NCBI GenBank assembly: GCA_903845115.1 | Contig: CAIMWE010000123.1 | Coordinates: 1,345-65,344, forward strand | From: an uncultured Acidobacteriota bacterium | GTDB taxonomy: Bacteria > Acidobacteriota > Thermoanaerobaculia > UBA5066 | DNA length: 64,000 nucleotides | Reading direction: 5' to 3' | Shown: positions 1-64,000 of the stretch, in pieces | Layout: each line of letters starts with the position of its first letter | How positions within the stretch are numbered: position 1 is the stretch's first letter | Program-made: the position numbers and the translations under genes | Notes under the pieces: model-generated | What the model saw: the letters and a program-made list of their open reading frames with translations, nothing else | Database searches by the model: none | What the model was told of the DNA's origin: nothing

Positions 1-732
1 TCGGGAACCGGGGTGGTCGAGCCGGCGAGCCGCGCCCCGGCGAGCAGGCCTTCCCCGCGGCCGTGGGTCGGGGTGACGCCGGTGAGGCACTCGTAGAGGA
101 TCGCGGCGGCGGAGAAGATGTCGCCCGCCACGCTGGGCTGGCCGGTCGCCACGACCTCGGGGGCGAGGTACGCGGCGAAGGCCTCGCGCGCCCTCGCCTT
201 CTGGAGGGAGGCCAGGAGCCCTCTCCCCAGGCCCGCCCCGTAGACGCGGGCCTCGCCCTCGTACGAGAGCGTGACGAACGCCGGGACGAGGAACCCGTGA
301 GGGGCGCCGGTCGGGACCGTGAGGATCTGGGTGGCCTCGAGCGAGACCAGGATCTTCTGCGCGACGAGGAGCCCGTACTCGGGCGGCACCTGGGTCCGCT
401 CGGAGCCGTGCCGGCCCAGGAGCCGGTCGAGCGGCTGCCCGGCGATGTAGTCGATCCCCGCGAACGGGACGTCGTCCACGATCCCCAGGACCGCCCCGCG
501 GGCGACCGCCTGGCCCCGGATGTCGTCGAGGTACTCGACGGCGGTCTCCATCGCCGGGATCAAGGCGGCGGTGTCGACCGCGTCGCCGTCGAACGTCCGG
601 ATCAGGAGGTACGGCGCGAGCTTCCGGCCGGCAGCCGTTCCCGCGAGGAAGGTCCCGCCGATGGGGTCCGAGCCGAACAGGCGGGTGAGGACGTAGGGAC
701 CGAACATCCTGGGCACGGACTGGTCGTCCATC
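1..732 (-). CDS. Ser/Thr protein-kinase-like (probable pseudokinase) domain protein; N-terminal 244 aa only, continues past the window start
   Basis: Reverse-strand translation from ATG at 732 is open to position 1. It begins MDDQSVPRMFGPYVLTRLFG... and contains YLAPEV...GDIFSAAAILYECLTG (APE and helix-F-like kinase motifs). No clear HRD or VAIK motif. Not in the ORF track because it runs off the edge. Confidence 0.45.
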
Positions 733-782
733 TATTCTTCTCCGCTGCTCCGGGGTCGCCCGACCTGCTGAATCCGGCCAGT

Positions 783-1868
783 CTACCTCGCGGTTTCCCG
801 GGCCAGCGGCTTCCTGGGCGCCCGCTGGGATTGACGGTAGCGGGCGACGTTCCGCTGCTGCCCCTCGTAGGTCTCCGAGAAGAAGTGGGAGCCGTCTCCC
901 CTGGCCACGAAATAGAGGGCCCGGCTCGCCGTGGGAGCCACCGCGGCGCGGAGCGAGGCGAGGGAGGGAGAGCAGATCGGGCCGGGAGGGAGACCTCCGT
1001 GCGCGTAGGTGTTGTAGGGATCGCTGACCGCCAGGTCGGCCCGGGTCAGGGGGCCGTGCCACCCTCCTCTTCGACGGAGCGCGTAGATGGTCGTCGGGTC
1101 GCACTGGAGCGGCATCCCGATCCGGAGGCGGTTGTGGTAGACGGCGGAGACGAGGGGCCGCTCGTCCGGAACAGAGGTCTCCTTCTCGATCATCGACGCG
1201 AGGGTGACCGCCCCGAGGACGCTCAGCCCCGCCTTCCCAGCGTCGCCGGAGAAGCCGGCCGGGAGCCGGAGCCGGAACTCCCTCGTCAGCTGCTCGACCA
1301 CCTCTCGGGCGGAACGCGGCCGCGTGAGGGCGTAGGTCTCCGGGAAGAGGAACCCCTCGAGCGTCGGCGCCCCTTCCGGGACCGCGCCGAGCTCGCGGGG
1401 CGAGGTGAACAGGCGCCGGTACTCCTCCGCGGTGCCGAAGCCCCTCGCCTCCAGGATGGCGAAGATCTCCTCGGCTGCGAGCCCCTCGGGGATCGTCACC
1501 TTCCAGCGAACGACGTCGCCGGCCACGATCGGACGGAGGAGCTCGACCGGAGAGAGCTCCCCGGTGAACCGGTATTCGCCGGCCTTCAGGGTCTTTCCCC
1601 GGAAGTAGACCTTCAGGGCGACCGAGCCGAGCCGGCGGTCGCGGAGGAGGCCCCCTTCCTCGAGGGCCGAGAGGATCGACTGGGTGCTGGAGCGGGCCGG
1701 GATCTCCACGAGGACGGACCGGTCGGGGCCCCGCCGCCAGGGGGTCTCGAGGAGCCTCCCGACGGCGGCCGCAGCGGCGAGGACCAGGGCCGCCGCCAGG
1801 ACCAGCCCGATCCCGAGCAGGGCCGCCGCCCGGTGTCTCGGCGGCCGCCCCGGCCGGTGGCTCCTCAT
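783..1868 (-). CDS. mltG: Endolytic murein transglycosylase MltG (YceG family)
   Basis: N-terminal TM segment followed by a YceG-like domain (LKVYFRGKTLKAGEYRF..., PEGLAAEEI, ETYALTRPRS, LVSAVYHNRLRIGMPLQCDPT). Start picked at the internal Met (MRSHRP...) overlapping the ruvX stop as ATGA. Confidence 0.8.
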   Translation of the reverse strand: MRSHRPGRPPRHRAAALLGIGLVLAAALVLAAAAAVGRLLETPWRRGPDRSVLVEIPARSSTQSILSALEEGGLLRDRRLGSVALKVYFRGKTLKAGEYRFTGELSPVELLRPIVAGDVVRWKVTIPEGLAAEEIFAILEARGFGTAEEYRRLFTSPRELGAVPEGAPTLEGFLFPETYALTRPRSAREVVEQLTREFRLRLPAGFSGDAGKAGLSVLGAVTLASMIEKETSVPDERPLVSAVYHNRLRIGMPLQCDPTTIYALRRRGGWHGPLTRADLAVSDPYNTYAHGGLPPGPICSPSLASLRAAVAPTASRALYFVARGDGSHFFSETYEGQQRNVARYRQSQRAPRKPLARETAR

Positions 1869-2290
1869 CGGTCCCGGATTTCCGTGCGGCTCGCGAGGTA
1901 GTCGCGGAGGATGACGGCGGCGGCCTCGGCATCGCGGGCCCCCTCCCTCCGTCGGGCCGGAACGCCGGCCTCCCTCAGGTTCTCCTCGGCGGCGACCGTC
2001 GTCAGCCCCTCGCCGTGCAGGTCCACCGGGAGGCCCGACACCTCGCCGAGACGCCGGGCGAAGAGCCGGGTCCTCGTTCCGCTGGGCCCCTCCGACCCGT
2101 CGGGCCGGACCGGATGCCCGACCACGATCCGCCCGACCTCCCGGTCGCGGGCGGCCTCCGCGATCGCGGAGGCCACCTGGGCGTCGTTCTTCCGGAAGAG
2201 GGCCCCGACGGGGACGACGAGGCTGCCCGTCTCGTCGGAGACGGCCAGCCCAACCCGTTTCTCGCCGAAGTCGACCGCCAGGACGCGCAA
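1865..2290 (-). CDS. ruvX: Holliday junction resolvase-like RuvX/YqgF
   Basis: 141 aa beginning MRVLAVDFGEKRVGLAVSD... with the conserved RNase H-like YqgF motifs. Translationally coupled to mltG. Confidence 0.85.
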   Translation of the reverse strand: MRVLAVDFGEKRVGLAVSDETGSLVVPVGALFRKNDAQVASAIAEAARDREVGRIVVGHPVRPDGSEGPSGTRTRLFARRLGEVSGLPVDLHGEGLTTVAAEENLREAGVPARRREGARDAEAAAVILRDYLASRTEIRDR

Positions 2291-2422
2291 CGGGGGCGAG
2301 GATAGGGGTGCCGGGCGCCCGGCGCAAACGAGGATGAAAAGAGGGCCGTCCCTGCGGTTAGAATCCGATCCGCCCGAGGGCCGGGCTCATCGAACCGGCT
2401 CGAACAGGGGGAGTTTGACGAA

Positions 2423-3607
2423 ATGCAAGACGTCCTGATTCTCTCCGCCGCGCGGACTCCGATCGGGAGCTTTCTCGGCTCCCTTTCCTCTCTCTCGGCC
2501 CCCGCGCTCGGCGCCACCGCGCTGAAGTCGGCGCTGGAGCGCGGGGAGACGCCCCCGCACAAGGTCGACCAGGTCATCCTGGGCAACGTCCTCCAGGCCG
2601 GGATCGGCCAGGCCCCGGCCCGGCAGGCGACCCTCGGGGCCGGCCTGCCGAAGGCCACGGGCGCGGTCACCGTCCACAAGGTCTGCGGCTCGGGAATGCG
2701 GGCGGTCATGGACGCCGCCAACGCCATCCGGACCGGCGAGTACTCGGTCGTCCTCGCGGGCGGAATGGAGTCGATGTCCAACGCTCCGTACCTCCTCGCG
2801 AAGGGGCGGACCGGCCTCCGGATGGGGCACGGCCAGCTCCTCGACTCGATGATCTCGGACGGCCTCTGGGACCCCTACAAGAATGTCCACATGGGGGTCT
2901 GCGCCGAGACCTGCGCCGCCAAGTACTCCTTCACCCGCGAGGCGCAGGACGCCTTCGCCTACGAGAGCTACCAGCGCGCCCGGCGGGCGAACGATGCGGG
3001 CGACTTCCGCGCCGAGATGGCCCCGGTGACGATCGAGGGGAAGAAGGGCTCGGTCACGATCGAGAAGGACGAGGAGCCGTTCGCCACGCCCGAGGACAAG
3101 CTCCAGAAGATGGGGAGCCTCCGGCCGGCCTTCCAGAAGGACGGGACGGTGACCGCCGCGAACGCGTCGAAGATCAACGACGGCGCCGCGGCGCTCCTCC
3201 TGGCGGGGACGGCTGCGGCTCAGGAGCTGCCGGCCAAGCCGATCGCCCGCCTCGTCGCGCAGGCGTCGCACGCCCAGGAGCCGGAGTGGTTCACCACGGC
3301 GCCGGCGTTCGCCGCCAGGAAGGCGCTCGAGAGGGCCGGGCTGACCCTCCCGCAGATCGACCTGTTCGAGGTGAACGAGGCCTTCGCCGTCGTGGCGATG
3401 GCGTTCATCCGGGACCTCGAGATCGACCCGAACAAGGTCAACGTGAACGGGGGCGCCGTGGCCCTCGGCCACCCGATCGGGTCATCCGGCGCGCGCATCG
3501 TCACGACGCTGATCCACGCGCTCCGCGCCCGGAAGAAACGCTACGGCCTGGCGGCCATCTGCATCGGCGGCGGGGAGGCGACGGCCGTGGTCGTCGAAGC
3601 GCTGTGA
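2423..3607 (+). CDS. Acetyl-CoA C-acetyltransferase (thiolase)
   Basis: 394 aa with N-terminal [26 protein letters not shown] (active-site Cys) and a C-terminal [11 protein letters not shown] thiolase signature. Confidence 0.9.
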
Positions 3608-4317
3608 TCGACAAGGTCGTCAAGGGGGCCACGCCGAAGGAGGCCGCCGCGAAGGCGGTGGCCGACATCCCGTCGGGCGCCACCCTCGTCGTCGGCGGTT
3701 TCGGCCTCTGCGGGATCCCGGAGAACCTCATCGGGGCGCTCTCGGAGCGGCCCGTGAAGGACCTGACCTGCGTCTCGAACAACTGCGGCGTCGACAACTG
3801 GGGCCTCGGGGTCCTTCTCGGCAAGAAGATGCTCCGGAAGATGCTCTCGTCGTACGTCGGCGAGAACGCCGAGTTCGAGAGGCAGTACCTCTCCGGCGAG
3901 CTGGAGCTGGAGTTCTGCCCGCAGGGGACGCTGGCGGAGCGGATGCGGGCCGGCGGCGCGGGAATCGCCGGTTTCTACACGCCGACCGGAGCCGGGACGC
4001 TGGTGGCGGAGGGGAAGGAGACGAAGGTGTTCGACGGGCGGGAATACGTCCTGGAGCGCGGCATCGTCGGCGACTACGCCCTCGTCGCGGCCTGGAAGGC
4101 CGATCGCTTCGGGAACCTCGTCTACCGGAAGACCGCGAAGAACTTCAACCCGATGGCCGCCACCGCCGGGAAGGTCACGATCGCCGAGGTGGAGGTGCTG
4201 GTGGAAGCCGGCGAGCTGGACCCAGACGAGATCGACACGCCGGGCGTCTACGTCCAGCGGGTCGTCGTGGCTCCCCGCGAGAAGCGGATCGAGCGCCGCA
4301 CCGTGAGGAAGGGGTAA
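3604..4317 (+). CDS. 3-oxoacid CoA-transferase subunit A
   Basis: GTG start overlapping the thiolase stop (GTGA). Motifs [14 protein letters not shown]..., [13 protein letters not shown] and the glutaconate/3-oxoacid CoA-transferase alpha fold. Confidence 0.85.
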
Positions 4318-4320
4318 GCC

Positions 4321-4983
4321 ATGCCGAAGCTGGATCGCGACGGGATCGTCAGGCGCGCGGCGAAGGAGCTGCGCGACGGCATGTACGTCAACCTCGGCAT
4401 CGGGATGCCGACGCTGGTCCCCAACTGGATCCCCGCCGGGATGGAGGTGGTCCTCCAGTCCGAGAACGGGATCCTGGGGATGGGGCCCTTCCCGCTCGAC
4501 GCGGACGTGGACCCCGACCTGATCAACGCCGGGAAGGAGACCGTCACGGTCGTCCCGGGGGCGTCGTTCTTCTCGTCGGCCGACTCCTTCGCGATGATCC
4601 GGGGCGGGCACATCGACCTCTGCATCCTCGGCGCGATGCAGGTCGACGCCGACGGGTCGATCGCGAACTGGATGATCCCCGGGAAGCTCGTGAAGGGGAT
4701 GGGCGGCGCGATGGACCTCGTGGCTGCGGCGCGGCGCGTGATCGTCACGATGGAGCACGTGGCGAGGAACGGCGAGAAGAAGATCCTGAACAAGTGCAAC
4801 CTGCCGCTCACCGGCCTCAGCTGCATCCACCGGATCATCACCGACATGGCCGTCCTGGACGTGAAGCCGGGCGGTGGACTGAGGCTGGTGGAACGGGCCC
4901 CGGGGGTCTCGGTCGCGGAGATCGTGGCCGCGACCGAGCCGCCGCTCGACGTGGCCGGGGACGTGCCGGAGATGCCAGCCTGA
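4321..4983 (+). CDS. 3-oxoacid CoA-transferase subunit B
   Basis: 220 aa with [31 protein letters not shown]...SENG, the CoA-transferase beta signature. Follows subunit A by 3 nt. Confidence 0.85.
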
Positions 4984-5026
4984 CCGCCGGCCCGGCGGCA
5001 CCCTTCTTGCGCGGGCCCCTCTTCGC

Positions 5027-7303
5027 GTGGTGATCGACTCCGAAAGAGGCCGTTCCGCCAGATTTTCCTTTCTCTTCCTCCTCTCGGCAGCCCTGGCCGG
5101 GGCGCTTCCGGCGTCGGCGCAGTCGTCGTTCGAGAGCGACCCGTTCGGCGCCCGCTTCCGGGAACGGTCCTCGTTCGACCTGAAGTTCCGCCTCCCCGAG
5201 AAGGGAGGGTCGGTCAAGGTCACGGTTCCCGAGGGAGAGGGGGGAAGGCAGACCCTGGTCTCGGAGAACGTCTGGGACGCCGAGGCGCCGCCGGGGAAGT
5301 TCGTCACGGTCGAGTACCAGGACATCAAGCTGAGAGCGCGGAAGATCCACGCCGACTACGGTCGGTACGTGGTGATCGCCGAGGGAGACGTCGAGTTCGA
5401 GCAGGGGGCGACCCGGATGCGGGGGAGCCGCCTCGACCTCGACCTGAACGACAAGACCGGCGTCGTGACCGACGGGGACGTCGAGATGGAAGGGGGACTC
5501 CACCTCCGGGGCGACATGCTCGCCAAGGTGGGGCCCCGGTCGTTCACGATGAGCGGCGCGACGCTGACCTCCTGCGACGGGGACAAGCCGGCCTGGCAGT
5601 TCGACTTCTCGTCGGGCCGGGCGACCCTGGAGGAGTACGCGTACCTCTCTCACGTCGTCTTCCGCCTCGGGGGAATCCCGCTCCTGTACACCCCGTACAT
5701 CCTCTGGCCCGCGATGCAGAACCGGACGTCGGGGTTCCTGATCCCGGCCATCGGCTACAGCAGCCAGCGGGGCGGATTCCTCGGCCTCGCCTACTTCTTC
5801 GCGCTGGGGCGGTCGGCCGACGCCACGCTGACCACGGAGAACTACACGAACGGGACCTTCGGCCTCGGGGCCGAGTTCCGGGCGAAGCCGTCGAAGGGGA
5901 CCACCTTCGAGGGAACGTACTTCAGGGTGAACGCGAATGACTCCAACCCCGACCTGGCAGGCTGGGGCTGGAACACGAGGGGGAAGCTCGTCTCGAGCGA
6001 CCTCGCCCCGAACGTCCGCGCCGTCGTCTCGTGGCTCGATTTTTCCAGCCTCGACTTCTTCCAGAACTACTCGCGGGACTTCACCCTCAGCTCCACCCGC
6101 AGCATCAAGTCGGAGGCGTTCGTGACGTGGAGCGTCGACCCCGTCTCGCTCAATTTCCGGCTCGACCACGAGCGGACGATCTTCGACTCGACCGGCGCGT
6201 ACGACGTCGTGACCGAGCGGATGCCCGTGCTGGAGATGCGCCTCCGGCCGACTCCCCTCCTGGGGCAGAACGTCTTCGTGGAGCTGAGCGGCCAGGCCGG
6301 ACAGCTCCACCTGGACCGCGGGCTGGGGCAGCCCGTCGGCACGTACGGCCGTTTCGACCTCTATCCCAAGGTCTCGGTCCCCCTCTCGCCGATCCCGTGG
6401 CTCTCGGTGCAGGCCGACGCCGGAGCGCGGGCCACCTGGTGGGGCAACTCGATCGACCCAGCGAACCCGTCCGCGTTCGACGGCGAGGCGTACACCCGCA
6501 GGCTCGCGCAGGTCGGGGTCCAGGTGACGGGGCCCTCGTTCTCCAGGATCTTCGAGACGACGCTGGGGCCGTTCACGAAGCTCAAGCACATCATCGAGCC
6601 CCGCATCGACTACCAGTACATGACCGACCCGCCCGACCTCGCCAGGGCTCCGCTCTTCGACGAGATCGACACCGTCAGCCCGGATCACTCGGTCAAGTAC
6701 GCGCTGGTCCAGCGGCTCCTCGGGAAGGGGAAGCAGGGGGGCTCGCGGGAGATCGCCTCGCTCGAGATCTCGAGGACGTACTACTTCCGGCTCCCCGACT
6801 ACGGGGCCGCCCCGGTCACCGGACTGACGAAGAGCTCGCCTGTCGACACCATCCTCCGCGTCAACCCCACCGCGAACTTCAACGTGGACGCGCGGGCGAC
6901 CTGGGACCCGATCGCCGCGCAGATCACCGCGGCCAGTCTCTCCGCGAACCTCAACGCGAAGGACAAGATGCTGTCGCTCTCCTACTTCGAGACCAACCCC
7001 ACCGCCGCGACCTGCACTCCCACGCCCGACGTCCCCTGCGTCTCCACTCAGATCCGGATCTTCGGGGGAATGCCGATCATCCCGAAGCGGCTCCGCCTCG
7101 ACCTCCAGACGAACTACGACCTCTCGCTCTCCAAGCTGCTCGAGTTCCGGACGCTCCTCACGCTGGAGGCCTCCTGCTACAAGATCCTCTTCGAGTACCG
7201 GGACCTGAGGCTCGGCACGACGGTCCCGTCCCGCGACATCCGGATCGGCCTGAACCTCAAGAACATCGGCAGCTTCCTCGACTTCCCGATCTCCCTCCCG
7301 TGA
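5027..7303 (+). CDS. lptD: LPS-assembly outer-membrane protein LptD (OstA family)
   Basis: 758 aa with an N-terminal signal peptide, an OstA N-terminal-like region (HADYGRYVVIAEGDVEFEQGATRMRGSRLDLDLN) and a long beta-barrel C-terminal region. Confidence 0.75.
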   Translation: MVIDSERGRSARFSFLFLLSAALAGALPASAQSSFESDPFGARFRERSSFDLKFRLPEKGGSVKVTVPEGEGGRQTLVSENVWDAEAPPGKFVTVEYQDIKLRARKIHADYGRYVVIAEGDVEFEQGATRMRGSRLDLDLNDKTGVVTDGDVEMEGGLHLRGDMLAKVGPRSFTMSGATLTSCDGDKPAWQFDFSSGRATLEEYAYLSHVVFRLGGIPLLYTPYILWPAMQNRTSGFLIPAIGYSSQRGGFLGLAYFFALGRSADATLTTENYTNGTFGLGAEFRAKPSKGTTFEGTYFRVNANDSNPDLAGWGWNTRGKLVSSDLAPNVRAVVSWLDFSSLDFFQNYSRDFTLSSTRSIKSEAFVTWSVDPVSLNFRLDHERTIFDSTGAYDVVTERMPVLEMRLRPTPLLGQNVFVELSGQAGQLHLDRGLGQPVGTYGRFDLYPKVSVPLSPIPWLSVQADAGARATWWGNSIDPANPSAFDGEAYTRRLAQVGVQVTGPSFSRIFETTLGPFTKLKHIIEPRIDYQYMTDPPDLARAPLFDEIDTVSPDHSVKYALVQRLLGKGKQGGSREIASLEISRTYYFRLPDYGAAPVTGLTKSSPVDTILRVNPTANFNVDARATWDPIAAQITAASLSANLNAKDKMLSLSYFETNPTAATCTPTPDVPCVSTQIRIFGGMPIIPKRLRLDLQTNYDLSLSKLLEFRTLLTLEASCYKILFEYRDLRLGTTVPSRDIRIGLNLKNIGSFLDFPISLP

Positions 7304-7358
7304 CGCCCGGAGCGCGGCGCCTCTCGCCCGTTCCGGGGGCTGCTAAACTCCGCCCCTC

Positions 7359-8444
7359 GTGAAGGGACTCATTCTCTCCGGCGGGAAGGGCACGCGCCTC
7401 AGGCCGCTCACCTACACCTCCGCCAAGCAGCTCGTCCCGGTGGCGAACAAGCCGGTCCTCTTCTACGGCATCGAGTCGCTCGTGTCGGCCGGGATCCGGG
7501 AGATCGGCATCGTCGTGGGGGACACCCACGCCGAGATCGAGGCCGCGGTGGGCGACGGCTCGCGCTTCGGGGCGAGGGTCACCTACATTCCCCAGGACGC
7601 CCCGCGCGGGCTGGCGCACGCGGTCCTCATCGCCGAGCCGTTCCTCCGCGGATCGCGGTTCGTCATGTACCTCGGCGACAACCTCCTGCAGCGGGGGATC
7701 ACCGCCCTCGTCGAGGAGTACCTGCAGCTCGGAGTCGACTGCGAGATCCTGCTGACCCGGGTCCCGAACCCCTCCTCGTTCGGGGTGGCGGAGCTGGACG
7801 CGACGGGGCGCGTGGCGCGCCTCGTGGAGAAGCCGAAGGAGCCTCGGTCCGACCTCGCGCTGGTCGGCGTCTACCTCTTCAACGAGACCGTCTTCGACGC
7901 GGTGAAGGCGATCCAGCCTTCGCCCCGCGGGGAGCTGGAGATCACCGACGCGATCCAGTGGCTCGTCGACCACGGCCGGAGCGTCCACGCCCACCTCGTC
8001 TCGGGGTGGTGGAAGGACACCGGCAAGGCCGAGGACATGCTGGAGGCGAACCGGACCGTCCTGGACGGCCTGGAGGACCACCGCGGGACCGCCACGGTCG
8101 ACTCGTCGAGCCGCGTCGAGGGGAAGGTCGTCTTCGAGGGGCCGCCCGGATCGGTCGTCCTCGTCGACTCCGTCGTCCGGGGGCCCGCCGTGATCGGAGA
8201 AGGGAGCCGCATCGAGCGGAGCTTCGTCGGCCCGTACACCGCGATCGCGGCCGGCTGCCGGCTGAACCGCGTGGAGATCGAAAACTCGATCGTCTGGGAG
8301 GGGTCGACCCTCGAGGACGTCTCGCTCAGGATCTCGGACTCGCTGATCGGGCGCGGCGTCGTGATCCGGCGCGACCCGGAGCGCAAGCCGAAGGCCCACC
8401 GCTTCCTCGTGGGGGATGCCTCCGAGGTCGGCATCGGCGAGTGA
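7359..8444 (+). CDS. Glucose-1-phosphate thymidylyltransferase, long form with a C-terminal left-handed beta-helix
   Basis: MKGLILSGGKGTRLRPLTYTSAKQLVPVANKPVLFYGIE is the sugar-nucleotidyltransferase signature. The C-terminus has hexapeptide repeats. Confidence 0.8.
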   Translation: MKGLILSGGKGTRLRPLTYTSAKQLVPVANKPVLFYGIESLVSAGIREIGIVVGDTHAEIEAAVGDGSRFGARVTYIPQDAPRGLAHAVLIAEPFLRGSRFVMYLGDNLLQRGITALVEEYLQLGVDCEILLTRVPNPSSFGVAELDATGRVARLVEKPKEPRSDLALVGVYLFNETVFDAVKAIQPSPRGELEITDAIQWLVDHGRSVHAHLVSGWWKDTGKAEDMLEANRTVLDGLEDHRGTATVDSSSRVEGKVVFEGPPGSVVLVDSVVRGPAVIGEGSRIERSFVGPYTAIAAGCRLNRVEIENSIVWEGSTLEDVSLRISDSLIGRGVVIRRDPERKPKAHRFLVGDASEVGIGE

Positions 8445-9310
8445 GAGCGCTGATCCTGGGCTCCCGGGGGATGCTGGGGCGCGAGCTCGCGGCGGAGTTC
8501 CCGGGTGCGCTGGGTCTCGACCTTCCCGACCTCGACATCCGCGACGAGGCCGCGGTCCGCGCGGTGCTGGCCGCCGAGAGGCCCGCGCTCGTCCTGAACG
8601 CCGCCGCCGACACGCGGGTCGACCTCGCGGAGAGCGACGGGGCCCACCTGGCCGTGAACGACGCCGCGGTCGGGACCCTGGCCGCCGCCTGCCGCGACGG
8701 CGGAATCCCCCTCGCCCACGTCTCCACCGACTACGTCTTCTCGGGGCGCGGCACCCGGCCCTGGCGCGAGGACGACCCCGTCGACCCCGTGAACGCGTAC
8801 GGCCGGGGAAAGCTGGGGGGCGAGCGGCGGTTCCTGGAGTCGGGCGTGAAGGGGTTCGTCGTCCGGACGTCGTGGCTCTTCGGGAACCACGGTCCCAACT
8901 TCGTCGACGCCATCCTCAAACAGGCGGAGGCGGGGAAGAGCGAGCTGAACGTCGTGGCCGACCAGGAAGGCCGCCCGACCTACGCCCCCGATCTCGCCCG
9001 GGCGATCCGCCTCCTCTTCGAGAAAGAGGCGAGCGGCCTCTTCCACTTCGCGAACTCCGGGGTGACCACCTGGTACACCTTCGCCCGCGAGGCGCTCCGG
9101 CTCGCCCTATTCGAAGGGGTCGTCGTCCGCCCCTGCACGACGGCCGATTTCCCGCGTCCGGCGCGGCGCCCGGCGTACTCGGCCCTCGACACGTCTCTCT
9201 ACGAGCGGACGGTCGGCGAGCGGCCCCGCCCCTACGTCGAGGCGCTCGAGGCGTACGTGGCGGCCCGGGCGGCGAGGCTCTCCCGGATCGCGCCGACGAC
9301 CGCGGCCTGA
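8441..9310 (+). CDS. rfbD: dTDP-4-dehydrorhamnose reductase
   Basis: GTG start overlapping the upstream stop (GTGA). N-terminal ILGSRGMLG Rossmann motif, then STDYVFSG...Y..K, the RmlD pattern. Confidence 0.8.
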   Translation: MRALILGSRGMLGRELAAEFPGALGLDLPDLDIRDEAAVRAVLAAERPALVLNAAADTRVDLAESDGAHLAVNDAAVGTLAAACRDGGIPLAHVSTDYVFSGRGTRPWREDDPVDPVNAYGRGKLGGERRFLESGVKGFVVRTSWLFGNHGPNFVDAILKQAEAGKSELNVVADQEGRPTYAPDLARAIRLLFEKEASGLFHFANSGVTTWYTFAREALRLALFEGVVVRPCTTADFPRPARRPAYSALDTSLYERTVGERPRPYVEALEAYVAARAARLSRIAPTTAA

Positions 9311-9344
9311 CCAGGGCGCCTCGACGACGGCGCGGCAAGGGGGA

Positions 9345-10673
9345 ATGACGGTCGTGGGCGTGGAGGGACTCCGCAAGGCGGTTCACATCGGGATGGCAGG
9401 CTTCGCCTTCCTCCTCCCGGCCCTGGGCTGGAGAGGGGGCGCGGCCGCGGCGATCGTCGCCATCGCGTTCAACGGACTCGTCCTTCCCCGGGTCGCGGGC
9501 CGGTCGCTCTCCCGCGAGAGCGACGCGGGGCGGCGCGTCCCGGTCGGCATCGCCCTCTACCCGGTGACCGTCCTCGTCCTGATCCTCCTCTTCCGGGACC
9601 ACCTCGAGATCGCGGCGGCCGGGTGGGGGTTCCTCGCCTTCGGGGACGGGTTCGCCACCCTGGTGGGGCGGGCGGCAGGGGGCATCCCGCTCCCGTGGAA
9701 CGGCGCGAAGTCGATCGCCGGGACGGCGGCGTACCTCCTCTGGGGAGGCGCGGGGGCCACGCTCCTCTACCGTTTCGTCTCCGGCCGTCCCCTCCGGGTG
9801 GTCGAGGTAGCGGTGATCGCGTTCGCGGCCCTGGCCGGGGCGATGCTGGAATCGCTCCCCTCCGAGATCGACGACAACCTCCTGCCCCCCGTCGGCGGAG
9901 CCCTGGTGCTGGCGCTCGCGCTCGAGGCCTTTCACGCGGCCCGGTTCCCGCCGGAGTGGCCGGCGCAGCTCCTGACGGCGCTGGCGTGGAACACGGCGCT
10001 CCCGCTCCTGGCCGTGGCCCTCGGGGTCGTCCGGGTCTCGGGGGCGATCGCGGGAGGGATCTGCGGAGCCCTGATCCTGGCCTTCGGGGGCCTCGCCTCC
10101 TACGGACTCCTCTGGGCGTTCTTCGCGATCGGAACGGCCGCGACGAGGTTCGGAAGGAGGCGGAAGGAGGCGATCGGCAAGGCCGAGGGCTCCGGCGGGC
10201 GCCGCGGGGCGGCGAACGTCGCCGCGAACGTCGCCGTTCCCGCCCTCCTCGTCGTGGCCGGCGGCCTTTCGGGAGACCCTGGATTCGCGGCGACGTGCCG
10301 GATGGCGGCCGCGGGCGCGTTCGCCACCGCCGTGATGGACACGGTCGGGACGGAGGTGGGGCAGGTCGTGCAGGGGAAGACCTTCCTCCTGCCGGACTTC
10401 CGGCGGGTCCCTCCGGGCACGGACGGGGCGGTCTCCCTGGCGGGGACGGCCGCGGGCCTGCTCGCCGCGGGCGGGATCGCGATCCTCTTCGTCGTCCTGT
10501 TCCGCCTCCCGTGGAGCGCGGGCGTCGTGGTCGCCGCGGCCGCCTGCGCCGGCACGGTCGTCGAGAGCCTCCTGGGGCGGCACGGGGCGCCGTGGCGAGT
10601 CTCGAACGGACACGTCCTGAACCTCTACAACACGGCGGCCGGGGCGTCGGTCGCGTGGCTCCTGGCCGGCTAG
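9345..10673 (+). CDS. Polytopic membrane protein fusing a VTE5/dolichol-kinase-like CTP-transferase-type domain to a DUF92 (VTE6-like) domain
   Basis: N-terminal half has GDGFATLVGRAAGG...GAKSIAGTAAYLL, the CTP_transf_1/dolichol-kinase C-terminal motif. C-terminal half has the DUF92/TIGR00297-like pattern (RRGAANVAANVAVPALL...TAVMDTVGTEVGQ). Multiple predicted TM helices. Confidence 0.5.
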   Translation: MTVVGVEGLRKAVHIGMAGFAFLLPALGWRGGAAAAIVAIAFNGLVLPRVAGRSLSRESDAGRRVPVGIALYPVTVLVLILLFRDHLEIAAAGWGFLAFGDGFATLVGRAAGGIPLPWNGAKSIAGTAAYLLWGGAGATLLYRFVSGRPLRVVEVAVIAFAALAGAMLESLPSEIDDNLLPPVGGALVLALALEAFHAARFPPEWPAQLLTALAWNTALPLLAVALGVVRVSGAIAGGICGALILAFGGLASYGLLWAFFAIGTAATRFGRRRKEAIGKAEGSGGRRGAANVAANVAVPALLVVAGGLSGDPGFAATCRMAAAGAFATAVMDTVGTEVGQVVQGKTFLLPDFRRVPPGTDGAVSLAGTAAGLLAAGGIAILFVVLFRLPWSAGVVVAAAACAGTVVESLLGRHGAPWRVSNGHVLNLYNTAAGASVAWLLAG

Positions 10674-10697
10674 GCTGGTGAGGCGAGAATCGGAGAG

Positions 10698-11699
10698 ATG
10701 AGCCGACCCCTGACCGTTGCCGTCGCGCTGAAGCTGACCCGCCCCTTCACGCTTCTTCCACCCCTGTTCGGGATCCTGTCCGGGGCGATCTGCGCCTTCG
10801 GGAGCGCCCACAACCCGGATCCGGCCAGGGCGGTGACGGCGTCGGTCGTCCTCGTCGTCGCCCTCGGGTCGCTCTGCGCCTCTCTGCTCAACGCCGCTTC
10901 CAACGTCCTGAACCAGATCACCGACCTGGAGCTCGACCGGATCAACAAGCCAGACCGGCCCCTCTGCACCGGCGAGGCGTCCCCGGGTTCGGCCTGGGCG
11001 CTGACGGGGGTCCTCTACGGCCTGGCCTTCCTGCCGACGTGGTGGATCGTGGTGCCCCCCGTCGACGGCTGGCTCGCCCGGGCCCTGGCGCCCCTCGGGA
11101 CCCACGAATGCTTCCTCCTCTTCGGAGGCGGCTTTCTCGCAACCCTCGTCTACTCGCTCCCGGAGCTCGGGCGGACGAAGCGCTTCGGGATGTGGGCGAA
11201 CGTCACGATCGCCATCCCTCGCGGCTGCCTCCTGAAGGTGGCCGGCTGGACGATGGTCGCCTCGTCGCGGACCCTCGAGCCGTGGGTGATCGGGTCGATC
11301 TTCGGCCTCTTCCTCCTCGGAGCCGCCACGACGAAGGACTTCTCGGACGTCGAGGGGGACCGCGCCGGCGGCTGCCGGACCCTGCCGATCCTCCACGGGA
11401 ACCGGAAGGCGGTCCGGATCATCTCCCCCTTCTTCGTCCTGCCGTGGCTCTGCCTCGTCGTCCTGGCGTTCGTCCCCGATCCGTTCGCGCCGGTTCCGGG
11501 CGCCAGGCTGCTGACCGGCAATTCGACCCTTCTCGTCCTGCTCGGGACCGTCCTCGCGGCGTGGGGCGCCTACACGGTCCGCCTCCTCTCGAGGAACCCC
11601 GAGGAGCTCTCGACGACCGAGAACCACCCGTCGTGGACCCACATGTACCTGATGATGATGGCGGCGCAGGTCGGGTTCGCGGTCGCGTACGTCTTCTGA
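10698..11699 (+). CDS. UbiA-family aromatic/glyceryl prenyltransferase (DGGGPS/ChlG-like subfamily)
   Basis: NQITDLELDRINKPDRPL (first Asp-rich motif, DRINKPxRP type) and KDFSDVEGDRAGGCRTLPI (second motif). 8-9 predicted TM helices. Confidence 0.8.
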   Translation: MSRPLTVAVALKLTRPFTLLPPLFGILSGAICAFGSAHNPDPARAVTASVVLVVALGSLCASLLNAASNVLNQITDLELDRINKPDRPLCTGEASPGSAWALTGVLYGLAFLPTWWIVVPPVDGWLARALAPLGTHECFLLFGGGFLATLVYSLPELGRTKRFGMWANVTIAIPRGCLLKVAGWTMVASSRTLEPWVIGSIFGLFLLGAATTKDFSDVEGDRAGGCRTLPILHGNRKAVRIISPFFVLPWLCLVVLAFVPDPFAPVPGARLLTGNSTLLVLLGTVLAAWGAYTVRLLSRNPEELSTTENHPSWTHMYLMMMAAQVGFAVAYVF

Positions 11700-11766
11700 C
11701 GCCGCGCTCCCTGGCCCGGGCCCCGGGTCACTCCGCGGGCGGGAATCAGATACGATCGGCCCGATG

Positions 11767-13780
11767 GTGCGTCCTGAAGTGAAAGCGCGAGGATTGGGTG
11801 GAAAGGGGAATCGCGTTGGAGCGAGCTGTACGTCTACAGCGGGTGAAAGTCCCGTCCAGAAAGCGCCGGAGCATCTGGTAGTCGGCCCCAGGCAGCGGGA
11901 GAGATCCCGATGACCCGAGCGGGGCGCCGAAAGCCTCCGAACAGGAGGGAGCGACGACGCGGGCTGCAACATGAAGTGAAGCCTGCCGCCTCGACAGATT
12001 TACAGCGAGGGAGCCGAGCCGAGCATTTCACGGCGAAGGCCATGCGCAGGGCGCAGGGGACCGGAAGAGAAAGCGCCGTGGGTTCCTCCGGGGTATGGGG
12101 CGCGGCACGTGTCGAAGGAGACGTACGGAACAGGAGAGACCCGTCTGCGCGGCCCGAGTCAGGGCAAAGTGGGCCGTATAAGCCGAAGGTGAAGTCGGCC
12201 GCTGCGCAGCGGGAGTCCGAGGGGATCGAAGTACCGAAGAAGGCGGCGACGAATAACGCTGCCAGAGGGAAGGGTCCCTGCGGTGGTCAAGCCGGAAAAG
12301 CAGGTAAGCGCGAGGGCATGTCCGGGACAGCCCGGACCAACGACCCCGATGAGCACAAGCCGATCGAGAAAGTGCGACGACTGCGGATCCGGCTGTGGAG
12401 GGCTGCCAAGCGGCAGCCGGAGCGGCGATTCCATGCCCTATATGACCGTATCCACAGGAGTGACGTTCTGTGGGAGGCGTGGAGACGAGTACGGAGCAAG
12501 AAAGGATGTGCGGGCGTCGACGCCGAGACGCTCGTACAGATCGAGCAGCGCGGGGTCGAAGGCTTCCTCGAGGAGCTTCGGACCGAGCTGCGCGTAGGCG
12601 AGTACCTGCCGAAGGCGGTTCTGCGGCGGTACGTGGACAAGGCCGATGGAAGGAAGCGGCCGCTTGGGATACCTGCGGTGAGGGACAGGGTCGTCCAGAT
12701 GGCGGCGACGCTGATACTGGAGCCGATCTTCGAGGCGGACTTCGAGGACGACTCGTATGGATTTCGGCCGAAGCGCAGCGGGACGGATGCGCTGGAGGCT
12801 CTGCGCAAGCGAGCGTATGCGGGCGGGGGCAGCCACGTATTTGATGCCGACATCCGGGACTACTTCGGGAGTCTCGACCGGGAGCTACTCCTCTCGTTTG
12901 TGGGAGAGCGGATCTCGGACCGACGGGTACTCAAGCTGATCCGGCTCTGGCTGGAGGCCGGGGTGATGGAAGATGGAGAGGTGACCGAGCCGAAGCTCGG
13001 GACGCCGCAAGGGGGCGTCATCTCACCGCTCTTGTCGAACATCTATCTCGACCGGCTCGACACGGTATGGGAACGGCGGCACCGGGACCTGGGGCTGCTG
13101 GTTCGTTATGCTGACGACTTTGTCGTGATGTGTGACACGGCGGAGGAGTGCGCGCGAGCGGCGCGGGAGATCGGGACGATCCTCCGCGAGCTGAAGCTGG
13201 AGCTGCACCCGGAAAAGACGAGGCAGGTCGACCTGACCGATGGCAAGGGCGGGTTCGACTTCCTCGGCTGCCATCTGCGGAAGAAAGTGTCGGGCCGCTT
13301 GCTGGAGAAAGGGGTACGGAGGTACTACCTGAGCCGGTGGCCCTCGGCGCGGAGCATGAAGCGGGTGAGACAGCGCGTGAAGGACGAAACCGACAGCAGA
13401 AAGAACGGCGTGAAAGACGTGAGAAAGCCAATCGAACGTCTGAATCCGATCCTTCGTGGCTGGGGGGCGTACTTCCGTACCGGGAATGCTGCTCAGAAGC
13501 TCAACCAGCTCGACGGCTACGTCTGGAGACGACTCCACCGCTTCAAGGTGAGGCGGAAAGGGCGAAACCTCCGGGCGGGTGAGGCCAGGGCTTGGTCGAG
13601 GGACTTCTTCTCGGGCCATGGACTCCACCGTCTGCGCGGCACTGTCCGCTATCCGGAGACTGCGTAATGCGACCCTTCGAGAGACCACCGGTAAGCCGTG
13701 TGCGGGAAAACCGCAAGCACGGTTTGAAAGGGGGTCTTGTGACTTCAGGAGCGGCCTTGCCGCGAAAGAATTGAACAGGA
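11767..13780 (+). mobile_element. Bacterial group II intron, intergenic, about 2.0 kb; the 3' boundary is approximate
   Basis: A GUGCG consensus 5' end at about 11767. A domain V-like 34-nt hairpin AAGCCGUGUGCGGGAAAACCGCAAGCACGGUUUG at about 13693-13726, followed by about 50 nt of domain VI-like sequence. An RT/maturase ORF sits inside (domain IV). Confidence 0.75.
12318..13667 (+). CDS. Group II intron-encoded reverse transcriptase/maturase (no endonuclease domain)
   Basis: RT blocks: RPLGIPAVRDRVVQ, FGFRPKRS, LGTPQGGVISPLLSNIYL, the YADDFVV catalytic motif and maturase domain X (RGWGAYFRTG). It ends without an HNH/En domain. Start taken at MSGTARTND... Confidence 0.85.
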   Translation: MSGTARTNDPDEHKPIEKVRRLRIRLWRAAKRQPERRFHALYDRIHRSDVLWEAWRRVRSKKGCAGVDAETLVQIEQRGVEGFLEELRTELRVGEYLPKAVLRRYVDKADGRKRPLGIPAVRDRVVQMAATLILEPIFEADFEDDSYGFRPKRSGTDALEALRKRAYAGGGSHVFDADIRDYFGSLDRELLLSFVGERISDRRVLKLIRLWLEAGVMEDGEVTEPKLGTPQGGVISPLLSNIYLDRLDTVWERRHRDLGLLVRYADDFVVMCDTAEECARAAREIGTILRELKLELHPEKTRQVDLTDGKGGFDFLGCHLRKKVSGRLLEKGVRRYYLSRWPSARSMKRVRQRVKDETDSRKNGVKDVRKPIERLNPILRGWGAYFRTGNAAQKLNQLDGYVWRRLHRFKVRRKGRNLRAGEARAWSRDFFSGHGLHRLRGTVRYPETA

Positions 13781-13787
13781 TCTACCA

Positions 13788-14333
13788 ATGAACCCCGATG
13801 AGATGGCGGCCCGCCCGACTCTGGACTTCCCGCCGCTCTCCGTGCGATGGGAGGGGCTGGTCGTCGTCCTGGACGCGACGACGCTCAACACCGTCGTCCG
13901 GAAGGCGCTCGCGAAGGTGCCCGAGATCCGGAAATTCCTGATCGAGCCGGAGTACGGCCGCCTCGGCGTGACCATGACGGTGAAGAAGAGAGGCGTGCCG
14001 GTCCCGCTCCGGTCTCACTTCACGTCGATCCGGCTGAAGGACGGCTTCCTCGGCTTTCACGTCGACGACCTGGTCGCGTTCGGCTTCGTCCCGATCCCCA
14101 ACTGGCTCCTCCGGCGGATCGCGCTCCGGCTGCCGTACCGCTCGGTCTTCTTCTACCCGGACGTGCGGGTGGTCGTGATCGACCTCAACGCCTTCCTCCC
14201 CGAGGACCTGATCGTGAACGTCCGCGACGTCCTCTGCGAGAACGGCGAGATGCGGTTCGTCTTCGGCCCCAGCCAGTACCGTCTCGACACGCTGGTCGAC
14301 GGGATCGGCAAGGACCCGTTCGCGGAGGAGTGA
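13788..14333 (+). CDS. Hypothetical protein (181 aa), no recognisable motif
   Basis: Clean ORF immediately downstream of the intron 3' end, with codon usage matching its neighbours. Confidence 0.45.
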   Translation: MNPDEMAARPTLDFPPLSVRWEGLVVVLDATTLNTVVRKALAKVPEIRKFLIEPEYGRLGVTMTVKKRGVPVPLRSHFTSIRLKDGFLGFHVDDLVAFGFVPIPNWLLRRIALRLPYRSVFFYPDVRVVVIDLNAFLPEDLIVNVRDVLCENGEMRFVFGPSQYRLDTLVDGIGKDPFAEE

Positions 14334-14378
14334 CCGCGGCTTCTGGCGCCCCGCCCGGCAAGGGCGCCTGCCCCGCTC

Positions 14379-15530
14379 CTACCGTCCCAGCCTTCGTGCC
14401 AGCACGCTGACCCCTCGCGCCACGACGTCGGGCGGGCAGGCGGTGTAGCAGATCCGGAAGTGCGTCGGGAACGGGCCGAAGCTCGGCCCGGGGGCCGCGA
14501 AGAGGCCGTCCTCGGCGCACCCTTCGAGGAAGGCCGCCAGGCCGCCCGGCCCTAGGCGCTCCGCGACGTCGAGGAAGAGGAAGGTGCTCCCCTGGGGGGG
14601 CGGGACGCCGAGCGCGTGCGCCGACGCCGTCCCGACCCGCCGGTACTCCTCGCGGGAGGCGCGCGCCCATTCGTCGCCCGCCCCTTCGAGGGCCCGGACG
14701 GCGGCCCACTGGGAGGCGGTGGGGGCGCTGTAGGTGGAGTGGGTGTGGAGCTTCAGCGCCTCCGCCATCGCAGCCCTCGGTCCGACGTCGAAGCCGACCC
14801 GCTGACCCGCCATTCCGTACGCCTTCGAGAAGGAGTGGAGCGAGAAGGAGCGCTCGGGAGCCAGCGGGAAGCCGTAGGTGTGGGTCCCTTCGAACTGCGT
14901 CTCCTCGTAGACCTCGTCGAAGAAGAGCCAGAGGTCTCTCCTCCGCGCCCAGGCGACGAGCGCCTCCAGCCAGGCCCGCGGCAGGACGCGCCCGGTCGGG
15001 TTGCTCGGCGTGTTGACGTAGAGGGCGGCGGTCTTCGCGGTCGCCTTCGCCTCGACGGCGGCGACCGCCTCCTCCGCCGACCCGGCCGAGAGGAGGACCG
15101 GGACGGGCACCGGCGTTGCCCCGAACATCCGCGTGATGCCGTCGATGAGCGGCCAGTGCGGCGCCAGGATCAGCACCTCGTCGCCCGGTCCGACGACCGC
15201 CCCGACCGCCGCCATGAGGCCGGCCGTGGCCCCGCCGCTGACGAGGACGTTCTCCCGCTCGACCGGGGCCCCGGTCCGCACCCGCATCCGCTCGACGACC
15301 AGGTCGACGAGGCGGGGGAGGCCCTGCGGTGGCGTGTACTGGTTCAGCCCCGCGTGGTCGGACGCGAGGATCCCGTCGGTGCCGCACCCCTCGGGCGGAC
15401 TCTTCCAGGTGTCTCCGACGTGGAAGGGGTAGACCTCCCCCTGGTGCGTCTTCAGCTTGTGAAGGAGCTTCGAGTAGACCGATCCCTTGATTCCGGCGAC
15501 CGAGTCCGAGACCTGCGGAGCTTTCGGCAT
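14379..15530 (-). CDS. PLP-dependent aminotransferase, class I/II (aspartate aminotransferase family)
   Basis: 383 aa with the SFSKAYGMAGQRVGF PLP-lysine motif and an N-terminal ...NQYTPPQGLP... region. Confidence 0.85.
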   Translation of the reverse strand: MPKAPQVSDSVAGIKGSVYSKLLHKLKTHQGEVYPFHVGDTWKSPPEGCGTDGILASDHAGLNQYTPPQGLPRLVDLVVERMRVRTGAPVERENVLVSGGATAGLMAAVGAVVGPGDEVLILAPHWPLIDGITRMFGATPVPVPVLLSAGSAEEAVAAVEAKATAKTAALYVNTPSNPTGRVLPRAWLEALVAWARRRDLWLFFDEVYEETQFEGTHTYGFPLAPERSFSLHSFSKAYGMAGQRVGFDVGPRAAMAEALKLHTHSTYSAPTASQWAAVRALEGAGDEWARASREEYRRVGTASAHALGVPPPQGSTFLFLDVAERLGPGGLAAFLEGCAEDGLFAAPGPSFGPFPTHFRICYTACPPDVVARGVSVLARRLGR

Positions 15531-15999
15531 CCTTCGATCCTATTCCGTTTGGGACACCGAGCAGGAGCACGGCCGAAAGGGACCGGCCCACAGAGTTCGC
15601 GTGCGGCGCTCGTCCTGGCGAACCGCCGCGAAGGTGCGTCGCGAAGATCCTGCGCGCGAGCCACCCGTTAGCGGCCCCGTGCTCGCGGAGTCGGGGCGCT
15701 CGCGAACTCGGCCTTCGGCCTCAAACAGCGCGAGCGCCTGACCCGACTTCACTCCGCGCGAGGCCGAACGGGTGCCCGGCACGTGCTCGAAGACCGTTCG
15801 CGACGCACCCTCGCGGCGCTACGCGCCGCACCAGAGAGGCTGCAGCGGATCAGGGGAGACCGGACGCCGCCGGCCTCCCCTGCGGCCCTTCGGGCCTACC
15901 CCTCCATTGTCGTGAGCGGGCAGCGCCAGGATCCCTGGGGTGTGGAAGCTCGGGGCGGTCTCCTTCTCTGGGGCGCGGAGAGGTAGGCCGTGAGGCCGC

Positions 16000-16152
16000 A
16001 GGGGCACCCGGCCCGGGTGCCCCTGATCAATATTGACCGCCCTCGGCGAGGCGCGAAGCGTCCTCGCCCTCGGCGAGGCGCGAAGCGTCCTCGCCCTCGG
16101 CGAGGCGCGAAGCGAGTCGCCCTCGGCGAGGCGCGAAGCGTCCTCGTCTCGC
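16000..16152. repeat. Structured repeat element, copy A: 10-bp-stem hairpin, then CTGATCAATATTG, then four 26-27-nt tandem units (GCCCTCGGCGAGGCGCGAAGCGTCCTC)
   Basis: Seen directly in the sequence. Second copy at 43510-43630 with the same architecture. Confidence 0.8.
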
Positions 16153-16153
16153 G

Positions 16154-16738
16154 TCAGTCGATCCACACCTCCACCTTCCCGTCGTGGCTCTGGATCTCCA
16201 GGAGGTTCCCTGCCTGCGAGTCGGTCAGCTCCCCGAGGAGGGCGTCGACGTCCAGCGGCCTGTCCCGGTCGGCGAGGCGGGAGAGGAAGACGGACGGGAT
16301 CGTGAGGGTCGCCGTGTCGTCGCTCCCTTCCTCGGAGCCGGGGCGGCCCACCGTGATCCGGACGGACGCCTTGTCCTTCACGAAGGTCCACCTGTCGTCG
16401 TCGAAGGTCCGGGTCACCTCGGTGCAGTCGGGCTTCTCGGACAGCTCCTTCCAGAGGCTCCGGACCTGCTCGGCCTCGATCGACTGGTCGAACCGGCTCT
16501 CCAGCTCCTGCCGGACGCGGGCGCCGGTGGCCTTGAGCCCGTGGCGGACGAGGCCGAAGGGGACCGAGAAGGAGATCTTGTCGGGGTGGACCGTCCCGTG
16601 CCCGACGTCGCTGATCTCCATCCGGAGGAAGCGGGGGGCGCTCTTGCCGTGGGCGTGGCCCGGCACCGTGAAGGCGTAGACCAGCAGGAAGACCAGGAAG
16701 CAGAAGACCGCATTGACGACCGACCGGAGCTCCTTCAT
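16154..16738 (-). CDS. Hypothetical exported/membrane-anchored protein (194 aa)
   Basis: Internal Met start MKELRSVVNAVFCFLVFLLVYAFTVPGHA (signal/TM), then a charged soluble domain. No recognised family. Confidence 0.45.
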   Translation of the reverse strand: MKELRSVVNAVFCFLVFLLVYAFTVPGHAHGKSAPRFLRMEISDVGHGTVHPDKISFSVPFGLVRHGLKATGARVRQELESRFDQSIEAEQVRSLWKELSEKPDCTEVTRTFDDDRWTFVKDKASVRITVGRPGSEEGSDDTATLTIPSVFLSRLADRDRPLDVDALLGELTDSQAGNLLEIQSHDGKVEVWID

Positions 16739-16850
16739 GGCTCCTCCTTGTCGGAAGAAACGGGACGGGGCGGAAAAGGTTCCGGCGGAATGGAGACCGG
16801 ACGGCCCGGGCGAGTGGACCCGGTCCCCGATCCGGGGGATCCTAGCGGCC

Positions 16851-17108
16851 ATGCTCTCTCTCCAGGAGCTAGGGATCGTCTTCCTCGGCGGCCTCCTCGG
16901 CTCGACGCACTGCATCGGGATGTGCGGTCCGTACGTCCTGATGTGCCTCGCCGCCCCCGGCTTGGGCGGAGCGCCCCGCCCCCTGGCCTTCGCCCTCTTC
17001 ACCGGAGCGCGCCTGTCGGTCTACGCAGGGCTGGGGGCCCTGGCCGGCCAGGCGGGAGGGTCGATCGCCGGGAGCGCCGGCACGGCGGCGGCCTGGGTTC
17101 CGTCGTAG
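16851..17108 (+). CDS. DsbD_2/CcdA-like thiol-disulfide transfer membrane protein (HCxGMCGP motif), apparently truncated or frameshifted
   Basis: MLSLQELGIVFLGGLLGSTHCIGMCGPYVLMCL...ALFTGARLSVYAGLGALAG matches the PF13386-type TM1 and HCxGMCGP signature. The ORF stops after about 85 aa, and TM-like sequence continues in other frames up to about 17331. Confidence 0.45.
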   Translation: MLSLQELGIVFLGGLLGSTHCIGMCGPYVLMCLAAPGLGGAPRPLAFALFTGARLSVYAGLGALAGQAGGSIAGSAGTAAAWVPS

Positions 17109-17349
17109 CGGGAGGTGTCGCCTTCCTGCTCGGCCTGTCGCTCCTCGGCATCGTGCCGGACCTCTCGGCCCTCCTCTCGCGGGCCGGCCTGGACCGGGTC
17201 GTGCGGGGGGGATGGCCGGCGCGCGGCGGCTCGACGGTCCCTCCTCGCCGCTGCCGGCCCCCTTCCGGAAGCTCCTCCTGGTCCTGCGGGGGCTGGCGGA
17301 CCTGAGGCTCCTGCCCCACGGTCCCGCCTGGTAGGGCGCCGTTCCTTTC

Positions 17350-17964
17350 CTAGCCCTGGCCCTTGACGATCGCGCGGAGCTCCGCGAGCCTCTTGCGGGT
17401 CGCGGCCCGGCCCCACTCCACGGGGCCGATGAAGGCCTCGATCACCTTTCCAGAGGGGTCCAGGAACCAGGTCTCGGGGAACATCTCGGTCCCGAACTTC
17501 TTCGCCGTCGCGCGCTCCGGGTCGAGGGCGACCGGGAGCCCCGTGGCTTTCGTCTTCGCGAGGAAGTCGTCCACGGTCTTCCAGTCGGTGTCGACGGAGA
17601 CCGCGAGGACCTCGATCGCCGGGTCGTCCTTCACCGACCGGGCGTACTCGAGAAGGCCGGGGAGCTCCTCCACGCAGGGGGGGCACCAGGTGGCCCAGAA
17701 GTGGACGACCAGGAGCTTGCCGGGAGCCCGGGCCAGGTCGCGCGTCTTGCCGTCGCGGAGGGTGACGGGGCGCGGGCCGGGCGGGACGGGGGCCGGCGCG
17801 GCCCCGGGTCTCTCCGCGGAAGGGGGCGGGGCCGACGGGCCGGGCGGGACGGGCCGCGGCACCATCGACTCGGGCTTCAGGCTGTCGCGCAGCCACCAGG
17901 AGGCGGCGGCGCCGGCCGCGACGACCGCCGCGAGCAGGACGAGACGCGATCTCGGGATCAGCAT
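17350..17964 (-). CDS. TlpA/ResA-like periplasmic thiol:disulfide oxidoreductase (thioredoxin fold)
   Basis: WATWCPPC active site and an N-terminal TM/signal (MLIPRSRLVLLAAVVAAGAAASWW). Confidence 0.8.
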   Translation of the reverse strand: MLIPRSRLVLLAAVVAAGAAASWWLRDSLKPESMVPRPVPPGPSAPPPSAERPGAAPAPVPPGPRPVTLRDGKTRDLARAPGKLLVVHFWATWCPPCVEELPGLLEYARSVKDDPAIEVLAVSVDTDWKTVDDFLAKTKATGLPVALDPERATAKKFGTEMFPETWFLDPSGKVIEAFIGPVEWGRAATRKRLAELRAIVKGQG

Positions 17965-18842
17965 GGCCCGGACATTACCGTAGCTTTCGACATCCGGCAG
18001 ATCGGGCTGACGGCGCACCGCTCGCAGTGGGAGCGGCGGATCTCGCGGACGCACTCCGTCAGGATCCCGAGCCGCGAGAGGGCCCAGTCGAACGAGACCG
18101 GGTCGCCGGGATCGACGCGCCGGAGGAGGGCCGTCGCCTCGCGGGACGCGGCCAGGTCGGCCGTGGGGCGGCGCGTCAGGCCCAGGTACCGGGAGATCCG
18201 GTGGACGTGGGTGTCCATCGGGAGGAGCAGCCTGGCCGGGGAGAGGGCGCCGCCCTTCCAGAGGCCGAGGTCGGGAGGGGCGCTCCGGACCATCCAGCGG
18301 AGGAAGAGGTGGGCCCGCTTGCAGGCTCCTCCCTCCTCGGGCCGCGGCAGGAGGAACCGAAGCCCGCGCGAAGGGGCGCGATCGCCGCTCCGCTCGCGGA
18401 GCGCGGCGAGGAAACGGCCGAGGGGCGCCACGAGGTCGTCCCCGCCGTCGTCCCCCTCGAGGAAGAGCGCTTCGAGGGAGCCGAACTCACGCCGCGCCGC
18501 GGAGAGGGCCCGGAGGAGCGAGTGGAGGTCGTCCTCGCCGACCCAGCGGTGGACGATTCCCTCGAGGCCCCGGATCGGCGAGCCGTCCCAGCGTTCGAGG
18601 AACCGGGCCGGCTCCGGCCCCAGCGGGGGAAGGATGCGGGAGAGCGTCGCCCGGATCGACGCGACGCGCCCGAATGCGAACGACGCGGCGAGGAACGCCG
18701 CCACCTCGCGGTCGGCGGCCGCGGGGTAACGGTGGGCGAACTCCAGCGGGTCGGACGCGAGGGGCGCCGCGATCCACTCCTCGCGGAGCCGCCGGAGATG
18801 CTCGCCGAGGAGCGGGACGTTCGGGGAGGGGGGACGTGGCAC
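17958..18842 (-). CDS. TIGR02757/DUF2400-family protein
   Basis: The C-terminal 294 aa of the long minus-strand ORF. Conserved MDTHVHRISRYLGL and C-terminal Cys cluster (CERCAVSPICR). GTG start proposed. Confidence 0.55.
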   Translation of the reverse strand: MPRPPSPNVPLLGEHLRRLREEWIAAPLASDPLEFAHRYPAAADREVAAFLAASFAFGRVASIRATLSRILPPLGPEPARFLERWDGSPIRGLEGIVHRWVGEDDLHSLLRALSAARREFGSLEALFLEGDDGGDDLVAPLGRFLAALRERSGDRAPSRGLRFLLPRPEEGGACKRAHLFLRWMVRSAPPDLGLWKGGALSPARLLLPMDTHVHRISRYLGLTRRPTADLAASREATALLRRVDPGDPVSFDWALSRLGILTECVREIRRSHCERCAVSPICRMSKATVMSGPC

Positions 18843-18914
18843 ACGGACCTCGGTCTCCAGCCTACTCCCCGCGGCGCGCGGCCCCGCCCGCGCGGCCTCC
18901 GCCGGGCTGCTACG

Positions 18915-20075
18915 ATGCCGGCGGTGAAGAAGTCGAAGACCGAGGACTCCCCGGACGGAAGGGCGGCCGCGGAAAAGCCGTCGAGCAACAAGACGGTGAT
19001 CGTCGGCGTCTTCGGGCGGGAGACCTCGCGGACGGAAGCCGAGGACCACCTGGACGAGCTGGAGCGGCTGGTCGACACGGCCGGCGGGGTCGTGGTGGCG
19101 CGCGCGCTCCAGGAGAGGCCCACGCCCGACCCGGCCACGTTCGTCGGGCGGGGGAAGGTGAAGGAGATCGCCGAGGTGGCGGAGGGGCTCGGCGCCGGGT
19201 GGACGATCTTCGACGACGAGCTGACCCCTTCGCAGATCAAGAACCTGGAGAAGGCCCTTCCGACCAACGTCCTGGACCGGTCGGCGGTGATCCTCCAGAT
19301 CTTCGCGTCGCGCGCGCGGAGCCGCGAGGCGATGACGCAGGTCGAGCTGGCCCGGCTGCAGTACCTCCTTCCGCGGCTCTCCGGGTCGACGACGGGCCTG
19401 GCCCAGCAGAGGGGCGGCGGGGCGTTCCGGGGAGGCGGGGGCGAGAAGCAGATCGAGCTGGACCGCCGGAAGATCCGCCGCAAGATCGCGACGCTCAAGG
19501 AAGAGCTCGCCCGCATCGAGAAGAGCCTGGGAGTCCGGAGGAAGGGGCTCCGGAAGGTCGCGACCGTGGCGCTGGCCGGCTACACGAACGCCGGGAAGAC
19601 GACCCTCTTCAACAAGCTGACCTCGTCGAAGGAATTCGCCGAGGACCGGCTCTTCGCGACGCTCGACCCCCGCCACGCCCGCCTCCTCGGGGTGGGCGGA
19701 CGGGCGATCGTCACGGCCGACACCGTCGGGTTCCTCCGGAAGCTCCCGCACTCGCTCGTCGCCTCGTTCCGGTCGACGTTGAAGGAGGTCGAGGAGGCCG
19801 ACCTCGTCGTCCACGTCGTCGACGCCTCGTCGGCGCAGGCGGATTCCCAGCGCCGGGTCGCGGAGGAGGTCCTGGCCGAGATGGGCGTCGAGAAGGACCG
19901 GATTCTCCTCGTCTACAACAAGGTCGACCGGCCCCACCCGGCCGCGCTCGACCCGGACGGCCTCCTCATCTCGGCCGTGACCGGAGACGGGCTCGACCGC
20001 CTGCGCGCCGCGGTCATCGCGCGCCTCGAGGCGCTCGGGGTCACGGTCCCCTTCTACGGCCGCGGCACGCCTTGA
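18915..20075 (+). CDS. hflX: GTPase HflX
   Basis: HflX N-terminal domain (VIVGVF...EL..L....G), then the G domain GYTNAGKTTLFN (G1), DTVGF (G3) and NKVD (G4). Confidence 0.85.
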   Translation: MPAVKKSKTEDSPDGRAAAEKPSSNKTVIVGVFGRETSRTEAEDHLDELERLVDTAGGVVVARALQERPTPDPATFVGRGKVKEIAEVAEGLGAGWTIFDDELTPSQIKNLEKALPTNVLDRSAVILQIFASRARSREAMTQVELARLQYLLPRLSGSTTGLAQQRGGGAFRGGGGEKQIELDRRKIRRKIATLKEELARIEKSLGVRRKGLRKVATVALAGYTNAGKTTLFNKLTSSKEFAEDRLFATLDPRHARLLGVGGRAIVTADTVGFLRKLPHSLVASFRSTLKEVEEADLVVHVVDASSAQADSQRRVAEEVLAEMGVEKDRILLVYNKVDRPHPAALDPDGLLISAVTGDGLDRLRAAVIARLEALGVTVPFYGRGTP

Positions 20076-20217
20076 AAGCGGCGCCGGCGATCGTTCGCCG
20101 GGCGGCGCAGCCAGCGTCCCTTCCTCGGACGGTTCGTGGCCGTTTCGAGGTGCCGCCCCGACGATAGCGGCGTTGTAGGATTCGAGGGGTCTGAACCGGA
20201 GTCTCAGGAGGTGGCCC

Positions 20218-21381
20218 ATGTCCGTTCCCGTCGAGATTCACTCCCGTGGCCAGGCGATCTGGCTCGACTCGATCTCGGCCAAGATGATCCACAGCGGACG
20301 GCTCGACGGCCTCATCACCTCGGGCACCGTCTACGGGGTCACGTCCAACCCGACCATCTTCGGCCAGGCGATCGAGGGGAACGACGGGGACTACGACCAG
20401 CGCCTCGCCCGCCTCGCCGACGACGGCAAGGACGCGTTCGGGATCTACGACGAGCTGACCCGGAAGGACATCGCCGAGGGAGCCGACCTCTTCCGGGCTC
20501 TCTTCCTCGCCAGCCCCGTCGACGGCTGGATCTCCCTCGAGGTCCTCCCCTCGCTCGCGCACGACGCCGCCGGCACCGTCGCCGAGGCGCGGCGCCTGGT
20601 CTCCCTCCTGGGACGGCCCAACGTCCTCATCAAGGTGCCGGCCACGCCCGCCGGGTGCGAGGCGATCCGGACCCTGATCGGCGACGGGATCTCGGTGAAC
20701 GTCACGCTGATGTTCAACCGGAAGCACTACCGCGACGTGGCGAACGCCTACCTCGAGGGGATCACGAGCCGTGTCGCAGGCAGCAAGAACCTGTCGAAGG
20801 TCCAATCGGTCGCGTCGTTCTTCGTCTCGCGCGTGGACACGACGGTGGACCGCCTGCTCGACGCGAAGGCCGAAGGGGCGGATGCGGCCCGCCGATCGCA
20901 CCTCCAGGGCCTCCGGGGGAAGGCGGGCCTGGCCAACTGCAAGGTGGTCTATCAGGACTTCCTCGCCGTCTTCGGCGACGACTTCCGTCCGCTCGCGGCG
21001 AAGGGAGCCAACGTCCAGCGCCCGCTCTGGGCCTCGACCGGAACCAAGAACCCGGCCTACCCGGACCTCCTCTACGTGGAGAACCTGGTGGGCCCCTCGA
21101 CCGTGAACACGATTCCCGAGAAGACCCTCGAGGCCCTCCTCGACCACGGCCGGTGCCTCGGCGACACGGTGCTCGAGGGGGTCGACGAGTCGAGGCGGAC
21201 CCTGGACGCCCTGGCGGAGGAAGGGATCGACGTGGAGGCCTTGGGCGAGCAGCTCCAGACCGAGGGGGTCGCGGCCTTCGCGAAGTCCTACGACGACCTG
21301 CTCGGGACGATCGAGAAGCGCCGGCTGGAGGTCCTGCAGGATTCCGTCCGGACCCGGAAGTTCATGATCCCCGGAGGATGA
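20218..21381 (+). CDS. tal: Transaldolase
   Basis: SIWLDSISAKMI...TSNPTIF and the Schiff-base Lys region (VLIKVPAT). Confidence 0.9.
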   Translation: MSVPVEIHSRGQAIWLDSISAKMIHSGRLDGLITSGTVYGVTSNPTIFGQAIEGNDGDYDQRLARLADDGKDAFGIYDELTRKDIAEGADLFRALFLASPVDGWISLEVLPSLAHDAAGTVAEARRLVSLLGRPNVLIKVPATPAGCEAIRTLIGDGISVNVTLMFNRKHYRDVANAYLEGITSRVAGSKNLSKVQSVASFFVSRVDTTVDRLLDAKAEGADAARRSHLQGLRGKAGLANCKVVYQDFLAVFGDDFRPLAAKGANVQRPLWASTGTKNPAYPDLLYVENLVGPSTVNTIPEKTLEALLDHGRCLGDTVLEGVDESRRTLDALAEEGIDVEALGEQLQTEGVAAFAKSYDDLLGTIEKRRLEVLQDSVRTRKFMIPGG

Positions 21382-21385
21382 CCGA

Positions 21386-23365
21386 GTGATCGTTGGCGAT
21401 TTCGAGACCCCGGACCTCACCGAAACCCAGCTCTCCACCTTCGCCCGGCTCGGCAGGGAGGCGCGCGGAGACATCCTCGAGATGACGACGCTCGCCGCGT
21501 CGGGGCATCCGGGGGGCTCCATTTCGAGCGTCGACTTCGAGCTGGTCCTCTGGGGGTGCGGCCGCTTCGATCCGGGAGACCCCTTCCGGCCGGACCGCGA
21601 CCGGGTCGTGGTGAGCCACGGCCACACGTCGCCTGCCGCCTACTCGATCCTGGCCCGCCTCGGCTGGTTCGACGTCTCGCTCCCGCTCCTCGGGTTCCGC
21701 CGGGGAGGCTCCCCCTTCGAGGGGCACGTCGAGCGGGACGTCCCGGGGATCGAGTGGGGCACCGGGAACCTCGGGCAGGGGCTCTCCGTGGCCGCCGGCT
21801 TCGCGCTCGCGGCGCGCCTCAAGGGCCTCGCCAGCCGCGTCTACTGCACGATGGGCGACGGCGAGCAGCAGAAGGGCCAGCTCTCCGAGGCGCGGCGCTT
21901 CGCGGTGCGCGAGGGGCTGACGAACCTGGTCGCCCTCCTCGACTGGAACCGCGAGCAGCTGTCGGGAGACAACGCCACGATCATGCCCCAGGACATCCTG
22001 GCGGGCTGGCGGGCGGACGGCTGGGAGGTCCTGGAGGTGGACGGGCACGACTACCGGGCGGTCTTCCACGCGGTGCGCGCCGCTCATGCGTCGGCCCGTC
22101 CGGCGCTCGTCGCCTGCCACACCGTGATGTCGAAGGGGATCCCGTTCATGGAGGCGGGCGGGTACAAGTGGCACGGGGCCCCCCTCGCGGCGGACCGGTG
22201 CAAGGAGGCGCTCGCGATCCTCGGCCTGCCCGACGACCTCGACCACTGGGTGGCCGAGCGGAAGAAGCCGGCCCCCGACTGGAAGACGGTCCTCCCGCAC
22301 CGTCCCGACGAGGCGGTCCTCCTCGACGAGTCCGGGACGCCGCGCACCTACGCCGCCGACAAGGCGACCGACAACCGCTCGGCCTTCGGGGCGGCCCTGG
22401 CCGACCTGGGCGACGCGTCGGCGGGGAAGGTCCCCCTCGTGGTCGTCGACTGCGACCTCTCGATCTCGACGAAGACCGACATCTTCCAGGCGAGGCACCC
22501 GTCGACCTTCCTCCAGTGCGGCATCGCCGAGCACCACGCGGCCGTCCTCGCGGGCGCCCTCTCGCTCGCGGGGGTGTCGGCCTGGTGGGGCGAGTTCTCG
22601 ATGTTCGGCGTGGCCGAGAGCTACAACCAGCAGCGGCTCAACGACATCAACGGGACGAACGTGAAGCTCTGCGTCACGCACGCGGGGATCGACGTGGGCG
22701 AGGACGGCAAGACGCACCACTCGATCGACTACTTCGGGCTCCTCAACTCGACCTTCGGCTGGCGGGTCTACACCCCGGCCGACCCGAACCAGACCGACCG
22801 CATCGTCCGCTGGATGGCGGGGACGAGGGGAAACCAGGCGCTGGTGCTGGGCCGGTCGAAGTGCCCGGTCATCCCGCGGGAGGACGGGACCCCGTTCTTC
22901 GCCGGCGACTACCACTTCGACCCGCGCCGCGCCGACGAGGTCCGGACGGGGGAGAGGCTGTCGATCGTCGCCGCGGGGAACATGCTAGGGGGCGCGCTCG
23001 AGGCGTGGCAGGTCCTCGAGGCGGAGGGGGTGCGGGTCGACCTCTTCTCGGTGGCCGCCTGGAGCGACCTCGGCGAGGGGAGCCTGGTCAACATGGCCCG
23101 CCACGGCCGGATCGTCTGCGTGGAAGACCACACGCCGCGCACCGGCCTCGGCACGCTGCTGCAGGCGCGAATGAACGACCTGGGCCTGGTGGTCCGGATC
23201 CGCAAGCTCGGGGTGGCCGGCTACGCGTCGTCGGCCCCGGCGAAGGAGCTGTACCGGAGGGCCGGTCTCGACCCGAAGGCCATCGCCCGCGCCGTGCGGG
23301 AGGAGATGCTCCGTCGCCCCCCTGGCGGCTGGTTCCCGGCGGCGGGGAGCGCCGGGACGTTCTAG
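21386..23365 (+). CDS. tkt: Transketolase
   Basis: GHPGGSISSVDFELVLW, the TPP-binding GDGEQQKGQLSEA motif, and pyrimidine-binding and C-terminal domains. Confidence 0.9.
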   Translation: MIVGDFETPDLTETQLSTFARLGREARGDILEMTTLAASGHPGGSISSVDFELVLWGCGRFDPGDPFRPDRDRVVVSHGHTSPAAYSILARLGWFDVSLPLLGFRRGGSPFEGHVERDVPGIEWGTGNLGQGLSVAAGFALAARLKGLASRVYCTMGDGEQQKGQLSEARRFAVREGLTNLVALLDWNREQLSGDNATIMPQDILAGWRADGWEVLEVDGHDYRAVFHAVRAAHASARPALVACHTVMSKGIPFMEAGGYKWHGAPLAADRCKEALAILGLPDDLDHWVAERKKPAPDWKTVLPHRPDEAVLLDESGTPRTYAADKATDNRSAFGAALADLGDASAGKVPLVVVDCDLSISTKTDIFQARHPSTFLQCGIAEHHAAVLAGALSLAGVSAWWGEFSMFGVAESYNQQRLNDINGTNVKLCVTHAGIDVGEDGKTHHSIDYFGLLNSTFGWRVYTPADPNQTDRIVRWMAGTRGNQALVLGRSKCPVIPREDGTPFFAGDYHFDPRRADEVRTGERLSIVAAGNMLGGALEAWQVLEAEGVRVDLFSVAAWSDLGEGSLVNMARHGRIVCVEDHTPRTGLGTLLQARMNDLGLVVRIRKLGVAGYASSAPAKELYRRAGLDPKAIARAVREEMLRRPPGGWFPAAGSAGTF

Positions 23366-23384
23366 CCGATCCCGCGGACCGACC

Positions 23385-24887
23385 ATGAGCGACCGCCCCG
23401 CGGACCCCTGCACGATCGTCATCCTGGGGGGTGCCGGCGACCTCGCGAAGCGCAAGCTCGTGCCGGCGCTCTACGAGGTGGCCAGGGGCGGCCTGCTGTC
23501 GCCGTCCACCGCGATCGTCGGGCTCGCGCGGTCGGCGGGGACCGACGGGAGCTGGCGGGACGCCGTGCGGGCGTCGGTAATGGAGTTCGCGCCCGCGGGG
23601 ACGTTCGACGAGGCCGCGTGGGGGGCCTTCGCCGGCCGCCTCTTCTTCCACCAGGGCGATTTCCTCTCGCCGGAGACATACGCGGCCCTCCAGTCCAGGC
23701 TGTGGGCGATCGAGGCCGAGCGCGGCCTCCCGGGGAACCGGCTCTACTACCTCGCGATCCCGCCGTCGGGGATCGCGGGAGCCGTCCGGAACCTCGGGGG
23801 CGGCGGCCTCGTCCGGCGCGGAGAGGAACGGCCCTGGACGCGCCTCGTCGTCGAGAAGCCGTTCGGCCACGACCTCGCGTCGGCCCGCGCTCTCAACGAC
23901 GAGATCGCCGGGACCTTCGACGAGCGCCAGGTCTTCCGGATCGACCACTACCTCGGGAAGGAGACGACGCAGAACATCCTCGTCTTCCGGCTCGGGAACG
24001 GGCTCTTCGAGCCGCTCTGGAACCGGCGCTACGTCGACCACGTCCAGATCACGGTGGCCGAGTCGATCGGCGTCGAGGGGCGGGGACGCTTCTTCGAGGA
24101 GGCGGGGATCCTCCGCGACATCATCCAGAACCACGCGATGCAGCTCCTCTGCCTCGTGGCGATGGAGCCGCCGGTGGCCTTCGAGCCGAATGCCGTCCGC
24201 GACGAGAAGGTGAAGGTCCTCCGCTCGATCCGGCCGCAGACGCCGGAGGAGATCCTGCGCGACACCGTCCGCGGGCAGTACGGTCCGGGCGCCCTGGAGG
24301 GCCAGCCCGTGGCCGGCTACCGGCAGGAGCCGAACGTGGCGGCCGACTCGGGGCGGGAGACGTATGCCGCCTGGAAGCTCCAGGTGGAGAACTGGCGCTG
24401 GGCGGGCGTGCCGTTCTACCTCCGGGCCGGCAAGCGGATGCCCAAGCGGGTCACCGAGATCGCCATTGCGTTCAAGACGCCCCCCATCGCGTTCTTCCGG
24501 CGGATGGGGGTGACCCACCAGGACCAGAACGTCCTGATCCTGAGGATCCAGCCCGACGAGGGGATCGCGCTCCGCTTCGGCGCCAAGCGGCCGGGGGCCG
24601 AGATGAGGATCGAGCCGGTGAAGATGGACTTCCACTACTCGGAGTTCTTCGGGTCCAAGTCGGCCGACGCCTACGAGCGGCTGCTGGTCGACGCGATCCA
24701 CGGGGATTCCACCCTCTTCGGCCGGAGGGACGAGGTGGAGGCCGCGTGGGAGCAGGTCACCGCCATCCTCGACACCTGGGGCGACGTCCCACCCTTCGAC
24801 CTTCCGAACTACGCCGCTGGCACCTGGGGTCCCGAGGCGGCGGTAGCCCTGATGGCCCGGGACGCCCGGGCATGGAGGCGTCCATGA
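23385..24887 (+). CDS. zwf: Glucose-6-phosphate 1-dehydrogenase
   Basis: VILGGAGDLAKRKL, RIDHYLGKE and the IQNHAMQLL signature. Confidence 0.9.
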   Translation: MSDRPADPCTIVILGGAGDLAKRKLVPALYEVARGGLLSPSTAIVGLARSAGTDGSWRDAVRASVMEFAPAGTFDEAAWGAFAGRLFFHQGDFLSPETYAALQSRLWAIEAERGLPGNRLYYLAIPPSGIAGAVRNLGGGGLVRRGEERPWTRLVVEKPFGHDLASARALNDEIAGTFDERQVFRIDHYLGKETTQNILVFRLGNGLFEPLWNRRYVDHVQITVAESIGVEGRGRFFEEAGILRDIIQNHAMQLLCLVAMEPPVAFEPNAVRDEKVKVLRSIRPQTPEEILRDTVRGQYGPGALEGQPVAGYRQEPNVAADSGRETYAAWKLQVENWRWAGVPFYLRAGKRMPKRVTEIAIAFKTPPIAFFRRMGVTHQDQNVLILRIQPDEGIALRFGAKRPGAEMRIEPVKMDFHYSEFFGSKSADAYERLLVDAIHGDSTLFGRRDEVEAAWEQVTAILDTWGDVPPFDLPNYAAGTWGPEAAVALMARDARAWRRP

Positions 24888-25630
24888 GCGACGACGCGAG
24901 AGTGACGGTGGAGAGGTTCGAGACGCCGGAGGCGCTGGCCGAGAGGGCGGCGGACCTCTTCGCGGAGGCGGCGGCGGAGGCCTGCGCGGCGCGGGGCCGG
25001 TTCCGGGTCGCGCTGGCCGGGGGGAGGACCCCGACGCACCTCCACCAGCTCCTGGGGACGCCGCCCTGGGTCGACCTGGTCCCCTGGGCGTCCACGGACC
25101 TCTTCTTCGGGGACGAGCGGTGCGTCCACGAGTGCTCCCCCGAACGGAACGACCTCGTGGCCAGGGAGGCGCTCTTCGCGGTGGTGGACCTTCCTCCCGA
25201 GAACGTCCACCGGATCGACACGTACCGCCGCGACGGCGCCGAGGCCTACGAGGGAGTCGTGCGCGAACGCTTCGGGGCCGGTCCGGGGGAGATCCCCGCG
25301 TTCGACCTGGTCTTCCTGGGGATCGGTTCCGACGGACACACCGCGTCGCTCTTCCCGGGACGCCCCGAGGTCGACGAAGAGGAGCGCCTCGTCGTGAAGG
25401 TCGTCGGCGCCCCGCAGCAGCCCCCCGACCGGATCACGATGACCCTTCCCCTCCTGAACCGCGCCCGCCTCGTCGTCTTCCTGGCCACCGGCGAGAAGAA
25501 GGCGGCCGTCGTGGCCCGGACCGTCGGCGGCGACCGGGCGCTGCCGGCCGCCCGGGTCGCCCCCGCCGAGGGGCGCCTCGTCTGGCTGCTGGACGCCGCC
25601 GCCGCCTCGGGGATCGGGGCTCCCCGGTGA
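24884..25630 (+). CDS. pgl: 6-phosphogluconolactonase
   Basis: ATGA overlap with zwf. RVALAGGRTP, LFFGDERCV and LGIGSDGHTASLFPG motifs. Confidence 0.85.
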   Translation: MSDDARVTVERFETPEALAERAADLFAEAAAEACAARGRFRVALAGGRTPTHLHQLLGTPPWVDLVPWASTDLFFGDERCVHECSPERNDLVAREALFAVVDLPPENVHRIDTYRRDGAEAYEGVVRERFGAGPGEIPAFDLVFLGIGSDGHTASLFPGRPEVDEEERLVVKVVGAPQQPPDRITMTLPLLNRARLVVFLATGEKKAAVVARTVGGDRALPAARVAPAEGRLVWLLDAAAASGIGAPR

Positions 25631-26643
25631 CCTCCCGCCGCCCGGCCCTCCTGGCGGGGGACCTGGGCGCGACGAACGTCCGCCTCTCCTTCTTCGACGA
25701 GGAGGGGGGACGCCTGGTCCCCGGGTGGTCGGTGCAGTACCGCGTCGCGGGCCTGTCGGGGATCCGGGAGGCGATCGAGCGGTTCCTCCTCGACTCGACG
25801 GAGGCGGGGGAGCTCCGTCCCGTCTCCGCGGCCGCGCTCGGCGTGGCCGGCCCCGTCCGGGCCGGCCGCGTGGTCTCGATGCAGATCCCGTGGGAGGTCG
25901 ACGAGGCCACGATCGCTCTCGCCCTGGGGATCGGATCGGTCCGGATCGTGAACGACCTCTTCGTGAACGCCCTCGGCCTCCGGGAGGTCGCGCCCGGGGA
26001 CTTCGCCGTCCTGAACGACGGCGTGGAGGAGCCCGACGGCAACGGCGTCCTCCTCTCGCCCGGGACGGGGCTGGGCGAGTCGATCCTCGTGCGGGAGGGC
26101 CCCGGCTTCCGGCCGATCCCGTCGGAGGGGGGGAACGCCTCGTTCGCCCCGCGGAACGCCGACGAGATCGCGCTCCTGGAGTGGCTGATGGGCGAGTTCG
26201 GCCACGTGTCGTGCGAGCGGGTCCTCTCCGGTCCCGGCCTCGCGAACCTCTACCGGTTCGAGCGGAGCCGCTCGCGGGAGCCGGAGCCGCGCTGGCTGAC
26301 GGAGCGGATCGCCGAGCTCGGGGACGTGGCCCCGGCCGTCACCGAGGCGGCGCTCGCCGAACGGGACCCGGCCTGCCAGAGGACCCTGGAGCGGTTCGCC
26401 TCGATCCTCGGCGGCGAGGCGGGAAACCTCGCCCTGAAGGGGCTGGCCACCGGCGGCGTCTACCTCGGGGGCGGCATCCCCCCGAAGATCCTCCCGAAGC
26501 TGCGGGACGGCTCGTTCTTCGCCGCCTTCTGCGACAAGGGACGCCTCGGCCCGCTCCTCTCGCGCATGCCCGTGAAGGTCGTCCTGGACGACCGCTGCGC
26601 CCTCCTCGGGGCCGCGCGGGTGGCTTCGTCCACCTTCCGCTAG
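25627..26643 (+). CDS. glk: Glucokinase (Glk family, not ROK)
   Basis: GTGA overlap with pgl. LAGDLGATNVRLSF, SCERVLSGPGLANLY and GGVYLGGGI, the Glk PF02685 pattern. Confidence 0.85.
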   Translation: MTSRRPALLAGDLGATNVRLSFFDEEGGRLVPGWSVQYRVAGLSGIREAIERFLLDSTEAGELRPVSAAALGVAGPVRAGRVVSMQIPWEVDEATIALALGIGSVRIVNDLFVNALGLREVAPGDFAVLNDGVEEPDGNGVLLSPGTGLGESILVREGPGFRPIPSEGGNASFAPRNADEIALLEWLMGEFGHVSCERVLSGPGLANLYRFERSRSREPEPRWLTERIAELGDVAPAVTEAALAERDPACQRTLERFASILGGEAGNLALKGLATGGVYLGGGIPPKILPKLRDGSFFAAFCDKGRLGPLLSRMPVKVVLDDRCALLGAARVASSTFR

Positions 26644-26691
26644 ACTCCGCCCGATCCGGCGCGCGAAGCGACGGACGGAAGGATCGAACCG

Positions 26692-27186
26692 ATGAAGAAG
26701 AACACCCTGACGGCCGCGGCGCTCGGCCTCGCCCTCGTCGCCGCGACCCTCTCGCTCTCCGCGCAGGAGAAGGCCGCCCCCAAGGCTGCCGAGAAGAAGG
26801 CGGAAAAGCCCGCCGCCGACAAGAAGGAGTCGAAATTGACCAAGACCCCCAGCGGCCTCGAGTACGAAGACGTGAAGGTCGGCACGGGCGCGGAGCCCAA
26901 GTCCGGCCAGACCTGTTCCGTTCACTACACCGGGTGGCTCTGGGTGAACGGGGCCAAGGGGACGAAGTTCGACAGCTCCGTCGACCGCGGCCAGCCCTTC
27001 CAGTTCCCCGTCGGCCAGGGGCGCGTCATCCGTGGCTGGGACGAAGGGGTCCTGACGATGAAGATCGGCGGCAAGCGCAACCTCGTCATCCCCCCGGGCC
27101 TCGGCTACGGGGCCCAGGGCGCCGGCGGCGTCATCCCGCCGAACGCGACCCTCTTCTTCGAGGTCGAGCTCCTCGGGGTCAAGTAG
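26692..27186 (+). CDS. Secreted FKBP-type peptidyl-prolyl cis-trans isomerase
   Basis: Signal peptide, then SGLEYEDVKVGTGAEPKSGQTCSVHYTGWL..GTKFDSS..RGQPFQFPVG...GWDEGV...GGKR.L.IPP.LGYG, the FKBP domain. Confidence 0.85.
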   Translation: MKKNTLTAAALGLALVAATLSLSAQEKAAPKAAEKKAEKPAADKKESKLTKTPSGLEYEDVKVGTGAEPKSGQTCSVHYTGWLWVNGAKGTKFDSSVDRGQPFQFPVGQGRVIRGWDEGVLTMKIGGKRNLVIPPGLGYGAQGAGGVIPPNATLFFEVELLGVK

Positions 27187-27210
27187 GACGATTCCACGGG
27201 CCGGGACCGG

Positions 27211-27657
27211 ATGGGCGAGCCGATGCTGCTGCTGACGCGCACGATCCACTTCAACGCCGCTCACCGGCTCTGGAACCCGGCGAAGAGCGCGGAGTGGAAC
27301 CTCGCCACGTTCGGTCCCGGCGCGAACCCGGCCGGCTACGGCCACAACTACTCGCTGGAGATCGCGGTCGCGGGAAGCCCCGACCCGGCGTCGGGGATGA
27401 TCGTGAACCTCACCGACCTGGACCGGGTCCTGAAGGAGGAGGTCGACCGCCCGCTCGACCACCGCCACCTGAACAACGAGGTGGCCGGGTTCGAGAGCAC
27501 CGTCCCGACGGCCGAGAACCTCGCGCTCTGGATCTGGCGGCGCGTGGAGGCCCGGCTGGAGCGGGACGGGTGGCCTTGCCGGCTCTCGAACCTCGTCCTC
27601 ACGGTGACGCCGGGCTTCTCGGTGGAGCTCTCCGCCCCGGCGGCCGCCGGGGCCTGA
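27211..27657 (+). CDS. 6-pyruvoyl-tetrahydropterin synthase family protein (QueD-like)
   Basis: IHFNAAHRL...GHNY and a T-fold. About 148 aa. Confidence 0.7.
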   Translation: MGEPMLLLTRTIHFNAAHRLWNPAKSAEWNLATFGPGANPAGYGHNYSLEIAVAGSPDPASGMIVNLTDLDRVLKEEVDRPLDHRHLNNEVAGFESTVPTAENLALWIWRRVEARLERDGWPCRLSNLVLTVTPGFSVELSAPAAAGA

Positions 27658-27664
27658 CGGCAGC

Positions 27665-29128
27665 GTGGCCGGAGACCCGTCCGCCCGTTTCGCCGACCCG
27701 TTCGCGGCGATCGCCCGCCTGGTGGAGGCGGTCCGGAGGACGCCGCTCCCTCCGGTCCTCTTCCTCTCGGGAGACGACGAGTGGTTCGTCAGGGAAGGGG
27801 CCCGCCGGATCGCCGCCGCCTTCATGGCCGCCTTCGCCGAGGGGGAGGTGGCGACGTACGACGGCACGCGCGACGCTGCGCCGAACGCGGTGGCCGACGT
27901 GGCGACCGTGGCGCTCTTCTCGACGAATCGGCTCGTCGTCCTGGAGGCGACCGACCTCCTGCACGGCAAGAAGCTCGCGGCGGAGGACGTCGACTCGCTC
28001 CTGGACGAGGCCGCGGAGGCCGGCGGCGACGGGAAGGCGCTGGCGCGGCTGGCGAGACGGGCGCGAGTCCTGGCGGTCGCCGCCGGGGCCGGCTCCGAGA
28101 CCGACGCCCGCGAGGCGGCCCGGAAGGTGACCGGGCGCGTCCGGCGGCAGGCGCGCGCCGAGCAGCTGGCCGCGTTGCTGGAGCTGGCGCCGCCGGAGCC
28201 GGAGGACCGGAGCGGCGGCGACCTCCTCCTCGGCTACCTCGCCGCGGCCCAGCCCGGGGACAACGCCCTCCTCGTCTGCGCCGTCTCGCCCGACGCGGAC
28301 CATCCCGCCGCCGAGGCTCTCTCGAAGAGGGCACTCTTCGGGTCCCTCGTCGCGCCCGGCGACGACGCTCGCCGGTTCCGCCTCGCCGCGCTCGGCCTGG
28401 AGCGGGCGATGGAGCGGAACGCGGTGGTCGATGCCGACGTGTACGAGATCCTCTGCAGCCGCGGGCGCCTGTCGGCGAGGGCGTTCCTCGGGGAGCTCGA
28501 CCGGCTGCTGGCGGGGGCCGCGGGCTCCCGGGTGCGGGCCGAGGACGCCGCGCGGCTCGTGTCGGACGAGAGGAAGGAATACGGGTCCGACTTCGTCGAC
28601 GCCGCGGTGAAGCGGCAGTTCGTCCCGGCCCTCCGCCTCCTCGACCGCCTCATGTCGTCCGACGACTTCACGGCGTTCCGCCCCTTCGGCGGCAAGGACG
28701 ACGCCGCGCCGGCCAGGAAGGGCCCGAAGGGCGAGGCCGCGTTCTTCCCCCTCCTCGGCCTGCTCGCGGGGGAGTTCCGGCGGGTCCTGGCGATGAAGGT
28801 GGTCCTGGCGCAGCTCCCGCAGGGCGGGCGGCCGGCGCGTCGCGTGGACTACCGGACGTTCGCCGATCGCCTGCTCCCGTCGCTGAAGAACCCTCCCCCG
28901 AACGCGCCTCCGGTGCCCCTCGACGGCCACCCGTTCGTCCTCCACAAGGCGTACCTCGCGTCGTTCGACTGGAGCCTCGCCGAGCTGATCGAGGCGATGA
29001 AGGGGATCGCGGCGATCGACGAGGGAGTGAAGACGGGGACGGGCGACGGACGCGAGCTGCTCGAGACGTTCCTCCTCTCCCGCGTGACGCCGCCGGGAGG
29101 GCCGGAAGGCCGGCGGATCCAGGCGTGA
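27665..29128 (+). CDS. holA: DNA polymerase III delta subunit-like (HolA), extended form
   Basis: N-terminal PVLFLSGDDEWFVREGARRI and C-terminal HPFVLHKAYLASFDWSLAELIEAMKGIAAIDEGVKTG motifs. Confidence 0.65.
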   Translation: MAGDPSARFADPFAAIARLVEAVRRTPLPPVLFLSGDDEWFVREGARRIAAAFMAAFAEGEVATYDGTRDAAPNAVADVATVALFSTNRLVVLEATDLLHGKKLAAEDVDSLLDEAAEAGGDGKALARLARRARVLAVAAGAGSETDAREAARKVTGRVRRQARAEQLAALLELAPPEPEDRSGGDLLLGYLAAAQPGDNALLVCAVSPDADHPAAEALSKRALFGSLVAPGDDARRFRLAALGLERAMERNAVVDADVYEILCSRGRLSARAFLGELDRLLAGAAGSRVRAEDAARLVSDERKEYGSDFVDAAVKRQFVPALRLLDRLMSSDDFTAFRPFGGKDDAAPARKGPKGEAAFFPLLGLLAGEFRRVLAMKVVLAQLPQGGRPARRVDYRTFADRLLPSLKNPPPNAPPVPLDGHPFVLHKAYLASFDWSLAELIEAMKGIAAIDEGVKTGTGDGRELLETFLLSRVTPPGGPEGRRIQA

Positions 29129-30312
29129 GGATCCTGTGGCTGGGGACGAAGCTTCCCTGGCCGCCGGCCGACGGAGGCCGGCTCCTTTCCTTCGACACGA
29201 TCCGCCTCCTGTCGAGGAGCCACCGGGTCACGCTCGTCGTCCCGGACAGCGTCCCCGCGCGGGAAGCGGAACGGCGCCGGGCGGCCGGGGAGCTCGCCCC
29301 GTTCTGCGACCTCCACGTCGTCCCCGTGCCGGAGAGGCCTCGGCTCGCCTCGCTCGCCCGTTCGATCGCGGGAATCCGCCCCTTCACCATCGACCGACAC
29401 CGCCACGCCGCCGTCGACGCCCACGTGGAGCGGCTCCTCCGGAACGAGGAGTACGACCTGGTCCACGCGGAACAGCTCCACTCCCTCCCGCCACCCTCCT
29501 CCCGGTGCTGGGAGAGGCCGGTGGTTCTCCGCGAGCAGAACGTGGAGTGCGACCTCTGGTACGGGGCGTCCCGCTTCGGAAGAGGCCCGCTCGCGTGGGG
29601 AATCGGAGTCGAGGCGCGGCGCCTGGAGCGGTGGGAGGCCGCGGCCGTCCGGAGGAGCGCGCTCACCGTCGCCCTGACGGAGGAGGACCGCCGCCGGCTC
29701 CTCGGGCTCTCGGGAGCGGGGGGGGAGAAGGTCGTGTCCGTCCCGGTCCCCTTCGCCGCGACCGCGGAGGCCGGCCCCGAGCCGCTGCCGGGCCGCCCGG
29801 CCGTCGTCCTGATCGGGAGCGCGGGCTGGCGGCCGAACTCCGACGGCACGAGGTGGTTCGTCGAGTCGGTCTGGCCCGAGGTGGCCCGCCTGACGCCCGG
29901 GGCCGTCCTGCACCTCTTCGGTGACGCCGGGTCCGCGGTTCCGTCGGCGGTGCTCCGCCTCCGCCCGGCACCGGCGGACGTCCGCATGGCGCTGGCGGCC
30001 GGGGCGGTCTGCGCCGTCCCGCTCCGGTTCGCCTCGGGGGTCAGGATGCGCATCCTGGACGCCTGGTCCCGGGGGATCCCGGTCGTGGCGACCTCCGTCG
30101 CGGCGGCGGGCCTGGAAGCGGTGGACGGGACCCACCTCCTCCTCGCGGACGACGCGGAGGCTTTCGCCCGGGCCTTCCGGCGGCTGGAGGACGATCCCAC
30201 CCTCGGCGGCGCCCTGGCGGAGAACGCGCGAGCGCTCCTGCGGCTCCGCCACGAGCCGGAAAGGGCGGTGTCCGGCCTCGAGGCGGCCTACGCGCAGGTC
30301 GTGGGCCGCTGA
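29125..30312 (+). CDS. Glycosyltransferase family 4 (GT-B)
   Basis: GTGA-coupled start. PWPPADGGRLLSFDTIRLLSRSH at the N-terminus and the C-terminal EX7E-like region (GSAGWRPNSDGTRWFVESVWPEV...RILDAWSRGIPVVAT). Confidence 0.8.
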   Translation: MRILWLGTKLPWPPADGGRLLSFDTIRLLSRSHRVTLVVPDSVPAREAERRRAAGELAPFCDLHVVPVPERPRLASLARSIAGIRPFTIDRHRHAAVDAHVERLLRNEEYDLVHAEQLHSLPPPSSRCWERPVVLREQNVECDLWYGASRFGRGPLAWGIGVEARRLERWEAAAVRRSALTVALTEEDRRRLLGLSGAGGEKVVSVPVPFAATAEAGPEPLPGRPAVVLIGSAGWRPNSDGTRWFVESVWPEVARLTPGAVLHLFGDAGSAVPSAVLRLRPAPADVRMALAAGAVCAVPLRFASGVRMRILDAWSRGIPVVATSVAAAGLEAVDGTHLLLADDAEAFARAFRRLEDDPTLGGALAENARALLRLRHEPERAVSGLEAAYAQVVGR

Positions 30313-30396
30313 GCCGTCGCCGTCCGTCGACCGGTTTTGAATTCGAGGCGCCGATCTCCTAGACTTCGCGCCCTCGGTGCTGGGAGGAGGTCCCGT

Positions 30397-31383
30397 GTGA
30401 CTTGGTGGACAGGCAAGAGGGTGCTCGTGACGGGCGGAACGGGGTTCCTCGGATCCGTCGTGGTCGGGAAGCTCCGTCGGCGCGGCGCGGCCGAGGTCTT
30501 CGCCCCCCGATCCCGTGAGTTCGACCTGACGCGGAGGGAGGACGTCGAGCGGTGCCTCGACGCGTCCCGGCCCGACGTCGTCATCCACGCGGCCGCGAAG
30601 GTGGGGGGGATCGGCGCGAACCGGCTGCACCCCGGCTCGTTCTTCCGGGACAACGCGCTGATGGGAATCCACCTGATCGAGGCCTGCCGGCTCCGGGCCC
30701 GGCGCCATCGCCTCTCGCGGTTCGTCTGCCTCGGGACCATCTGCGCCTATCCGAAGTTCACGCCCGTCCCGTTCCGCGAGGAGGACCTGTGGAACGGCTA
30801 TCCGGAGGAGACGAACGCGCCGTACGGGATCGCCAAGAAGGCCCTTCTCGTGATGCTGCAGGGGTATCGCGAGGAGTACGGGTTCTCGGGGACCTACCTC
30901 CTTCCGGTGAACCTGTACGGCCCGGGGGACAACTTCGACCCCGAGTCGAGCCACGTCATCCCCGCGATGATCCGGAAATTCGTGGAGGCGCGGGAGGCCG
31001 GACGGGACGAGGTGACTCTGTGGGGGGACGGAAGCCCGACCCGCGAGTTCCTCTACGTGGACGACGCCGCGGAGGGGATCCTGGCGGCCGCCGAGCGGTA
31101 CGACGGGGCCGACCCGGTCAACCTCGGGAGCGGCGAGGAGATCTCGATCCACGATCTCGCCGAGACGGTCCGGAAGGCGGCCGGGTTCGGCGGCCGGCTC
31201 GCGTGGGACGTCTCGAAGCCCAACGGCCAGCCGCGGCGGAGGCTGGACGTCTCGAGGGGCCGCGAGCTGTTCGGGTGGAGCGCCTCCACGCCGATGGCCG
31301 AAGGGCTCCGGGAGACCGTCGCGTGGTTCGAGGCCCACAGGCCCGAGAAGGCCGCCCCCGCGGCGAACGTCCATGGCGGCTGA
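30397..31383 (+). CDS. fcl: GDP-L-fucose synthase (GDP-4-keto-6-deoxymannose 3,5-epimerase/4-reductase)
   Basis: SD GGAGGAGG upstream of the [21 protein letters not shown] and [24 protein letters not shown] are hallmarks of Fcl/WcaG. Confidence 0.85.
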
Positions 31384-33145
31384 TCGCCCCATCGCCACCC
31401 GGGGCGCCACGTTGATCGCGACCGGCTTCAACGAATACCGGTCCCGGTTCGCGGCGATCACGCGGCGGGCCCCCGTCCGTTTCGCCAGCAGGGACTGGTC
31501 CGGCGGGCGCGACGACGCCGTCGAGCGGCTGGAGCTTTACAAGAAGGTCGTCACGCCGACGCTGGTCCGCCTCGAGACGCTGGTCGGCGCCGCCATCCGC
31601 GACAGGTCGCTCTGGACCGACATGAAGGAGGCGTTCGTGGCCCGGGTCCAGGGATGGCCCGACATGGAGCTGGCCGAGACGTTCTTCAACTCGCTCTCGC
31701 GAAAGGTCTTCACGACCGTCGGGGTGGACCCGAGCGTGGAGTTCGTCGCCTCCGAGACGGGCGGCCCGGAGAGCGGCGAGGGAGCGCTCGTCCGCGAGTA
31801 CCTCCCGGACGGCTCCGGGACCCTGGCGGCCGTCTTCCGGGCGATCCTCGAGGACCACCCGTTCGCCGCCCCCTGGGAGGACCTCGAGCGCGACGCGCTC
31901 AGCGCCGCCCGGGAATTCTCGAGGCGGCTCGTGGAGTCGCGGGGAACGGACGGCTTCGACGCGATCGAGATGCTGCGTCCCATCTTCTTCCGGAACAAGG
32001 GCGCCTACCTCGTCGGCAAGGTGAAGCGGGGCGACGGAGTCGTCCCTCTCGTCGTCAGCCTCCTCAACCCGGCCGGCAAGGTCGTGGTGGACGCGGTCCT
32101 GCTGGAGCCGGACGAGGTGAGCATCGTCTTCAGCTTCACGCGGTCGTACTTCCACGTGGAGACGTCGTCGCCGGCGAAGCTCGTGGGGTCCCTGAAGACG
32201 ATCATGCCGAAGAAGCCCGTCTCGGAGCTCTACACGGAGATCGGCCACAACAAGCACGGGAAGACGGAGCTCTTCCGGAACTTCCTCTCCCACATGGAGG
32301 CGTCCACGGACCACTTCGTCCGGGCGCCCGGAGTCGAGGGGATGGTGATGACGGTCTTCACCCTCCCGTCCTACGACGTCGTCTTCAAGGTCATCAAGGA
32401 CTCGTTCCCACCCCCCAAGGCCTCGACGCGGGCGGAAGTCCAGGCGAAGTACCGGCTGGTCTTCCGGCACGGGCGGGCGGGCCGGCTGGTCGACACGCAG
32501 GAGTTCGAGTACCTCGAGTTCCCCCTGACACGGTTCCGGCCGGAGCTCCTCGAGAGCCTCCTGAAGGTCGCCGGCGAGACCGTCAGGGTCGAGGGGGACC
32601 AGGTGGTGATCCGCCACCTCTACACCGAGCGGCGCCTGACGCCCCTCGACCTGTTCCTCAGGGAGGCCCCCGACGACGAGGCGCGAAGAGCCATCCTCGA
32701 CTTCGGGGAGGCGCTCAAGGAGCTGGCGTCCACGAACGTCTTCCCAGGCGACCTCCTCCTCAAGAACTTCGGCGTCACCCGGCACGGACGGGTGGTCTTC
32801 TACGACTACGACGAGCTGTGCCTTCTCACCGACTGCCACTTCCGGGAGCTGCCGGAGGAGAGCGACGGCGGCGAGCCCTCCTTCTACGTCGGGGCGAACG
32901 ACATCTTCCCCGAGGAGTTCCTGCCGTTCCTGGGCCTCAAGGGGGCGGCCCGGGAAGCCTTCCTGGGCGCCCACCGGGACCTCCTCGGGCCCGGGTTCTG
33001 GCGGGTGACGCAGGAGAGGATCCAGGCGGGGGAGCTGTTCGACATCTTCCCGTACCCGCCCGAGCGGCGGCTGGGAGGCCCGGCCCCGGCCGGCTTCCGC
33101 GTCTCTTGCCCGAGCCCGATTGACGGCGCCACCCCCTCCGAATAG
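31373..33145 (+). CDS. aceK: Isocitrate dehydrogenase kinase/phosphatase
   Basis: 590 aa with [25 protein letters not shown], the AceK kinase-domain signature. Length and layout match AceK. Confidence 0.8.
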
Positions 33146-33262
33146 ACTCCGGCGGTTGTCCCGGGGTTTCGGGATCATCCTTGGGGGCCAGCGGACTTCG
33201 AGGTCGACGTGGTGTCGTCTCGTGAGCCTTCCGGTCGGCCCCTCCTCTCGGAGGTAGCGTTC

Positions 33263-34894
33263 GTGAAAAGGTCTACGGGCTGGCGCGTCGCCCTGACGCT
33301 CGCCGTTCTCATCGGTTCCATTGCCGCCTACTGGTGGCGCGGGCACGAGGCGCTGAAGCGGTCTCCGACCGCGCCTCCCGATCCGACGCTCTCGGACGTC
33401 CTGAAGAACGGGCTGAAGCTCGGCCTGGACCTCCGGGGCGGGATCCACCTCGTCATGCAGGTGAAGACCGGCGACGCCCTCCGGGTGGAGGCGCAGGATG
33501 CGGCCGAGCACCTGAAGGACGAGGCCCGCAAGCGCGGAGTGAACGTCGGGACGCTTCCTCCCGCCACGGCCGAGGGGTTCACGATCCAGCTGAGCGAGCA
33601 GACGGAGCCGTCCAAGCTGAAGGAGCTCTGCAAGAGCGCGCTCTCGCAGACCGACTGGCAGATCGACGAGCGCGGGCGCGAGTGGAAGGTCTCCCTCCGG
33701 ACCCCGGCCAAGATGCAGATCGAGGACCAGTCGGTCCGGCAGGCGGTCGAGACGATCCGGAACCGGGTCGACGCCCTCGGCGTCACCGAACCGGTCATCC
33801 AGCGCCAGTCCACGGACCGGATCCTGGTCCAGCTCCCGGGCGTGGACGACCCGAGCCGCGTGAAGGAGATCATCGGGACGACCGGCCTCCTCTCGCTGAC
33901 CCTCGTCGACGACAAGGGCGGTCCGTACGGGTCCCAGGAAGCGCTTCTCCAGGCCTACGCCGGGGCGTTCCCGGCCGAGCTCGAGATCGTCGAAGGCTTC
34001 AACGAGGACTCCGAGTCCCGCATCCGCACCCCGGTGTTCTACGGCCTCAAGCGGGCCGCGGCGGTGACGGGTCGGGACCTGAAGAACGCCCGCGTGGGGC
34101 ACGACAAGTACAACCAGCCGGCCGTCGAGTTCTTCCTCAACGCCGTCGGGGCCGAGAAGTTCGGCCGGGTGACCGGGGAGAACATCGGCAAGCGGCTCGC
34201 GATCGTCCTGGACAGGCGGGTCCAGTCGGCTCCGGTCATCAACGGGAAGATCGAGTCCAACGGGATCATCGAGGGGAACTTCACGGCGGACAAGGCCGAG
34301 GCCCTCACGCTCGTCCTCCGGTCCGGGGCGCTTCCGGCGGAGATGATCGTCCTGGAGGAGCGGACCGTCGGGCCGTCCCTCGGCCTCGACTCGATCAAGC
34401 AGGGCGTCCTGGCCTCGGTCGTCGGGATGCTCCTGGTCTTCGTCGCCATGGTCGTCTACTACCGGCTGGCCGGCGTGAACGCCGTCCTGGCCCTCCTGCT
34501 CAACGCCGTCTTCCTCCTCGGGGCGATGGCGTGGATCAACGCGACCCTGACCCTGCCCGGCATCGCCGGCTTCATCCTGACGATCGGCATGGCGGTCGAC
34601 TCGAACGTCCTGATCTTCGAGCGCATCCGCGAGGAGATCGACGGCGGGAAGGCCCCCCTGAACGGGGTCGACATCGGGTTCAAGAAGGCCTTCGGGACGA
34701 TCATCGACACCCACGTCACGACGATCTCCGCGGCCGCGTTCCTCTTCCAGTTCGGCACCGGCCCGGTGAAGGGCTTCGCCGTGACGCTGGTGATCGGCCT
34801 CCTGGCCTCCGTCTTCACCGCGGTGTTCGTCTCGCACCTCCTCTTCGACCTCTTCTACCGGTCGCAGGAGAAGGTCGAGGCGATCTCCATCTGA
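33263..34894 (+). CDS. secD: Protein translocase subunit SecD
   Basis: N-terminal TM, a periplasmic domain (LGLDLRGGIHLVMQV) and a C-terminal 5-TM SecD/SecF domain. GTG start after GGAGG. Confidence 0.9.
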   Translation: MKRSTGWRVALTLAVLIGSIAAYWWRGHEALKRSPTAPPDPTLSDVLKNGLKLGLDLRGGIHLVMQVKTGDALRVEAQDAAEHLKDEARKRGVNVGTLPPATAEGFTIQLSEQTEPSKLKELCKSALSQTDWQIDERGREWKVSLRTPAKMQIEDQSVRQAVETIRNRVDALGVTEPVIQRQSTDRILVQLPGVDDPSRVKEIIGTTGLLSLTLVDDKGGPYGSQEALLQAYAGAFPAELEIVEGFNEDSESRIRTPVFYGLKRAAAVTGRDLKNARVGHDKYNQPAVEFFLNAVGAEKFGRVTGENIGKRLAIVLDRRVQSAPVINGKIESNGIIEGNFTADKAEALTLVLRSGALPAEMIVLEERTVGPSLGLDSIKQGVLASVVGMLLVFVAMVVYYRLAGVNAVLALLLNAVFLLGAMAWINATLTLPGIAGFILTIGMAVDSNVLIFERIREEIDGGKAPLNGVDIGFKKAFGTIIDTHVTTISAAAFLFQFGTGPVKGFAVTLVIGLLASVFTAVFVSHLLFDLFYRSQEKVEAISI

Positions 34895-34913
34895 CGAGCG
34901 AAAAGGCAAGACC

Positions 34914-36134
34914 GTGCGCATCTTCCATCAGCCCAAGTTCGATTTCCTCGGCATCAAGTGGTACTGCATCACCGGCTCGATCGTCTTCACGGCGATCGGC
35001 CTCCTCTCCCTGGTCGTCAAGGGCGGGCCCAACTTCGGCGTCGACTTCACCGGGGGCGCCCAGCTGATCTACGGCTTCTCCAGCCAGCCCGACGAGAACC
35101 AGATCCGGAAGGTCGTCGAGTCGGCTCAGGTGAAGGTCGACTCGGTCCAGCGGTTCGACCGCGCCGAGAAGAACCAGGTCCTCCTCCGCGTCCCGATGGA
35201 GAAGAAAGAAGGGCGTGACCTCTCCAAGGAGGTGACGGCGGCCCTCACGAAGGCGTTCTTCCCCCAGGCCTCCGCGGGAGCGTTCGACCTGAACCTGAAC
35301 GGCGCCGACGCGCTCCTGGCGAAGCTGATCGTGGACGACCCGGAGAAGCTGGCCGCCAAGCCCAACGCGGACCCGAAGGCGGACTACGGCCGCATCGCCC
35401 AGTCGATCATCGACGCGCGGTCCCGCATGGGCCTGTTCAAGACCGTCGACGACGCCGCGAAGGTGCAGGGGATCGCCCCCGTGACCGGGGCGTGGCTGAA
35501 GGAGAAGGCCGTGGCCGGCCCCTTCACCCTCCTGTCGGCCGAGAACGTCGGGCCGCAGGTCGGGAAGGACCTCCGCGAGAAGGGGGCCCTGGCGGTCTTC
35601 GCCTCGTGGGCCGCGATGCTCGCCTACATCGGGCTCCGCTTCCGGTCGGTCTCGTTCGGTACGGCGGCGGTCGTGGCGCTGGTCCACGACACGCTCTTCA
35701 CGCTGGGGCTCTGCTCGATCCTGAACACGGAGATCTCGCTGACCGTCGTGGCCGCGTTCCTGACCTTGATCGGCTACTCGGTCAACGACACGGTCGTCGT
35801 CTACGACCGGATCCGGGAGAACCTGCAAAAGAGCCGCCGCGAGCCTCTGCCGTCGGTCGTGAACCGCTCCATCAACGAGACGCTCTCCCGGACGATCCTG
35901 ACGTCTGGCCTCACCTTCCTCGTCTGCATCGCGCTCTTCTTCCTCGGCGGGGAGGTGCTCCGCGGCTTCTCGTTCGTCATGATCGTCGGGATCATCGTCG
36001 GGACGTACTCGTCGGTCTTCATCGCGGCCCCGCTCGTCATCGTCTGGGAAGAGTGGAAGTCGAAGAAGGCCGGCCAGAACGCGGCCCCCGCCGCGGCCTC
36101 CAGCCCGAAGGGGAAGCCGGCCAAGGCGAAGTAG
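34914..36134 (+). CDS. secF: Protein translocase subunit SecF
   Basis: GVDFTGGAQL...SecF fold, then YSVNDTVVVYDRIREN and a C-terminal Lys/Ala-rich tail. Confidence 0.9.
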   Translation: MRIFHQPKFDFLGIKWYCITGSIVFTAIGLLSLVVKGGPNFGVDFTGGAQLIYGFSSQPDENQIRKVVESAQVKVDSVQRFDRAEKNQVLLRVPMEKKEGRDLSKEVTAALTKAFFPQASAGAFDLNLNGADALLAKLIVDDPEKLAAKPNADPKADYGRIAQSIIDARSRMGLFKTVDDAAKVQGIAPVTGAWLKEKAVAGPFTLLSAENVGPQVGKDLREKGALAVFASWAAMLAYIGLRFRSVSFGTAAVVALVHDTLFTLGLCSILNTEISLTVVAAFLTLIGYSVNDTVVVYDRIRENLQKSRREPLPSVVNRSINETLSRTILTSGLTFLVCIALFFLGGEVLRGFSFVMIVGIIVGTYSSVFIAAPLVIVWEEWKSKKAGQNAAPAAASSPKGKPAKAK

Positions 36135-36165
36135 GCCCGCCGAGGAAACGCCCCGGAGACCTTCT

Positions 36166-36190
36166 CAGGCCCGCCTTCCGGCGGGCCTGA
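36166..36190 (+). terminator. Putative secDF terminator hairpin (GGCCCGCC-TTCC-GGCGGGCC), no clear U-tract
   Basis: Perfect 8-bp GC stem about 30 nt after the secF stop. Confidence 0.4.
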
Positions 36191-36294
36191 CCGCGTTCTG
36201 GGGCCTCGGCGACCCGGCCCGGCGGCGGCGGCCGGCCGGGGTCCGGAGGACGGGCCGGGCTGCGACGCCTCCTCTCGTGTGGGATAGTTGACGC

Positions 36295-36936
36295 TTGGAC
36301 GCAGGAATCGCGATCGACGACGAGGACGTGAGGCGCACCCTGCGCGCGTGGATCGAGGCCAGCATCCCGCCCCTTCACGGCTGGGCCACCGTGGAGAAGG
36401 GGCTCGCGCTGGCGGAGCTCGTGTACGCGACGCGCGCCGAGTCCTCCGTCGAGATCGGGGTGTTCGGGGGCCGCGGGACGATCTCCATGGCGCTCGGCCA
36501 CCGGGCGGCCGGCCGGGGCGTGGTCACGGCCATCGACCCGTGGGAAGCCGGAGCGGCGCTCGAGGGGGAGAACTCTCCCGAGAACGACGAGTGGTGGCAG
36601 AAGATCGACTACGAGGAGATCTTCCAGCATTTCGTCGGCGCCCTCGAGGCGTGCGGCCTGTCCGGGCAGTGCCGGATCCTCCGGAAGCGCTCCCACGATG
36701 CCGTGACGCTCTTCGAGGACGAAAGCATTTCCGTGCTCCACCAGGACGGCAACCACTCGGAGAAGGTCTCTTGCGCCGAAGTGCAGTCGTGGGGCCCGAA
36801 GGTCGGCCCTGGCGGGTACTGGGTCGCCGACGACACCGACTGGCCGACCACCCGGCGCGCCCAGGAGATGCTCCTGGAAAGGGGATTCCGGGTGATCGAG
36901 GACCGCGGCGCCTGGCGCGTCTACCAGAAGCCGTGA
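36295..36936 (+). CDS. Class I SAM-dependent methyltransferase, Methyltransf_24 (TylF/CmcI-like) family
   Basis: VEIGVFGGRGTISMALG (SAM-binding glycine-rich loop) and VLHQDGNHSEKVSCAEV, which fits the hxDGDHsye pattern of this family. The start codon is uncertain (a TTG at 36295 or a GTG at 36328). Confidence 0.6.
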   Translation: MDAGIAIDDEDVRRTLRAWIEASIPPLHGWATVEKGLALAELVYATRAESSVEIGVFGGRGTISMALGHRAAGRGVVTAIDPWEAGAALEGENSPENDEWWQKIDYEEIFQHFVGALEACGLSGQCRILRKRSHDAVTLFEDESISVLHQDGNHSEKVSCAEVQSWGPKVGPGGYWVADDTDWPTTRRAQEMLLERGFRVIEDRGAWRVYQKP

Positions 36937-36938
36937 CG

Positions 36939-37997
36939 ATGGTCGGGGCGTTCGGGGCCTGGATCGGGGACCGCATCTCGCGCCTTCGGGCGGAGCGTCG
37001 GAAACGGGCGCCGCTCTCCTCGTGGGACACCGGCCTCAGCGTCGTCTACGTCACCCGTCGCGCCGAGCCGCGCTTCGACTGGTTCGCCGATAGCCTGGCT
37101 TCCCAGCTAGGCGGAGAGGAGAGCCTCGAGGTCGTCTTCGTGGACGGGTTTCACTCCGCCGGGAGGTCGGCGGCCCTCGCAGGGATCGTGCGTGGCCGCT
37201 TTCCCTACCGGCACGTCCCCCCCAAGCCCTCCCCGTTGAGCGGCCCCTACAGGCTGACGGCGCGGGAATATTTCGCGGCTGCGAGCGCGCGCAACACGGG
37301 GATCGTCTACGCCCGGCACCCGTACGTCGTCTTCGTCGACGACGTATCGGTCCTCCTCCCGGGCTGGTGGAAGGAGGTTCGCCGGGCTGCGAGGCTCCGG
37401 TACGTGGTTGCCGGCGCCTACCAGAAACACTTCGAGATGACCGTGGAGGACGGCCTCCTCGTCGCGAGCCGGTCGGAGCCAGCCGGGATCGACTCGCGCT
37501 GGGCCCTGGGCGATTCCGGGGGCCTGGTTCCCATCCCGGGCGGCCAGCTGTACGGCTCGAGCGTCGGGGTGCCGCGGGACGCCCTCCTCGCCGTCAACGG
37601 CTTCGACGAGCTCTGCGACTCGGCCGGGGGCGAGGACTACCAGCTCGGAGTGCGACTGGAGTGGGCCGGGGAAGCGATCTACTACAGCCGCGCGATGCTG
37701 ACGGTCGAGAGCGAGGAGCTTCACCGGCAGGGCGCCGCTCTCGGTGGCATCGATCGCACGCTGGACGAGGCCGCCTACATGAGCTTGCTCAGGACGTTCG
37801 GGGTGGGGCGCCGCACGACTGACGGCCCGCGCGAGATGGGCTTCATGGTCCTCGACATCCTCTACGGGACGCATTCGGTCCGGTCCCTGGGCAACTCCTA
37901 CTCCCTCGCGGAGCTCCGGGAGGAGGATCTTCCCGGTCTCGTCGAAAGGTTCCCCCGCCGCCACTGGTTCACGGGCGAGGCCCTCTCCGACCTATGA
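36939..37997 (+). CDS. Hypothetical protein, possibly a GT-A-like nucleotide-sugar transferase
   Basis: 352 aa. VVFVDGFHS and HPYVVFVDDVSVLLPGWW, two hydrophobic-D-D style segments, and FDELCDSAGGEDYQLGVRLEW. Weak assignment. Confidence 0.35.
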   Translation: MVGAFGAWIGDRISRLRAERRKRAPLSSWDTGLSVVYVTRRAEPRFDWFADSLASQLGGEESLEVVFVDGFHSAGRSAALAGIVRGRFPYRHVPPKPSPLSGPYRLTAREYFAAASARNTGIVYARHPYVVFVDDVSVLLPGWWKEVRRAARLRYVVAGAYQKHFEMTVEDGLLVASRSEPAGIDSRWALGDSGGLVPIPGGQLYGSSVGVPRDALLAVNGFDELCDSAGGEDYQLGVRLEWAGEAIYYSRAMLTVESEELHRQGAALGGIDRTLDEAAYMSLLRTFGVGRRTTDGPREMGFMVLDILYGTHSVRSLGNSYSLAELREEDLPGLVERFPRRHWFTGEALSDL

Positions 37998-38917
37998 GGC
38001 CGCAGGCCCTCCACCGGCGGATCGTCTCGCGAGGGGACCTGCCGGGAAGCGACGGCGGGATCTACAACCCCGCGGCGGTCCCGGCTGGCTCCGCGATCCT
38101 CCTGCTGTGTCGCCGGGAGATCGACTACCGATTCACCGCCCGGGTCCACCCGGAGGCGATCCTCGTCGATCCCGACTCCTTCGCCGTCCTGCGTCACTGG
38201 ACGCTCCAGAAACGGGGCTTCCCCCGGTCTTCCCGCGTGGAGGACTTCCGGCTCCTCGCGCACCGGGACGAGCTCCTCGTCGTCCACACCCTCGTCACGG
38301 AGGACCGGATCAAGCCCGTGATCTCCCGCGTCTCGGGCAGGCGGCTGGAGCTGTTCGACGAGCTCGAGCTCCCCGTGGCGATCGACCGCGTGGAGAAGAA
38401 CTGGGTCCTCTTCGAGCGGGGAGGGACGATCCACTGCCTCTACCGGCTCGACCCCCTCACGATCTTCGCCAGGAAGCGGCGCGGATCGTGGACTCTCGTC
38501 CGGCGGGAGCCGAGCGGCTGGTCGGGCGAGCTCGAAGGCGGGCTGAGCAACTCCACCAACCTCATCCCGTTCATGGACGGATTCCTGGGCTTCTGGCACA
38601 CGCGGCTCCACGGACGGTACGTCCAGGGCGCCTTCCTCCTCGACGCCGACCTGCGGCTCCGGTTTCGGACGGGCGTGCTGCTCGACGGCGCCGACGTCCG
38701 AGAGGGGTTCAAGCCGGGCGTTCTCTACGTCAGCGCCCTCGTCGAGCATCGGGGGACGATCCTCGCGTTCTACGGCGAGGGAGACGCCCACACGAGCGTC
38801 GCGATCTTCGACGCCCGGGAGCTCGAGGACGAGCTCCGGCGTTCCCCGTCGGCGGGCGAAGGCCCTGCGCCGGACGGCGGGTTCCGGTCCTGGTGCCCTG
38901 TCTGCGACCTGCGCTAG
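37994..38917 (+). CDS. Hypothetical protein of unknown family; paralogous to the C-terminal domain of the 41413..43533 protein
   Basis: Shared motif blocks with the GT2-TPR protein C-terminus: GIYNPAAV..ILLLCRRE vs LACNPSIL..YLVNCRAV, EKNWVLFE vs QKNWLPFVE, H.RLHGRYVQGAFLLD vs HGIRYYLHRFLLLD. Confidence 0.5.
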   Translation: MRPQALHRRIVSRGDLPGSDGGIYNPAAVPAGSAILLLCRREIDYRFTARVHPEAILVDPDSFAVLRHWTLQKRGFPRSSRVEDFRLLAHRDELLVVHTLVTEDRIKPVISRVSGRRLELFDELELPVAIDRVEKNWVLFERGGTIHCLYRLDPLTIFARKRRGSWTLVRREPSGWSGELEGGLSNSTNLIPFMDGFLGFWHTRLHGRYVQGAFLLDADLRLRFRTGVLLDGADVREGFKPGVLYVSALVEHRGTILAFYGEGDAHTSVAIFDARELEDELRRSPSAGEGPAPDGGFRSWCPVCDLR

Positions 38918-38956
38918 GCGGTCGGCCCGGACGGTCTCCGGCCGGAGCGACCGCGG

Positions 38957-39766
38957 CTACCTTCCGGCGTCGCCCCCCCGCCCGCCGGGCCTCCTCGGCA
39001 TTCCCGCGATCAGCGCGCGGGCGGCCCCGTCCGCCTCTCCCCGAGCCCCCTTGAGAGCCTCTGCCCGTATCGCGGCGAGACGGAGCGTCCGGGAAGCGAG
39101 GTCGAGGCGCTGCCGGCCCGCCAGGGCGAAGCTGAGGAGCTCGAGGAGGGCTTCCCCGGCCGACAGCTTCGTCGGATTCCACGCCGCCCCGGGACGGTGC
39201 CTGAGGACGGCGATCCTTCCCACCGGGAGGGGGCGCGCGGGCACTCGTGCCCCGAGGGACTCGTGGCCGACGCGCAGGAAGCCGTCCCTCCGGAGCACGA
39301 TGGGGCGGGCGTAGGGGTGGGCCCGGCCCTGTTCGTCGATCACGGCGAACTCGTCCGAGAGGTACTCGGCGCCGGCACGCAGCAGAGCCGCGACGAGCTC
39401 GCTCTTGCCGCTGCCCGACCGTCCGGGCAGGAGGATGGCCTGGCCGTTCCACGCGACCGCCCCCGCGTGCACGAAGACGAGCCCCTCGGCGCGGCATGCG
39501 AGGAACCGCTCCACGTCGTCGACGACGAGGTCCGCGGCGACGGCGGCGGTGGGCGCGTTCAGCACGAGGCGGGCGCCCCGGCGGACGGCCATTCCCGGAC
39601 GGGCGCCGTCATCGTCCCTCACGGCGTAGCGCCGGTCCGCCGGGGCCGCCGGAGACAGCGCCTCCACCGGCGGCAGCCGGGCGGAGAGGAGCGGCCAGAA
39701 CGAGGCGTCGGGCGCGTCGACCCTCAACGCGACACCGAAGAGCCGGAACGTGGTCCGCTCGGGCAA
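38957..39766 (-). CDS. HPr-kinase/phosphorylase C-terminal-domain-like P-loop kinase (lasso-peptide-kinase-like)
   Basis: GRSGSGKSE Walker A in the HprK-like context (AILLPGRSGSGKSELVAALLRAGAEYLSDEFAVID). No N-terminal HprK regulatory domain. 269 aa. Confidence 0.7.
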   Translation of the reverse strand: MPERTTFRLFGVALRVDAPDASFWPLLSARLPPVEALSPAAPADRRYAVRDDDGARPGMAVRRGARLVLNAPTAAVAADLVVDDVERFLACRAEGLVFVHAGAVAWNGQAILLPGRSGSGKSELVAALLRAGAEYLSDEFAVIDEQGRAHPYARPIVLRRDGFLRVGHESLGARVPARPLPVGRIAVLRHRPGAAWNPTKLSAGEALLELLSFALAGRQRLDLASRTLRLAAIRAEALKGARGEADGAARALIAGMPRRPGGRGGDAGR

Positions 39767-39773
39767 GGCCGCG

Positions 39774-40955
39774 TCAGGCCGCCCGCCAGCGAAGGCGGGA
39801 GCGGATCTTCTTCAGGAGCGCGAGGGGGAGCTCTCTCTCCTGGTGCAGGCCCCACATCTCCCGCAGGTACGTCGGGAACGCCCGGATCCGCTCTCCGAGG
39901 GGAAGGGCTTTCAGCTCCCCGGACGAGGCGCGCCAGTGGAGGAAGACCCCTCGGAGCAGCGACGGCCGCCGCATTCGCGAAGCGACCTCCAGGCGGCGGC
40001 GCCACCCGCGGGAATGCCGCCGGAGGTTCGCCAGGACCTCGGTCGGCACGGCGGCGCCGAACTCCGACCCCAGGAAATTCAGCGCAAGCAGGAGGGGGAG
40101 GCAGAGGTCCCGGGCGCGCGCCTCGGAGACGAGAACGTCCCAGTCGAGGGCCGCGGGCTCGCGCCGGAGGAGGAGGACGGCGTCGGCGACCCAGTGTACG
40201 GGGGGGACGGGGCTCCATCGAAGGCCGTGCACGCACACGGACAGGAGATGGTCGGCCGGCGACAGGGTCCAGGCCCTCACGTCGCCCGAGACGAAGGGGA
40301 CGCTCCGGGCGAGAAAGCCCGCGTCGGCCCCTCCGGCACACGACTCCATCAGTGCGTGCCGGTGAAGGTCGACCTCCATCGGCGCCGGACCCGCGAAAGC
40401 TTGGCCGTGAAGATGGAGCATCCGGGACGCGGGCTCTCGCGCCACCGCTCGCCACCCCTCGGCCTCGAGGCAGCCCACGGCGGCGCCGAATTCTCCCTCG
40501 GGGACGAGAAGGTCGACGTCCCCCATGGGCCGCAGCGCCCGGTGGGGATAGACGAGCGCGGCGAGGGCGAGGCCTTTGATCACGACCACCCGGCTGACGA
40601 CCCGCGACAGCGAACCGATCAGCGATGCGGCCGCATCGGCGATCCCCTCCTGCTGGACCCAGGCTTCCTCCACGGTCCCGGGCCTTCCCGTCGCGGTGCC
40701 CGCCGCCAGGATCCCCAGCCTCCTGAGGTTCCACTCTGCCAGCGGAAGGAGGCGGCGCGCCGGACCCGAGGGGGGGCTCCCCCCGGCCAGCAACCACCGG
40801 TCCCAGGCGTTGCCGGCTCCTTCGCCCTCGAACAGGCCGGCCCGCAGGAGGTCGAGATCCGAGCCGCCTGGCCGGGTTCCCCGCGGCTCCGATATACTGG
40901 CCACGTTCGAGCGAATGAGACCCGCTCCATCGTGCGGGAACACGGAGGACGGCAT
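39774..40955 (-). CDS. Nucleotidyltransferase-family protein of the PF14907 (RiPP/lasso-associated NTase) type
   Basis: 393 aa with the hG[GS]/DxD NTase core (PMGDVDLLVPEG). Size and layout fit PF14907. It sits 8 nt upstream of the HprK-like gene on the same strand. Assignment is by pattern memory. Confidence 0.6.
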   Translation of the reverse strand: MPSSVFPHDGAGLIRSNVASISEPRGTRPGGSDLDLLRAGLFEGEGAGNAWDRWLLAGGSPPSGPARRLLPLAEWNLRRLGILAAGTATGRPGTVEEAWVQQEGIADAAASLIGSLSRVVSRVVVIKGLALAALVYPHRALRPMGDVDLLVPEGEFGAAVGCLEAEGWRAVAREPASRMLHLHGQAFAGPAPMEVDLHRHALMESCAGGADAGFLARSVPFVSGDVRAWTLSPADHLLSVCVHGLRWSPVPPVHWVADAVLLLRREPAALDWDVLVSEARARDLCLPLLLALNFLGSEFGAAVPTEVLANLRRHSRGWRRRLEVASRMRRPSLLRGVFLHWRASSGELKALPLGERIRAFPTYLREMWGLHQERELPLALLKKIRSRLRWRAA

Positions 40956-41382
40956 GACCGTATCGTACCCGAGGGCCCGCCGCGTCGGTCTGAGGACCGA
41001 GACGCTCCTCGACGAGTTGCTCGTCTACGACCTCGCCAAGAAGAAGGCTCACTGCCTCAACGCGACGGCGGCGTGCGTCTACCAGCTCGCGGACGGAACG
41101 CGTTCGACGAAGGTCCTCGCCAAGGAGCTCTCGGAGCGCTTCGGAACCCCGGCTGGCGAGGACCTCGTCTGGTACTGCCTGGACGAGCTCGGGCGCCAGG
41201 GACTCCTGGAGTCGGGCCAGGCGGAGACGTCGAAGGTGGTGGTCCCGTCGCGCCGCCACCTGCTGACCCGCCTCGGAATCGCGGCCGCCGTTCTCCCGGT
41301 CGTCCTCTCCGTGGCGCTGCCTCGTCCGGCGTCGGCTCAGCTGCGGAGCCCCGGGCCGACGGGCACTCCCATCCCCGACTAG
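40936..41382 (+). CDS. PqqD-family protein (RiPP recognition element-like) with an unusual C-terminal extension
   Basis: TETLLDELLVYDLAKKKAHCLNATAACVYQLADGTRSTKVLAKELSERFGTPAGEDLVWYCLDELGRQGLLE matches the PqqD/RRE winged-helix pattern (LxxYD...hxLNxxAxxIWxL.DG..T...L). Track coordinates are used. The ATG I read lies about 18 nt later, where it shares a CATG with the divergent NTase start. Confidence 0.65.
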   Translation, partial: GNTEDGMTVSYPRARRVGLRTETLLDELLVYDLAKKKAHCLNATAACVYQLADGTRSTKVLAKELSERFGTPAGEDLVWYCLDELGRQGLLESGQAETSKVVVPSRRHLLTRLGIAAAVLPVVLSVALPRPASAQLRSPGPTGTPIPD

Positions 41383-41412
41383 GCGGCCACGCCTCTCCAC
41401 GGTCGCCATTTC

Positions 41413-43533
41413 ATGACCCGGGAATCGCGCGCCTCGAGGGAACCGTCCCCGCCGCCCAGGGTCTGCCTCTGCATGATCGTCCGGAACGAGAAGCGAGTCC
41501 TCCGGCGCTGCCTCGACGCGGCCGGGCCGATCGTCGACGCGGTCAGCCTCTGCGACACCGGGTCGGACGACGGGACGCCGGAGATCGCGACCGCGTGGCT
41601 CGCCGAACGGTCCGTTCCGGGGCGCGTTCACCGCCACGTCTTCCGCAACTTCGGCCGCAACCGGACCCTCGCGGCCGAAGCGGCCCGCCGGACGATGCTC
41701 GGCCTCGGCTGGGACCTCGAGACGAGCTACCTCCTCTTCCTGGACGCCGACATGGTCCTCGAGATCGCGCCGTCGTTCCGGGCGAAGTCGCTCGGGGCGG
41801 ACGTCTACCGCGTCTTCCAGCGGAACGGCCGGTATCTCTACCCGAACGTCCGCCTGGTCCGCGCGAGCCTTCTCGGGCGTTTCCTGGGGGCCACCCACGA
41901 GTTCTTCCAGCCTCCACCGGGGACGCGGCAGCGGACTCTCGAGACGCTCTCCATCGACGACCGGTCGGACGGGGGGTTTCGCGCCCAGAAGCTCGAGAGG
42001 GACCGCAGGCTCCTCCTGGCGGAACTCCGCGCGAGGCCGCGGGACACGCGGGCCATGTTCTATCTCGCGCAGACCTTTCGGGACCGGCTGGAATGGGACG
42101 ACGCCCTCCGCTGGTATCGAAAGCGCATCGGAGCCGCGGTAGGGGCCGAAGAGGTCTGGTACTCCCACTACGCGAGCGGTCTCATCCAGCTGCGAAGGGG
42201 AGACACCCGGGCCGCGGTCTCGAGCCTCCACCGGGCGATCCGTCTCGATCCCTCGCGAGCCGAGCCCTACTACTACCTGGCCGGCTACCTGGCCGCCCGC
42301 GGGCGCTTCCTCTTCGCGGCGCGACTCGCCCGGCGCGGGGCAGCGCTCCCGATGCCCCGGAACCGCTCTCTGTTCCTGGAACCTGACGTCTACCGGTGGG
42401 GGCTTCTCTCCGAGTTCGCCCGGCTGGCCTACTTCACGCGGCTCCGCGACGCGGGGCTCGAGGTAAACGAACGGCTGGTCCTGGGCGCCGGCACTCCCGC
42501 CGACGCGGTGGAGCGGGCGAAGGGAAACGCCGTCCTGTATGCGCGGCCCCTGCCCGACGCCACCTACCTCGAGCTCACGCCCAAGCTGCCCGCCGGCTAC
42601 CTCGCCTGCAACCCCAGCATCCTCAGGACGACGAGCGGGTACCTCGTGAACTGCCGCGCCGTCAGCTACCGGCTCGACGAGTCCCAGCGCTATCACTCCC
42701 GGAGGCCGGACGGTGCGCTCCGGACCCGCAACTTCCTCCTCCGGACGGACCGTTCGCTCCGTTCCCTCGAGCAGCAAGAGCTCCGCTGCCGCGAGCGGCC
42801 GTTGCGCCCCAGCCACGTTCGGGGGCTCGAGGACTGCCGGATCTTCCGGCTGGGCGGGTCCCTCGCCGCCACGTGCACGACGGCCGAGCTCCACCCGGCG
42901 GGCCCGGCGCGCATGTCGCTGGTCCGGTTCGACCGCGACCTCGGGCTCGTCCGGCACCTGCCCCTCACCGGCTACCGGGACGCCCTCCCCCAGAAGAACT
43001 GGCTTCCTTTCGTGGAACCGGCCACCGGCGACCTCCAGGCGGTTTACGGCCTTGCGCCGTTCGTCACGCTTCGGATCGACCCCGCGAGCGGCGTGTGCGA
43101 GCCCACGAGGGAACGAGCCGAGCCCAGGCCCTTCGGGGACTTTCGCGGTTCCGCCGGGCCCGTCGACCTGCCCCGGCCGCTCGGCGGCGGCCGACTGCTG
43201 CTCGTCCACGAGGTGGCGTTCCACGGCATCCGCTATTACCTGCACCGCTTCCTGCTGCTGGATCGGGGCTGGCGGGTCACTCGCGTGTCACGCCCGTTCT
43301 TCTTCCACCACCGGGGGATCGAGTTCGCGAGCGGCGCCTGCGTCGCCCACGGAGGGAGGGACCTCCTCGTGACGCTCGGCGTCGAGGACCGGGAGGCCTG
43401 GATCTGTCGCGTCTCCCTCCGCTCCGTCCTCGCCTCCCTGCGCCCGCTCCCCGACGCTGAAGAATTCCCAGGGAGCGGAGAGGTAGCGGCGGGCGGAGCC
43501 CGACGCGCAGGGGAACCGGAGGGGTTCCCCTGA
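41413..43533 (+). CDS. Multidomain protein: SunS-like GT2 glycosyltransferase, TPR-like helical region, and an about 330-aa unknown C-terminal domain
   Basis: N-terminus CLCMIVRNEKRVLRRCLDAAGPIVDAVSLCDTGSDDGT...FLDADM is the GT-A DxD, comparable to the glycocin glycosyltransferase SunS (GIIVYNE...CLNS..., FIDADN). TPR-like helices (AMFYLAQTFRDRLEWDDALRWYRKRI; EPYYYLAGYLAARG). The C-terminal domain is a paralog of 37994..38917. Confidence 0.65.
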   Translation: MTRESRASREPSPPPRVCLCMIVRNEKRVLRRCLDAAGPIVDAVSLCDTGSDDGTPEIATAWLAERSVPGRVHRHVFRNFGRNRTLAAEAARRTMLGLGWDLETSYLLFLDADMVLEIAPSFRAKSLGADVYRVFQRNGRYLYPNVRLVRASLLGRFLGATHEFFQPPPGTRQRTLETLSIDDRSDGGFRAQKLERDRRLLLAELRARPRDTRAMFYLAQTFRDRLEWDDALRWYRKRIGAAVGAEEVWYSHYASGLIQLRRGDTRAAVSSLHRAIRLDPSRAEPYYYLAGYLAARGRFLFAARLARRGAALPMPRNRSLFLEPDVYRWGLLSEFARLAYFTRLRDAGLEVNERLVLGAGTPADAVERAKGNAVLYARPLPDATYLELTPKLPAGYLACNPSILRTTSGYLVNCRAVSYRLDESQRYHSRRPDGALRTRNFLLRTDRSLRSLEQQELRCRERPLRPSHVRGLEDCRIFRLGGSLAATCTTAELHPAGPARMSLVRFDRDLGLVRHLPLTGYRDALPQKNWLPFVEPATGDLQAVYGLAPFVTLRIDPASGVCEPTRERAEPRPFGDFRGSAGPVDLPRPLGGGRLLLVHEVAFHGIRYYLHRFLLLDRGWRVTRVSRPFFFHHRGIEFASGACVAHGGRDLLVTLGVEDREAWICRVSLRSVLASLRPLPDAEEFPGSGEVAAGGARRAGEPEGFP

Positions 43534-43630
43534 TCAATATTGGCTGCCCTCGGTAGAGGCGCGAAGCGACTCGCCCTCGGCAGAGGCGCGAAGCGACTCG
43601 CCCTCGGCGAGGCGCGTAGCGTCTCGCTCC
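43510..43630. repeat. Structured repeat element, copy B (hairpin GGGGAACC-GGAG-GGTTCCCC, then CTGATCAATATTG, then three 26-27-nt tandem units)
   Basis: Same architecture as copy A, with compensatory base changes in the hairpin stem. It overlaps the 3' ends of both convergent genes. Confidence 0.8.
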
Positions 43631-44874
43631 GACCCGAAGACCCCTTCCCACTTCGCCACGACCACCGCCGCCACGCAGTTGCCGGCGAGGTTGATCGAGG
43701 TACGGGCCATGTCCATCAGCTCGTCGACGGCGAGGATCATCGCGACTCCCGCCTCGCCCGGCAGGTTGAACGCCGCGCAGCCGGACACGATGATGACGAG
43801 CGAGGCCCTGGGCACCGCGGCCACCCCCTTCGTCGTGAGCATGAAGGTGAGCATCATCAGGACCTGCTCGGTCCAGGTCATGTGCCGTCCGGCCGCCTGC
43901 GCGATCGTGAGCGAGGCGAGCGCGATGTAGAGCGTGGAGCCGTCCAGGTTGAAGCTGTAGCCGGCCGGGAGGACGAAGCCGGCCACGCTCTTCGGGACTC
44001 CGAACTCCACGATCCGCTCGAGGGCGCGCGGGAGGGCCGCCTCGGAGGACGCGGTCGAGAAGGCGATCATGAAGGGCTCCCGGATCGCCCGGAAGAACTT
44101 GAGGACCGGGACCTTCGCCAGCTTCAGGGCGGGGACCATCACGATCAGGACGAAGATGACCAGGGAGAGGTAGAGCGACCCGACGAGCTTCACGTAGCTC
44201 CGGAGGACCCCGAGGCCGTGGTGGGACACGGCGCCCGCCATCGCGCCGAAGACGCCGAGCGGGGTCAGCGCCATCACGTAGTCGGTCAGCTTGAACAGGA
44301 CCGCGACGGCCGACTCGAAGAAGGCGACGAACGGCTCGGACCGCTTCCCGACGTGGGCCGCAGCGATTCCGAGGAGGGTGGCGAAGATGACGATCTGGAG
44401 GATGTCCTGCCTCGCCATCGCGTCGATGACGTTCGAGGGGAAGAGGTGGAGGAGGGTCTCCACGAGCGTCTTCGGCTTCGCGAGGTTGGCCTCGCCGGTC
44501 ATCGGGAGCTTCAGGTCGAGGCCGGGCTTGACGACGTTGGCCATCACGAGGCCGATGACGAGGGCGATCGTGGTGGCGACCTCGAAGTAGACGAGGGCCT
44601 TCACGCCCATCCTTCCCACGGCCTTGATGTCGCCCGTCTTGCCGATGCCGAGGACGATGGTCGCGAAGATCAGCGGGACCACCAGCATCTTGATGAGGCT
44701 GATGAACGCCTTCGAGAGGAAACGGAACGTCTCGTAGGCCGCCGGGTACTGTTCCGCGGGGAGGCGGTCGCCGAGGACGACGCCGAGCACCAGCGCGTAC
44801 ATGATCAACGCCGTCCCCGACAGGAACGCGGAGCGGCCGCGCGGAGCGGCCGCGGGCGGGGCGCCGCCGGTCAT
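43534..44874 (-). CDS. Dicarboxylate/amino acid:cation symporter (DAACS family, GltP/DctA-like)
   Basis: Typical DAACS TM layout and motifs (e.g. AAFNLPGEAGVAMILAVDELMDMARTSINL). Start set at MTGG..., overlapping the dedA stop (ATGA). The last about 30 aa (AEGESLRAS repeats) come from the tandem repeat element. Confidence 0.8.
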   Translation of the reverse strand: MTGGAPPAAAPRGRSAFLSGTALIMYALVLGVVLGDRLPAEQYPAAYETFRFLSKAFISLIKMLVVPLIFATIVLGIGKTGDIKAVGRMGVKALVYFEVATTIALVIGLVMANVVKPGLDLKLPMTGEANLAKPKTLVETLLHLFPSNVIDAMARQDILQIVIFATLLGIAAAHVGKRSEPFVAFFESAVAVLFKLTDYVMALTPLGVFGAMAGAVSHHGLGVLRSYVKLVGSLYLSLVIFVLIVMVPALKLAKVPVLKFFRAIREPFMIAFSTASSEAALPRALERIVEFGVPKSVAGFVLPAGYSFNLDGSTLYIALASLTIAQAAGRHMTWTEQVLMMLTFMLTTKGVAAVPRASLVIIVSGCAAFNLPGEAGVAMILAVDELMDMARTSINLAGNCVAAVVVAKWEGVFGSERDATRLAEGESLRASAEGESLRASTEGSQY

Positions 44875-45527
44875 GCGGGGGGCTGCGGGGCCGGTTTCTC
44901 GCGCCAGGTCTTCCAGGCCTCCCACGCGATGGGGAGGACCGAGACGACGATGATCGCGAGGATCACGACGGAAAAGTTCCGCTTGACGACCGGGATGTTC
45001 CCGAAGAAGTAGCCGGAGAAGACGAACAGCCCGACCCAGAGGACACCGCCGATGACGTTGTAGGCCAGGAAGACCGGGTAGCTCATCGACCCGACTCCCG
45101 CCACGAAGGGCGCGAACGTCCGGACGATCGGGACGAAGCGGGCCAGGATGATCGTCGACCGGCCGTACTTCTCGTAGAACGTGTGGGTCTTCTGGAGGTG
45201 CTCCCTCTTGAGGAACCGGACGTGGCCGCTGAAGGCCCGCGGCCCGATCCGGCTCCCGATCCAGTAGTTCAGGGAGTCGCCGAGGATCGCGGCGGCGGCC
45301 AGGAGGAGGAAGACCGTGAAGAGGTTCAGGGAGCCGAGCGCGGCGAACGTCCCCGCAGCGAAGAGAAGGGAGTCGCCGGGGAGGAACGGCGTGACGACCA
45401 GCCCCGTCTCGCAGAAGACGATCAGGAAGAGGATCGCGTTCGTCCAGGCCCCGTAGTCGCGAAGGACGTCGGCCAGGTGCTTGTCCAGGTGGAGGAAGAT
45501 GTCGACGAACTGCTTGAGAAGGTCCAT
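44871..45527 (-). CDS. DedA/SNARE-associated (TVP38) family membrane protein
   Basis: 218 aa with FLPGDSLLFAAG, GSRIG and ILARFVPIVRTFAPFVAGV, the DedA signature. Confidence 0.8.
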   Translation of the reverse strand: MDLLKQFVDIFLHLDKHLADVLRDYGAWTNAILFLIVFCETGLVVTPFLPGDSLLFAAGTFAALGSLNLFTVFLLLAAAAILGDSLNYWIGSRIGPRAFSGHVRFLKREHLQKTHTFYEKYGRSTIILARFVPIVRTFAPFVAGVGSMSYPVFLAYNVIGGVLWVGLFVFSGYFFGNIPVVKRNFSVVILAIIVVSVLPIAWEAWKTWREKPAPQPPA

Positions 45528-45608
45528 GCGGCTCCTAGAGGGCAGGAGATTAGCAGGGCCGGAGGCGGTCCGGAGGGCGGTTCGAGAGGTTCCGAGGATA
45601 ATGGATCG

Positions 45609-47795
45609 ATGCTGCGGTTCGAGGACATCCTCGACCAGGTGGAGAGCTACCTTCCCAAGGTGGACGAGGGGCTGCTCCGGAAGGCGTACGTCTTCTCGGC
45701 GCACGCCCACCGGAACCAGCTCCGGTCCTCGGGCGAGCCGTACCTGATCCACCCCCTCAACGTGGCGATGATCCTCGCCAGGATGAAGCTGGACGAGACC
45801 TCCATCGCGACGGGCCTCCTCCACGACGTCCTGGAGGACTCCGACACGACGAAGGAGCGGCTGGCGGAGCTGTTCGGGCCGGAGGTGGCGCACCTCGTGG
45901 ACGGCGTCACGAAGATCGGGAGGTACGCGTTCACCTCCCGGGAGGCGCAGCAGGCCGAGACGTTCCGGAAGATGCTCCTGGCGATGACGGACGACGTGCG
46001 CGTCATCCTGGTGAAGCTCGCGGACCGCCTCCACAACATGCAGACCCTGAAGTTCCTCGCCGAGCCGAAGCAGCGCGCGGTCGCCGCCGAGACGCTCGAG
46101 ATCTACGCCCCGCTCGCGAACCGGCTGGGGATGGGGAAGATGAAGGGAGAGCTGGAGGACCTGGCGTTCGGCTACCTCTACCCGGAGGAGTTCTCGGTCC
46201 TCACGGCCGCGGTGGACGAACGGATCCGGGCTTCGGCGGCGTCGGTCGAGCGGCTGCGCCGCATGCTCCTGGAGCAGACCGAGCGGGCGGGGGTCCGGGC
46301 CGAGGTGACGGGCCGGGTGAAGAGGTACTGGTCGATCCGGCAGAAGCTGATCCGGCAGGCGATCCCGCTGGACCAGCTCTACGACATCCTCGCGTTCCGG
46401 ATCCTGGTCGACTCGATGAAGGACTGCTACGCGGTCCTGGGCATCGTGCACCAGGCCTGGCGGCCGGTCCCGGGACGGATCAAGGACTACATCGCGATGC
46501 CCAAGCAGAACTTCTACCAGGCGCTCCACACGACGGTCGTCCCGGAAGGGACTCCGCCGTTCGAGATCCAGATCCGGACGAAGGAGATGGACTCGGTCGC
46601 CGAGAACGGGATCGCGGCGCACTGGAAGTACAAGGAAGGGCGGCTCGACCCGAGGGCCGACGAGGCCCGGATCGCGCTCCTCCGGCAGATCGTCGAGACC
46701 ACGCGCGAGGTCTCCGACCCGCGCGAGTTCCTCTCGTCCCTGAAGATCGACCTCTACCCGGACGAGGTCTACATCTTCTCGCCCAAGGGGGCGGTGTTCG
46801 CGTTCCCGCGGGGGGCCACCCCGGTCGACTTCGCCTACCGGGTCCACACCGACGTCGGCCACCGCTGCACGGGAGCGCGGGTGAACGGGCGCCTCGTCCC
46901 GCTGAAGACGCTGCTCCGGAACGGCGACATCGTCGAGATCATGACGGCGCCGGTCGCGCAGCCTTCCCGGGACTGGCTGACCTTCGTCGTGACGTCCCGC
47001 GCGAAGAACAAGATCCGGGCGTTCATCCAGGCGGCCGAGAAGGAGAAGTCGATCGAGATCGGCCGTCGGCTCCTGGAGAAGGAGCTGCGGAAGTTCCAGA
47101 AGCGCCTCCCGAAGCTCCTGGAGGCGCGGGCGTTCGACCCCTTCCTGCAGGAATTCGGGGTGGCCAAGGCGGAGGACCTGCTCGCCGACATCGGCTTCGG
47201 GAAGACCTCCCCGAAGCTGGTGGTGGCGAGGGTCTTCCCGCCGGCGGCAGACGGGACGACCGGGGAGGCGGCCGACAAGGGGCCCTCCCCGCTGCAGAAG
47301 GCGGTCCGCAAGATCCTGCCGTTCCGGTCGGCGGGGATCCGGGTCACGGGCGAGCACGACCTGATGGCGACGCTCGCGACCTGCTGCCGGCCGGTCCCGG
47401 GAGACGAGATCACCGGCTACGTGACGCGGGGGCGGGGCGTGTCGGTCCACTCGACCGCCTGCCCGAACGTCAAGAACCTGCTGTTCGACCCGAGCCGGGA
47501 GATCGAGGTCGAGTGGGAGCGCGCCGACGACGCGTCCTTCACGGTCGAGCTGGAGATCCGGACGGAGGACCGGCCGGGCCTCCTCGCCAAGATCACGCAG
47601 GTCATCTCCGCGGCGAACTCGAACATCCAGTCGATCCAGGCGAGGACGCTTCCCGACGGGACCGCCACGATCGACAGCTACGTGACGACTCCCGACCGGA
47701 AGCACCTGGACAAGCTCCTGGTGACGCTCCGCAGCCTTCCCGGCGTCAACCAGGTCCGCCGGAAATTCAACAGCTCCCGCCCGGTCACGGCCTGA
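45609..47795 (+). CDS. Bifunctional (p)ppGpp synthetase/hydrolase RelA/SpoT
   Basis: HD hydrolase domain (HRNQLRSSGEPYLIHPL, HD motif in LLHDVLEDSD), synthetase domain (RVKRYWSIRQKL, DILAFRILV), TGS and a C-terminal ACT domain. Confidence 0.9.
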   Translation: MLRFEDILDQVESYLPKVDEGLLRKAYVFSAHAHRNQLRSSGEPYLIHPLNVAMILARMKLDETSIATGLLHDVLEDSDTTKERLAELFGPEVAHLVDGVTKIGRYAFTSREAQQAETFRKMLLAMTDDVRVILVKLADRLHNMQTLKFLAEPKQRAVAAETLEIYAPLANRLGMGKMKGELEDLAFGYLYPEEFSVLTAAVDERIRASAASVERLRRMLLEQTERAGVRAEVTGRVKRYWSIRQKLIRQAIPLDQLYDILAFRILVDSMKDCYAVLGIVHQAWRPVPGRIKDYIAMPKQNFYQALHTTVVPEGTPPFEIQIRTKEMDSVAENGIAAHWKYKEGRLDPRADEARIALLRQIVETTREVSDPREFLSSLKIDLYPDEVYIFSPKGAVFAFPRGATPVDFAYRVHTDVGHRCTGARVNGRLVPLKTLLRNGDIVEIMTAPVAQPSRDWLTFVVTSRAKNKIRAFIQAAEKEKSIEIGRRLLEKELRKFQKRLPKLLEARAFDPFLQEFGVAKAEDLLADIGFGKTSPKLVVARVFPPAADGTTGEAADKGPSPLQKAVRKILPFRSAGIRVTGEHDLMATLATCCRPVPGDEITGYVTRGRGVSVHSTACPNVKNLLFDPSREIEVEWERADDASFTVELEIRTEDRPGLLAKITQVISAANSNIQSIQARTLPDGTATIDSYVTTPDRKHLDKLLVTLRSLPGVNQVRRKFNSSRPVTA

Positions 47796-47888
47796 GCCCA
47801 CAGGCGGGGCAGGGCGGATTTCGGGGAGAGTCTCGCCGGAAGGCGGCCCGGGGCCCCGGGCCCGGGTCCCCCGTAGGGACTTCTGCCC

Positions 47889-48083
47889 CTACCGGACGAC
47901 CTTCGTCACCTTCCCCGAGCGGATGCAGCGAGTGCAGACCTTCATCCGCCTGGAGCCACCGGGGGTGGCGGCGCGGACGGGCCTCAGGTTCGGCTTGAAC
48001 TGCCGGAGGGAGACATTGTTGGCGTGACTGACCTTCCGACCGGCAACCGGGGACTTTCCGCAAACCGCGCAACACTGGGCCAT
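47889..48083 (-). CDS. rpmB: 50S ribosomal protein L28
   Basis: 64 aa. C.VCGKSPVAG.KVSHANN...R.F.PNL pattern. Confidence 0.8.
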   Translation of the reverse strand: MAQCCAVCGKSPVAGRKVSHANNVSLRQFKPNLRPVRAATPGGSRRMKVCTRCIRSGKVTKVVR

Positions 48084-48221
48084 GGTCTCGTCTTCCTTCT
48101 TTTCCCTTTTGGGATCTCCGACCCTCGGAGCCGGGTGGGCCAGATTCGACCCTTCCCGAACCCTGACTTATAACCCCTTATTTGATTCAATGCAAGGGAT
48201 TTCTGGGTCATTTTCTGATCC

Positions 48222-48252
48222 TTGACACCAGGTGGGGTGAGAGCGCGAAAAT
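48222..48252 (+). promoter_or_regulatory. Candidate sigma70-like promoter for pilM (TTGACA -35, weak GAAAAT -10 at 19-nt spacing)
   Basis: Perfect -35 hexamer in a locally AT-enriched divergent region between rpmB and pilM. The -10 is weak. Confidence 0.25.
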
Positions 48253-48331
48253 GACGTATCAGTCCAGGCTGGATTCGATTGCCTCGACGTATGCCCTGCG
48301 GTTCCGAAGCGTAAGGGAGGGAGACCGTACC

Positions 48332-49387
48332 GTGTTGTTCCGCAAGCCAAAGAATCTGGTCGGTCTCGACATCGGCTCCTCTGCCGTGAAGCTCGTGGAG
48401 CTGAAGGAGTCGAAGGATGGGCGCTACCAGCTCGTGAAGGCGGGAATGGAGAGTCTCTCTCCAGAAGCCATCGTCGACGGAGCCATCATGGACTCCTCGC
48501 TCGTGGTCGAGACGATCGTCCGGCTGCTGGCGTCCACGGGGGTCAAGAACCAGAACATGGCGGTGGCGGTCTCGGGTCACTCGGTCATCGTCAAGCAGAT
48601 CCAGCTTCCGACGATGCCGGAGGACGAGCTGGCCGAGTCGATCCGCTGGGAGGCGGAGCAGTACGTCCCGTTCGACATCAACGACGTCTACCTCGACTAC
48701 GTCGTCCTGGACCCGGGCTCGGCCGGCGACACGATGAAGGTCCTCCTCGTGGCCGCCAAGAAGGAGAAGGTCGACGACTTCAAGAACGTGGTGACGCAGG
48801 CAGGCCGGGTGCCGGCGCTGGTCGACTACGACGCCTTCGCGCTGCAGAACTGCTACGAGGTCAACTACGGCGTCGACGCGACCCGCGTCATCGCGCTCGT
48901 GAACATCGGCGCGTCGGTGATGAACGTGAACATCCTGGCGCAGGGCCAGACGGTCTTCTGGCGCGACATCACCTTCGGAGGAAACCAGTTCACGGAGTCC
49001 CTCCAGAAGGCGTTCTCCCTGAACTTCGAGCAGGCCGAGGCGCTCAAGAAGGGGGAGCCGGTCGCCGGCCAGACGCGGCAGTCGATCGAGCCAGTCCTCC
49101 GGGGAGTGTCGGAGGACGCGGCGGCGGAGCTGCAGAAGACCCTCGATTTCTTCCAGGCGACGTCGGGGGCCGACAAGGTCGACTCCGTCATGATCGCGGG
49201 CGGGGGGGCGAAGGTCGACCGGCTGGACGAGGTGCTGCGGGACAAGTTCGGTATCTCCGTCGAGATCATGAATCCCTTCCGCTCGATCCCGGCGCTGGAT
49301 CGCGCCGCCGACCCCAACTGGCTCGGGGACGTCTCCCCGGCGCTTGCCGTGGCCGTGGGGCTGGGCCTCCGGAAGACCGGCGAGTAG
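48332..49387 (+). CDS. pilM: Type IV pilus assembly protein PilM (actin-like ATPase fold)
   Basis: GTG start after AGGGAGGG. VLFRKPKNLVGLDIGSSAVKLVEL is the canonical PilM N-terminus. Divided actin-like domain. Confidence 0.85.
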   Translation: MLFRKPKNLVGLDIGSSAVKLVELKESKDGRYQLVKAGMESLSPEAIVDGAIMDSSLVVETIVRLLASTGVKNQNMAVAVSGHSVIVKQIQLPTMPEDELAESIRWEAEQYVPFDINDVYLDYVVLDPGSAGDTMKVLLVAAKKEKVDDFKNVVTQAGRVPALVDYDAFALQNCYEVNYGVDATRVIALVNIGASVMNVNILAQGQTVFWRDITFGGNQFTESLQKAFSLNFEQAEALKKGEPVAGQTRQSIEPVLRGVSEDAAAELQKTLDFFQATSGADKVDSVMIAGGGAKVDRLDEVLRDKFGISVEIMNPFRSIPALDRAADPNWLGDVSPALAVAVGLGLRKTGE

Positions 49388-49397
49388 GAGGCGCGCG

Positions 49398-50096
49398 ATG
49401 ATCAAGATCAACCTCCTCCCCGACACCAAGCCGACCAAGAAGAGGAAGGCGGCGGCGGCATTCGGCGGCGCCGGCCGCCTGAACCTCATGCTCGTGGCCG
49501 GCGGGGTGGCCGTCGGGCTCCTGGTCATCCTCGTCCACTACCTGATCCTCGCCTCGCAGATCAAGGACCTCGACGAGAAGATCCGGAAGGACCAGCTCGA
49601 GGTCGCCCGGCTGGAGTCGATCCTTCGCGAGGTGAAGGACTTCGAGGACAAGAAGTCCCGCCTCCAGAAGAAGGTCGACCTGATCAACCAGCTGAAGCAG
49701 AACCAGAAGGGGCCGGTCCGTCTGATGGACGAAGTCTCGAATGCGCTGCCCGACCTCGTCTGGATCGAGAGCATGGAGTACAGGGGCAACACGATCAACA
49801 TCGGCGGCAAGGCGTTCAACCCGCCGGCGGTCTCGAATTTCATCACCAACCTCAAGAAGATCCCGTCGTTCCAGGAGCCGGTGCTCCTGGACCTGAGGGC
49901 GACCGCCGCCGGTAGCGCGCAGCTCTACAGCTACCGGCTCACCTTCGTCTTCACGAACCTCGACCGAACCCAGGGTGAGCCCTCGTCGCCGCCGCCTCCT
50001 CCGGCGGCCGGGAGCGCGCCCGCTGCCCCGGCACCTCCGAAGGCCGAGCTCGTCCGTCCGGCTGTGGCTGCCGTGCCGGCCGCGGCCGGGATGTGA
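49398..50096 (+). CDS. pilN: Type IV pilus assembly protein PilN
   Basis: MIKINLLP... N-terminus, a single TM and a coiled-coil/periplasmic domain. AGGAGG SD. Confidence 0.8.
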   Translation: MIKINLLPDTKPTKKRKAAAAFGGAGRLNLMLVAGGVAVGLLVILVHYLILASQIKDLDEKIRKDQLEVARLESILREVKDFEDKKSRLQKKVDLINQLKQNQKGPVRLMDEVSNALPDLVWIESMEYRGNTINIGGKAFNPPAVSNFITNLKKIPSFQEPVLLDLRATAAGSAQLYSYRLTFVFTNLDRTQGEPSSPPPPPAAGSAPAAPAPPKAELVRPAVAAVPAAAGM

Positions 50097-50109
50097 GGGA
50101 GGAGCGACC

Positions 50110-50769
50110 GTGGCGCTCGACCTGAAACAGCTCGAATCGAAGCCCTGGTACTGGGGACTCGGCATCGGCCTCGGGATCGCCGTGGTCCTCTACCTCGCCG
50201 TGACCTTCTACGTGCCGCCGAACTTCAACGAGATGCGGGACACGATCGGCCGCAAGAAGAGCGAGATCGCCGCGCTGGAGGAGAAGATCAACCAGGGCAG
50301 GGCCGCGGAACGCCGGCTGCCCCAGCTCCGTGAGGAGGTCCGCCGGATCGAGCTGGACCTGCAGCGCCTCCTCCAGATCCTGCCGACCCGCCGCAACGTC
50401 GAGGAGCTGATCAAGAAGGTCGAGGCGCTGACCCGGCAGGGCGACTTCTTCTTCAAGAGCTTCGTCCCGAAGCCCTACGTCAACAAGGACTTCTACGCGG
50501 AGTGGCCGATCGACATCACGTTCGACGGGACCTACCACAACCTCGCCCTCTTCTTCGACAAGCTCGCCCGTTTCTCCCGGATCATCAACGTCGAGGATCT
50601 CGTGATGACCGGAACCTCGGACACGTCGGGCGGGCGGACGCTGTCGGCCGCCTTCACGGCCAAGACGTTCATCTACCTCGGCGACAAGGAAGAGGGCGCC
50701 GACGCTAAGAAGGGGCCGCAGGACAAGCCGGGGGCGAAGCCGGCCGGTCCCAAGCCGGCGGGAGGTTGA
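50110..50769 (+). CDS. pilO: Type IV pilus assembly protein PilO
   Basis: Single N-terminal TM, coiled coil, then a PilO periplasmic domain. Operon position. Confidence 0.7.
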   Translation: MALDLKQLESKPWYWGLGIGLGIAVVLYLAVTFYVPPNFNEMRDTIGRKKSEIAALEEKINQGRAAERRLPQLREEVRRIELDLQRLLQILPTRRNVEELIKKVEALTRQGDFFFKSFVPKPYVNKDFYAEWPIDITFDGTYHNLALFFDKLARFSRIINVEDLVMTGTSDTSGGRTLSAAFTAKTFIYLGDKEEGADAKKGPQDKPGAKPAGPKPAGG

Positions 50770-50774
50770 GCAGG

Positions 50775-51311
50775 ATGCGTGCTCTGAAAGGCAAGAGTCT
50801 CGGGACGTCCCTCGAGGTCGTCGCGACGCTCGTCATGCTGGCAACGCTGGCCCTGGCTCCGGTCCTCGCCGCTCCGGCCGCGGGCGCTCCGCCGCCGGCC
50901 CCGGCTCCTGTGCCCGACCCCGTGGCGGCCAAGGACGCCCAGGCCGCTCCGGCCGACCCCGATCTGGCGCCCTCGGTCTACACCTACGAGGTCCGCGGCC
51001 GGCGCGACCCTTTCCGCTCCCTCCTGATCCGGAAGCAGGTCGAGCGGTCCGGCATCGCAGGGCCGGCGGGAATGACGGTCGACGAGCTCGAGCTGCAGGG
51101 CACGATCAAGACGAAGGCCGGCTGGATCGCCATGATGCGGGGATCGGACAACCGCTCGTATCTTCTGAAGAAGGGCTCGGTGCTCTTCGACGGCGAGGTG
51201 ACCGACATCTCGTCGACCGAGGTCAGCTTCCGCCAGAACGTGAACGACCCCGCGAGTCCCAAGCCGTTCCGGGACGTGGTGAAGTCGCTCGCGTTGCAGC
51301 AGAAACAATGA
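50775..51311 (+). CDS. pilP: Type IV pilus assembly lipoprotein PilP
   Basis: Signal peptide, a Pro/Ala-rich linker and a C-terminal beta domain (YTYEVRGRRDPF...LQGTIKTKAGWIAMM). Operon position. Confidence 0.65.
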   Translation: MRALKGKSLGTSLEVVATLVMLATLALAPVLAAPAAGAPPPAPAPVPDPVAAKDAQAAPADPDLAPSVYTYEVRGRRDPFRSLLIRKQVERSGIAGPAGMTVDELELQGTIKTKAGWIAMMRGSDNRSYLLKKGSVLFDGEVTDISSTEVSFRQNVNDPASPKPFRDVVKSLALQQKQ

Positions 51312-51353
51312 GCGCCGAGACCCCGATGACTACGATCAACTTGGGGAGGAACC

Positions 51354-54293
51354 ATGCTCTCTAAAGGAAGGGTCACCGCACCCGCCCTCGCGACGCTCGC
51401 TCTCGCGGCGTCCCTGGTCGTGACCGGTTGTGCCTCTCGGAGCGGAACGGGCGTCTCCACCGCCGGCCACGGGCCCGGCCCTGCCGGCCCGACCGTCGAG
51501 CTGACAGGAGCGACCCTGGTGTCCGACGGAGACGCGCCGCGCCTCCTCCTTTCGGGCTCGGCTCCGCTCACGCCGACCGTCTTCTCCCGCGACGAAGGGA
51601 AACGCGTGGTCGTGGACCTCTCCGACACCGTGGTGGCCGCCGGATTGGAGCCTCCGCGGCCCGCGCGCGGGACGACCGGCGTGATCTCCAAGGTGACGAT
51701 GAGCTCGTTCTCCGAGCTCGGGAAGCCTCACGTCCTGTTCGAGTTCGTGGGAACGCAGCCGTTCTCGCCCCGGGTCGAGGCCGGGGTCAGCTCCTCCGGA
51801 GCGCTGGCCGTGGTCTTCGAGCCGAAGGCCCGGCCCGCGCCGGAGCCGACCGTTCTCGCCGCGTCGTCCTCCGTTCCGAAGCCGCAGCCGGTCCAGCCCG
51901 CCCTCGAGCCTTCGGTGAGCGTCCCGCCCGCCTCGGGCGACGCGGGAACGGTCGGAACGGCGTCCCTGCCACCGGCCGTTCCCGAGGCCGGGGTGCCCGA
52001 GAGGCAGAACTTCGTCCAGCACGACGCGACCGGACCCGCCGCGTCGCGCCTCCAGGCCGTGAGCGCCCGCAAGTCGACCTCCTCCGGACTGGTCGTCCAG
52101 CTCGCCGGGAACGGCGAGTTCGCCTACGAGGCGTTCCTCCTCGCCAACCCGCCCCGCTGGGTGATGGACCTGTCCGGCGTCAAGAACGGCGGCGTCCCGA
52201 AGGCGCAGGAGATCCGGGGCGGGCCGGTGACGCGCATCCGCGTCTCCCAGTTCCGGAACGATCCCACCGCGGTCACGCGCGTGGTGTTCGACCTCGCCGA
52301 GGGAGTGGTTCCCGAGCTCCGCCAGAGCCGGGCGGGACTCTCGGTGGCCTTCCGCGAGGCAGGAACGGTTCCGCCGGCGCAGGTGGCCGACAATTCCGGT
52401 CCGTCCCGGACCGCGCCGGCGCCCGAAACGGTCGCCGCCGGCCAGCCGGTCCCGGGGGCCGGCTCCTACGAGGCGCACGAGGCGAACGATCAGTCCGAGA
52501 AGGTCGTCCCGCTGGCCCCCGAGCCTGCCGAGACCACCGCGGCGGTGACGCCGATCGAACCGGCCCTGGTCGCGGTGGCCCGTCCCGCCGACCCACCGGT
52601 CGAGGTGATGACCGTCACCGTCTCCCCGAGCGAGCCCTCGAGCCCCGAGGCCTCCGCCCCCGTGGTCGCCGCGGCACCCGTGCCGGCTGTGGTGACGGCC
52701 CCGGCCCTCAGGCCGCCGAGCGCCCCCGCGCCGGCGTCGTCGACCGCAAGCGCCGCCGTCCCCGCCGGAGGGTCCGCCGGCAAGCTCGTGACTGTCGAGA
52801 GCGCCCCCGCCCCAGCTCCTGCCGCTCAGGCCGCCCGGGCCCGGATGGCGCCTGAGGCCGTCCCGGCGACCACCGAGGTCCGGGTGGCCGAGAAGAAGGA
52901 GCCGAAGACCGTGCCGGCCGTCGCCGAGGTCAGGCCGCCCACGCCGCCCCGGAGGGCGAAGTCGTCCGCCGTGGACCGGACCCACGTGGAAGCCGCCGAG
53001 GCGCTTCTCCTCCAGCAGGACGGAAGCGGCCCGACGAAGGACCTCGGGAACCCCTACGAGGCCCGCGTCATGGGAGCCACGGAGAAGCAGTACACGGGCG
53101 AGCCGATCACGCTCAACCTCAAGGACGCCGACGTCAAGGACACGCTCCAGAAATTCAGCGAGCTGACGGGCCTCAACATCGTCCTCGACCCCGAGGTCCG
53201 GGGAACGGTCACGGTGAGCCTCACCGACATCCCCTGGGACCAGGCCCTGGAGCTGATCCTGAAGATCAACGGCCTCGGGTACACGCTCGAGGGGAACGTC
53301 ATGCGGATCGCCACGACGGGCAAGCTCGCCAACGAGGAAACCCAGAAACGGGCGCTCGTGATGGCGCAGGAGCAGAACCGGCCGGTCAAGACCATCATCC
53401 AGAAGCTTTCGTACGCGCAGGGCACCAGGATGGTCGAGGCGATCAAGAAGGTGATGACGCCGCGGGGCGACGTCTACGTGGACATGGCCTCGAACAACCT
53501 GATCATCAAGGAGCTCCCGGAGAACATCCCGGTCATCCTCGACCTCATCCGGAACCTCGACATCGCCCCGCTGCAGGTGATGATCGAAGCCCGGATCGTG
53601 GAGGCGACGCGCACGTTCTCGAAGCAGCTGGGGGTGAACTGGTCCTTCACCGGCGTGGCGGATGCCGCCCACGGGAACACGACCGGCCTCGTCTTCCCGA
53701 ACAACTACAACATCGGGGGGCAGGTGTCGCTCCCGAGCGGGACGAACCTCCTGAACATCTCGATGGGGAACGTCCTCAACACGTTCAACCTCGACTTCGC
53801 CCTCTCGGCGGCGGAGAACCGGGGCCTCGTCAAGGTGATCTCCAGCCCGAAGATCGTGACCACCCAGCTCCAGACGGCGTCGATCCAATCCGGCTTCCAG
53901 ATCCCGATCCAGACGACGGTCAACAACACGACGAGCGTCCTCTACATCGACGCGACGACCAGGCTCGACGTCCTGCCCTTCATCACGGCCGAGGGGACGA
54001 TCATGATGGACATCACGATCCAGCGGCGTGAGCCGGCCGTCGGCATCAACATCGCCGCGGGCACGAACGTCCCCCTGGTCACGCGGGACGCCAAGACCAA
54101 GCTCCTCGTCCGGGACGGCGGTACGGCGGTCATCGGCGGAATCATGAAGCTGACGACCAACAGCCAGAAGAACATGATCCCCGGCCTCTGGAAGATCCCG
54201 ATCCTCGGCAACCTGTTCAAGAACATGAACGACTCCGAGAACAACGACGAACTCATGATCTTCATCACCCCGCGAATCGTGAAGAACACGTGA
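51354..54293 (+). CDS. pilQ: Type IV pilus secretin PilQ (lipobox signal, AMIN-like N-terminal domains, long low-complexity linker, secretin C-domain)
   Basis: LVVTGC lipobox. The secretin domain has IKDTLQKFSELTGLNIVLDPEVRGTVTV...PLVTRDAKTKLLVRDGGTAVIGGI...ELMIFITPRIV. Confidence 0.85.
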   Translation: MLSKGRVTAPALATLALAASLVVTGCASRSGTGVSTAGHGPGPAGPTVELTGATLVSDGDAPRLLLSGSAPLTPTVFSRDEGKRVVVDLSDTVVAAGLEPPRPARGTTGVISKVTMSSFSELGKPHVLFEFVGTQPFSPRVEAGVSSSGALAVVFEPKARPAPEPTVLAASSSVPKPQPVQPALEPSVSVPPASGDAGTVGTASLPPAVPEAGVPERQNFVQHDATGPAASRLQAVSARKSTSSGLVVQLAGNGEFAYEAFLLANPPRWVMDLSGVKNGGVPKAQEIRGGPVTRIRVSQFRNDPTAVTRVVFDLAEGVVPELRQSRAGLSVAFREAGTVPPAQVADNSGPSRTAPAPETVAAGQPVPGAGSYEAHEANDQSEKVVPLAPEPAETTAAVTPIEPALVAVARPADPPVEVMTVTVSPSEPSSPEASAPVVAAAPVPAVVTAPALRPPSAPAPASSTASAAVPAGGSAGKLVTVESAPAPAPAAQAARARMAPEAVPATTEVRVAEKKEPKTVPAVAEVRPPTPPRRAKSSAVDRTHVEAAEALLLQQDGSGPTKDLGNPYEARVMGATEKQYTGEPITLNLKDADVKDTLQKFSELTGLNIVLDPEVRGTVTVSLTDIPWDQALELILKINGLGYTLEGNVMRIATTGKLANEETQKRALVMAQEQNRPVKTIIQKLSYAQGTRMVEAIKKVMTPRGDVYVDMASNNLIIKELPENIPVILDLIRNLDIAPLQVMIEARIVEATRTFSKQLGVNWSFTGVADAAHGNTTGLVFPNNYNIGGQVSLPSGTNLLNISMGNVLNTFNLDFALSAAENRGLVKVISSPKIVTTQLQTASIQSGFQIPIQTTVNNTTSVLYIDATTRLDVLPFITAEGTIMMDITIQRREPAVGINIAAGTNVPLVTRDAKTKLLVRDGGTAVIGGIMKLTTNSQKNMIPGLWKIPILGNLFKNMNDSENNDELMIFITPRIVKNT

Positions 54294-54316
54294 CGCGAGC
54301 GGACCGGAGAGACGAC

Positions 54317-54871
54317 ATGATCAAGACCTCGATGCGCTTCGCCGCCGCCTTCGCCCTCGTGCTGGCCTTCCTGGCCCTCCCGGGATGCTCGACCAACAAC
54401 CAGGGGGACGACGCGGTGCCGCTCTACCTGACGGTCGACTTCACCCTCCTCCCGGCGGTCAAGCACGTGTCGGACGGCTCCCTCCTCCAGTTCAGCACCG
54501 TCACCATCAAGAGCGTGATGAAGAGCCCGACCGCGGCGACGAGCAGCATGCTGGACACGCGGCTCGACGACTACGTCATCGTCTGGTCGAGGCTCGACCA
54601 GGGGACGAAGGTCCCGAAGACGGAGACGTTCGCCGGAAACGTCATGATCCCCGTGGGCGGGACCTCGACCCTCTCGAACTACCCTTTCATGAGCATCTCG
54701 GCGCTCTCCCTCTCGCCGCTCGACCAGCTCTTCCCGTACAACGGGGGGATCGACCGTGAGACCGGGAGCAGCGAGATCCGCTGTGCCGGCACCGTCACGT
54801 TCAGAGGGCACACGATGGCGGGCCAGCCGGTCCAGGGGACCGGCACGTTCGGGATGGCGTTCCTCTACTAG
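54317..54871 (+). CDS. Hypothetical lipoprotein (LPGC lipobox), about 184 aa
   Basis: Signal and lipobox, then a soluble domain of unknown family. Immediately downstream of pilQ. Confidence 0.5.
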   Translation: MIKTSMRFAAAFALVLAFLALPGCSTNNQGDDAVPLYLTVDFTLLPAVKHVSDGSLLQFSTVTIKSVMKSPTAATSSMLDTRLDDYVIVWSRLDQGTKVPKTETFAGNVMIPVGGTSTLSNYPFMSISALSLSPLDQLFPYNGGIDRETGSSEIRCAGTVTFRGHTMAGQPVQGTGTFGMAFLY

Positions 54872-54984
54872 GCGTGAGCAAGAGCGAGGACCAAGGATTG
54901 AACGCGATGCGAGCCACCACCCCTTCCCCGCGGGACCCCCGGCCGATCCGGGAAGCCGCGGACTCCCGTCACGAGGTGAAACCG

Positions 54985-57900
54985 ATGCGCCGACTCCTGA
55001 CGCCGTCCGTCGTCCTACTCGCGGGCCTTTCGCTGGCCCTGGTCGGGTGCTCCGGTGAATCGCCGACCTCCCCCTCGGGAGCGGGAGGAGGTTCTGGAAG
55101 CGGGACCTGCGCGGTGACGATTTCCCTCAGCGCCACGTCCGTGACCCCGCTCGCGGGGACCGGCGTGATCATCCGGGCGACCGTCAAGAAGAACGGAGTG
55201 GCCGTGCCGGACGGTTCCTCCGTCGTCTTCACGACCGACTTCGGCATCTTCCTGGAGACCGGTCTGCCCAGCGTCTCGAAGGTGACGACGAGCGGCTTCG
55301 CGGACGTCACGCTCGGATCGGCTGCGTCCGGGACCTCGAACGTGAAAGCCACCCTCGACTGCGGGACGTCCACGATCGCCGTCCAGTTCGCCGCGATCCC
55401 GACGGACGGCCCGTACATCTCCTCGATGTCGCCGCTGACCGGCAGCTGCCTGGGAGGCGACATCGTCACGATCATCGGCGGGCGCTTCCTGACCTCGCTC
55501 GCCGTCCAGCCGAAGGTGACGTTCGGCGGCGCCCAGGCGACGGTCACCTCGGCGAGTGCCAGTCAGATCGTCGTCCTGACACCGTCTCGGACGCTGGCGG
55601 ATTCGTCCGTTCCGGAGACGGTGAACGTCGTGGTGACGGTCAATCCGGGGACGGGGGCGATCCAGACGACGACCCCGGCGAAGTTCACGTACACCTGCAT
55701 CGGCAAGCGCGTGGCGATCACCTCGGTCAACCCGAAAGTTGGCTCGCAGCTGGGGAACGAGCCGGTCGTGGTCACCGGCGTCAACTTCCTCCCGTCGTCC
55801 TCGTCCGGGCCTGCCACGACTCGCGTCACATTCGGCAACGTCACCGCAAGCGTGACCGGCCAGACCAACACGGCCCTGAACGTCACCACCCCGAAGCACC
55901 TACTGGCGAACCCGGCCGTCCCGGAGACCGTGGACGTCGGGGTCACCGTCGACCTCGGGCTCCCGACCCAGCAGTCGGCGTCGCTCCCCCAGTCGTTCAC
56001 CTACGTCGCGACCGGACAGGGAACAGCGTGCGGCAGCGATCCCCGCCTGTTCATCACCCGGGTGGCCACCCCGGCGAACAGCACGAGCCCGGGCTCGACG
56101 GACGGGGGCGAGGTCGTCACGATCAGCGGCGGCGGGTTCCTGCCGCAGGTGAACAGCCGCATCAAGGTCGAGTTCGGCGGGATCCAGGCCGTCGCCACCG
56201 CCGACTCCGACAGCCAGATCACCGCGATCGCGCCCCGGTTCACCCTGACGAATCCTGACCAGCCGCAGGCGGTCGACATCAAGGTCACCGTCGACGTGGG
56301 CGGTTCCCGCGAGGCGTGTATAACGGCCACGAAGGCATACACCTACTTCCCGGGCTCGTACACGATCCCCTTCATCACCTCGATGTCGCCCTCGACCGGG
56401 CCGAACGACGCGTCCACCCGCGTCACGATCTTCGGGAAGAACTTCCGCTTCCCGGCCCAGGTCTTCGTCGGCGTCGCGGAGGCGGCGGTCGTGTCGATCA
56501 GCTCGAGCCAGATCGTCTTCATGACCCCGACGGCTACCGGCGCGAACGCCGCCATGGCCGGGCAGCCCCAGCAGGTCAAGGTGCTCGACACCTACTCCGG
56601 CTCCTACGCCCTGAACCCGAACAACATCACGTTCCGGTACTACTCCTGCCCGACCACCGGGACGGCCGCGCCCGCCACCGCTCCGTGGAACGTCTCCACG
56701 CCGGTCACGATCTCTGGCAGCGGGTTCGAGGAGCCGGTCGAGGCTGTCTTCACGGCGAAGGGGTCGACCTACCGGGTGAACGTGGTCTCCGTCTCCTCGA
56801 GCGCCATCGTCGTCCAGATGCCGGTGCTCGACCAGTTGCTCGGAACAGGGAACTTCGACTGTACCGACGTGACCGGCTCGATTGCGCTGACCTTCCCGGG
56901 CCTCGCCTGCGCGGGCACGATCCAGGTGTCGTTCACCTACCAGATGAACCGGCCGACCATCTCCTCGGTGTCTCCGCCCACGGTGACGCAGGCGGGAGGC
57001 CAGACCGTGACCGTGACGGGCACGAACTTCACCTCTCCGATGTCCGTCGTGATCTCTGCAAGCGGCTACAGCCAGACCGTCAACGCGGTCACGGTCGGGT
57101 CGAGCAGCCAGCTGACGTTCACGGCGCCTGCGCTGCCCAGCTCGGCGTTCACGACGCAGTCCTGCACGACGTCCGGGGTCACGGGCACCCAGCTGACGAC
57201 GACCAGCTTCGGCGTCGCCATCACCCGCTCCTCCGGAGGGTGCACCGCCCAGCTTTCGAACTCGCTCAGCTACACGCCGACCGACACGACCTGCAAGACG
57301 ACGCCGGTCATCACCACGACCTCGCTGCCGGCGGCCGCCGTTTGCGCGACCTACACCCCGACGACGATCGCCGTCGCCGGGGGCTTGTCACCGTACTCGT
57401 TCAGCGCGACCGGCCTCCCGGCGGGCCTCGCCATCGACCCGGCCCTGGGCAAGATCACCGGAAACCCCAGCCTCCCCGTCCCCGGTCCGGGGGTCCTGAA
57501 CACGACGTACAACGTGATCGTCACGGTGACGGACTCGTCCACGCCGCCTCTTTCGGCCTCGCGGACGTTACCGCTCTTCCTCAACGACCCGACCGCTCCG
57601 CTGGGCATCGCCGGTCCGGCGAACGGCACCGTTCCCGCGACGGGAGGGACGGTCGGACCCTACACGGCGTCGGGAGGCGCCGGGACGATCGCCTGGACGG
57701 TCACCTCGGTCAACCCGGCCACGGGCCTGATCACCGCCTCGGCTAGCCCGGTCAACCTGGTCGTCTCACCGACCCTGGCCGCCGGCTCCTACACGGTCAC
57801 CCTGCAAGCAGCTGACTCTCTGTCGTGCGGGCCGCACGCCGCGACGAAGACCGTGACGGTCGTCAAGCAGGCTGGGACGGTCCTCGACATCAACCCGGTC

Positions 57901-59160
57901 ACGATTCCGCAGCAGACCCTCTGCACAGCGTCGACCGTTCCGCAGTTCACCACGGCGGCAGGGGCCTCCGGGACTGGCACCCTGACGTGGGCTCTCTCGT
58001 CCGTGCCGGCCCTGCCGAACGGATTGGTCTTCAACACGGGGACGGGCGCGCTGACAGGCACGCCGCAGCTGATGGCATCTAGCCCGTACGCCCAGACGAC
58101 GACCTATGCGCTGACGGTCACGGTCACCGACTCCGCGATCCCGGCCCAGACGGCTACCCGGACCTTCTCGATGGTGATCAGCGACCCGATGGCGCCGTTC
58201 AACATCCTCGGGCCGACGAACGTCGTCATTCCGGCGGCGGGAGGAGCTCAGGCCTACTCGATCAATCCAAGCGCGACGGGCGCCTTCGTCCCGGTCACCT
58301 GGCAGCTCAGTGGCTCGATCCCTGCGGGCATCACGTTGTCGCCTCTGTCGGGAAACTCGACGACCATCGTCGTCGATGCCTCGGTGCCGGCCACGGGGGG
58401 CGTCGGGACTCCCTTCTACGAATTCACTCTCAAGGCAGTGGATAACAGCTGCGGCACGGTGAAACACACGGTTGATCTAGTCGTTCGGGTCACGAAGCCG
58501 TCCGGCGGTCTCCTGGCGTTCAATTACACCTCGTTCCCGAATGCGACGGTCTGTGCGGCCTATTTGAATGCCCCCACGACGACAGGCGGAACCGGGCCCA
58601 TCACGTACTCCCTGGTTGCCTCCTCGCTTCCGACGGGGCTCAATCTCAATACGAGCAACGGGGCGATCACCGGTGCGGCGGCAATCCTCGCGAGCGGGCC
58701 CGGCACGGTATCGCAGTCGTACACGGTGAGCATCCGGGCGACCGATTCGACGAGTCCCCCTCAGACCGTGACGAACACGTACACCTTCAACGTTCTCGAC
58801 CCGGCGGCGCTGTTCGGTGTCACGGGATCGACGACCGTGGCTCCAACGTCCGCGGCCGGCGGAAATTTCACTTACAACCTCTCCGGTACAACCGTCCCCG
58901 TCCCGGAGAATTGGCCGTACACGTGGTCCATCGTATCGGTCACTCCCGTCGGTGCGGCTCAGTCGGCTCCAGGGGGAGCCTTCACGCTGAGTCCGAATGG
59001 GGTGTCGAACAGCACGTCGGCGACCTTGGGGGTTGCAGGAAGCGGAGTACTGGTGACGGGAGATTCTTACGACGTGACTATCCAGGTCCGCGATAGTGGG
59101 TGTTCGAGTGCCGGGAACTACCACGTGAACACGATCACGGTTCGCGTGAACGTCTCGTGA
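54985..59160 (+). CDS. Very large surface lipoprotein with tandem IPT/TIG-like and He_PIG (putative Ig) domains
   Basis: Lipoprotein signal MRRLLTPSVVLLAGLSLALVGCSG. Repeated about 90-aa modules with S.SP.TG...GG..VTI.G..F (IPT/TIG-like), and later modules with GLPAGL...G.ITG.P (He_PIG-like). About 1390 aa. Confidence 0.65.
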   Translation: MRRLLTPSVVLLAGLSLALVGCSGESPTSPSGAGGGSGSGTCAVTISLSATSVTPLAGTGVIIRATVKKNGVAVPDGSSVVFTTDFGIFLETGLPSVSKVTTSGFADVTLGSAASGTSNVKATLDCGTSTIAVQFAAIPTDGPYISSMSPLTGSCLGGDIVTIIGGRFLTSLAVQPKVTFGGAQATVTSASASQIVVLTPSRTLADSSVPETVNVVVTVNPGTGAIQTTTPAKFTYTCIGKRVAITSVNPKVGSQLGNEPVVVTGVNFLPSSSSGPATTRVTFGNVTASVTGQTNTALNVTTPKHLLANPAVPETVDVGVTVDLGLPTQQSASLPQSFTYVATGQGTACGSDPRLFITRVATPANSTSPGSTDGGEVVTISGGGFLPQVNSRIKVEFGGIQAVATADSDSQITAIAPRFTLTNPDQPQAVDIKVTVDVGGSREACITATKAYTYFPGSYTIPFITSMSPSTGPNDASTRVTIFGKNFRFPAQVFVGVAEAAVVSISSSQIVFMTPTATGANAAMAGQPQQVKVLDTYSGSYALNPNNITFRYYSCPTTGTAAPATAPWNVSTPVTISGSGFEEPVEAVFTAKGSTYRVNVVSVSSSAIVVQMPVLDQLLGTGNFDCTDVTGSIALTFPGLACAGTIQVSFTYQMNRPTISSVSPPTVTQAGGQTVTVTGTNFTSPMSVVISASGYSQTVNAVTVGSSSQLTFTAPALPSSAFTTQSCTTSGVTGTQLTTTSFGVAITRSSGGCTAQLSNSLSYTPTDTTCKTTPVITTTSLPAAAVCATYTPTTIAVAGGLSPYSFSATGLPAGLAIDPALGKITGNPSLPVPGPGVLNTTYNVIVTVTDSSTPPLSASRTLPLFLNDPTAPLGIAGPANGTVPATGGTVGPYTASGGAGTIAWTVTSVNPATGLITASASPVNLVVSPTLAAGSYTVTLQAADSLSCGPHAATKTVTVVKQAGTVLDINPVTIPQQTLCTASTVPQFTTAAGASGTGTLTWALSSVPALPNGLVFNTGTGALTGTPQLMASSPYAQTTTYALTVTVTDSAIPAQTATRTFSMVISDPMAPFNILGPTNVVIPAAGGAQAYSINPSATGAFVPVTWQLSGSIPAGITLSPLSGNSTTIVVDASVPATGGVGTPFYEFTLKAVDNSCGTVKHTVDLVVRVTKPSGGLLAFNYTSFPNATVCAAYLNAPTTTGGTGPITYSLVASSLPTGLNLNTSNGAITGAAAILASGPGTVSQSYTVSIRATDSTSPPQTVTNTYTFNVLDPAALFGVTGSTTVAPTSAAGGNFTYNLSGTTVPVPENWPYTWSIVSVTPVGAAQSAPGGAFTLSPNGVSNSTSATLGVAGSGVLVTGDSYDVTIQVRDSGCSSAGNYHVNTITVRVNVS

Positions 59161-59204
59161 GTTCACGCGACAAGGCGCTGATGGCCGGCTGATCTCGAGT
59201 CGAT

Positions 59205-59240
59205 TTCCGGGCCGCCTCCGGGCGGCCCGGTTCTTTGTAC
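59205..59240 (+). terminator. Rho-independent terminator (GGGCCGCC-TCCG-GGCGGCCC followed by GGTTCTTTG)
   Basis: GC stem-loop plus a T-rich tail about 50 nt after the large lipoprotein stop. Confidence 0.55.
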
Positions 59241-59336
59241 GTTTTCCTCCCCCCTCCTGGGGCAGAAAGGCACCCAAGGGCCCTCTTCTGTTCCAGGGGT
59301 TGCTCCCGTAAACTTTCTTGTCCTACCGGGAGAACG

Positions 59337-60887
59337 ATGGCTTTCTTCGGACGTTCCGCCCCCCCACCCACGCGGCTCGAGGAGCTGAAGAGGGCGCTCC
59401 AGAAGGAGCCGGGCTCCCGCCAGTTCCTGGCGTTGGCCGAGGAGCTCCGGAAGGAAGGGGAGTTCGGCGAGGCGATCCGGGCCCTGGAGAACGGGCTCAG
59501 GTACCACCCGACCTACGTCGCGGCGCAAGTCTCGCTGGGCCGGGTCCTTCGCGAGTCCGGCCGGCCCGACGACGCGCTGAAGGCCTTCCTGAACGCCCTG
59601 AGGCTCGACGGGGAGAACCTGGTCGCCATCAAGCAGGCGGCGCTCCTCTACCTCGAGAAGGGCGAGCAGGTCGAAGCCGTGAAGAAGCTGAAGCGGTACC
59701 GGGGCCTCAACCCCGGCGACAAGGAGGTCGCCGAGGAGATCGAGCGTCTCGACCTGGAGCTGGGCTCGACCTCGCGGCTGCGGTCGTCGTCGATCCCGGC
59801 CGGGCTTCCTCTCCCCCAGCGGGATCCGTCCACGCGGCCCTTCATCACGCCGCCACCGGCCCCGCAGGCGCCGGAGGAGATGCGGATTCAGGCGGAGCCC
59901 TTCCCCGTCTATTCGGTCGAGCCGCCTCGGGAGCCGTCCGTGGCTGGCGAGCCCGACCGCTCGCCCGCGGGACTGGAGCCGGCGTACGCCTCCCTCACGA
60001 AGGTGGTGGTGCGGGAAGACGATCGCGCCTCCCGGCCGCCTGTCGCCGAGCCGGACGTCTTCCTCTTCGAGGCGGAGGTGGAGCCGGTGCGGCAGGGGGA
60101 GCCCTCCCCGGCACCTTCCGATCCGTTCGCCGGCGAGGTCGAGCGGTCGGTGGAGGACGAGGATCGGACCCTTCCTGGCAGGCCGATCGGCCTGCCCGTG
60201 TCCGGCACCGCCCCCGAAGCGCCCTCCGGCTCGGCCGGCACGGGCGAGGCTCCGGCGAAAGAGCGGCGCGGGGAGCGGCGCGGTGAGCTGTTCTCGGAAA
60301 CCCTCGCAGACCTGTACCTCTCCCAGGGGCTCAGGCTCGAGGCGAGGAACGCGTTCGAGACCATGGCGTGCACGGAGGAGGATCCGGGGCGCGCGGCGGC
60401 CTTCCGGGCCCGAGCGCGAGCGATTGCGGAAGAGGACGCCGCGGCCGCGGCGACCGCGGGCGCCGGGGATCCCCGGGTGCGGCGGCTCGTGGCCTACCTC
60501 GGCCTCGTCGGAAGGCCCGAGCCAGGCCCCGGGGACCTGAACGAGATCGTGGACGAGCTCGTCCGTTCCGGCTCGGGCATCGAGACCGCGATCGTGATGG
60601 AGTCCGGTGGCGTCCCGGTGGTGATGGCCGGCCCGTTCGGGCAGGCCGAGGAGCTCCTGTCGGCCGAGCTGGGCGCCTTCTGGAAGAACCTGAAACGGGG
60701 GAGCGACGACGTCGAGGCGGGGAAGCCGTCCGCGGTGTCGCTCGTGGCGGATGCGGGAAGCGCGGTAGTCTCCGGAATCGGGGACGGCTACGCCCTCGTC
60801 CTTCGGATCGCCGCGGGGGTGTCGCTGGGCCGGATCCGCTACCAGGCGGCCCGGGCAGTGTGCCGCCTGCGCCCCCTTCTGGCCTGA
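59337..60887 (+). CDS. TPR-repeat protein with a C-terminal roadblock/LC7 (MglB-like) domain
   Basis: N-terminal TPRs (ALAEELRKEGEFGEAIRALENGLRYHPTYVAAQVSLGRVL...ALKAFLNALRLD). A long acidic Pro-rich linker. C-terminus GIETAIVMESGGVPVVMAGP...GYALVLRIAAGVSLGRIRYQAARA matches the roadblock fold pattern. Confidence 0.55.
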   Translation: MAFFGRSAPPPTRLEELKRALQKEPGSRQFLALAEELRKEGEFGEAIRALENGLRYHPTYVAAQVSLGRVLRESGRPDDALKAFLNALRLDGENLVAIKQAALLYLEKGEQVEAVKKLKRYRGLNPGDKEVAEEIERLDLELGSTSRLRSSSIPAGLPLPQRDPSTRPFITPPPAPQAPEEMRIQAEPFPVYSVEPPREPSVAGEPDRSPAGLEPAYASLTKVVVREDDRASRPPVAEPDVFLFEAEVEPVRQGEPSPAPSDPFAGEVERSVEDEDRTLPGRPIGLPVSGTAPEAPSGSAGTGEAPAKERRGERRGELFSETLADLYLSQGLRLEARNAFETMACTEEDPGRAAAFRARARAIAEEDAAAAATAGAGDPRVRRLVAYLGLVGRPEPGPGDLNEIVDELVRSGSGIETAIVMESGGVPVVMAGPFGQAEELLSAELGAFWKNLKRGSDDVEAGKPSAVSLVADAGSAVVSGIGDGYALVLRIAAGVSLGRIRYQAARAVCRLRPLLA

Positions 60888-60912
60888 CAGCCCTTTCTTT
60901 TCGAGGAGACCG

Positions 60913-61413
60913 ATGAACGTCAAAGAGATCAAGGAGCTCGTGGACCTCGTGGCGCGCCGCGGACTGGCGGGCCTGGAAGTGGAGAGGGCCGGATTCCGCC
61001 TCCGGATCGAGGGGCCTCGCCAGGAGCACTTCCGGGCGGCCTCCCACGCGGGGGCCCACCCGGCGGAGCTGGTGGACGCCGTCCCGATGTCGCTTCCCCC
61101 GTCCTCCGCGCCCGCCCCGGCGGCCTCCACGGCCGCGGGATCGGCGGCCAGGCCGGCGCCCGTCGAGGACGGCCTCCACGTCGTCACGGCGCCGATCGTG
61201 GGGACCTTCTACCGCTCTCCGAACCCGGACGCGGAGCCGTTCGTCAAGACGGGCGGGACGGTCGAGAAGGGCCAGACCCTCTGCATCATCGAGGCGATGA
61301 AGCTCATGAACGAGATCGAGGCGGACGCCGACGGCACGGTCGTCGAGGTCTTCCCTCAGAACGGTCAGCCGGTCGAGTACGGCGAGCGGCTGTTCTCGAT
61401 CCGTCCCCGCTGA
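60913..61413 (+). CDS. accB: Acetyl-CoA carboxylase biotin carboxyl carrier protein
   Basis: C-terminal biotinyl domain with [15 protein letters not shown]. Confidence 0.9.
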
Positions 61414-61435
61414 TCCGTGGCCGCCAGAACCTGAC

Positions 61436-62803
61436 ATGTTCCAGAAGATCCTCGTCGCGAACCGGGGCGAGATCGCCCTGCGCGTGATCGCCGCCTGCAA
61501 GGAGCTCGGCATCCAGACCGTTGCGGTCCACTCCGAGGCGGACCGGGAGGCGCTCCACGTGCAGGCCGCGGACGAGTCGGTGTGCATCGGCCCCGCCGCT
61601 TCTTCCGGCTCCTACCTGAACATCACGAGCCTCGTCGCCGCCGCCGAGATCACCGGCGCCGACGCGGTCCACCCCGGCTACGGCTTCCTCGCCGAGAACG
61701 CCCGCTTCGCCGAGATCCTCGAGGAGGTCGGCCTGACCTGGATCGGACCTTCGCCGGATGCGATCCGGCGGATGGGGGACAAGGCGGTCGCCCGCGACAC
61801 GATGAAGAGGGTGGGGGTGCCGACCGTGCCCGGGAGCCCGGGACCGCTGGACTCGGTGGAAGACGGCCTCGCCATCGCGGACCGGATCGGCTACCCGGTC
61901 CTCCTGAAGGCGGTGGCGGGCGGCGGAGGCCGCGGCATGCGCGTCGCCGCAAACGGCAAGGAGCTGGCCGCCGCGTTCGAGCTGGCGACCTCGGAGGCGG
62001 AGCGCGCCTTCGGCAATGGCAGCGTGTACCTCGAGAAGTACCTCTCCGAGCCTCGCCACATCGAGTTCCAGGTCTTCGGGGACCAGCACGGCAGGGTGGT
62101 CCACCTGGGCGAGAGGGAGTGCTCGCTGCAGCGAAGGCACCAGAAAGTCCTCGAGGAGTCTCCGTCGCCGGCGATGACCCGGGCGCTCCGGGCGGCGATG
62201 GGGAATGCCGCGGTCGCGGCGGCCCGCGCCGTCGACTACGTCGGCGCCGGAACGGTCGAGTTCCTCCTGGAGGACGGAAAGTTCTACTTCATGGAGATGA
62301 ACACCCGGATCCAGGTCGAGCACCCGGTGACCGAGATGGTGACCGGCTTCGACCTCGTCAAGGAGCAGATCCGGGCGGCGGCCGGCGAGCCGCTCTCGTT
62401 CCCCGGCGTCGTCGGCAAGGGCGGGGGCTCGGAATTCCAGCCTCGCGGACACGCGATCGAGTTCCGGATCAACGCCGAGGACCCGGTCACGTTCGCCCCG
62501 TCGCCCGGGACGATCACCACGTTTCACCCGCCCGGCGGACCCGGGGTCCGGGTCGACACCGCCGCCTACCAGGGCTGGAAGATCCCGCCCTACTACGACT
62601 CGCTGATCGCCAAGCTCGTGGTTCACGGGCGAGACCGCGAGGAGGCTCTCGCCCGCGGCAAGAGGGCGCTCGAGCTGTTCGTCATCGAGGGGGTCAAGAC
62701 GACGATCCCTCTCCACCTGAGGCTGATCGGGGCGAAGGACGTCCGGGAGGGCAACACGTCGACGAAGTGGCTGGAGCGCTGGCTGAAGGAGTCGAAAGAC
62801 TGA
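61436..62803 (+). CDS. accC: Acetyl-CoA carboxylase biotin carboxylase subunit
   Basis: [16 protein letters not shown]..., ATP-grasp ([19 protein letters not shown]) and [14 protein letters not shown]. Confidence 0.9.
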
Positions 62804-63318
62804 ACGCGCGTTCCACCTCGAGGGTCTACCTCGTCGGGTTCATGGGCTCGGGGAAGACGTCCGTCGGGAGGATTCTGGCGGCGCGTCGCGGCGTCCCCTT
62901 CGTCGACCTCGACCAGGCGTTCGAGGCGATGGCGGGTCAGACCGTTCGGGAGGTCTTCAGGGTGCACGGCGAGGCGTGGTTCCGCGAGCGGGAGGCGGAG
63001 CTGCTCCGGGGAACCGTGACGCTGCCGGCCGCGGTGGTCGCCGCCGGGGGCGGGACCTTCACGTTTCCGGCGAACCGGGAGTTCATCGCGTCGAGCGGCA
63101 TCTCGGTCTTCCTGGACGTGCCGTTCTCCGTGATCGAGAAGCGGCTCGAGGGAAAGGCGGCCGACCGCCCCCTCTTCCGGTCCGTCTCCCAGGCGTTCGT
63201 GCTCTACGAGGCGCGGCTCCCCTCCTATAGAATGTCGGACCTCGTGGTGAGAGTCGGGGCGACGGAGAGCGCTGGGACGGTGGCGCTTCGTGTAGACGGG
63301 GCGCTGTGCGCTATCTGA
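62767..63318 (+). CDS. aroK: Shikimate kinase
   Basis: [19 protein letters not shown] (P-loop) and [17 protein letters not shown]. The start is uncertain (GTG at 62767 overlaps accC, or a non-canonical start). Confidence 0.7.
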
Positions 63319-64000
63319 TCCTGTCGGACCTTCACGGGAACGACGAAGCCCTCTCCGCGGTGCTCGGGCGGCTGAAACGCAAGAGGCTCGACCGGATCGT
63401 CTGCCTGGGGGACTTCGTCGGGTACGGCGCCGACCCGAACAAGATCGTGGATCGCTTCCGGCGGATGCCCCGTCCGACTCTCGCGATCCGGGGGAACCAC
63501 GACAAGGTCGCCTCCGGGATCGACAACGGCGATACGTTCAACCCTCCGGCGCTCGAGGCGGCGCGCTGGACCCGCGAGAAGCTCTCCCGGGAGAACGCGG
63601 AGTTCCTCCGCCGTCTCCCTCCGGGGCCGGCCATCGTGGACGGGAGCTTCGGCATCTGCCACGGCTCGCCGATCGACGAGGATTCCTACATCTTCTCGGA
63701 CCTCGACGCCTCGGTGAATTTCCTGTACCTCGAGCGTCTCGTGCCGGGCATCGACCTTTTCTTCTTCGGCCACAGCCACATCCCGTCGATCTTCACGCTC
63801 GACGGCGACGAGATCCTCGTGGAGGCGGTCCGGAAGCCCCGGGCGCGGCTCGTGCTCGAGCCCGGAAAGCGCTACCTGGTGAACCCGGGCTCGGTCGGCC
63901 AGCCCCGCGACCGGAACCCCAGGGCGAGCTACGTTCTCTACGACTCCGGCACGCGGACGATTCACTTCGAGCGGGTCGCGTTCGACGTCGAGCGGTCGCG
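63306..64000 (+). CDS. Metallophosphoesterase (YfcE/MJ0936-like), C-terminus beyond the window
   Basis: GTG start overlapping the aroK stop. [21 protein letters not shown] and GHSH are the calcineurin-like phosphoesterase motifs. Confidence 0.7.
   Translation, partial: MRYLILSDLHGNDEALSAVLGRLKRKRLDRIVCLGDFVGYGADPNKIVDRFRRMPRPTLAIRGNHDKVASGIDNGDTFNPPALEAARWTREKLSRENAEFLRRLPPGPAIVDGSFGICHGSPIDEDSYIFSDLDASVNFLYLERLVPGIDLFFFGHSHIPSIFTLDGDEILVEAVRKPRARLVLEPGKRYLVNPGSVGQPRDRNPRASYVLYDSGTRTIHFERVAFDVERS

What the first reader, a model, noticed from the sequence alone, without database searches (positions are those of the whole stretch)
9345..11699. Fused VTE5-like/VTE6-like polyprenol kinase next to a DGGGPS/ChlG-type UbiA prenyltransferase: possible prenol-salvage or ether/isoprenoid-lipid module
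The 442-aa membrane protein combines a dolichol-kinase/VTE5-like CTP-transferase-type domain (GDGFATLVGRAAGG...GAKSIAGTAAYLL) with a DUF92 domain (the family of plant VTE6 phytyl-phosphate kinase). Together they could convert a free prenol to its diphosphate in two steps. The adjacent UbiA enzyme has the DRINKPxRP-type first motif typical of digeranylgeranylglyceryl-phosphate synthase and chlorophyll-synthase-like members. A kinase fusion plus a prenyltransferase operon is not a described bacterial pathway and could relate to isoprenoid ether lipid or prenylquinone synthesis.
Basis: inference. Interest (0 to 1): 0.55.

Follow-up and report, generated by a model that had tools for sequence, protein, structure and literature searches.

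The report
Fused prenol kinase beside UbiA prenyltransferase
An acidobacterial (Thermoanaerobaculia) genome carries a conserved gene pair, a two-domain membrane enzyme predicted to turn a free isoprenoid alcohol into its diphosphate and a prenyltransferase of an uncharacterised subfamily, which is a sound but untested candidate for bacterial prenol salvage rather than a new kind of system.

Summary
ORF 9345-10673 (442 aa) has a DUF92/VTE6-family C-terminal half (Pfam E=8e-40). Its N-terminal half gets no direct Pfam hit. By profile comparison and motifs it belongs to the CTP-transferase superfamily on the polyprenol-kinase side, not to CdsA. ORF 10698-11699 is a UbiA prenyltransferase closest to DGGGPS and (bacterio)chlorophyll synthase, but it falls far below every curated family cutoff.

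The fusion is the dominant architecture of this N-domain: 76 of 99 distant representatives carry DUF92. It was already described in archaea (Makarova 2015).

In Thermoanaerobaculia the order LptD-(RmlA)-RmlD-kinase-UbiA-p181 is conserved. UbiA follows the kinase in 40 of 50 loci, usually within 12 nt, and also in a distant lineage. An orphan 180-aa protein (p181) follows UbiA in 34 of 34 loci.

Most likely the fused kinase makes a prenyl diphosphate from a free prenol and the UbiA enzyme transfers it to an unknown acceptor. This is the VTE5/VTE6-to-UbiA logic of phototrophs, here in a non-phototroph.

The main rival is that the kinase supplies polyprenyl-phosphate glycan carriers, because its most widely conserved neighbours are LptD and nucleotide-sugar enzymes. 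An ether-lipid or prenylquinone product is not shown. Interest is moderate.

The parts
9345..10673 (+). Fused two-domain membrane kinase candidate ('KIN', 442 aa; a GTG at 9354 gives the 439-aa form held in databases)
   Evidence: ORF; GC3 0.90. Full-length homologues at 53-85% identity. AlphaFold2 model with pLDDT 91, all-helical.
9345..9959 (+). N-terminal domain (aa 1-205): CTP-transferase superfamily, polyprenol-kinase-like (Sec59/VTE5/PolK type)
   Evidence: No direct Pfam or NCBIfam hit. Invariant E7, R10-K11-x2-H14, G100-D101, N119-x2-K122, E169, D177-N178, P182. hhalign against E. coli CdsA gives E=3e-5. The N-domain of relative P0381 hits PF01148 at E=7e-5. JGI names a stand-alone relative 'dolichol kinase'. 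The R-K-x-x-H clamp is described for PfPolK.
9996..10577 (+). C-terminal DUF92 / COG1836 domain (aa 218-411), the family of plant VTE6 phytyl-phosphate kinase
   Evidence: PF01940 E=7.8e-40. TIGR00297 scores 123.9 bits, below its cutoff of 205.85. Invariant D332, E337, E407. Weak homology to the N-domain, E=2.7e-4.
10698..11699 (+). UbiA-superfamily prenyltransferase of an unclassified subfamily near DGGGPS and ChlG/BchG
   Evidence: PF01040 E=7.4e-34. Best NCBIfam scores are ChlG 93 bits (cutoff 313), PRK12884 92 (269), BchG 74 (212), DGGGPS 67 (296), HPT 67 (226). Profile against PDB: DGGGPS 6m31 2e-18, ChlG 9sau 8e-17. Both Asp-rich motifs are invariant: N72-Q-x2-D76-x3-D80-R-I-N-K-P-x-R-P and K213-D-F-x-D217-x2-G-D221.
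13788..14333 (+). 'p181': orphan soluble 181-aa protein that always follows the UbiA gene
   Evidence: Follows UbiA in 34 of 34 loci. 125 homologues, all of the same lineage, none with a Pfam domain. The AlphaFold2 model is only moderate (pLDDT 66, beta-rich) and no PDB match is significant; the best are Bet v1/START-like at E about 0.1.
11767..13799 (+). Group II intron interrupting the UbiA-p181 spacer; not part of the module's function
   Evidence: Rfam RF02003 at 11837-11974 (72 bits) and RF00029 at 13691-13799 (44.6 bits). RT/maturase ORF, called as 12318-13667 in public assemblies. GTGCG at 11767. Absent from the 84%-identical locus L005.
8441..9310 (+). RmlD, dTDP-4-dehydrorhamnose reductase: the conserved upstream neighbour
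   Evidence: TIGR01214 scores 254 bits against a cutoff of 224. Directly upstream of KIN in 44 of 51 loci, often abutting or overlapping it by a few nt on envelope coordinates.
7359..8444 (+). RmlA, glucose-1-phosphate thymidylyltransferase (context)
   Evidence: TIGR01208 scores 449 bits against a cutoff of 320.
5027..7303 (+). LptD, outer-membrane LPS assembly protein (context; conserved upstream of the block)
   Evidence: PF04453 and PF19838. Present upstream in nearly all related loci.

Best explanation
The 442-aa protein is a bifunctional prenol kinase. Its N-terminal domain is polyprenol-kinase-like (Sec59/VTE5/PolK type) and phosphorylates a free isoprenoid alcohol to the monophosphate, probably with CTP. 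Its C-terminal DUF92 domain (VTE6 type) adds the second phosphate, giving an allylic or phytyl-type prenyl diphosphate inside the membrane.

The translationally adjacent UbiA-family enzyme uses that diphosphate as prenyl donor and attaches the chain to an acceptor that is still unknown. The orphan protein p181 is an accessory factor of the UbiA step.

Shown here: the domain families, the conservation of the fusion, the intact catalytic motifs and the conserved gene order. Inferred: both kinase activities, the chain length, the nucleotide used, the coupling to the UbiA enzyme and the acceptor.
For: 1. The DUF92 assignment is strong. DUF92 = COG1836 = the VTE6 family.
2. The N-domain belongs to the CTP_transf_1 superfamily but lacks the CdsA signature. 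It carries the R-K-x-x-H clamp of prenol kinases. A stand-alone relative is named dolichol kinase by JGI.
3. The fusion is under selection. 76 of 99 distant representatives of the N-domain carry DUF92. Makarova 2015 found the same architecture in archaea and predicted a kinase step in isoprenoid metabolism.
4. UbiA follows KIN in 40 of 50 Thermoanaerobaculia loci, with a gap of -3 to +12 nt in 35 of them. Loci without it form one subclade, which suggests a secondary loss or move.
5. A lineage whose KIN is only about 38% identical keeps KIN-UbiA with a 4-nt overlap, and its UbiA is of the same subfamily (49% identity, same motifs).
6. UbiA enzymes need prenyl diphosphate donors. The nearest families (ChlG/BchG, DGGGPS, HPT) use C20 donors. 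In plants and cyanobacteria VTE5 and VTE6 feed exactly such enzymes (established knowledge).
7. Both Asp-rich motifs of the UbiA enzyme are invariant, and it is more conserved than KIN (64-92% against 53-85% identity).
Against: - No activity has been measured for any bacterial member of either kinase domain.
- The N-domain assignment rests on weak profile matches, and no solved structure is detected by sequence or by Foldseek.
- KIN persists without an adjacent UbiA in one Thermoanaerobaculia subclade and in other phyla. It therefore has a role that does not need this UbiA enzyme.
- The neighbours of KIN that are conserved across lineages are LptD and nucleotide-sugar enzymes, and in archaea UppS. 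That points to glycan-carrier lipids.
- Upstream synteny extends to unrelated housekeeping genes (thiolase, CoA-transferase), so part of the gene order may simply be inherited.
- The acceptor is unknown, and no other isoprenoid gene was found among the window ORFs scanned.
Confidence: 0.5

Rival explanations
1. Carrier-lipid supply for envelope glycans. KIN phosphorylates long-chain polyprenol (undecaprenol-like) to regenerate polyprenyl phosphate for LPS, O-antigen or rhamnose-containing glycan assembly. The DUF92 domain has a related, still unknown role on the carrier. The UbiA gene sits next to it but works on its own supply of prenyl diphosphate.
For: - LptD-(RmlA)-RmlD-KIN is the most conserved arrangement. 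RmlD lies directly upstream in 44 of 51 loci, often abutting or overlapping KIN by a few nt.
- RmlA and RmlD pass their NCBIfam equivalog cutoffs.
- Other lineages have LptD-SDR-KIN or epimerase-KIN with different nucleotide-sugar-type SDRs.
- One representative (P0279) carries an SDR fragment fused to the N-domain.
- In archaea the only conserved neighbour of DUF92 is UppS, the maker of the glycan-carrier polyprenol.
- JGI names a stand-alone relative 'dolichol kinase'.
Against: - A second phosphorylation is not needed for a monophosphate carrier, yet the DUF92 fusion is the rule.
- The KIN-UbiA junction is as tight as the RmlD-KIN junction, and it recurs in a distant lineage.
- The synteny also includes unrelated genes (thiolase, CoA-transferase), so order alone is weak evidence.
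- The SDR type changes between lineages.
Confidence: 0.25
2. No functional coupling. The adjacency of KIN, UbiA and p181 is gene order inherited within Acidobacteriota. KIN and UbiA act in separate isoprenoid processes, for example a housekeeping prenyl-phosphate kinase and an unrelated membrane prenyltransferase fed by de novo GGPP.
For: - Long-range synteny of unrelated housekeeping genes runs across the same loci.
- UbiA and p181 are absent next to KIN in 10 of 50 loci, and in L063, L064 and L068-L071.
Against: - Gaps of -3 to +12 nt in 35 loci indicate co-translation or one operon.
- The pair is retained in a lineage with only about 38% KIN identity, where the other neighbours differ.
- The biochemical fit, a diphosphate producer next to a diphosphate user, is specific.
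Confidence: 0.15
3. Archaeal-type ether-lipid module. The UbiA enzyme is a true DGGGPS, and the CTP-transferase-superfamily protein acts as a cytidylyltransferase (CarS- or CdsA-like) that activates the diether product, not as a kinase.
For: - The first UbiA motif, DLELDRINKPDRPL, is nearly that of M. jannaschii DGGGPS, and DGGGPS is the best PDB match by profile.
- Both KIN domains are remote relatives of cytidylyltransferases.
- DGGGPS-like genes of unknown role are widespread in bacteria.
Against: - Every DGGGPS model is missed by a wide margin (67 against 296 bits, 54 against 353), and ChlG/BchG is equally close.
- No CarS or CdsA model hit for the window protein, and no CarS hit for 99 relatives. 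The CdsA catalytic C-terminal signature is absent.
- No GGGPS or G1P dehydrogenase was found among the window ORFs scanned or in the called flanks of related loci.
Confidence: 0.07

Closest known systems
Plant and cyanobacterial phytol salvage: VTE5 (phytol kinase) plus VTE6 (phytyl-phosphate kinase), feeding the UbiA-family enzymes VTE2/HPT and chlorophyll synthase
   Same: The same two protein families are present in the same order of action. The product is a prenyl diphosphate used by a UbiA-family transferase of the ChlG/HPT/DGGGPS branch.
   Different: Here the two kinases are one polypeptide, and kinase and transferase form one operon. The host is a non-phototrophic acidobacterial class. 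The transferase is neither HPT nor ChlG by curated cutoffs. No tocopherol or chlorophyll genes lie nearby.
Archaeal Sec59-like + arCOG02245 (COG1836/DUF92) fusion proteins, e.g. Mbar_A3310 (Makarova et al. 2015, PMC5898192)
   Same: The domain order is identical: an N-terminal domain of about 210 aa related to dolichol kinase, then DUF92. Aspartates are conserved in both halves. Both are predicted kinases of isoprenoid metabolism.
   Different: The host is bacterial. The archaeal genes are linked to UppS, whereas these are linked to LptD/RmlD upstream and to UbiA/p181 downstream.
Digeranylgeranylglyceryl-phosphate synthase (DGGGPS, PDB 6m31) and (bacterio)chlorophyll synthase ChlG/BchG (PDB 9sau)
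   Same: These are the best structural-database and annotated matches: profile E of 2e-18 and 8e-17, BLASTP of 6e-14 and 4e-17. They share the NxxxDxxxDxxN(K/E)PxRP and KDFxDxxGD motifs.
   Different: Identity is only 28-32%. Scores reach about a quarter to a third of the family cutoffs. The subfamily has motifs of its own: NQ instead of ND in motif 1, RTKRxGxWANxTIAIPRGxLLKVAGW, and a C-terminal ENHPSWxHMY. No chlorophyllide or GGGP pathway is in evidence.
CDP-diacylglycerol synthase CdsA (Pfam PF01148)
   Same: The core motif (G/A)D(G/S)xAxxxGxxxG...(S/T)PxK(S/T)WxG...ES is shared with the N-domain, hhalign E=3e-5.
   Different: The CdsA C-terminal catalytic signature is missing and is replaced by ESLPSExDDNxxxP. 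There is no CdsA model hit.

Membership tests
DUF92 / COG1836 / VTE6 family (Pfam PF01940) | Domain HMM match above the Pfam gathering score | tested here: met
   137.2 bits against a cutoff of 27.5, E=7.8e-40, residues 218-411.
DUF92 / COG1836 / VTE6 family (Pfam PF01940) | Full-length equivalence to stand-alone TIGR00297 proteins | tested here: not met
   123.9 bits against a cutoff of 205.85. The domain is part of a fusion and is divergent.
DUF92 / COG1836 / VTE6 family (Pfam PF01940) | Prenyl-phosphate kinase activity (shown only for VTE6) | not testable with these tools
   Needs an enzyme assay. Acidic residues D332, E337 and E407 are invariant.
Polyprenol kinases (Sec59/DolK, VTE5, FOLK, PolK; COG0170, within the Pfam PF01148 superfamily) | HMM or profile match to the family | tested here: inconclusive
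   The window protein has no hit even at E=10. 4 of 99 relatives hit PF01148, the best being the N-domain of P0381 at 23.2 bits against 24. hhalign of the N-domain profile against E. coli CdsA gives E=3e-5. No polyprenol-kinase reference sequence was available for a direct test.
Polyprenol kinases (Sec59/DolK, VTE5, FOLK, PolK; COG0170, within the Pfam PF01148 superfamily) | N-terminal Arg-Lys-x-x-His clamp, as described for PfPolK | tested here: met
   R10, K11 and H14 are invariant in 55 sequences. In 99 distant relatives R10 and H14 stay at 90% or more, while K11 falls below that level. The motif is described in PMC10849223.
CdsA proper (CDP-diacylglycerol synthase) | C-terminal signature KRxxGxKDxGxxxPGHGGxxDRxD and a match to a CdsA model | tested here: not met
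   The signature is absent from the sequence. No NCBIfam or Pfam hit.
CarS (CDP-archaeol synthase) | Match to a CarS family model or to the solved CarS structure | tested here: not met
   No such family among the hits of the window protein or of 99 relatives. No PDB sequence match at E up to 10.
UbiA prenyltransferase superfamily (PF01040) | HMM match plus the two Asp-rich motifs | tested here: met
   117.6 bits against a cutoff of 34.2. D76/D80 and D214/D217/D221 are invariant in 30 sequences.
DGGGPS | Score above the curated equivalog cutoff | tested here: not met
   67.3 against 296, 53.7 against 353, 39.5 against 278.
DGGGPS | GGGPS/PcrB and G1P dehydrogenase present in the same genome | not tested
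   Only 64 kb of the genome and flanks of up to 8 kb in relatives were available; none was seen there.
Chlorophyll / bacteriochlorophyll synthase (ChlG/BchG) | Score above the curated cutoff | tested here: not met
   93 against 313 (NF005742), 74.4 against 212.3 (TIGR01476), 52.3 against 436 (TIGR02056).
Homogentisate phytyltransferase (HPT/VTE2) | Score above the curated cutoff | tested here: not met
   67 against 226.
MenA / UbiA / MqnP quinone prenyltransferases | Score above the curated cutoff, or closest relationship | tested here: not met
   31 bits or less against cutoffs of 275-430. BLASTP gives MenA 2e-5 and UbiA 9e-4, against BchG 4e-17.
Decaprenyl-phosphate phosphoribosyltransferase (Rv3806c type) | Any match to the family | tested here: not met
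   Not among the 25 NCBIfam hits or the PDB profile hits at E up to 1.
Group II intron (side feature) | Rfam matches above gathering score plus an RT/maturase ORF | tested here: met
   RF02003 scores 72 against 49 and RF00029 scores 44.6 against 40. RVT_1 and GIIM domains are present.

The most novel reading that the evidence does not exclude
A class of non-phototrophic Acidobacteriota salvages free C20 prenols, either phytol or geranylgeraniol from decaying chlorophyll in sediments or from its own lipid turnover. One fused enzyme diphosphorylates them. A previously unrecognised UbiA subfamily, helped by the orphan protein p181, attaches them to a glycerol-phosphate or aromatic acceptor. The result would be a bacterial isoprenoid ether lipid or tocopherol/prenylquinone-like lipid. 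Its genes sit in an outer-membrane biogenesis block, so it may be destined for the envelope.
Probability: 0.15. Interest if true: 0.75.

Novelty: new variant of a known kind. Interest (0 to 1): 0.42.

Why it matters
Genes for the two-step prenol salvage pathway (prenol to prenyl phosphate to prenyl diphosphate) have been proven only in plants and cyanobacteria. A review calls the pathway 'missing' in bacteria and animals (PMC9782597).

A naturally fused enzyme is widespread in bacteria (300 cluster representatives at E<=1e-30, mostly fused). It gives a compact candidate for testing both steps at once, and a possible one-gene tool for feeding prenols into engineered terpenoid or archaeal-lipid pathways.

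The attached UbiA subfamily and p181 are highly conserved and unassigned. Finding their product would add a lipid to the little-known membrane chemistry of Thermoanaerobaculia. It could also bear on bacterial sources of isoprenoid lipid biomarkers.

If instead the kinase serves glycan-carrier recycling, it would be a new route to polyprenyl phosphate in diderm bacteria.

Tried and rejected
- Direct Pfam and NCBIfam scans of the N-terminal 211 aa at E=10 found nothing except a spurious LAETG match.
- Profile searches of the kinase alignments (A1, A3) against all PDB sequences gave no hit at E up to 10.
- Foldseek of the pLDDT-91 kinase model against PDB gave only non-significant transporter matches with TM of 0.19 or less, so it was uninformative.
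- tblastn of the kinase against plasmids found nothing.
- p181 has no Pfam family even at E=1 across 52 members. Its model is of moderate quality, and the Bet v1/START-like matches are not significant. I do not call it a lipid-binding protein.
- The promoter and terminator scan gave nothing above chance.
- The vom Dorp 2015 and PlantSEED 2014 papers, which predicted VTE6 from prokaryotic gene clustering, are not in the library. I recall that they reported COG1836-phytol kinase clustering, but I could not verify this.
- Rejected: CdsA proper, CarS, MenA/UbiA/MqnP, the DPPR-synthase type, and true ChlG/BchG/HPT/DGGGPS membership (see the membership table).
- Rejected: the 1018-aa antisense ORF 8916-11972 as a gene.
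Full report
**What is there**

The window is about 70% GC. Its closest relatives are metagenome-assembled genomes labelled Thermoanaerobaculia or Acidobacteriota.

Two same-strand ORFs sit at the stated coordinates, 24 nt apart: 9345-10673 (442 aa) and 10698-11699 (333 aa). Both show the third-position GC bias of real genes (0.90 and 0.93). Both have hundreds of full-length homologues.

**The kinase candidate (KIN)**

The C-terminal half (residues 218-411) is an unambiguous DUF92 domain: PF01940, E=7.8e-40. DUF92 corresponds to COG1836, the family of plant VTE6 phytyl-phosphate kinase.

The N-terminal half gave no hit in Pfam or NCBIfam, even at E=10.
- An alignment of 55 homologues shows invariant E7, R10-K11-x-x-H14, G100-D101, N119-x-x-K122, E169, D177-N178 and P182.
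- A profile of this domain, searched against 1.84 billion cluster representatives, found 4040 relatives (300 at E<=1e-30).
- Of 99 of the best representatives, 76 also carry DUF92 and 4 touch PF01148, the cytidylyltransferase family. From my own recollection of the Pfam entry, PF01148 also includes the dolichol kinase Sec59.
- In one of these (P0381) the PF01148 match lies in the N-domain (residues 63-200, 23.2 bits against a cutoff of 24), with DUF92 at residues 263-458.
- hhalign of the N-domain profile against E. coli CdsA gives E=3e-5. It aligns GDGFATLVG...NxxKSxxG...ES with ADSGAYMFG...SPGKTWQG...TES. The CdsA C-terminal signature ([24 protein letters not shown]) has no counterpart.
- The R-K-x-x-H motif matches the 'charged clamp' Arg29-Lys30-His33 described for the experimentally confirmed prenol kinase PfPolK.
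- JGI names a stand-alone relative 'dolichol kinase'.
- The two halves of the protein are weakly homologous to each other, E=2.7e-4. Makarova et al. reported the same for archaea.

Conclusion: this is a two-domain member of the CTP-transferase superfamily. It combines a polyprenol-kinase-like domain with a VTE6-like domain, and it is not CdsA and not CarS.

**The fusion is not new**

Makarova et al. 2015 (PMC5898192) described archaeal proteins such as Mbar_A3310 with an N-terminal Sec59-like domain (HHpred 99.85% to COG0170) fused to arCOG02245/COG1836/pfam01940. They noted conserved aspartates in both halves and a genomic link to UppS, and they predicted a kinase step in isoprenoid biosynthesis.

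What is shown here is that the same architecture is the rule for this domain in bacteria, including Acidobacteriota and Gemmatimonadota.

**The UbiA enzyme**

PF01040 matches at E=7.4e-34. The best NCBIfam scores all fall far below their cutoffs:
- ChlG: 93 bits (cutoff 313)
- PRK12884: 92 (269)
- BchG: 74 (212)
- DGGGPS: 67 (296)
- HPT: 67 (226)
- MenA, UbiA, MqnP and CyoE score 31 bits or less, and no DPPR-synthase match appears.

A family profile against PDB sequences ranks DGGGPS 6m31 (2e-18) and chlorophyll synthase 9sau (8e-17) far above AfUbiA and ApUbiA (about 1e-6).

The only annotated plasmid-borne relatives are a purple-bacterial chlG and a haloarchaeal DGGGPS. In a small tree with these and with E. 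coli UbiA and MenA, the subfamily joins BchG and DGGGPS. BLASTP gives 4e-17 and 6e-14 for those two, against 2e-5 for MenA and 9e-4 for UbiA.

The subfamily is very conserved (64-92% identity). Both Asp-rich motifs are intact. It also has features of its own: NQ in motif 1, RTKRxGxWANxTIAIPRGxLLKVAGW, and a C-terminal ENHPSWxHMY.

It is therefore an unclassified branch next to DGGGPS, ChlG and HPT. Its acceptor cannot be read from sequence.

**Context**

I fetched 58 related loci from species-representative genomes and mapped the window proteins onto them.
- The order LptD-(RmlA or an unknown gene)-RmlD-KIN-UbiA-p181 is typical.
- UbiA follows KIN in 40 of 50 loci that have enough downstream sequence. 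The script reported 39; L054 was miscounted because of a frameshift. The gap is -3 to +12 nt in 35 of them.
- The loci without UbiA form one subclade of the KIN tree, which points to a secondary loss or relocation.
- p181, a 180-aa soluble orphan protein, follows UbiA in 34 of 34 cases. It has no Pfam family and only a moderate model.
- RmlD lies directly upstream of KIN in 44 of 51 loci, often abutting or overlapping it by a few nt on envelope coordinates. RmlA and RmlD pass their equivalog cutoffs.

More distant lineages show the following:
- L065 has LptD, an HpnA-like SDR, KIN and UbiA. Its KIN is about 38% identical and its UbiA 49% identical, of the same subfamily.
- L064 and L070 have LptD-SDR-KIN without UbiA.
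- L071 has epimerases followed by KIN.
- A Gemmatimonadota locus has KIN followed by a methyltransferase.
- L063 has KIN followed by a MobA-like nucleotidyltransferase.

The window ORFs scanned by Pfam are housekeeping genes (RuvX, thiolase, CoA-transferase, HflX, pentose-phosphate enzymes, SecDF, RelA, a secretin), and none is an isoprenoid gene. About half of the candidate ORFs downstream of 16 kb, including the one at 54760-59160, were not scanned.

**Interpretation**

The most economical reading is prenol to prenyl phosphate to prenyl diphosphate by the fused kinase, followed by prenyl transfer by the UbiA enzyme. This is the known logic of VTE5/VTE6 feeding VTE2 or ChlG, here condensed into an operon in a non-phototroph.

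The tight and recurrent KIN-UbiA junction supports this. So does the specific biochemical fit: a second phosphorylation is needed only for prenyl-transfer chemistry.

Against it, KIN has a life without this UbiA enzyme, and its broadest associations are with LptD and nucleotide-sugar genes (with UppS in archaea). This keeps a glycan-carrier role alive. Some of the synteny is plainly inherited gene order.

I put 0.5 on the salvage-plus-transfer model, 0.25 on the carrier-lipid model, 0.15 on no coupling and 0.07 on a DGGGPS plus CarS-like ether-lipid module. The last is disfavoured by the missed cutoffs, the absent cytidylyltransferase signature and the lack of GGGPS nearby.

**Verdict**

The finding is a new bacterial variant of a known kind, with an unassigned UbiA subfamily and an orphan partner attached. 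It is of moderate interest, mainly as a directly testable candidate for the 'missing' bacterial prenol salvage pathway.

Noticed in passing
window 11767-13799 (+): A group II intron of about 2.0 kb lies in the UbiA-p181 spacer on the operon strand, with an RT/maturase ORF at about 12318-13667. It starts with GTGCG directly after an ATG (11764-11766). The Rfam domain V/VI match ends at 13799. Splicing would therefore join that ATG in frame to GAG ATG GCG of p181, while the unspliced RNA offers its own ATG at 13788. The intron is absent from the 84%-identical locus L005 but is seen in both gene arrangements shown for this organism's public contigs.
   Followed up: partly
window 13788-14333 (+); 34 related loci: p181 is an orphan family of about 180 aa restricted to this lineage (125 homologues). 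It always lies immediately downstream of the UbiA gene. It has no Pfam domain. JGI labels two members 'YpmS'. The AlphaFold2 model is beta-rich with pLDDT 66, and its Bet v1/START-like matches are not significant.
   Followed up: partly
window 5027-9310 (+); L064, L065, L070, L071: KIN lies downstream of LptD and a nucleotide-sugar-type SDR in several lineages. The SDR family changes: true RmlD here and in L064, HpnA-like in L065, GDP-mannose-dehydratase/GalE-like in L070. One database protein (P0279) has an SDR fragment fused to the kinase N-domain. This may be a read-through artefact of overlapping genes or a real fusion.
   Followed up: partly
window 8916-11972 (-): A 1018-aa open reading frame runs antisense to RmlD, KIN and UbiA. 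It is proline/arginine-rich, which is typical of a spurious ORF in 70% GC DNA, and it is not a gene.
   Followed up: yes
L059 and L060 (both contigs named contig_N in MFD assemblies): LptD, KIN and UbiA are each split over several frames in these two loci. These are most likely assembly indel errors rather than pseudogenes.
   Followed up: no
L003/L004 9599-13344: In a 58%-identical relative, the block KIN-UbiA-p181 is followed by a ferredoxin, a HEAT-repeat protein and a Rieske/cytochrome b pair (a quinol-oxidising complex). The window has an aminotransferase there instead, so the link is not conserved.
   Followed up: no
window 44001-46000 and 48001-50000: GC content dips to 0.63-0.67, as in the intron region, against a background of about 0.71. 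The cause was not examined (RelA/SpoT lies at 44805-47795).
   Followed up: no

Follow-up and report, generated by a model that had tools for sequence, protein, structure and literature searches.

What kind of element stands twice in the 64-kb stretch of DNA analysed here (the window), each time as a GC hairpin followed by a 13-mer and a set of tandem units? A preliminary description of these two places, called loci A and B below, had proposed a REP/MITE-like element or a structured terminator module, and not a CRISPR, at the 3' ends of minus-strand genes. The shared architecture was confirmed in the sequence: at both loci CTGATCAATATTG stands between a GC hairpin and tandem units of 27 nt, and the stem differences between GGGGCACCCGG..CCGGGTGCCCC and GGGGAACC..GGTTCCCC are compensatory, both hairpins being present. 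The 13-mer occurs exactly twice in the window, as exact matches on the plus strand at 16023-16035 (A) and 43530-43542 (B), against a chance expectation of about 0.09. The three to four tandem units of about 27 nt were recovered by Tandem Repeats Finder as 4.1 copies at A (16038-16146, score 197) and 3.1 copies at B (43546-43627, score 136), which are the best arrays of the window, all others scoring 61 or less. Array A, on the plus strand and non-coding, has four units of 27, 27, 26 and 27 nt (GCCCTCGGCGAGGCGCGAAGCGTCCTC), each with GCGAAGC; array B, on the minus strand, has three 27-nt units read in frame as the C-terminal tail of a symporter. Note that the start-to-start spacing in array A (27, 27 and 26 nt) equals the unit length, so the units are contiguous, there are no spacers, and a CRISPR was rightly dismissed. 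The position at minus-strand gene ends holds as well: array A lies 7 nt past the stop of ORF 16154-17002, and array B lies within the ORF of the SDF symporter.

Is this the whole element? Both loci are real, but only a part of them had been described: the similarity begins upstream of 16000 and 43510, with GCGGAGAGGTAG and a second small hairpin. When the two loci are aligned, both show GCGGAGAGGTAG, a small variable hairpin and then GCAGGGG..CCCCTGATC. The order of hairpin, invariant 13-mer and tandem units is thus not the architecture of the family, in which a two-hairpin module bearing GGAGGGGTAG and GCAGGGG is what is conserved. Its core measures 52-59 nt and is made of GGAG(A/G)GGTAG, hairpin 1, GCAGGGG, hairpin 2 and CCCCTGATC; in terms of layout, an unpaired GGAG(A/G)GGTAG leads to a small hairpin, GCAG, a longer hairpin closed by GGGG/CCCC, and TGATC. 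One subfamily adds a third small hairpin unit, GCCCTCGG(C)GAGGCGCGAAGCG, 3' of the module. The search pattern GGAGRGGTAG-N8-30-GCAGGGG-N8-30-CCCCTGATC matches the window three times (A, B and C) and its shuffles not at all. Core module A, at 15977-16028 on the plus strand, consists of GGAGAGGTAG (15977-15986), hairpin 1 (15986-15997, with a GTGA loop), GCA, hairpin 2 (15999-16025) and CTGATC, and it matches the covariance model introduced below with 71.8 bits (E 2.2e-13). Core module B, at 43477-43535 on the plus strand, has GGAGAGGTAG, hairpin 1 as CGGGC-GGA-GCCCG, GCAGGGG, hairpin 2 as AACC..GGTT, and CCCCTGATC (56.1 bits, E 5.9e-10). The third match, module C at 15848-15905 on the minus strand, was absent from the preliminary description; it is inverted relative to A, reads GGAGGGGTAG, hairpin 1 (GCCC-GAA-GGGC), GCAGGGG, hairpin 2 and CCCCTGATC, scores 79.9 bits (E 3.7e-15), and is conserved in the related contigs L008 and L023. 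Downstream of it a third small palindrome, GCGGCGC-GTA-GCGCCGC, can be read from the sequence at 15813-15829 (minus strand), and this is the counterpart of the GCGNAGC hairpin of the 27-nt unit. The GGAG ends of C and A are separated by a spacer of 71 nt (15906-15976), whose right-hand 40 nt or so (about 15937-15976) form a leader that also precedes a module in contig L038 of the same genome, with GAAGCTC(G/T)GGGCGGTCTC..GGGGCGC before GGAGAGGTAG in both cases.

Some neighbouring features may be recorded here. An aminotransferase gene (Pfam Aminotran_1_2) lies at 14379-15530 on the minus strand, and between its start and module C there is a leader of about 310 nt (15530-15847). This leader holds a 28-nt inverted repeat (15618-15645 and 15797-15824, 89% complementary), matches nothing in Rfam, and shows partial conservation in L008 and L023. 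Farther away, a group II intron occupies 11837-13799 on the plus strand, with Rfam RF02003 domains 1-4 at 11837-11974 and RF00029 at 13691-13799, and the corresponding stretch of related contigs is annotated with a reverse-transcriptase/maturase ORF (RVT_1, GIIM). A link between the intron (11.8-13.8 kb) and the module was considered and rejected, as neither module nor hairpin is found at the intron borders. Likewise, a small ORF with GGAGAGG as ribosome-binding site was rejected, there being no start codon near copy B.

Are there further copies, or is the likeness of A and B a local matter? The preliminary description had proposed a search for relatives and the building of a covariance model, and had allowed that two copies without relatives would mean a local duplication. 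A scan of the metagenome collection with the search pattern gave 30 loci, where the number estimated by chance is below one (our own calculation, not the output of a tool). Flanks are unrelated among the 30 loci, and the hairpins vary in sequence and length with the unpaired motifs constant; an identical 58-nt module adjoins at least three different genes (L009, L011/L032 and L035). The scan shows that the predicted two-hairpin module is multi-copy and dispersed over unrelated loci, as the term REP/MITE-like had anticipated. What, then, of a duplication within the window, or of a likeness due to chance, without any family? The 13-mer plus array does occur only twice there, and no true match to that exact combination was seen in reference genomes, where the pattern CTGATCAATATTG-N2-6-CCCTCGG, which was too narrow, returned two chance matches, both inside unrelated coding sequence. 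The 30 loci, together with copies just outside the window, all with differing flanks, rule this explanation out for practical purposes, and its probability is close to nil. In the population genome of the window, some 80 kb (window, L038 and L041) hold 7 modules, which stand at 4 intergenic sites, the two contigs being assigned to it by encoded proteins identical to those of the window. No module was found in viral contigs, and in the literature searched the motif strings turned up only in unrelated primers.

The variation among copies also preserves structure. Both hairpins form on folding in 22 of 23 unique modules, with stems of 4-8 bp for hairpin 1 and 8-11 bp for hairpin 2. In an alignment of 26 unique modules, 96.8% of pairing cells can pair as compared with 85% in shuffles, and cells in which both partners changed number 36 as compared with 13; when the alignment is slid as a control, pairing falls to 27-64%. 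A calibrated covariance model (R1) built from this alignment found further, more divergent copies. For the resulting 35 copies the figures are 97.5% vs 86% in shuffles for pairing cells and 44 vs 13 for double changes, and none of 500 shuffles reaches the observed value. The outer GGGG/CCCC pairs are fixed by the search pattern and hence uninformative on covariation; the signal comes in hairpin 1 from the two variable pairs and in hairpin 2 from the inner ones. These comparisons show that both predicted stems are maintained by compensatory changes, the unpaired motifs staying constant. By hand count over the 35 aligned copies, 32 have GTAG directly 5' of hairpin 1 and 31 have GCAG 5' of hairpin 2; both motifs are part of the search pattern, so that 26 copies match by construction, and the 9 extra matches of the model mostly keep both. 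GCAG often precedes a third hairpin as well. As a side observation, contig L024 carries at 1-130 three tandem 42-nt short units (GTGATTCGCGCGGAGGGGTAGGACCGAAGGTCCCCACACGTC) with the GGAGGGGTAG leader and hairpin 1 and without hairpin 2, followed by full modules, and the left-hand motif GTGAYYCGCGC is common to many loci of its sub-family.

How do the 13-mer and the array relate to this module? The 13-mer had been called invariant, which holds between A and B but not across the family. Its CTGATC is the 3' end of the core family-wide, and the next bases are usually CACTTCAG, CACTGCAG, AACGGCAG or similar; the AATATTG variant was met only in contigs of the window lineage (L002, L003, L015, L022 and L033), and a form related to CTGATCAATATTG, CTGATAAATGATGG, occurs in L038 of the same genome. 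A single unit GCCCTCGG(C)GAGGCGCGAAGCG follows CTGATC by 7-9 nt at the independent loci L006, L016, L017 and L028, and tandem units are found only at loci A and B of the window lineage. The array can thus be regarded as an amplification of the third small hairpin of the element. It varies among strains: array A has 4 units in the window vs 3 in L015 and L033, and in array B near-identical strains carry 2, 3, 4 or 5 units, so that the symporter measures 437, 446, 455 or 464 aa. Taken together, the distribution shows the 13-mer and the arrays to be lineage-specific derivatives, in which the predicted third unit was amplified to a 27-nt VNTR at two loci. The short-read (Logan) contig L001 (1-40) stops within array B, which indicates that the VNTR fragments assemblies, and gene callers extend both neighbouring ORFs into the repeat.

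Is there any rule in the placement of modules? They occur singly, as same-orientation tandems (4-5 copies in L024, 3 each in L021 and L020, and also L009, L019, L035 and L038) and as inverted pairs (A/C, L008, L023, L025 and L041). Genes were placed with a simple GC3-based call, and 29 sites could be evaluated in a hand count. In 26 of them a converging gene ends no more than 120 nt from the CTGATC side, which faces its stop, and in 10 the distance is about 12 nt or less; a stop equally close on the GGAG side was met only once. The exact spacing TGA-AGTG-GATCAGGGG, in the sense of the gene, recurs at about 8 loci. The count shows that the TGATC side is oriented toward the stop of a predicted converging gene, often no more than 12 nt away, and that the module sometimes supplies the stop itself. 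Two sites just outside the window may serve for description. In L041 (13689-13900) an inverted pair of modules lies between convergent genes; the TAG stop of the minus-strand gene is inside the third hairpin of the right-hand module, and the unit of the left-hand module begins 1 nt past the TGA of the plus-strand gene. In L038 (6244-6480) a tandem pair precedes a TonB-like gene, and its second member has the 40-nt leader of window copy A.

Does such a module act as RNA or as DNA? A cis-acting structured RNA in 3' untranslated regions, either a U-tract-independent terminator or a stabiliser of mRNA 3' ends, selected as RNA and spreading as a by-product, would explain that the CTGATC side is 0-120 nt from the stop of a co-transcribed upstream gene at most sites, and would account for the covariation and the great stability of the two hairpins. 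Part of the action ascribed to REPs is of this 3'-end RNA kind too (PMC3733652), and the near-fixed orientation to the upstream gene could indicate a role at the RNA level instead. The details of the hairpins, however, favour the opposite strand. Hairpin 1 has a C-GNA-G loop in 20 of 34 copies (GAA in 10, GCA in 5, GGA in 4 and GTA in 1) vs the complementary TTC in 2, and G-T pairs on the GTAG strand number 6 vs one A-C. As DNA, the mini-hairpin motif GCGNAGC is extraordinarily stable, and GNA triloops need C:G as their closing pair (PMC13037366, PMC3201870); the GCGAAGC of the 27-nt unit is likewise of the GCGNAGC form. The GTAG strand is antisense to the adjoining upstream gene, so the mRNA carries the complement, which would be the less favourable one for both the loops and the wobble pairs. 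The terminator proposed in the preliminary description also fails on its T-run, which is missing: there is no T/U run on either strand of the module, and a terminator scan of both strands at A and B gave no terminator-like site. Both orientations are found within one intergenic region (A and C, L041, L008 and L025), and up to 4-5 tandem copies at a site. Rfam returned nothing at the gathering score at A and B, and at E up to 10 only spurious microRNA-hairpin matches and no family. We therefore consider the RNA explanation unlikely. The strand-biased GNA triloops and the unpaired GTAG point to recognition as single-stranded DNA, that is, to a putative strand-specific role at the DNA level. It may be added that a GC hairpin unrelated to the module, CAGGCCCGCC-TTCC-GGCGGGCCTG at 36168-36191, also lacks a T-run and lies 3' of the SecF stop; T-less hairpins 3' of genes may be common in this genome.

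There is a further question of concern at locus B, where the repeat is translated. A plus-strand glycosyltransferase-like ORF (about 41473-43533) reads through core module B, and the SDF (dicarboxylate/amino acid:cation) symporter gene (Pfam SDF) lies at 43534-44874 on the minus strand. The palindrome TGATCA gives both stops, TGA at 43531-43533 (plus) and TGA at 43534-43536 (minus), so the convergent genes abut exactly; the same abutting gene calls recur in L002 and L003. The native tail of the symporter (about 20 residues) is replaced by element-encoded sequence, which ends ..RLAEG ESLRASAEG ESLRASTEG SQY* in the window (matching P0018) and has the general form ..RLAEG(ESLRASxEG)nSQY*. Could the 27-nt repeat then be a genuine coding repeat, a 9-residue C-terminal repeat domain, and the likeness of A and B a duplicated gene end? 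The unit is 9 codons long, it is in frame with the symporter, its changes in copy number preserve the frame, and locus A also reads (EDASRLAEG)nGQY* in one frame, the same one. Array A, however, lies 7 nt beyond the stop of its gene and its frame is broken by the 26-nt unit; compensating indels between the A and B units make the peptides differ (EDASRLAEG vs ESLRASAEG) with the DNA remaining similar. Single units elsewhere follow modules in non-coding positions, and the repeat tail is present in none of 33 symporter homologues inspected, the closest of which (83-89% identity, those named being from Thermoanaerobaculia bacterium) have short and unrelated ends. The position past the stop, the broken frame and the conservation of DNA over peptide argue for a DNA repeat that is translated at B by happenstance, and make a true coding repeat very improbable. 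A protein search with a chimera of all translated element frames gave only the symporter itself (E 6e-4); with 5.8 billion sequences in the database, a short match of low complexity has no way to become significant.

How did the element come to this junction? In the window, SecF (stop at 36132-36134) and the symporter are set apart by a 7.4-kb block (about 36135-43533) that holds genes for methyltransferases and glycosyltransferases as well as unknown ones, and element B lies exactly at the junction of this block with the symporter. In the sister contig L045 (5200-5400), the stops of the converging symporter and SecF genes are 13 nt apart, and there is no module. A clean pair of filled and empty sites was not recovered among the contigs compared, for L036 and L045 are without element B but differ in the neighbouring genes too.

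By what means would the modules spread? Among REPs of the GTAG superfamily, a RAYT gene (Y1/HUH, PF01797) flanked by the repeats makes up a REPtron, and its product binds single-stranded REP and cuts it at a CT dinucleotide. From the GTAG tag, together with the C:G-closed GNA triloops (the GCGNAGC motif) and their bias to one strand, we suggest for the present family a scenario in which the copies spread as single-stranded DNA hairpins, the tag being recognised by a putative trans-acting Y1/HUH transposase of the RAYT type. In about 0.39 Mb of related sequence, a sample too small to exclude a single-copy gene, no RAYT/Y1 gene was found by tblastn with E. coli RayT or by a scan for the HUH..Y..NP motif, which recovered the E. 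coli control alone; mobilisation of this kind is thus something that we purely infer. Lying in a 3' untranslated region, the stable hairpins would, like those of REPs, hold up 3' exonucleases and read-through. The array would expand and contract by replication slippage or unequal recombination between units, and at locus B such changes would alter the length of the C-terminal tail of the transporter, probably without consequence. A bolder idea, for which we see a slight chance, is that the module goes beyond a passive REP and is the working part of a system close to stop codons. It would then be either a 3'-end element that couples translation termination to the fate of the mRNA, or the DNA on which a domesticated HUH enzyme, so far undescribed, acts in targeting gene ends; either way the expandable 27-nt tail would serve as a contingency locus, and the C-termini of membrane proteins would be tuned by it from strain to strain.

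Another possible origin is a PATE-like miniature derivative of IS200/IS605, in which hairpins 1 and 2 with the guides GTAG and GCAG would be fused left and right ends, inserting by a short target near stop codons. Such a derivative would fit the two different hairpins in fixed order with a tetranucleotide before each, as well as the constant offset to the stop at about 8 loci given above, and in IS200/IS605 the tetranucleotides 5' of the end hairpins do serve as guide sequences (PMC8266576). Against this, no TnpA- or TnpB-like gene was seen near any copy, no full-length parent element was found, and the flanks hold no single conserved target beyond GGAG and CTGATC; tandem arrays and the mosaic exchange of hairpin types suit REP/BIME clusters better. 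An IS200/IS605 origin is accordingly improbable in our view, and the more natural assignment remains that of a REP-like repeat.

We think it probable that the loci are members of a new GTAG-tagged REP/BIME-like family, that is, of dispersed small non-coding hairpin repeats with the RAYT-type spread suggested above, in an uncultured high-GC host that is probably a member of Thermoanaerobaculia. If this is true, GTAG-tagged REP-type repeats reach an uncultured lineage of acidobacteria (Thermoanaerobaculia) living in anoxic lake water, and do so with a family that has an unusual fixed two-hairpin unit. The covariance model R1 can help to track down the enzyme that would mobilise the module. In lake metagenomes the 27-nt arrays offer natural markers of strains; at the same time they break short-read assemblies and draw gene-called ORFs into repeat DNA, as both convergent genes of locus B end in the element. 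Current views of bacterial repeats are not overturned by this; the find resembles the well-known REP elements and is in that respect fairly ordinary.

How close, then, is the resemblance? In described GTAG REPs the 5' tag is GTAG, or GYAG when degenerate, the stems are 5-13 bp long and the loops short; the REPs are arranged as head-head, tail-tail and head-tail dimers or as tandem clusters that include flanking DNA, their sub-families are distinguished by complementary stem changes, and they lie less than 20 bp from ORF 3' ends, between convergent or co-directional genes, where they can supply stops and can be intragenic (PMC3733652; PMC8266576). The module is like the GTAG REPs and BIMEs of E. 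coli, Pseudomonas and Stenotrophomonas (SMAG), and like the 24 GTAG families of Di Nocera et al. 2013 (PMC3733652), in having an unpaired tag directly 5' of a GC-rich, short-looped palindrome, GTAG for hairpin 1 and GCAG, a GYAG form, for hairpin 2. It is also like them in its complementary stem changes, in its single, inverted-dimer and tandem-cluster copies, and in its location just downstream of ORFs near their 3' ends, for the most part between convergent or co-directional genes, at times overlapping ORFs and giving stop codons. The regularly alternating orientation and conserved linkers of BIMEs are not seen, the clusters being mostly same-orientation tandems and the inverted pairs a minority. 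The module differs from GTAG REPs in being an obligate head-to-tail pair of two different hairpins, whereas head-tail dimers are rare in the described families (PMC3733652). It differs also in its conserved GGAGGGG leader and TGATC trailer, and in the literature we found no described REP counterpart of such a purine-rich leader of the GGAGGGG type. Further differences are the nearly fixed orientation to the adjoining gene, the VNTR formed by one sub-motif, and the absence of a RAYT gene beside the module in the 0.39 Mb or so searched. For Acidobacteriota, the 2013 survey reported only TIR-associated tyrosine transposases (PMC3733652).

With IS200/IS605 ends and PATEs the modules share DNA hairpins that are preceded by tetranucleotide guides and would act on one strand (the hairpins are subterminal in IS200/IS605); unlike in IS200/IS605, no transposase, parent element or defined target is seen with them. 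REPINs were reportedly introduced by Bertels and Rainey in 2011 as inverted REP doublets in Pseudomonas fluorescens. The A/C pair with its 71-nt spacer and the L041, L008 and L025 pairs are inverted doublets of this sort, which could fold as one long hairpin, but most module sites are singletons or same-orientation tandems and the doublet does not predominate. BOX elements of Streptococcus pneumoniae have the structure boxA-boxB(n)-boxC, with an internal module variable in number and, to our knowledge, without a GTAG tag. The present family is likewise modular and intergenic with one part in variable tandem number, but sequence and host are unrelated to BOX, and the variable part is terminal here and internal there. 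The MIRU units of Mycobacterium tuberculosis measure 40-100 bp and are not known to be joined to any such hairpin module. Like MIRU-VNTR, the 27-nt arrays are tandem repeats at gene ends of a high-GC genome, with strain-variable number and a possible in-frame reading with neighbours; unlike MIRU, their units are tied to a hairpin module. Compared with all these systems, the family is unusual in its traits: a predicted hairpin pair fixed head to tail, a GGAGGGG leader, a near-fixed orientation to the stop codon, and a terminal sub-motif that has turned into a coding VNTR.

Follow-up and report, generated by a model that had tools for sequence, protein, structure and literature searches.

GH130 and GT108 enzymes are inverting and make or break beta-mannosidic bonds using a single Asp as proton donor and a phosphate- or nucleotide-activated sugar. 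GH130 enzymes are usually treated as catabolic phosphorylases and hydrolases. To our knowledge, the only accepted transferases with a GH130-type fold are the eukaryotic GT108 enzymes, apart from a weak side activity of GH130, a transferase activity of beta-1,2 phosphorylases that was reportedly described in 2025. GDP-Man can be used by GH130 beta-1,2 enzymes as well as by GT108 (PMC12814180; PMC10913872). The roles of GH130 residues have been tabulated in UhgbMP numbering (PMC7660257, Table 2); the phosphate-binding Arg/His pair (R168/H231) is kept in >90% of the GH130 phosphorylase groups, and a Glu/Lys pair at the positions of Y103 and R150 serves as a predictor of beta-1,2 specificity (PMC7660257). 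In GT108, represented by Leishmania MTP1, MTP2 and MTP4 (6Q4W, 6Q4X and 6Q50), there is a precedent for a GDP-Man-dependent inverting beta-1,2-mannosyltransferase, and strict transferases have the phosphate-pocket Arg replaced.

Peptide-tailoring systems provide the other points of comparison. In pseudomycoidin biosynthesis, the kinase and the PF14907 protein phospho-glycosylate Ser, with the hexose placed on the phosphate (PMC8498205), and LPP systems, in which Ser is (poly)phosphorylated, lie within polysaccharide loci among glycosyltransferase genes (PMC13381572). We analyzed a 64,000-nucleotide stretch of DNA from an uncultured Acidobacteriota bacterium (hereafter, the window), in which a first-pass annotation had noticed one domain of no known family in two places, once free-standing and once at the end of a GT2–TPR protein.

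The seven-gene cluster and related loci

Both regions are encoded in a seven-gene cluster (36295-43533) flanked by secF and a dicarboxylate symporter gene. The cluster opens with a trio on the plus strand, consisting of a Methyltransf_24 gene (class I SAM methyltransferase; 36295..36936; PF13578, E=4e-16), a small GT2 glycosyltransferase gene (36939..37997; PF00535 and gene calls on an identical contig) and the gene for the free-standing protein (37994..38917; 307 aa), whose start shares 4 nt (ATGA) with the stop of the GT2 gene. The latter ORF was judged real from its GC3 of 0.92 and from the same call made by gene callers on identical public contigs. A triad follows, comprising an HprK-related kinase A-like protein (38957..39766, minus strand; TIGR04352 at E=1.4e-16, below the cutoff, and a weak PF07475 match), an NTP_transf_5 nucleotidyltransferase (39774..40904, minus strand; PF14907, E=6e-30; a 376-aa gene call) and a PqqD-like RiPP-recognition-element (RRE) protein (40954..41382, plus strand; weak TIGR04353/PF05402 and TAT_signal matches) that ends in a signal-peptide-like segment and a short Ser/Thr/Pro tail. 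The three are encoded together and all fall below the NCBIfam equivalog cutoffs.

The last gene encodes the 706-aa fusion protein (41413-43533, plus strand); gene callers place its start at 41473. Its N-terminal part (41413..42561) combines a GT2 (GT-A) domain, with PF00535 and a DxD motif at D111-A-D113, and a region matching several TPR families, and is followed by the second region, hereafter the X domain (about residues 385-690; the interval 42562..43467 spans about 385-685). The GT2 plus TPR layout of the N-terminal two thirds is that of Listeria GmaR (22ao), whose match (E=1.4e-6) spans about 50 residues of the GT2 core, the matched chain 22ao_A (204 residues) being the GT2 N-terminus only; 7msk_A, a "Glyco_trans_2-like domain-containing protein", matched at E=0.0096. 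No signal peptide or TM segment was detected in the sequence of the fusion protein, and neither of these nor any hydrophobic segment in that of the free-standing protein, which ends in about 25 disordered residues terminating in CPVC.

The triad belongs to the same three protein families as the tailoring sets of pseudomycoidin (paeninodin-like lasso) and LPP peptides. Unlike those systems, the cluster has no lasso cyclase, B2 protease, SpI-like peptidase, exporter or YxxPxVLxHQ precursor, and its host is not a member of the Bacillota, to which the hosts of the lasso/LPP sets belong. No separate precursor peptide, exporter or SpI-like/B2 leader peptidase is encoded among the seven genes, and the LPP leader motif ([Y/W]xxP; YxxPxVLxHQ precursor) is absent from all six frames of the window. 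The seven genes likewise include none for GDP-mannose synthesis; for sugar nucleotides, the closest genes are an RmlA-type NTP_transferase gene (7347-8444) and an Fcl-like epimerase gene (30337-31383; below cutoff). In our literature search, no paper connected GH130 with RiPPs, and GH130-like proteins are not known from lasso/LPP clusters.

In related loci, the free-standing propeller gene adjoins a GT2 gene in all 16 cases and is accompanied by a Methyltransf_24 gene in 15, the remaining locus ending at a contig edge. Since 12 of the 16 have no kinase or nucleotidyltransferase gene, and no fused domain either, the link of this gene to the triad is loose: it is tied to the methyltransferase–GT2 pair, not to the kinase/nucleotidyltransferase/PqqD triad. 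The fused domain is found together with the HprK-like kinase in 5/5 loci that have the kinase and in 0/12 that lack it. In Chloroflexota MAGs, an EKNW-type propeller is again found beside the same tailoring genes, in one locus with PqqD, an HprK-like kinase, an ABC exporter, PF14907 and two GT2s (L024) and in another with Methyltransf_24, GT2, sulfotransferases and PF14907 (L026).

Relationship between the two regions and GH130

Pairwise BLASTP of the two proteins, the kind of alignment that the first-pass annotation had proposed, was not significant (best E=1.5) and thus fell on the wrong side of the E-value of 1e-3 above which that annotation would have given up the similarity. Family-level tests were clearly significant. 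An HMM built from the family of the 307-aa protein (37 relatives) and run against all stop-to-stop ORFs in the six frames of the window matched the GT2–TPR ORF at E=2.8e-7 (24 bits, 170 HMM positions) and, besides this and itself, nothing else, so that there is no third copy of the domain among these ORFs. Alignment of the two families by hhalign gave a probability of 97.9% and E=6.3e-13 over 254 columns at 20% identity, and brought all four blocks listed in the annotation (NP; (E/Q)KNW; RY..LLD; G.(G/E)D) into one register. AF2 models of both regions showed the same five-bladed propeller and retrieved the same PDB entries. Chance similarity, or an effect of composition in a 70% GC genome, would agree with the BLASTP result but is already refuted by the two profile results, the shared fold and PDB neighbors and the motifs in register, and we give it practically no weight. 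The regions share ancestry with one another and with GH130.

The relationship is ancient rather than a recent duplication within the locus, because the identity is only about 20%; a recent duplication was rejected on this ground. A housekeeping family was rejected as well. The "duplication" of the first-pass annotation is better replaced by two old, separate branches that share the (E/Q)KNW signature and behave as independent modules.

The suggestion of a GH130/GT-like beta-rich fold, made alongside the statement that no family could be assigned, proved correct by profile, AF2 and Foldseek, and the latter statement no longer holds. The AF2 models (pLDDT 92 for the free-standing protein and 89 for the X domain) both have the five-bladed beta-propeller characteristic of GH130. 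The best Foldseek matches were to GH130 for the free-standing model (E=4e-13; GT108, E=5e-9) and for the X-domain model (E=1e-9; GT108, E=1e-6); the best were beta-1,2/1,4-mannoside phosphorylases, and the top 20-35 were all GH130, with the Leishmania GT108 mannosyltransferases next. In hhalign against five full-length annotated GH130 proteins, the free-standing family aligned at E=2.5e-13 over 252 columns and the fused family at E=2.6e-5; these references were taken from annotated plasmids, a homologue search seeded with a 96-aa piece of GH130 having given only fragments of ≤167 aa.

Pfam detection was weaker. PF04041 matched the free-standing protein at E=6e-5 (22.5 bits), under the gathering cutoff of 26 bits, which neither window domain reached. 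Many of the 108 homologues of the free-standing protein are annotated as COG2152 "GH43/DUF377 family glycosyl hydrolase" and/or carry a precomputed PF04041. PDB profile searches with the N-terminal half of the free-standing family, and a search with a single Chloroflexota relative, gave no match. The X domain had no Pfam match, an HMMER profile search of the PDB likewise gave nothing relevant for it, and its untrimmed alignment retrieved only TPR proteins. Its family, for which there is no Pfam or NCBIfam model, comprises 6157 representative clusters (50% identity) in many architectures, with the domain joined to GT2, TPR, FkbM and other methyltransferases, GT17 and HtrL; among 84 diverse representatives, which we used for column statistics, only 4 reached PF04041 at E≤1e-3. 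Given this family size, and the 12 of 16 loci with the free-standing gene alone, the idea of a domain specific to this system had to be dropped. By profile comparison and predicted fold, both regions are assigned to divergent branches of the GH130/GT108 superfamily of beta-propellers, which comprises beta-mannoside phosphorylases and transferases.

Active-site residues

The ED.R, KN, H and G.xD motifs of both families align with the equivalents of GH130 D104, R150, H231 and D304. In the free-standing protein, the motif residues are N25-P26, R40, E83-D84-x-R86, E134-K135-N136-W137, R151, H202, Y209 and D264; in the X domain (full-protein numbering), they are N400-P401, R415, E473-D474-x-R476, K528-N529-W530, G546, H599, Y609, H611-R612, E637 and D659. 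The hhalign counterparts of the GH130 proton-donor Asp (D104 in UhgbMP) are D84 (codon 38243-38245) and D474 (codon 42832-42834), which we regard as the putative proton donors. Conservation of these positions was high in both families. In the free-standing family, we found D84 in 36/36 relatives (one row gapped), K135 in 37/37, H202 in 36/37 and D264 in 37/37. In the fused family, the Asp, the Asn and Trp and the His are present in 84/84, the Lys in 83/84 and the sugar-binding Asp in 81/84; R612 and E637 are further invariant polar residues that line up near the active-site strands.

The phosphorylase Arg/His pair is distributed unevenly. The His is found in both (H202 and H599), and R151 of the free-standing protein aligns with the phosphate-binding Arg, a position not conserved in its family (Arg in 14/37, Lys in 5/37). 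In the X domain, G546 occupies this position and the Arg is absent; it is Ser or Gly in 54/84 members of the fused family, and Arg is never among the residues listed. The Glu/Lys "+1 subsite" pair was found in both (E83/K135 and E473/K528), which predicts beta-1,2 specificity from sequence.

Compared with GH130 enzymes of known structure, namely the beta-1,2 enzymes Lin0857 (5B0P/5B0Q), Teth514_1788 (9FJ8/9GPH) and Uhgb_MS (9ERG), and UhgbMP (4UDG), both domains share the five-bladed propeller, a single Asp donor in an (E/Y)D(P)R motif, a (K/R)(N/D) motif followed by LF, the His and Asp of the H..Y..LLD and G.xD motifs, the cytoplasmic location and the beta-1,2-type E/K pair. They differ in that identity is only 13-19%, the free-standing protein stays below the Pfam cutoff and the fused domain goes undetected by Pfam, the Trp after KN is invariant, the phosphate Arg varies within the free-standing family and is missing from the fused one, and the surrounding genes are biosynthetic. 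The multimodular GH130 proteins in CAZy are GH130-GT81 and GH130-GH130 only, a GT2–TPR fusion not being listed (PMC7660257). With the Leishmania GT108 proteins, the domains share the fold, as seen in the predicted models, and, putatively, a biosynthetic role, whereas GT108 proteins are eukaryotic, single-domain and devoted to storage mannan, and the structural match to them is weaker than that to GH130.

Proposed function and alternative readings

We consider it rather probable that both are catalytically competent cytoplasmic inverting glycosyl-transfer modules of the GH130/GT108 type, beta-mannosyl-type in specificity, within a glycan-building cluster. While a methylated glycan is being assembled, each would attach mannose-type residues in beta linkage, probably beta-1,2. 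Which sugar is transferred, by what linkage and from what donor is extrapolated from GH130/GT108 proteins that share 13-19% identity with the domains. Counting against this reading are the weak or missing Pfam scores, the lack of GDP-mannose synthesis genes and of a separate precursor, exporter or leader peptidase in the cluster, and the loose link of the free-standing gene to the triad. The X domain would most likely take a nucleotide sugar as donor, as GT108 does, to extend the sugar placed by the GT2 domain on a protein or peptide bound by the TPR region; the absence of the phosphorylase Arg together with the fusion to a GmaR-like GT2–TPR module suggests such an extender. Since the GT108 Arg/His switch alone does not predict phosphorylase versus transferase (PMC10913872), the missing Arg is only suggestive. 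The free-standing protein, translationally coupled to the methyltransferase and the second GT2, may extend or branch the same or a related glycan, and, because the window copy retains the Arg/His phosphate pair, it may also use mannose-1-phosphate, which would parallel dual glycosyltransferase/phosphorylase GH130 members. The likely acceptor would be the product of the adjacent HprK-like kinase/PF14907 nucleotidyltransferase/PqqD system, in which, by analogy with pseudomycoidin and LPP peptides, the triad would phosphorylate Ser and hang a sugar on the phosphate.

The free-standing protein could instead be an ordinary phosphorylase that serves the catabolism or recycling of beta-1,2-mannosides and lies near biosynthetic genes by chance, leaving only the fused domain as biosynthetic. 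It has the full residue set by alignment (D84, K135, R151, H202 and D264) and is cytoplasmic, and its closest solved relatives, like most characterized GH130 enzymes, are phosphorylases. We find this unlikely, because the Arg is kept in only 14/37 of its family (Lys in 5/37) as against >90% in the GH130 phosphorylase groups (PMC7660257), the gene is coupled to GT2 and methyltransferase genes across related loci (16/16 and 15/16), and no sugar transporter, isomerase or phosphomannomutase gene is present in the cluster. Trimming or editing of the glycan by glycoside hydrolases like the GH130 subfamily 3 beta-1,2-mannosidases appears very unlikely. The Arg-less X domain does resemble GH130 hydrolases (PMC7660257), and a hydrolase-type Parabacteroides GH130 in the reference alignment also lacks the Arg, but the signal peptide that marks hydrolases, and that was detected in characterized members of the GH130 hydrolase group (PMC7660257), is absent here. 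Moreover, the phosphate-binding His, which hydrolases lack, is retained in both domains and (near-)invariant in both families (36/37; 84/84), and by inspection only, no conserved acidic residue was seen at the position of the hydrolase base.

The first-pass annotation had left the choice between a substrate-binding and a second catalytic module, and it is the latter that is better supported, given the (near-)invariance in both families of the residues that GH130 uses for catalysis and sugar binding. A non-catalytic role for one or both domains, holding the glycan or peptide for the GT2 domains, would suit the fusion to TPR and GT2 and the loss of the phosphate-binding Arg from the X domain. 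We regard it as highly improbable, since the donor Asp, ED.R, KNW, the His and the sugar-binding Asp are kept throughout the 84 + 37 relatives, as is typical of active enzymes, and R612 and E637 near the active-site strands are invariant as well.

If our preferred reading of both domains as glycosyl-transfer modules is true, dedicated bacterial propeller-fold glycosyltransferases would be common rather than exceptional, since the Arg-less domain fused to GT2–TPR belongs to a family of thousands of unmodelled clusters. The window proteins would be concrete candidates for testing this, and candidate partner enzymes would be indicated for the PF14907 nucleotidyltransferase of HprK/RRE systems; if the domains were ordinary phosphorylases, the finding would shrink to an improved annotation. 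A bolder reading, which we hold to be doubtful, is that the X family comprises a very large group of bacterial GH130-fold glycosyltransferases, equivalent in prokaryotes to GT108 and perhaps also to fungal GT91, that build beta-mannoside chains together with GmaR-like GT2–TPR modules on a phosphorylated Ser/Thr-rich tail. In this cluster, the PqqD-like protein itself may supply this tail at its C-terminus, with RRE, leader and core in one polypeptide, and the product would represent a class of phospho-glycopeptides. As for GT91 (fungal Bmt beta-1,2-mannosyltransferases; PF12141), the family of the fused domain stayed below the PF12141 cutoff, with a match in 1/84 relatives (P0249; 23.4 bits versus the cutoff of 28.3) that lies over the EKNW region and is taken as a lead only.

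Gene content of the cluster

Because the GC content of the window is about 70%, mechanical ORF lists were crowded, and coding ORFs were told apart using a GC3 frame plot. The ORF at 37994–38917 (plus strand) encodes a free-standing protein of 307 amino acids (aa) with a GC3 of 0.92, its ATG shares bases with the stop codon of the gene before it, and gene calls on identical public contigs were the same as those in the window. According to these calls and the Pfam/NCBIfam assignments, secD and secF come first, 5′ of genes for a Methyltransf_24 protein (MT; 36295–36936) and a GT2 (36939–37997); the 307-aa gene is followed by genes for an HprK-like kinase (38957–39766, minus strand), a PF14907 nucleotidyltransferase (39774–40904, minus strand), a PqqD-like protein (40954–41382, plus strand) and a GT2-TPR protein (start at 41413 or 41473, end at 43533), and then by those for a dicarboxylate symporter, a VTT-domain protein and relA/spoT. 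The gene order and domain names therefore define a seven-gene unit set between housekeeping genes.

In the mechanical ORF list, a 268-aa PqqD ORF (40576–41382, plus strand) overlapped the opposite-strand nucleotidyltransferase gene (39774–40955); homologues, together with the calls made on identical contigs, pointed to real starts at 40954 and 40904, respectively, giving a divergent promoter region of about 50 bp. Further upstream, 30337–31383 (plus strand) encodes a GDP-L-fucose-synthase-like SDR (303 bits against the NCBIfam Fcl model, below its 500-bit cutoff), with a GT1-family glycosyltransferase ORF directly before it (~29.1–30.3 kb). Between this pair and the cluster lie aceK and secDF; the pair could be a source of GDP-sugar or have no relation to the cluster.

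Relationship and fold of the two propeller domains

[quoted passage not shown] At the level of single sequences this similarity was not significant: BLASTP of one protein against the other gave a best E of 1.5, which on pairwise evidence alone would have refuted it by the limit set in the first-pass annotation (E above 1e-3). It was significant in family-level tests. When an alignment drawn from 108 relatives of the 307-aa protein was compared using hhalign with one drawn from 19 relatives found for the last 346 residues of the GT2-TPR protein, the two aligned with a probability of 97.9% (E = 6.3e-13; 254 aligned columns, 20% identity), with all four blocks in the proposed register. As an independent test, an HMM from the former alignment was run against all stop-to-stop ORFs of the window in six frames, where, apart from its own ORF, it matched the GT2-TPR ORF alone (E = 2.8e-7) and revealed no third propeller copy. 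The similarity is thus confirmed, and chance is excluded as its source. The relationship is old, and a recent duplication was rejected given the 20% identity over 254 columns.

The 307-aa protein matched PF04041 (GH130) under the 26-bit cutoff (22.5 bits, E = 6e-5), and among its relatives many have a PF04041 assignment or are named "predicted GH43/DUF377 family glycosyl hydrolase" by JGI; its family profile matched solved GH130 enzymes over the last ~90 residues only (E = 4e-7). The fused domain (~aa 385–685 of the 706-aa GT2-TPR protein) had no Pfam or NCBIfam match, and its profile, with the TPR columns removed, had no HMMER match in the PDB. Both window sequences fall short of GH130 membership at Pfam's own threshold. 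AlphaFold2 confidently predicted all-beta structures for both the free-standing protein (pLDDT 92.1, pTM 0.89) and the fused domain (pLDDT 89.3, pTM 0.87). Foldseek searches against the PDB returned the same list for both models, comprising Lin0857 beta-1,2-mannobiose phosphorylase, UhgbMP, Teth514_1788, Uhgb_MS, TM1225, RaMP1/2 and BfMGP (best GH130 E = 4e-13 for the free-standing and 1e-9 for the fused model), followed by the Leishmania GT108 enzymes MTP1, MTP2 and MTP4 (E = 5e-9 and 1e-6). An earlier tentative guess of a GH130/GT-like beta-rich fold was thus right, and what the domain basically is comes as no surprise. The predicted folds, and profile-profile alignments in which the same catalytic residues fall in the same motifs, place both domains in the GH130/GT108 superfamily.

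Most relatives of the 307-aa protein are 360–400 aa long and share a conserved C-terminal extension of ~80 residues (PF..LRVRYEG.SMGDLFRAM...) that the window protein lacks; it and its two closest relatives have a short disordered end (38843–38917 in the window) with a CPxC motif (CPVC, CPIC, CPTC).

Catalytic residues and alternative functions

In UhgbMP, D104 is the proton donor, R168 and H231 bind phosphate, and R59, Y103, R150 and D304 form the +1 subsite; the GH130 residue pairs Y/R, E/R and E/K denote beta-1,4, beta-1,3 and beta-1,2 linkages, respectively (PMC7660257). Since the N-terminal halves could not be aligned to GH130 using HMMER, we turned to hhalign with five annotated plasmid genes for full-length GH130 proteins, obtaining a probability of 98.0% for the free-standing family (E = 2.5e-13, 252 columns) and 74.8% for the fused family (E = 2.6e-5, 201 columns). 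The free-standing family also matched an independent set of GH130 C-terminal fragments (E = 8.7e-10). In the hhalign mapping, UhgbMP R59 corresponds to R40 in the free-standing protein and R415 in the fused domain, Y103/D104 to E83-D84 and E473-D474, R150 to K135 and K528, R168 to R151 and G546, H231 to H202 and H599, and D304 to D264 and D659. D84, K135, H202 and D264 were invariant or nearly so among 37 sequences of the free-standing family, and position 151 was R in 14, K in 5, S in 10 and another residue in 8. Among 84 divergent representatives of the fused family, conservation was 84/84 for D, 83/84 for K, 84/84 for N and W, 84/84 for H and 81/84 for the last D, and R612 and E637, specific to this family, were invariant; the phosphate-Arg position was Ser in 41 and Gly in 13, with Arg absent among the residues listed. 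Neither a signal peptide nor a hydrophobic segment was found in the free-standing or the GT2-TPR protein. Both domains therefore have the appearance of active enzymes with an E/K (beta-1,2-type) pair.

On these alignments the fused domain does not resemble a phosphorylase, and the free-standing protein could be one or not. Although the latter has both R151 and H202, we consider it rather improbable that it is an ordinary phosphorylase, as the Arg is not conserved in its family and its gene is coupled in an operon. Caution applies to Arg-based readings, because the pocket Arg alone does not predict phosphorylase activity in GT108 (PMC10913872). In GH130 hydrolases the Arg/His pair is missing and a second carboxylate is present, and characterized members were found to have signal peptides (PMC7660257); a hydrolase role is unlikely here, where the phosphate-binding His is kept and the signal peptide is absent. 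The invariance of the catalytic residues likewise makes a non-catalytic binding module an unlikely explanation.

Related loci, distribution and possible role

A scan of one genome per species for the free-standing family gave 26 loci, and co-occurrence was profiled by tblastn with the seven cluster proteins. The MT–GT2–propeller trio was intact in 16 of 16 distinct close loci, which lie in Burkholderiales/Casimicrobiaceae-like MAGs, some labelled as other phyla. The GT2-TPR protein with the fused propeller (X) domain, the HprK-like kinase and the long PqqD protein occurred together in only four of these loci, plus the window, and three of the four have PF14907. Both the kinase and the fused domain were absent from the remaining 12, at least nine of which have an opposite-strand GT2-TPR without the X domain and at least one of which also has a short PqqD. 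From this profile, the fused domain goes with the kinase system and the free-standing gene with MT–GT2.

Loci L003/L018, L005, L006 and L009–L017 keep the trio, have a shorter, divergently transcribed, propeller-less GT2-TPR instead of the fusion, and are without kinase and nucleotidyltransferase; an aminotransferase, a PrpD-like gene and a PEP-CTERM-domain protein lie nearby in L003. L004, L007 and L008 (MAG labels Acidobacteria, Vicinamibacterales and "uncultured Bifidobacterium sp.") have near-identical cluster architecture and ~60% identical proteins, and MAGs labelled Burkholderiales/Casimicrobiaceae share this architecture, suggesting mis-binning, mislabelling or horizontal transfer of the cluster.

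In two Chloroflexota MAGs (Anaerolineae), a distant EKNW-type propeller gene adjoins tailoring genes: PqqD, HprK-like kinase, ABC exporter, PF14907 and two GT2s at 3700–11000 of locus L024, and FkbM methyltransferase, Methyltransf_24, three sulfotransferase-like genes, GT2 and PF14907 at 4800–12100 of L026, where the propeller and PF14907 genes are translationally coupled by a 4-nt overlap. These neighbourhoods support a recurrent functional link between propeller and tailoring genes. Other cluster variants carry additional glycan-tailoring enzymes (pyruvyl transferase, GT25, FkbM).

The reported multimodular GH130 architectures are few and do not include a GT2-TPR-propeller fusion (PMC7660257), and our literature search found no paper tying GH130 to RiPP-type clusters. 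The domain had been supposed to be specific to this system, but when 1.84 billion representative proteins were searched, the fused-domain profile matched 6157 clusters at E ≤ 1e-3 (1591 at E ≤ 1e-30), with lengths from ~300 aa (stand-alone) to >1200 aa and two copies in some proteins. Pfam scanning of 84 representatives detected TPR in at least 29, GT2 in 10 and PF04041 in only 4, and single representatives also carry FkbM, other methyltransferases, GT17 or HtrL. The fused-domain family is large, without an existing model and typically biosynthetic, and is not peculiar to this locus.

One representative, P0249 (822 aa), has two tandem copies of the helical region plus X domain, and the EKNWLPF region of the first copy matches PF12141 below threshold, the model of the fungal Bmt beta-1,2-mannosyltransferases (CAZy GT91). 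No structure has been solved for GT91, for which a novel fold was predicted in 2021 (PMC8476585). A possible link between GT91 and the propeller family is worth testing.

The N-terminus of the fusion protein matched GmaR (E = 1.4e-6) and, weakly, 7msk_A ("Glyco_trans_2-like domain-containing protein"); GmaR is a GT2-TPR protein that acts as O-GlcNAc transferase on Listeria flagellin. In the pseudomycoidin pathway, an HprK-like kinase phosphorylates a C-terminal Ser and a PF14907 enzyme puts one or two hexoses on the phosphate (PMC8498205). The LPP family set consists of an RRE, HprK-like kinase, NTP transferase, SpI-like peptidase and exporter; its clusters are located among polysaccharide genes, core Ser3 is polyphosphorylated, and the nucleotidyltransferase was inactive without further, unknown partners (PMC13381572). 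GH130 beta-1,2 and some beta-1,3 phosphorylases act weakly as transferases that depend on GDP-Man, and in GT108 the GH130-type fold is that of genuine transferases (PMC12814180). Starting from the observed conservation of catalytic residues and of gene neighbourhoods, we propose a model whose sugar, linkage, donor and acceptor we infer: the kinase, nucleotidyltransferase and RRE set would prime a Ser/Thr-containing acceptor, the GT2-TPR module would glycosylate it, the propeller domain fused to this module may add beta-mannosyl-type residues from a nucleotide sugar, and the MT–GT2–propeller trio would further extend and methylate the glycan. The finding bears on the question, left open in PMC12814180, of whether bacteria have dedicated GH130-type glycosyltransferases, which gives CAZyme specialists reason to test the two domains.

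After its RRE domain, the 142-aa PqqD-like protein (40954–41382, plus strand) has a conserved segment, SRRxLLxKLGxAAxxPLVLSxxVPxPAxAQ, which combines a twin-Arg with a hydrophobic stretch and a site resembling AxA and weakly matches the TAT signal (E = 0.0096). Behind this segment comes a short variable Ser/Thr/Pro/Gly tail, LRSPGPTGTPIPD; the tails of relatives include SILTIT, TGATAG and SATL. Segment and tail could be a tail-anchor, or a leader and core fused to their own RRE and hence the missing substrate. The corresponding coordinates in related loci are 5851–6252 of L002, 5979–6314 of L030, 5779–6171 of L031 and 7681–7956 (minus strand) of L003. A locus with a short PqqD has a separate 91-aa ORF, in which a similar segment precedes a Ser/Pro-rich stretch, a TM helix and RRRRDR.
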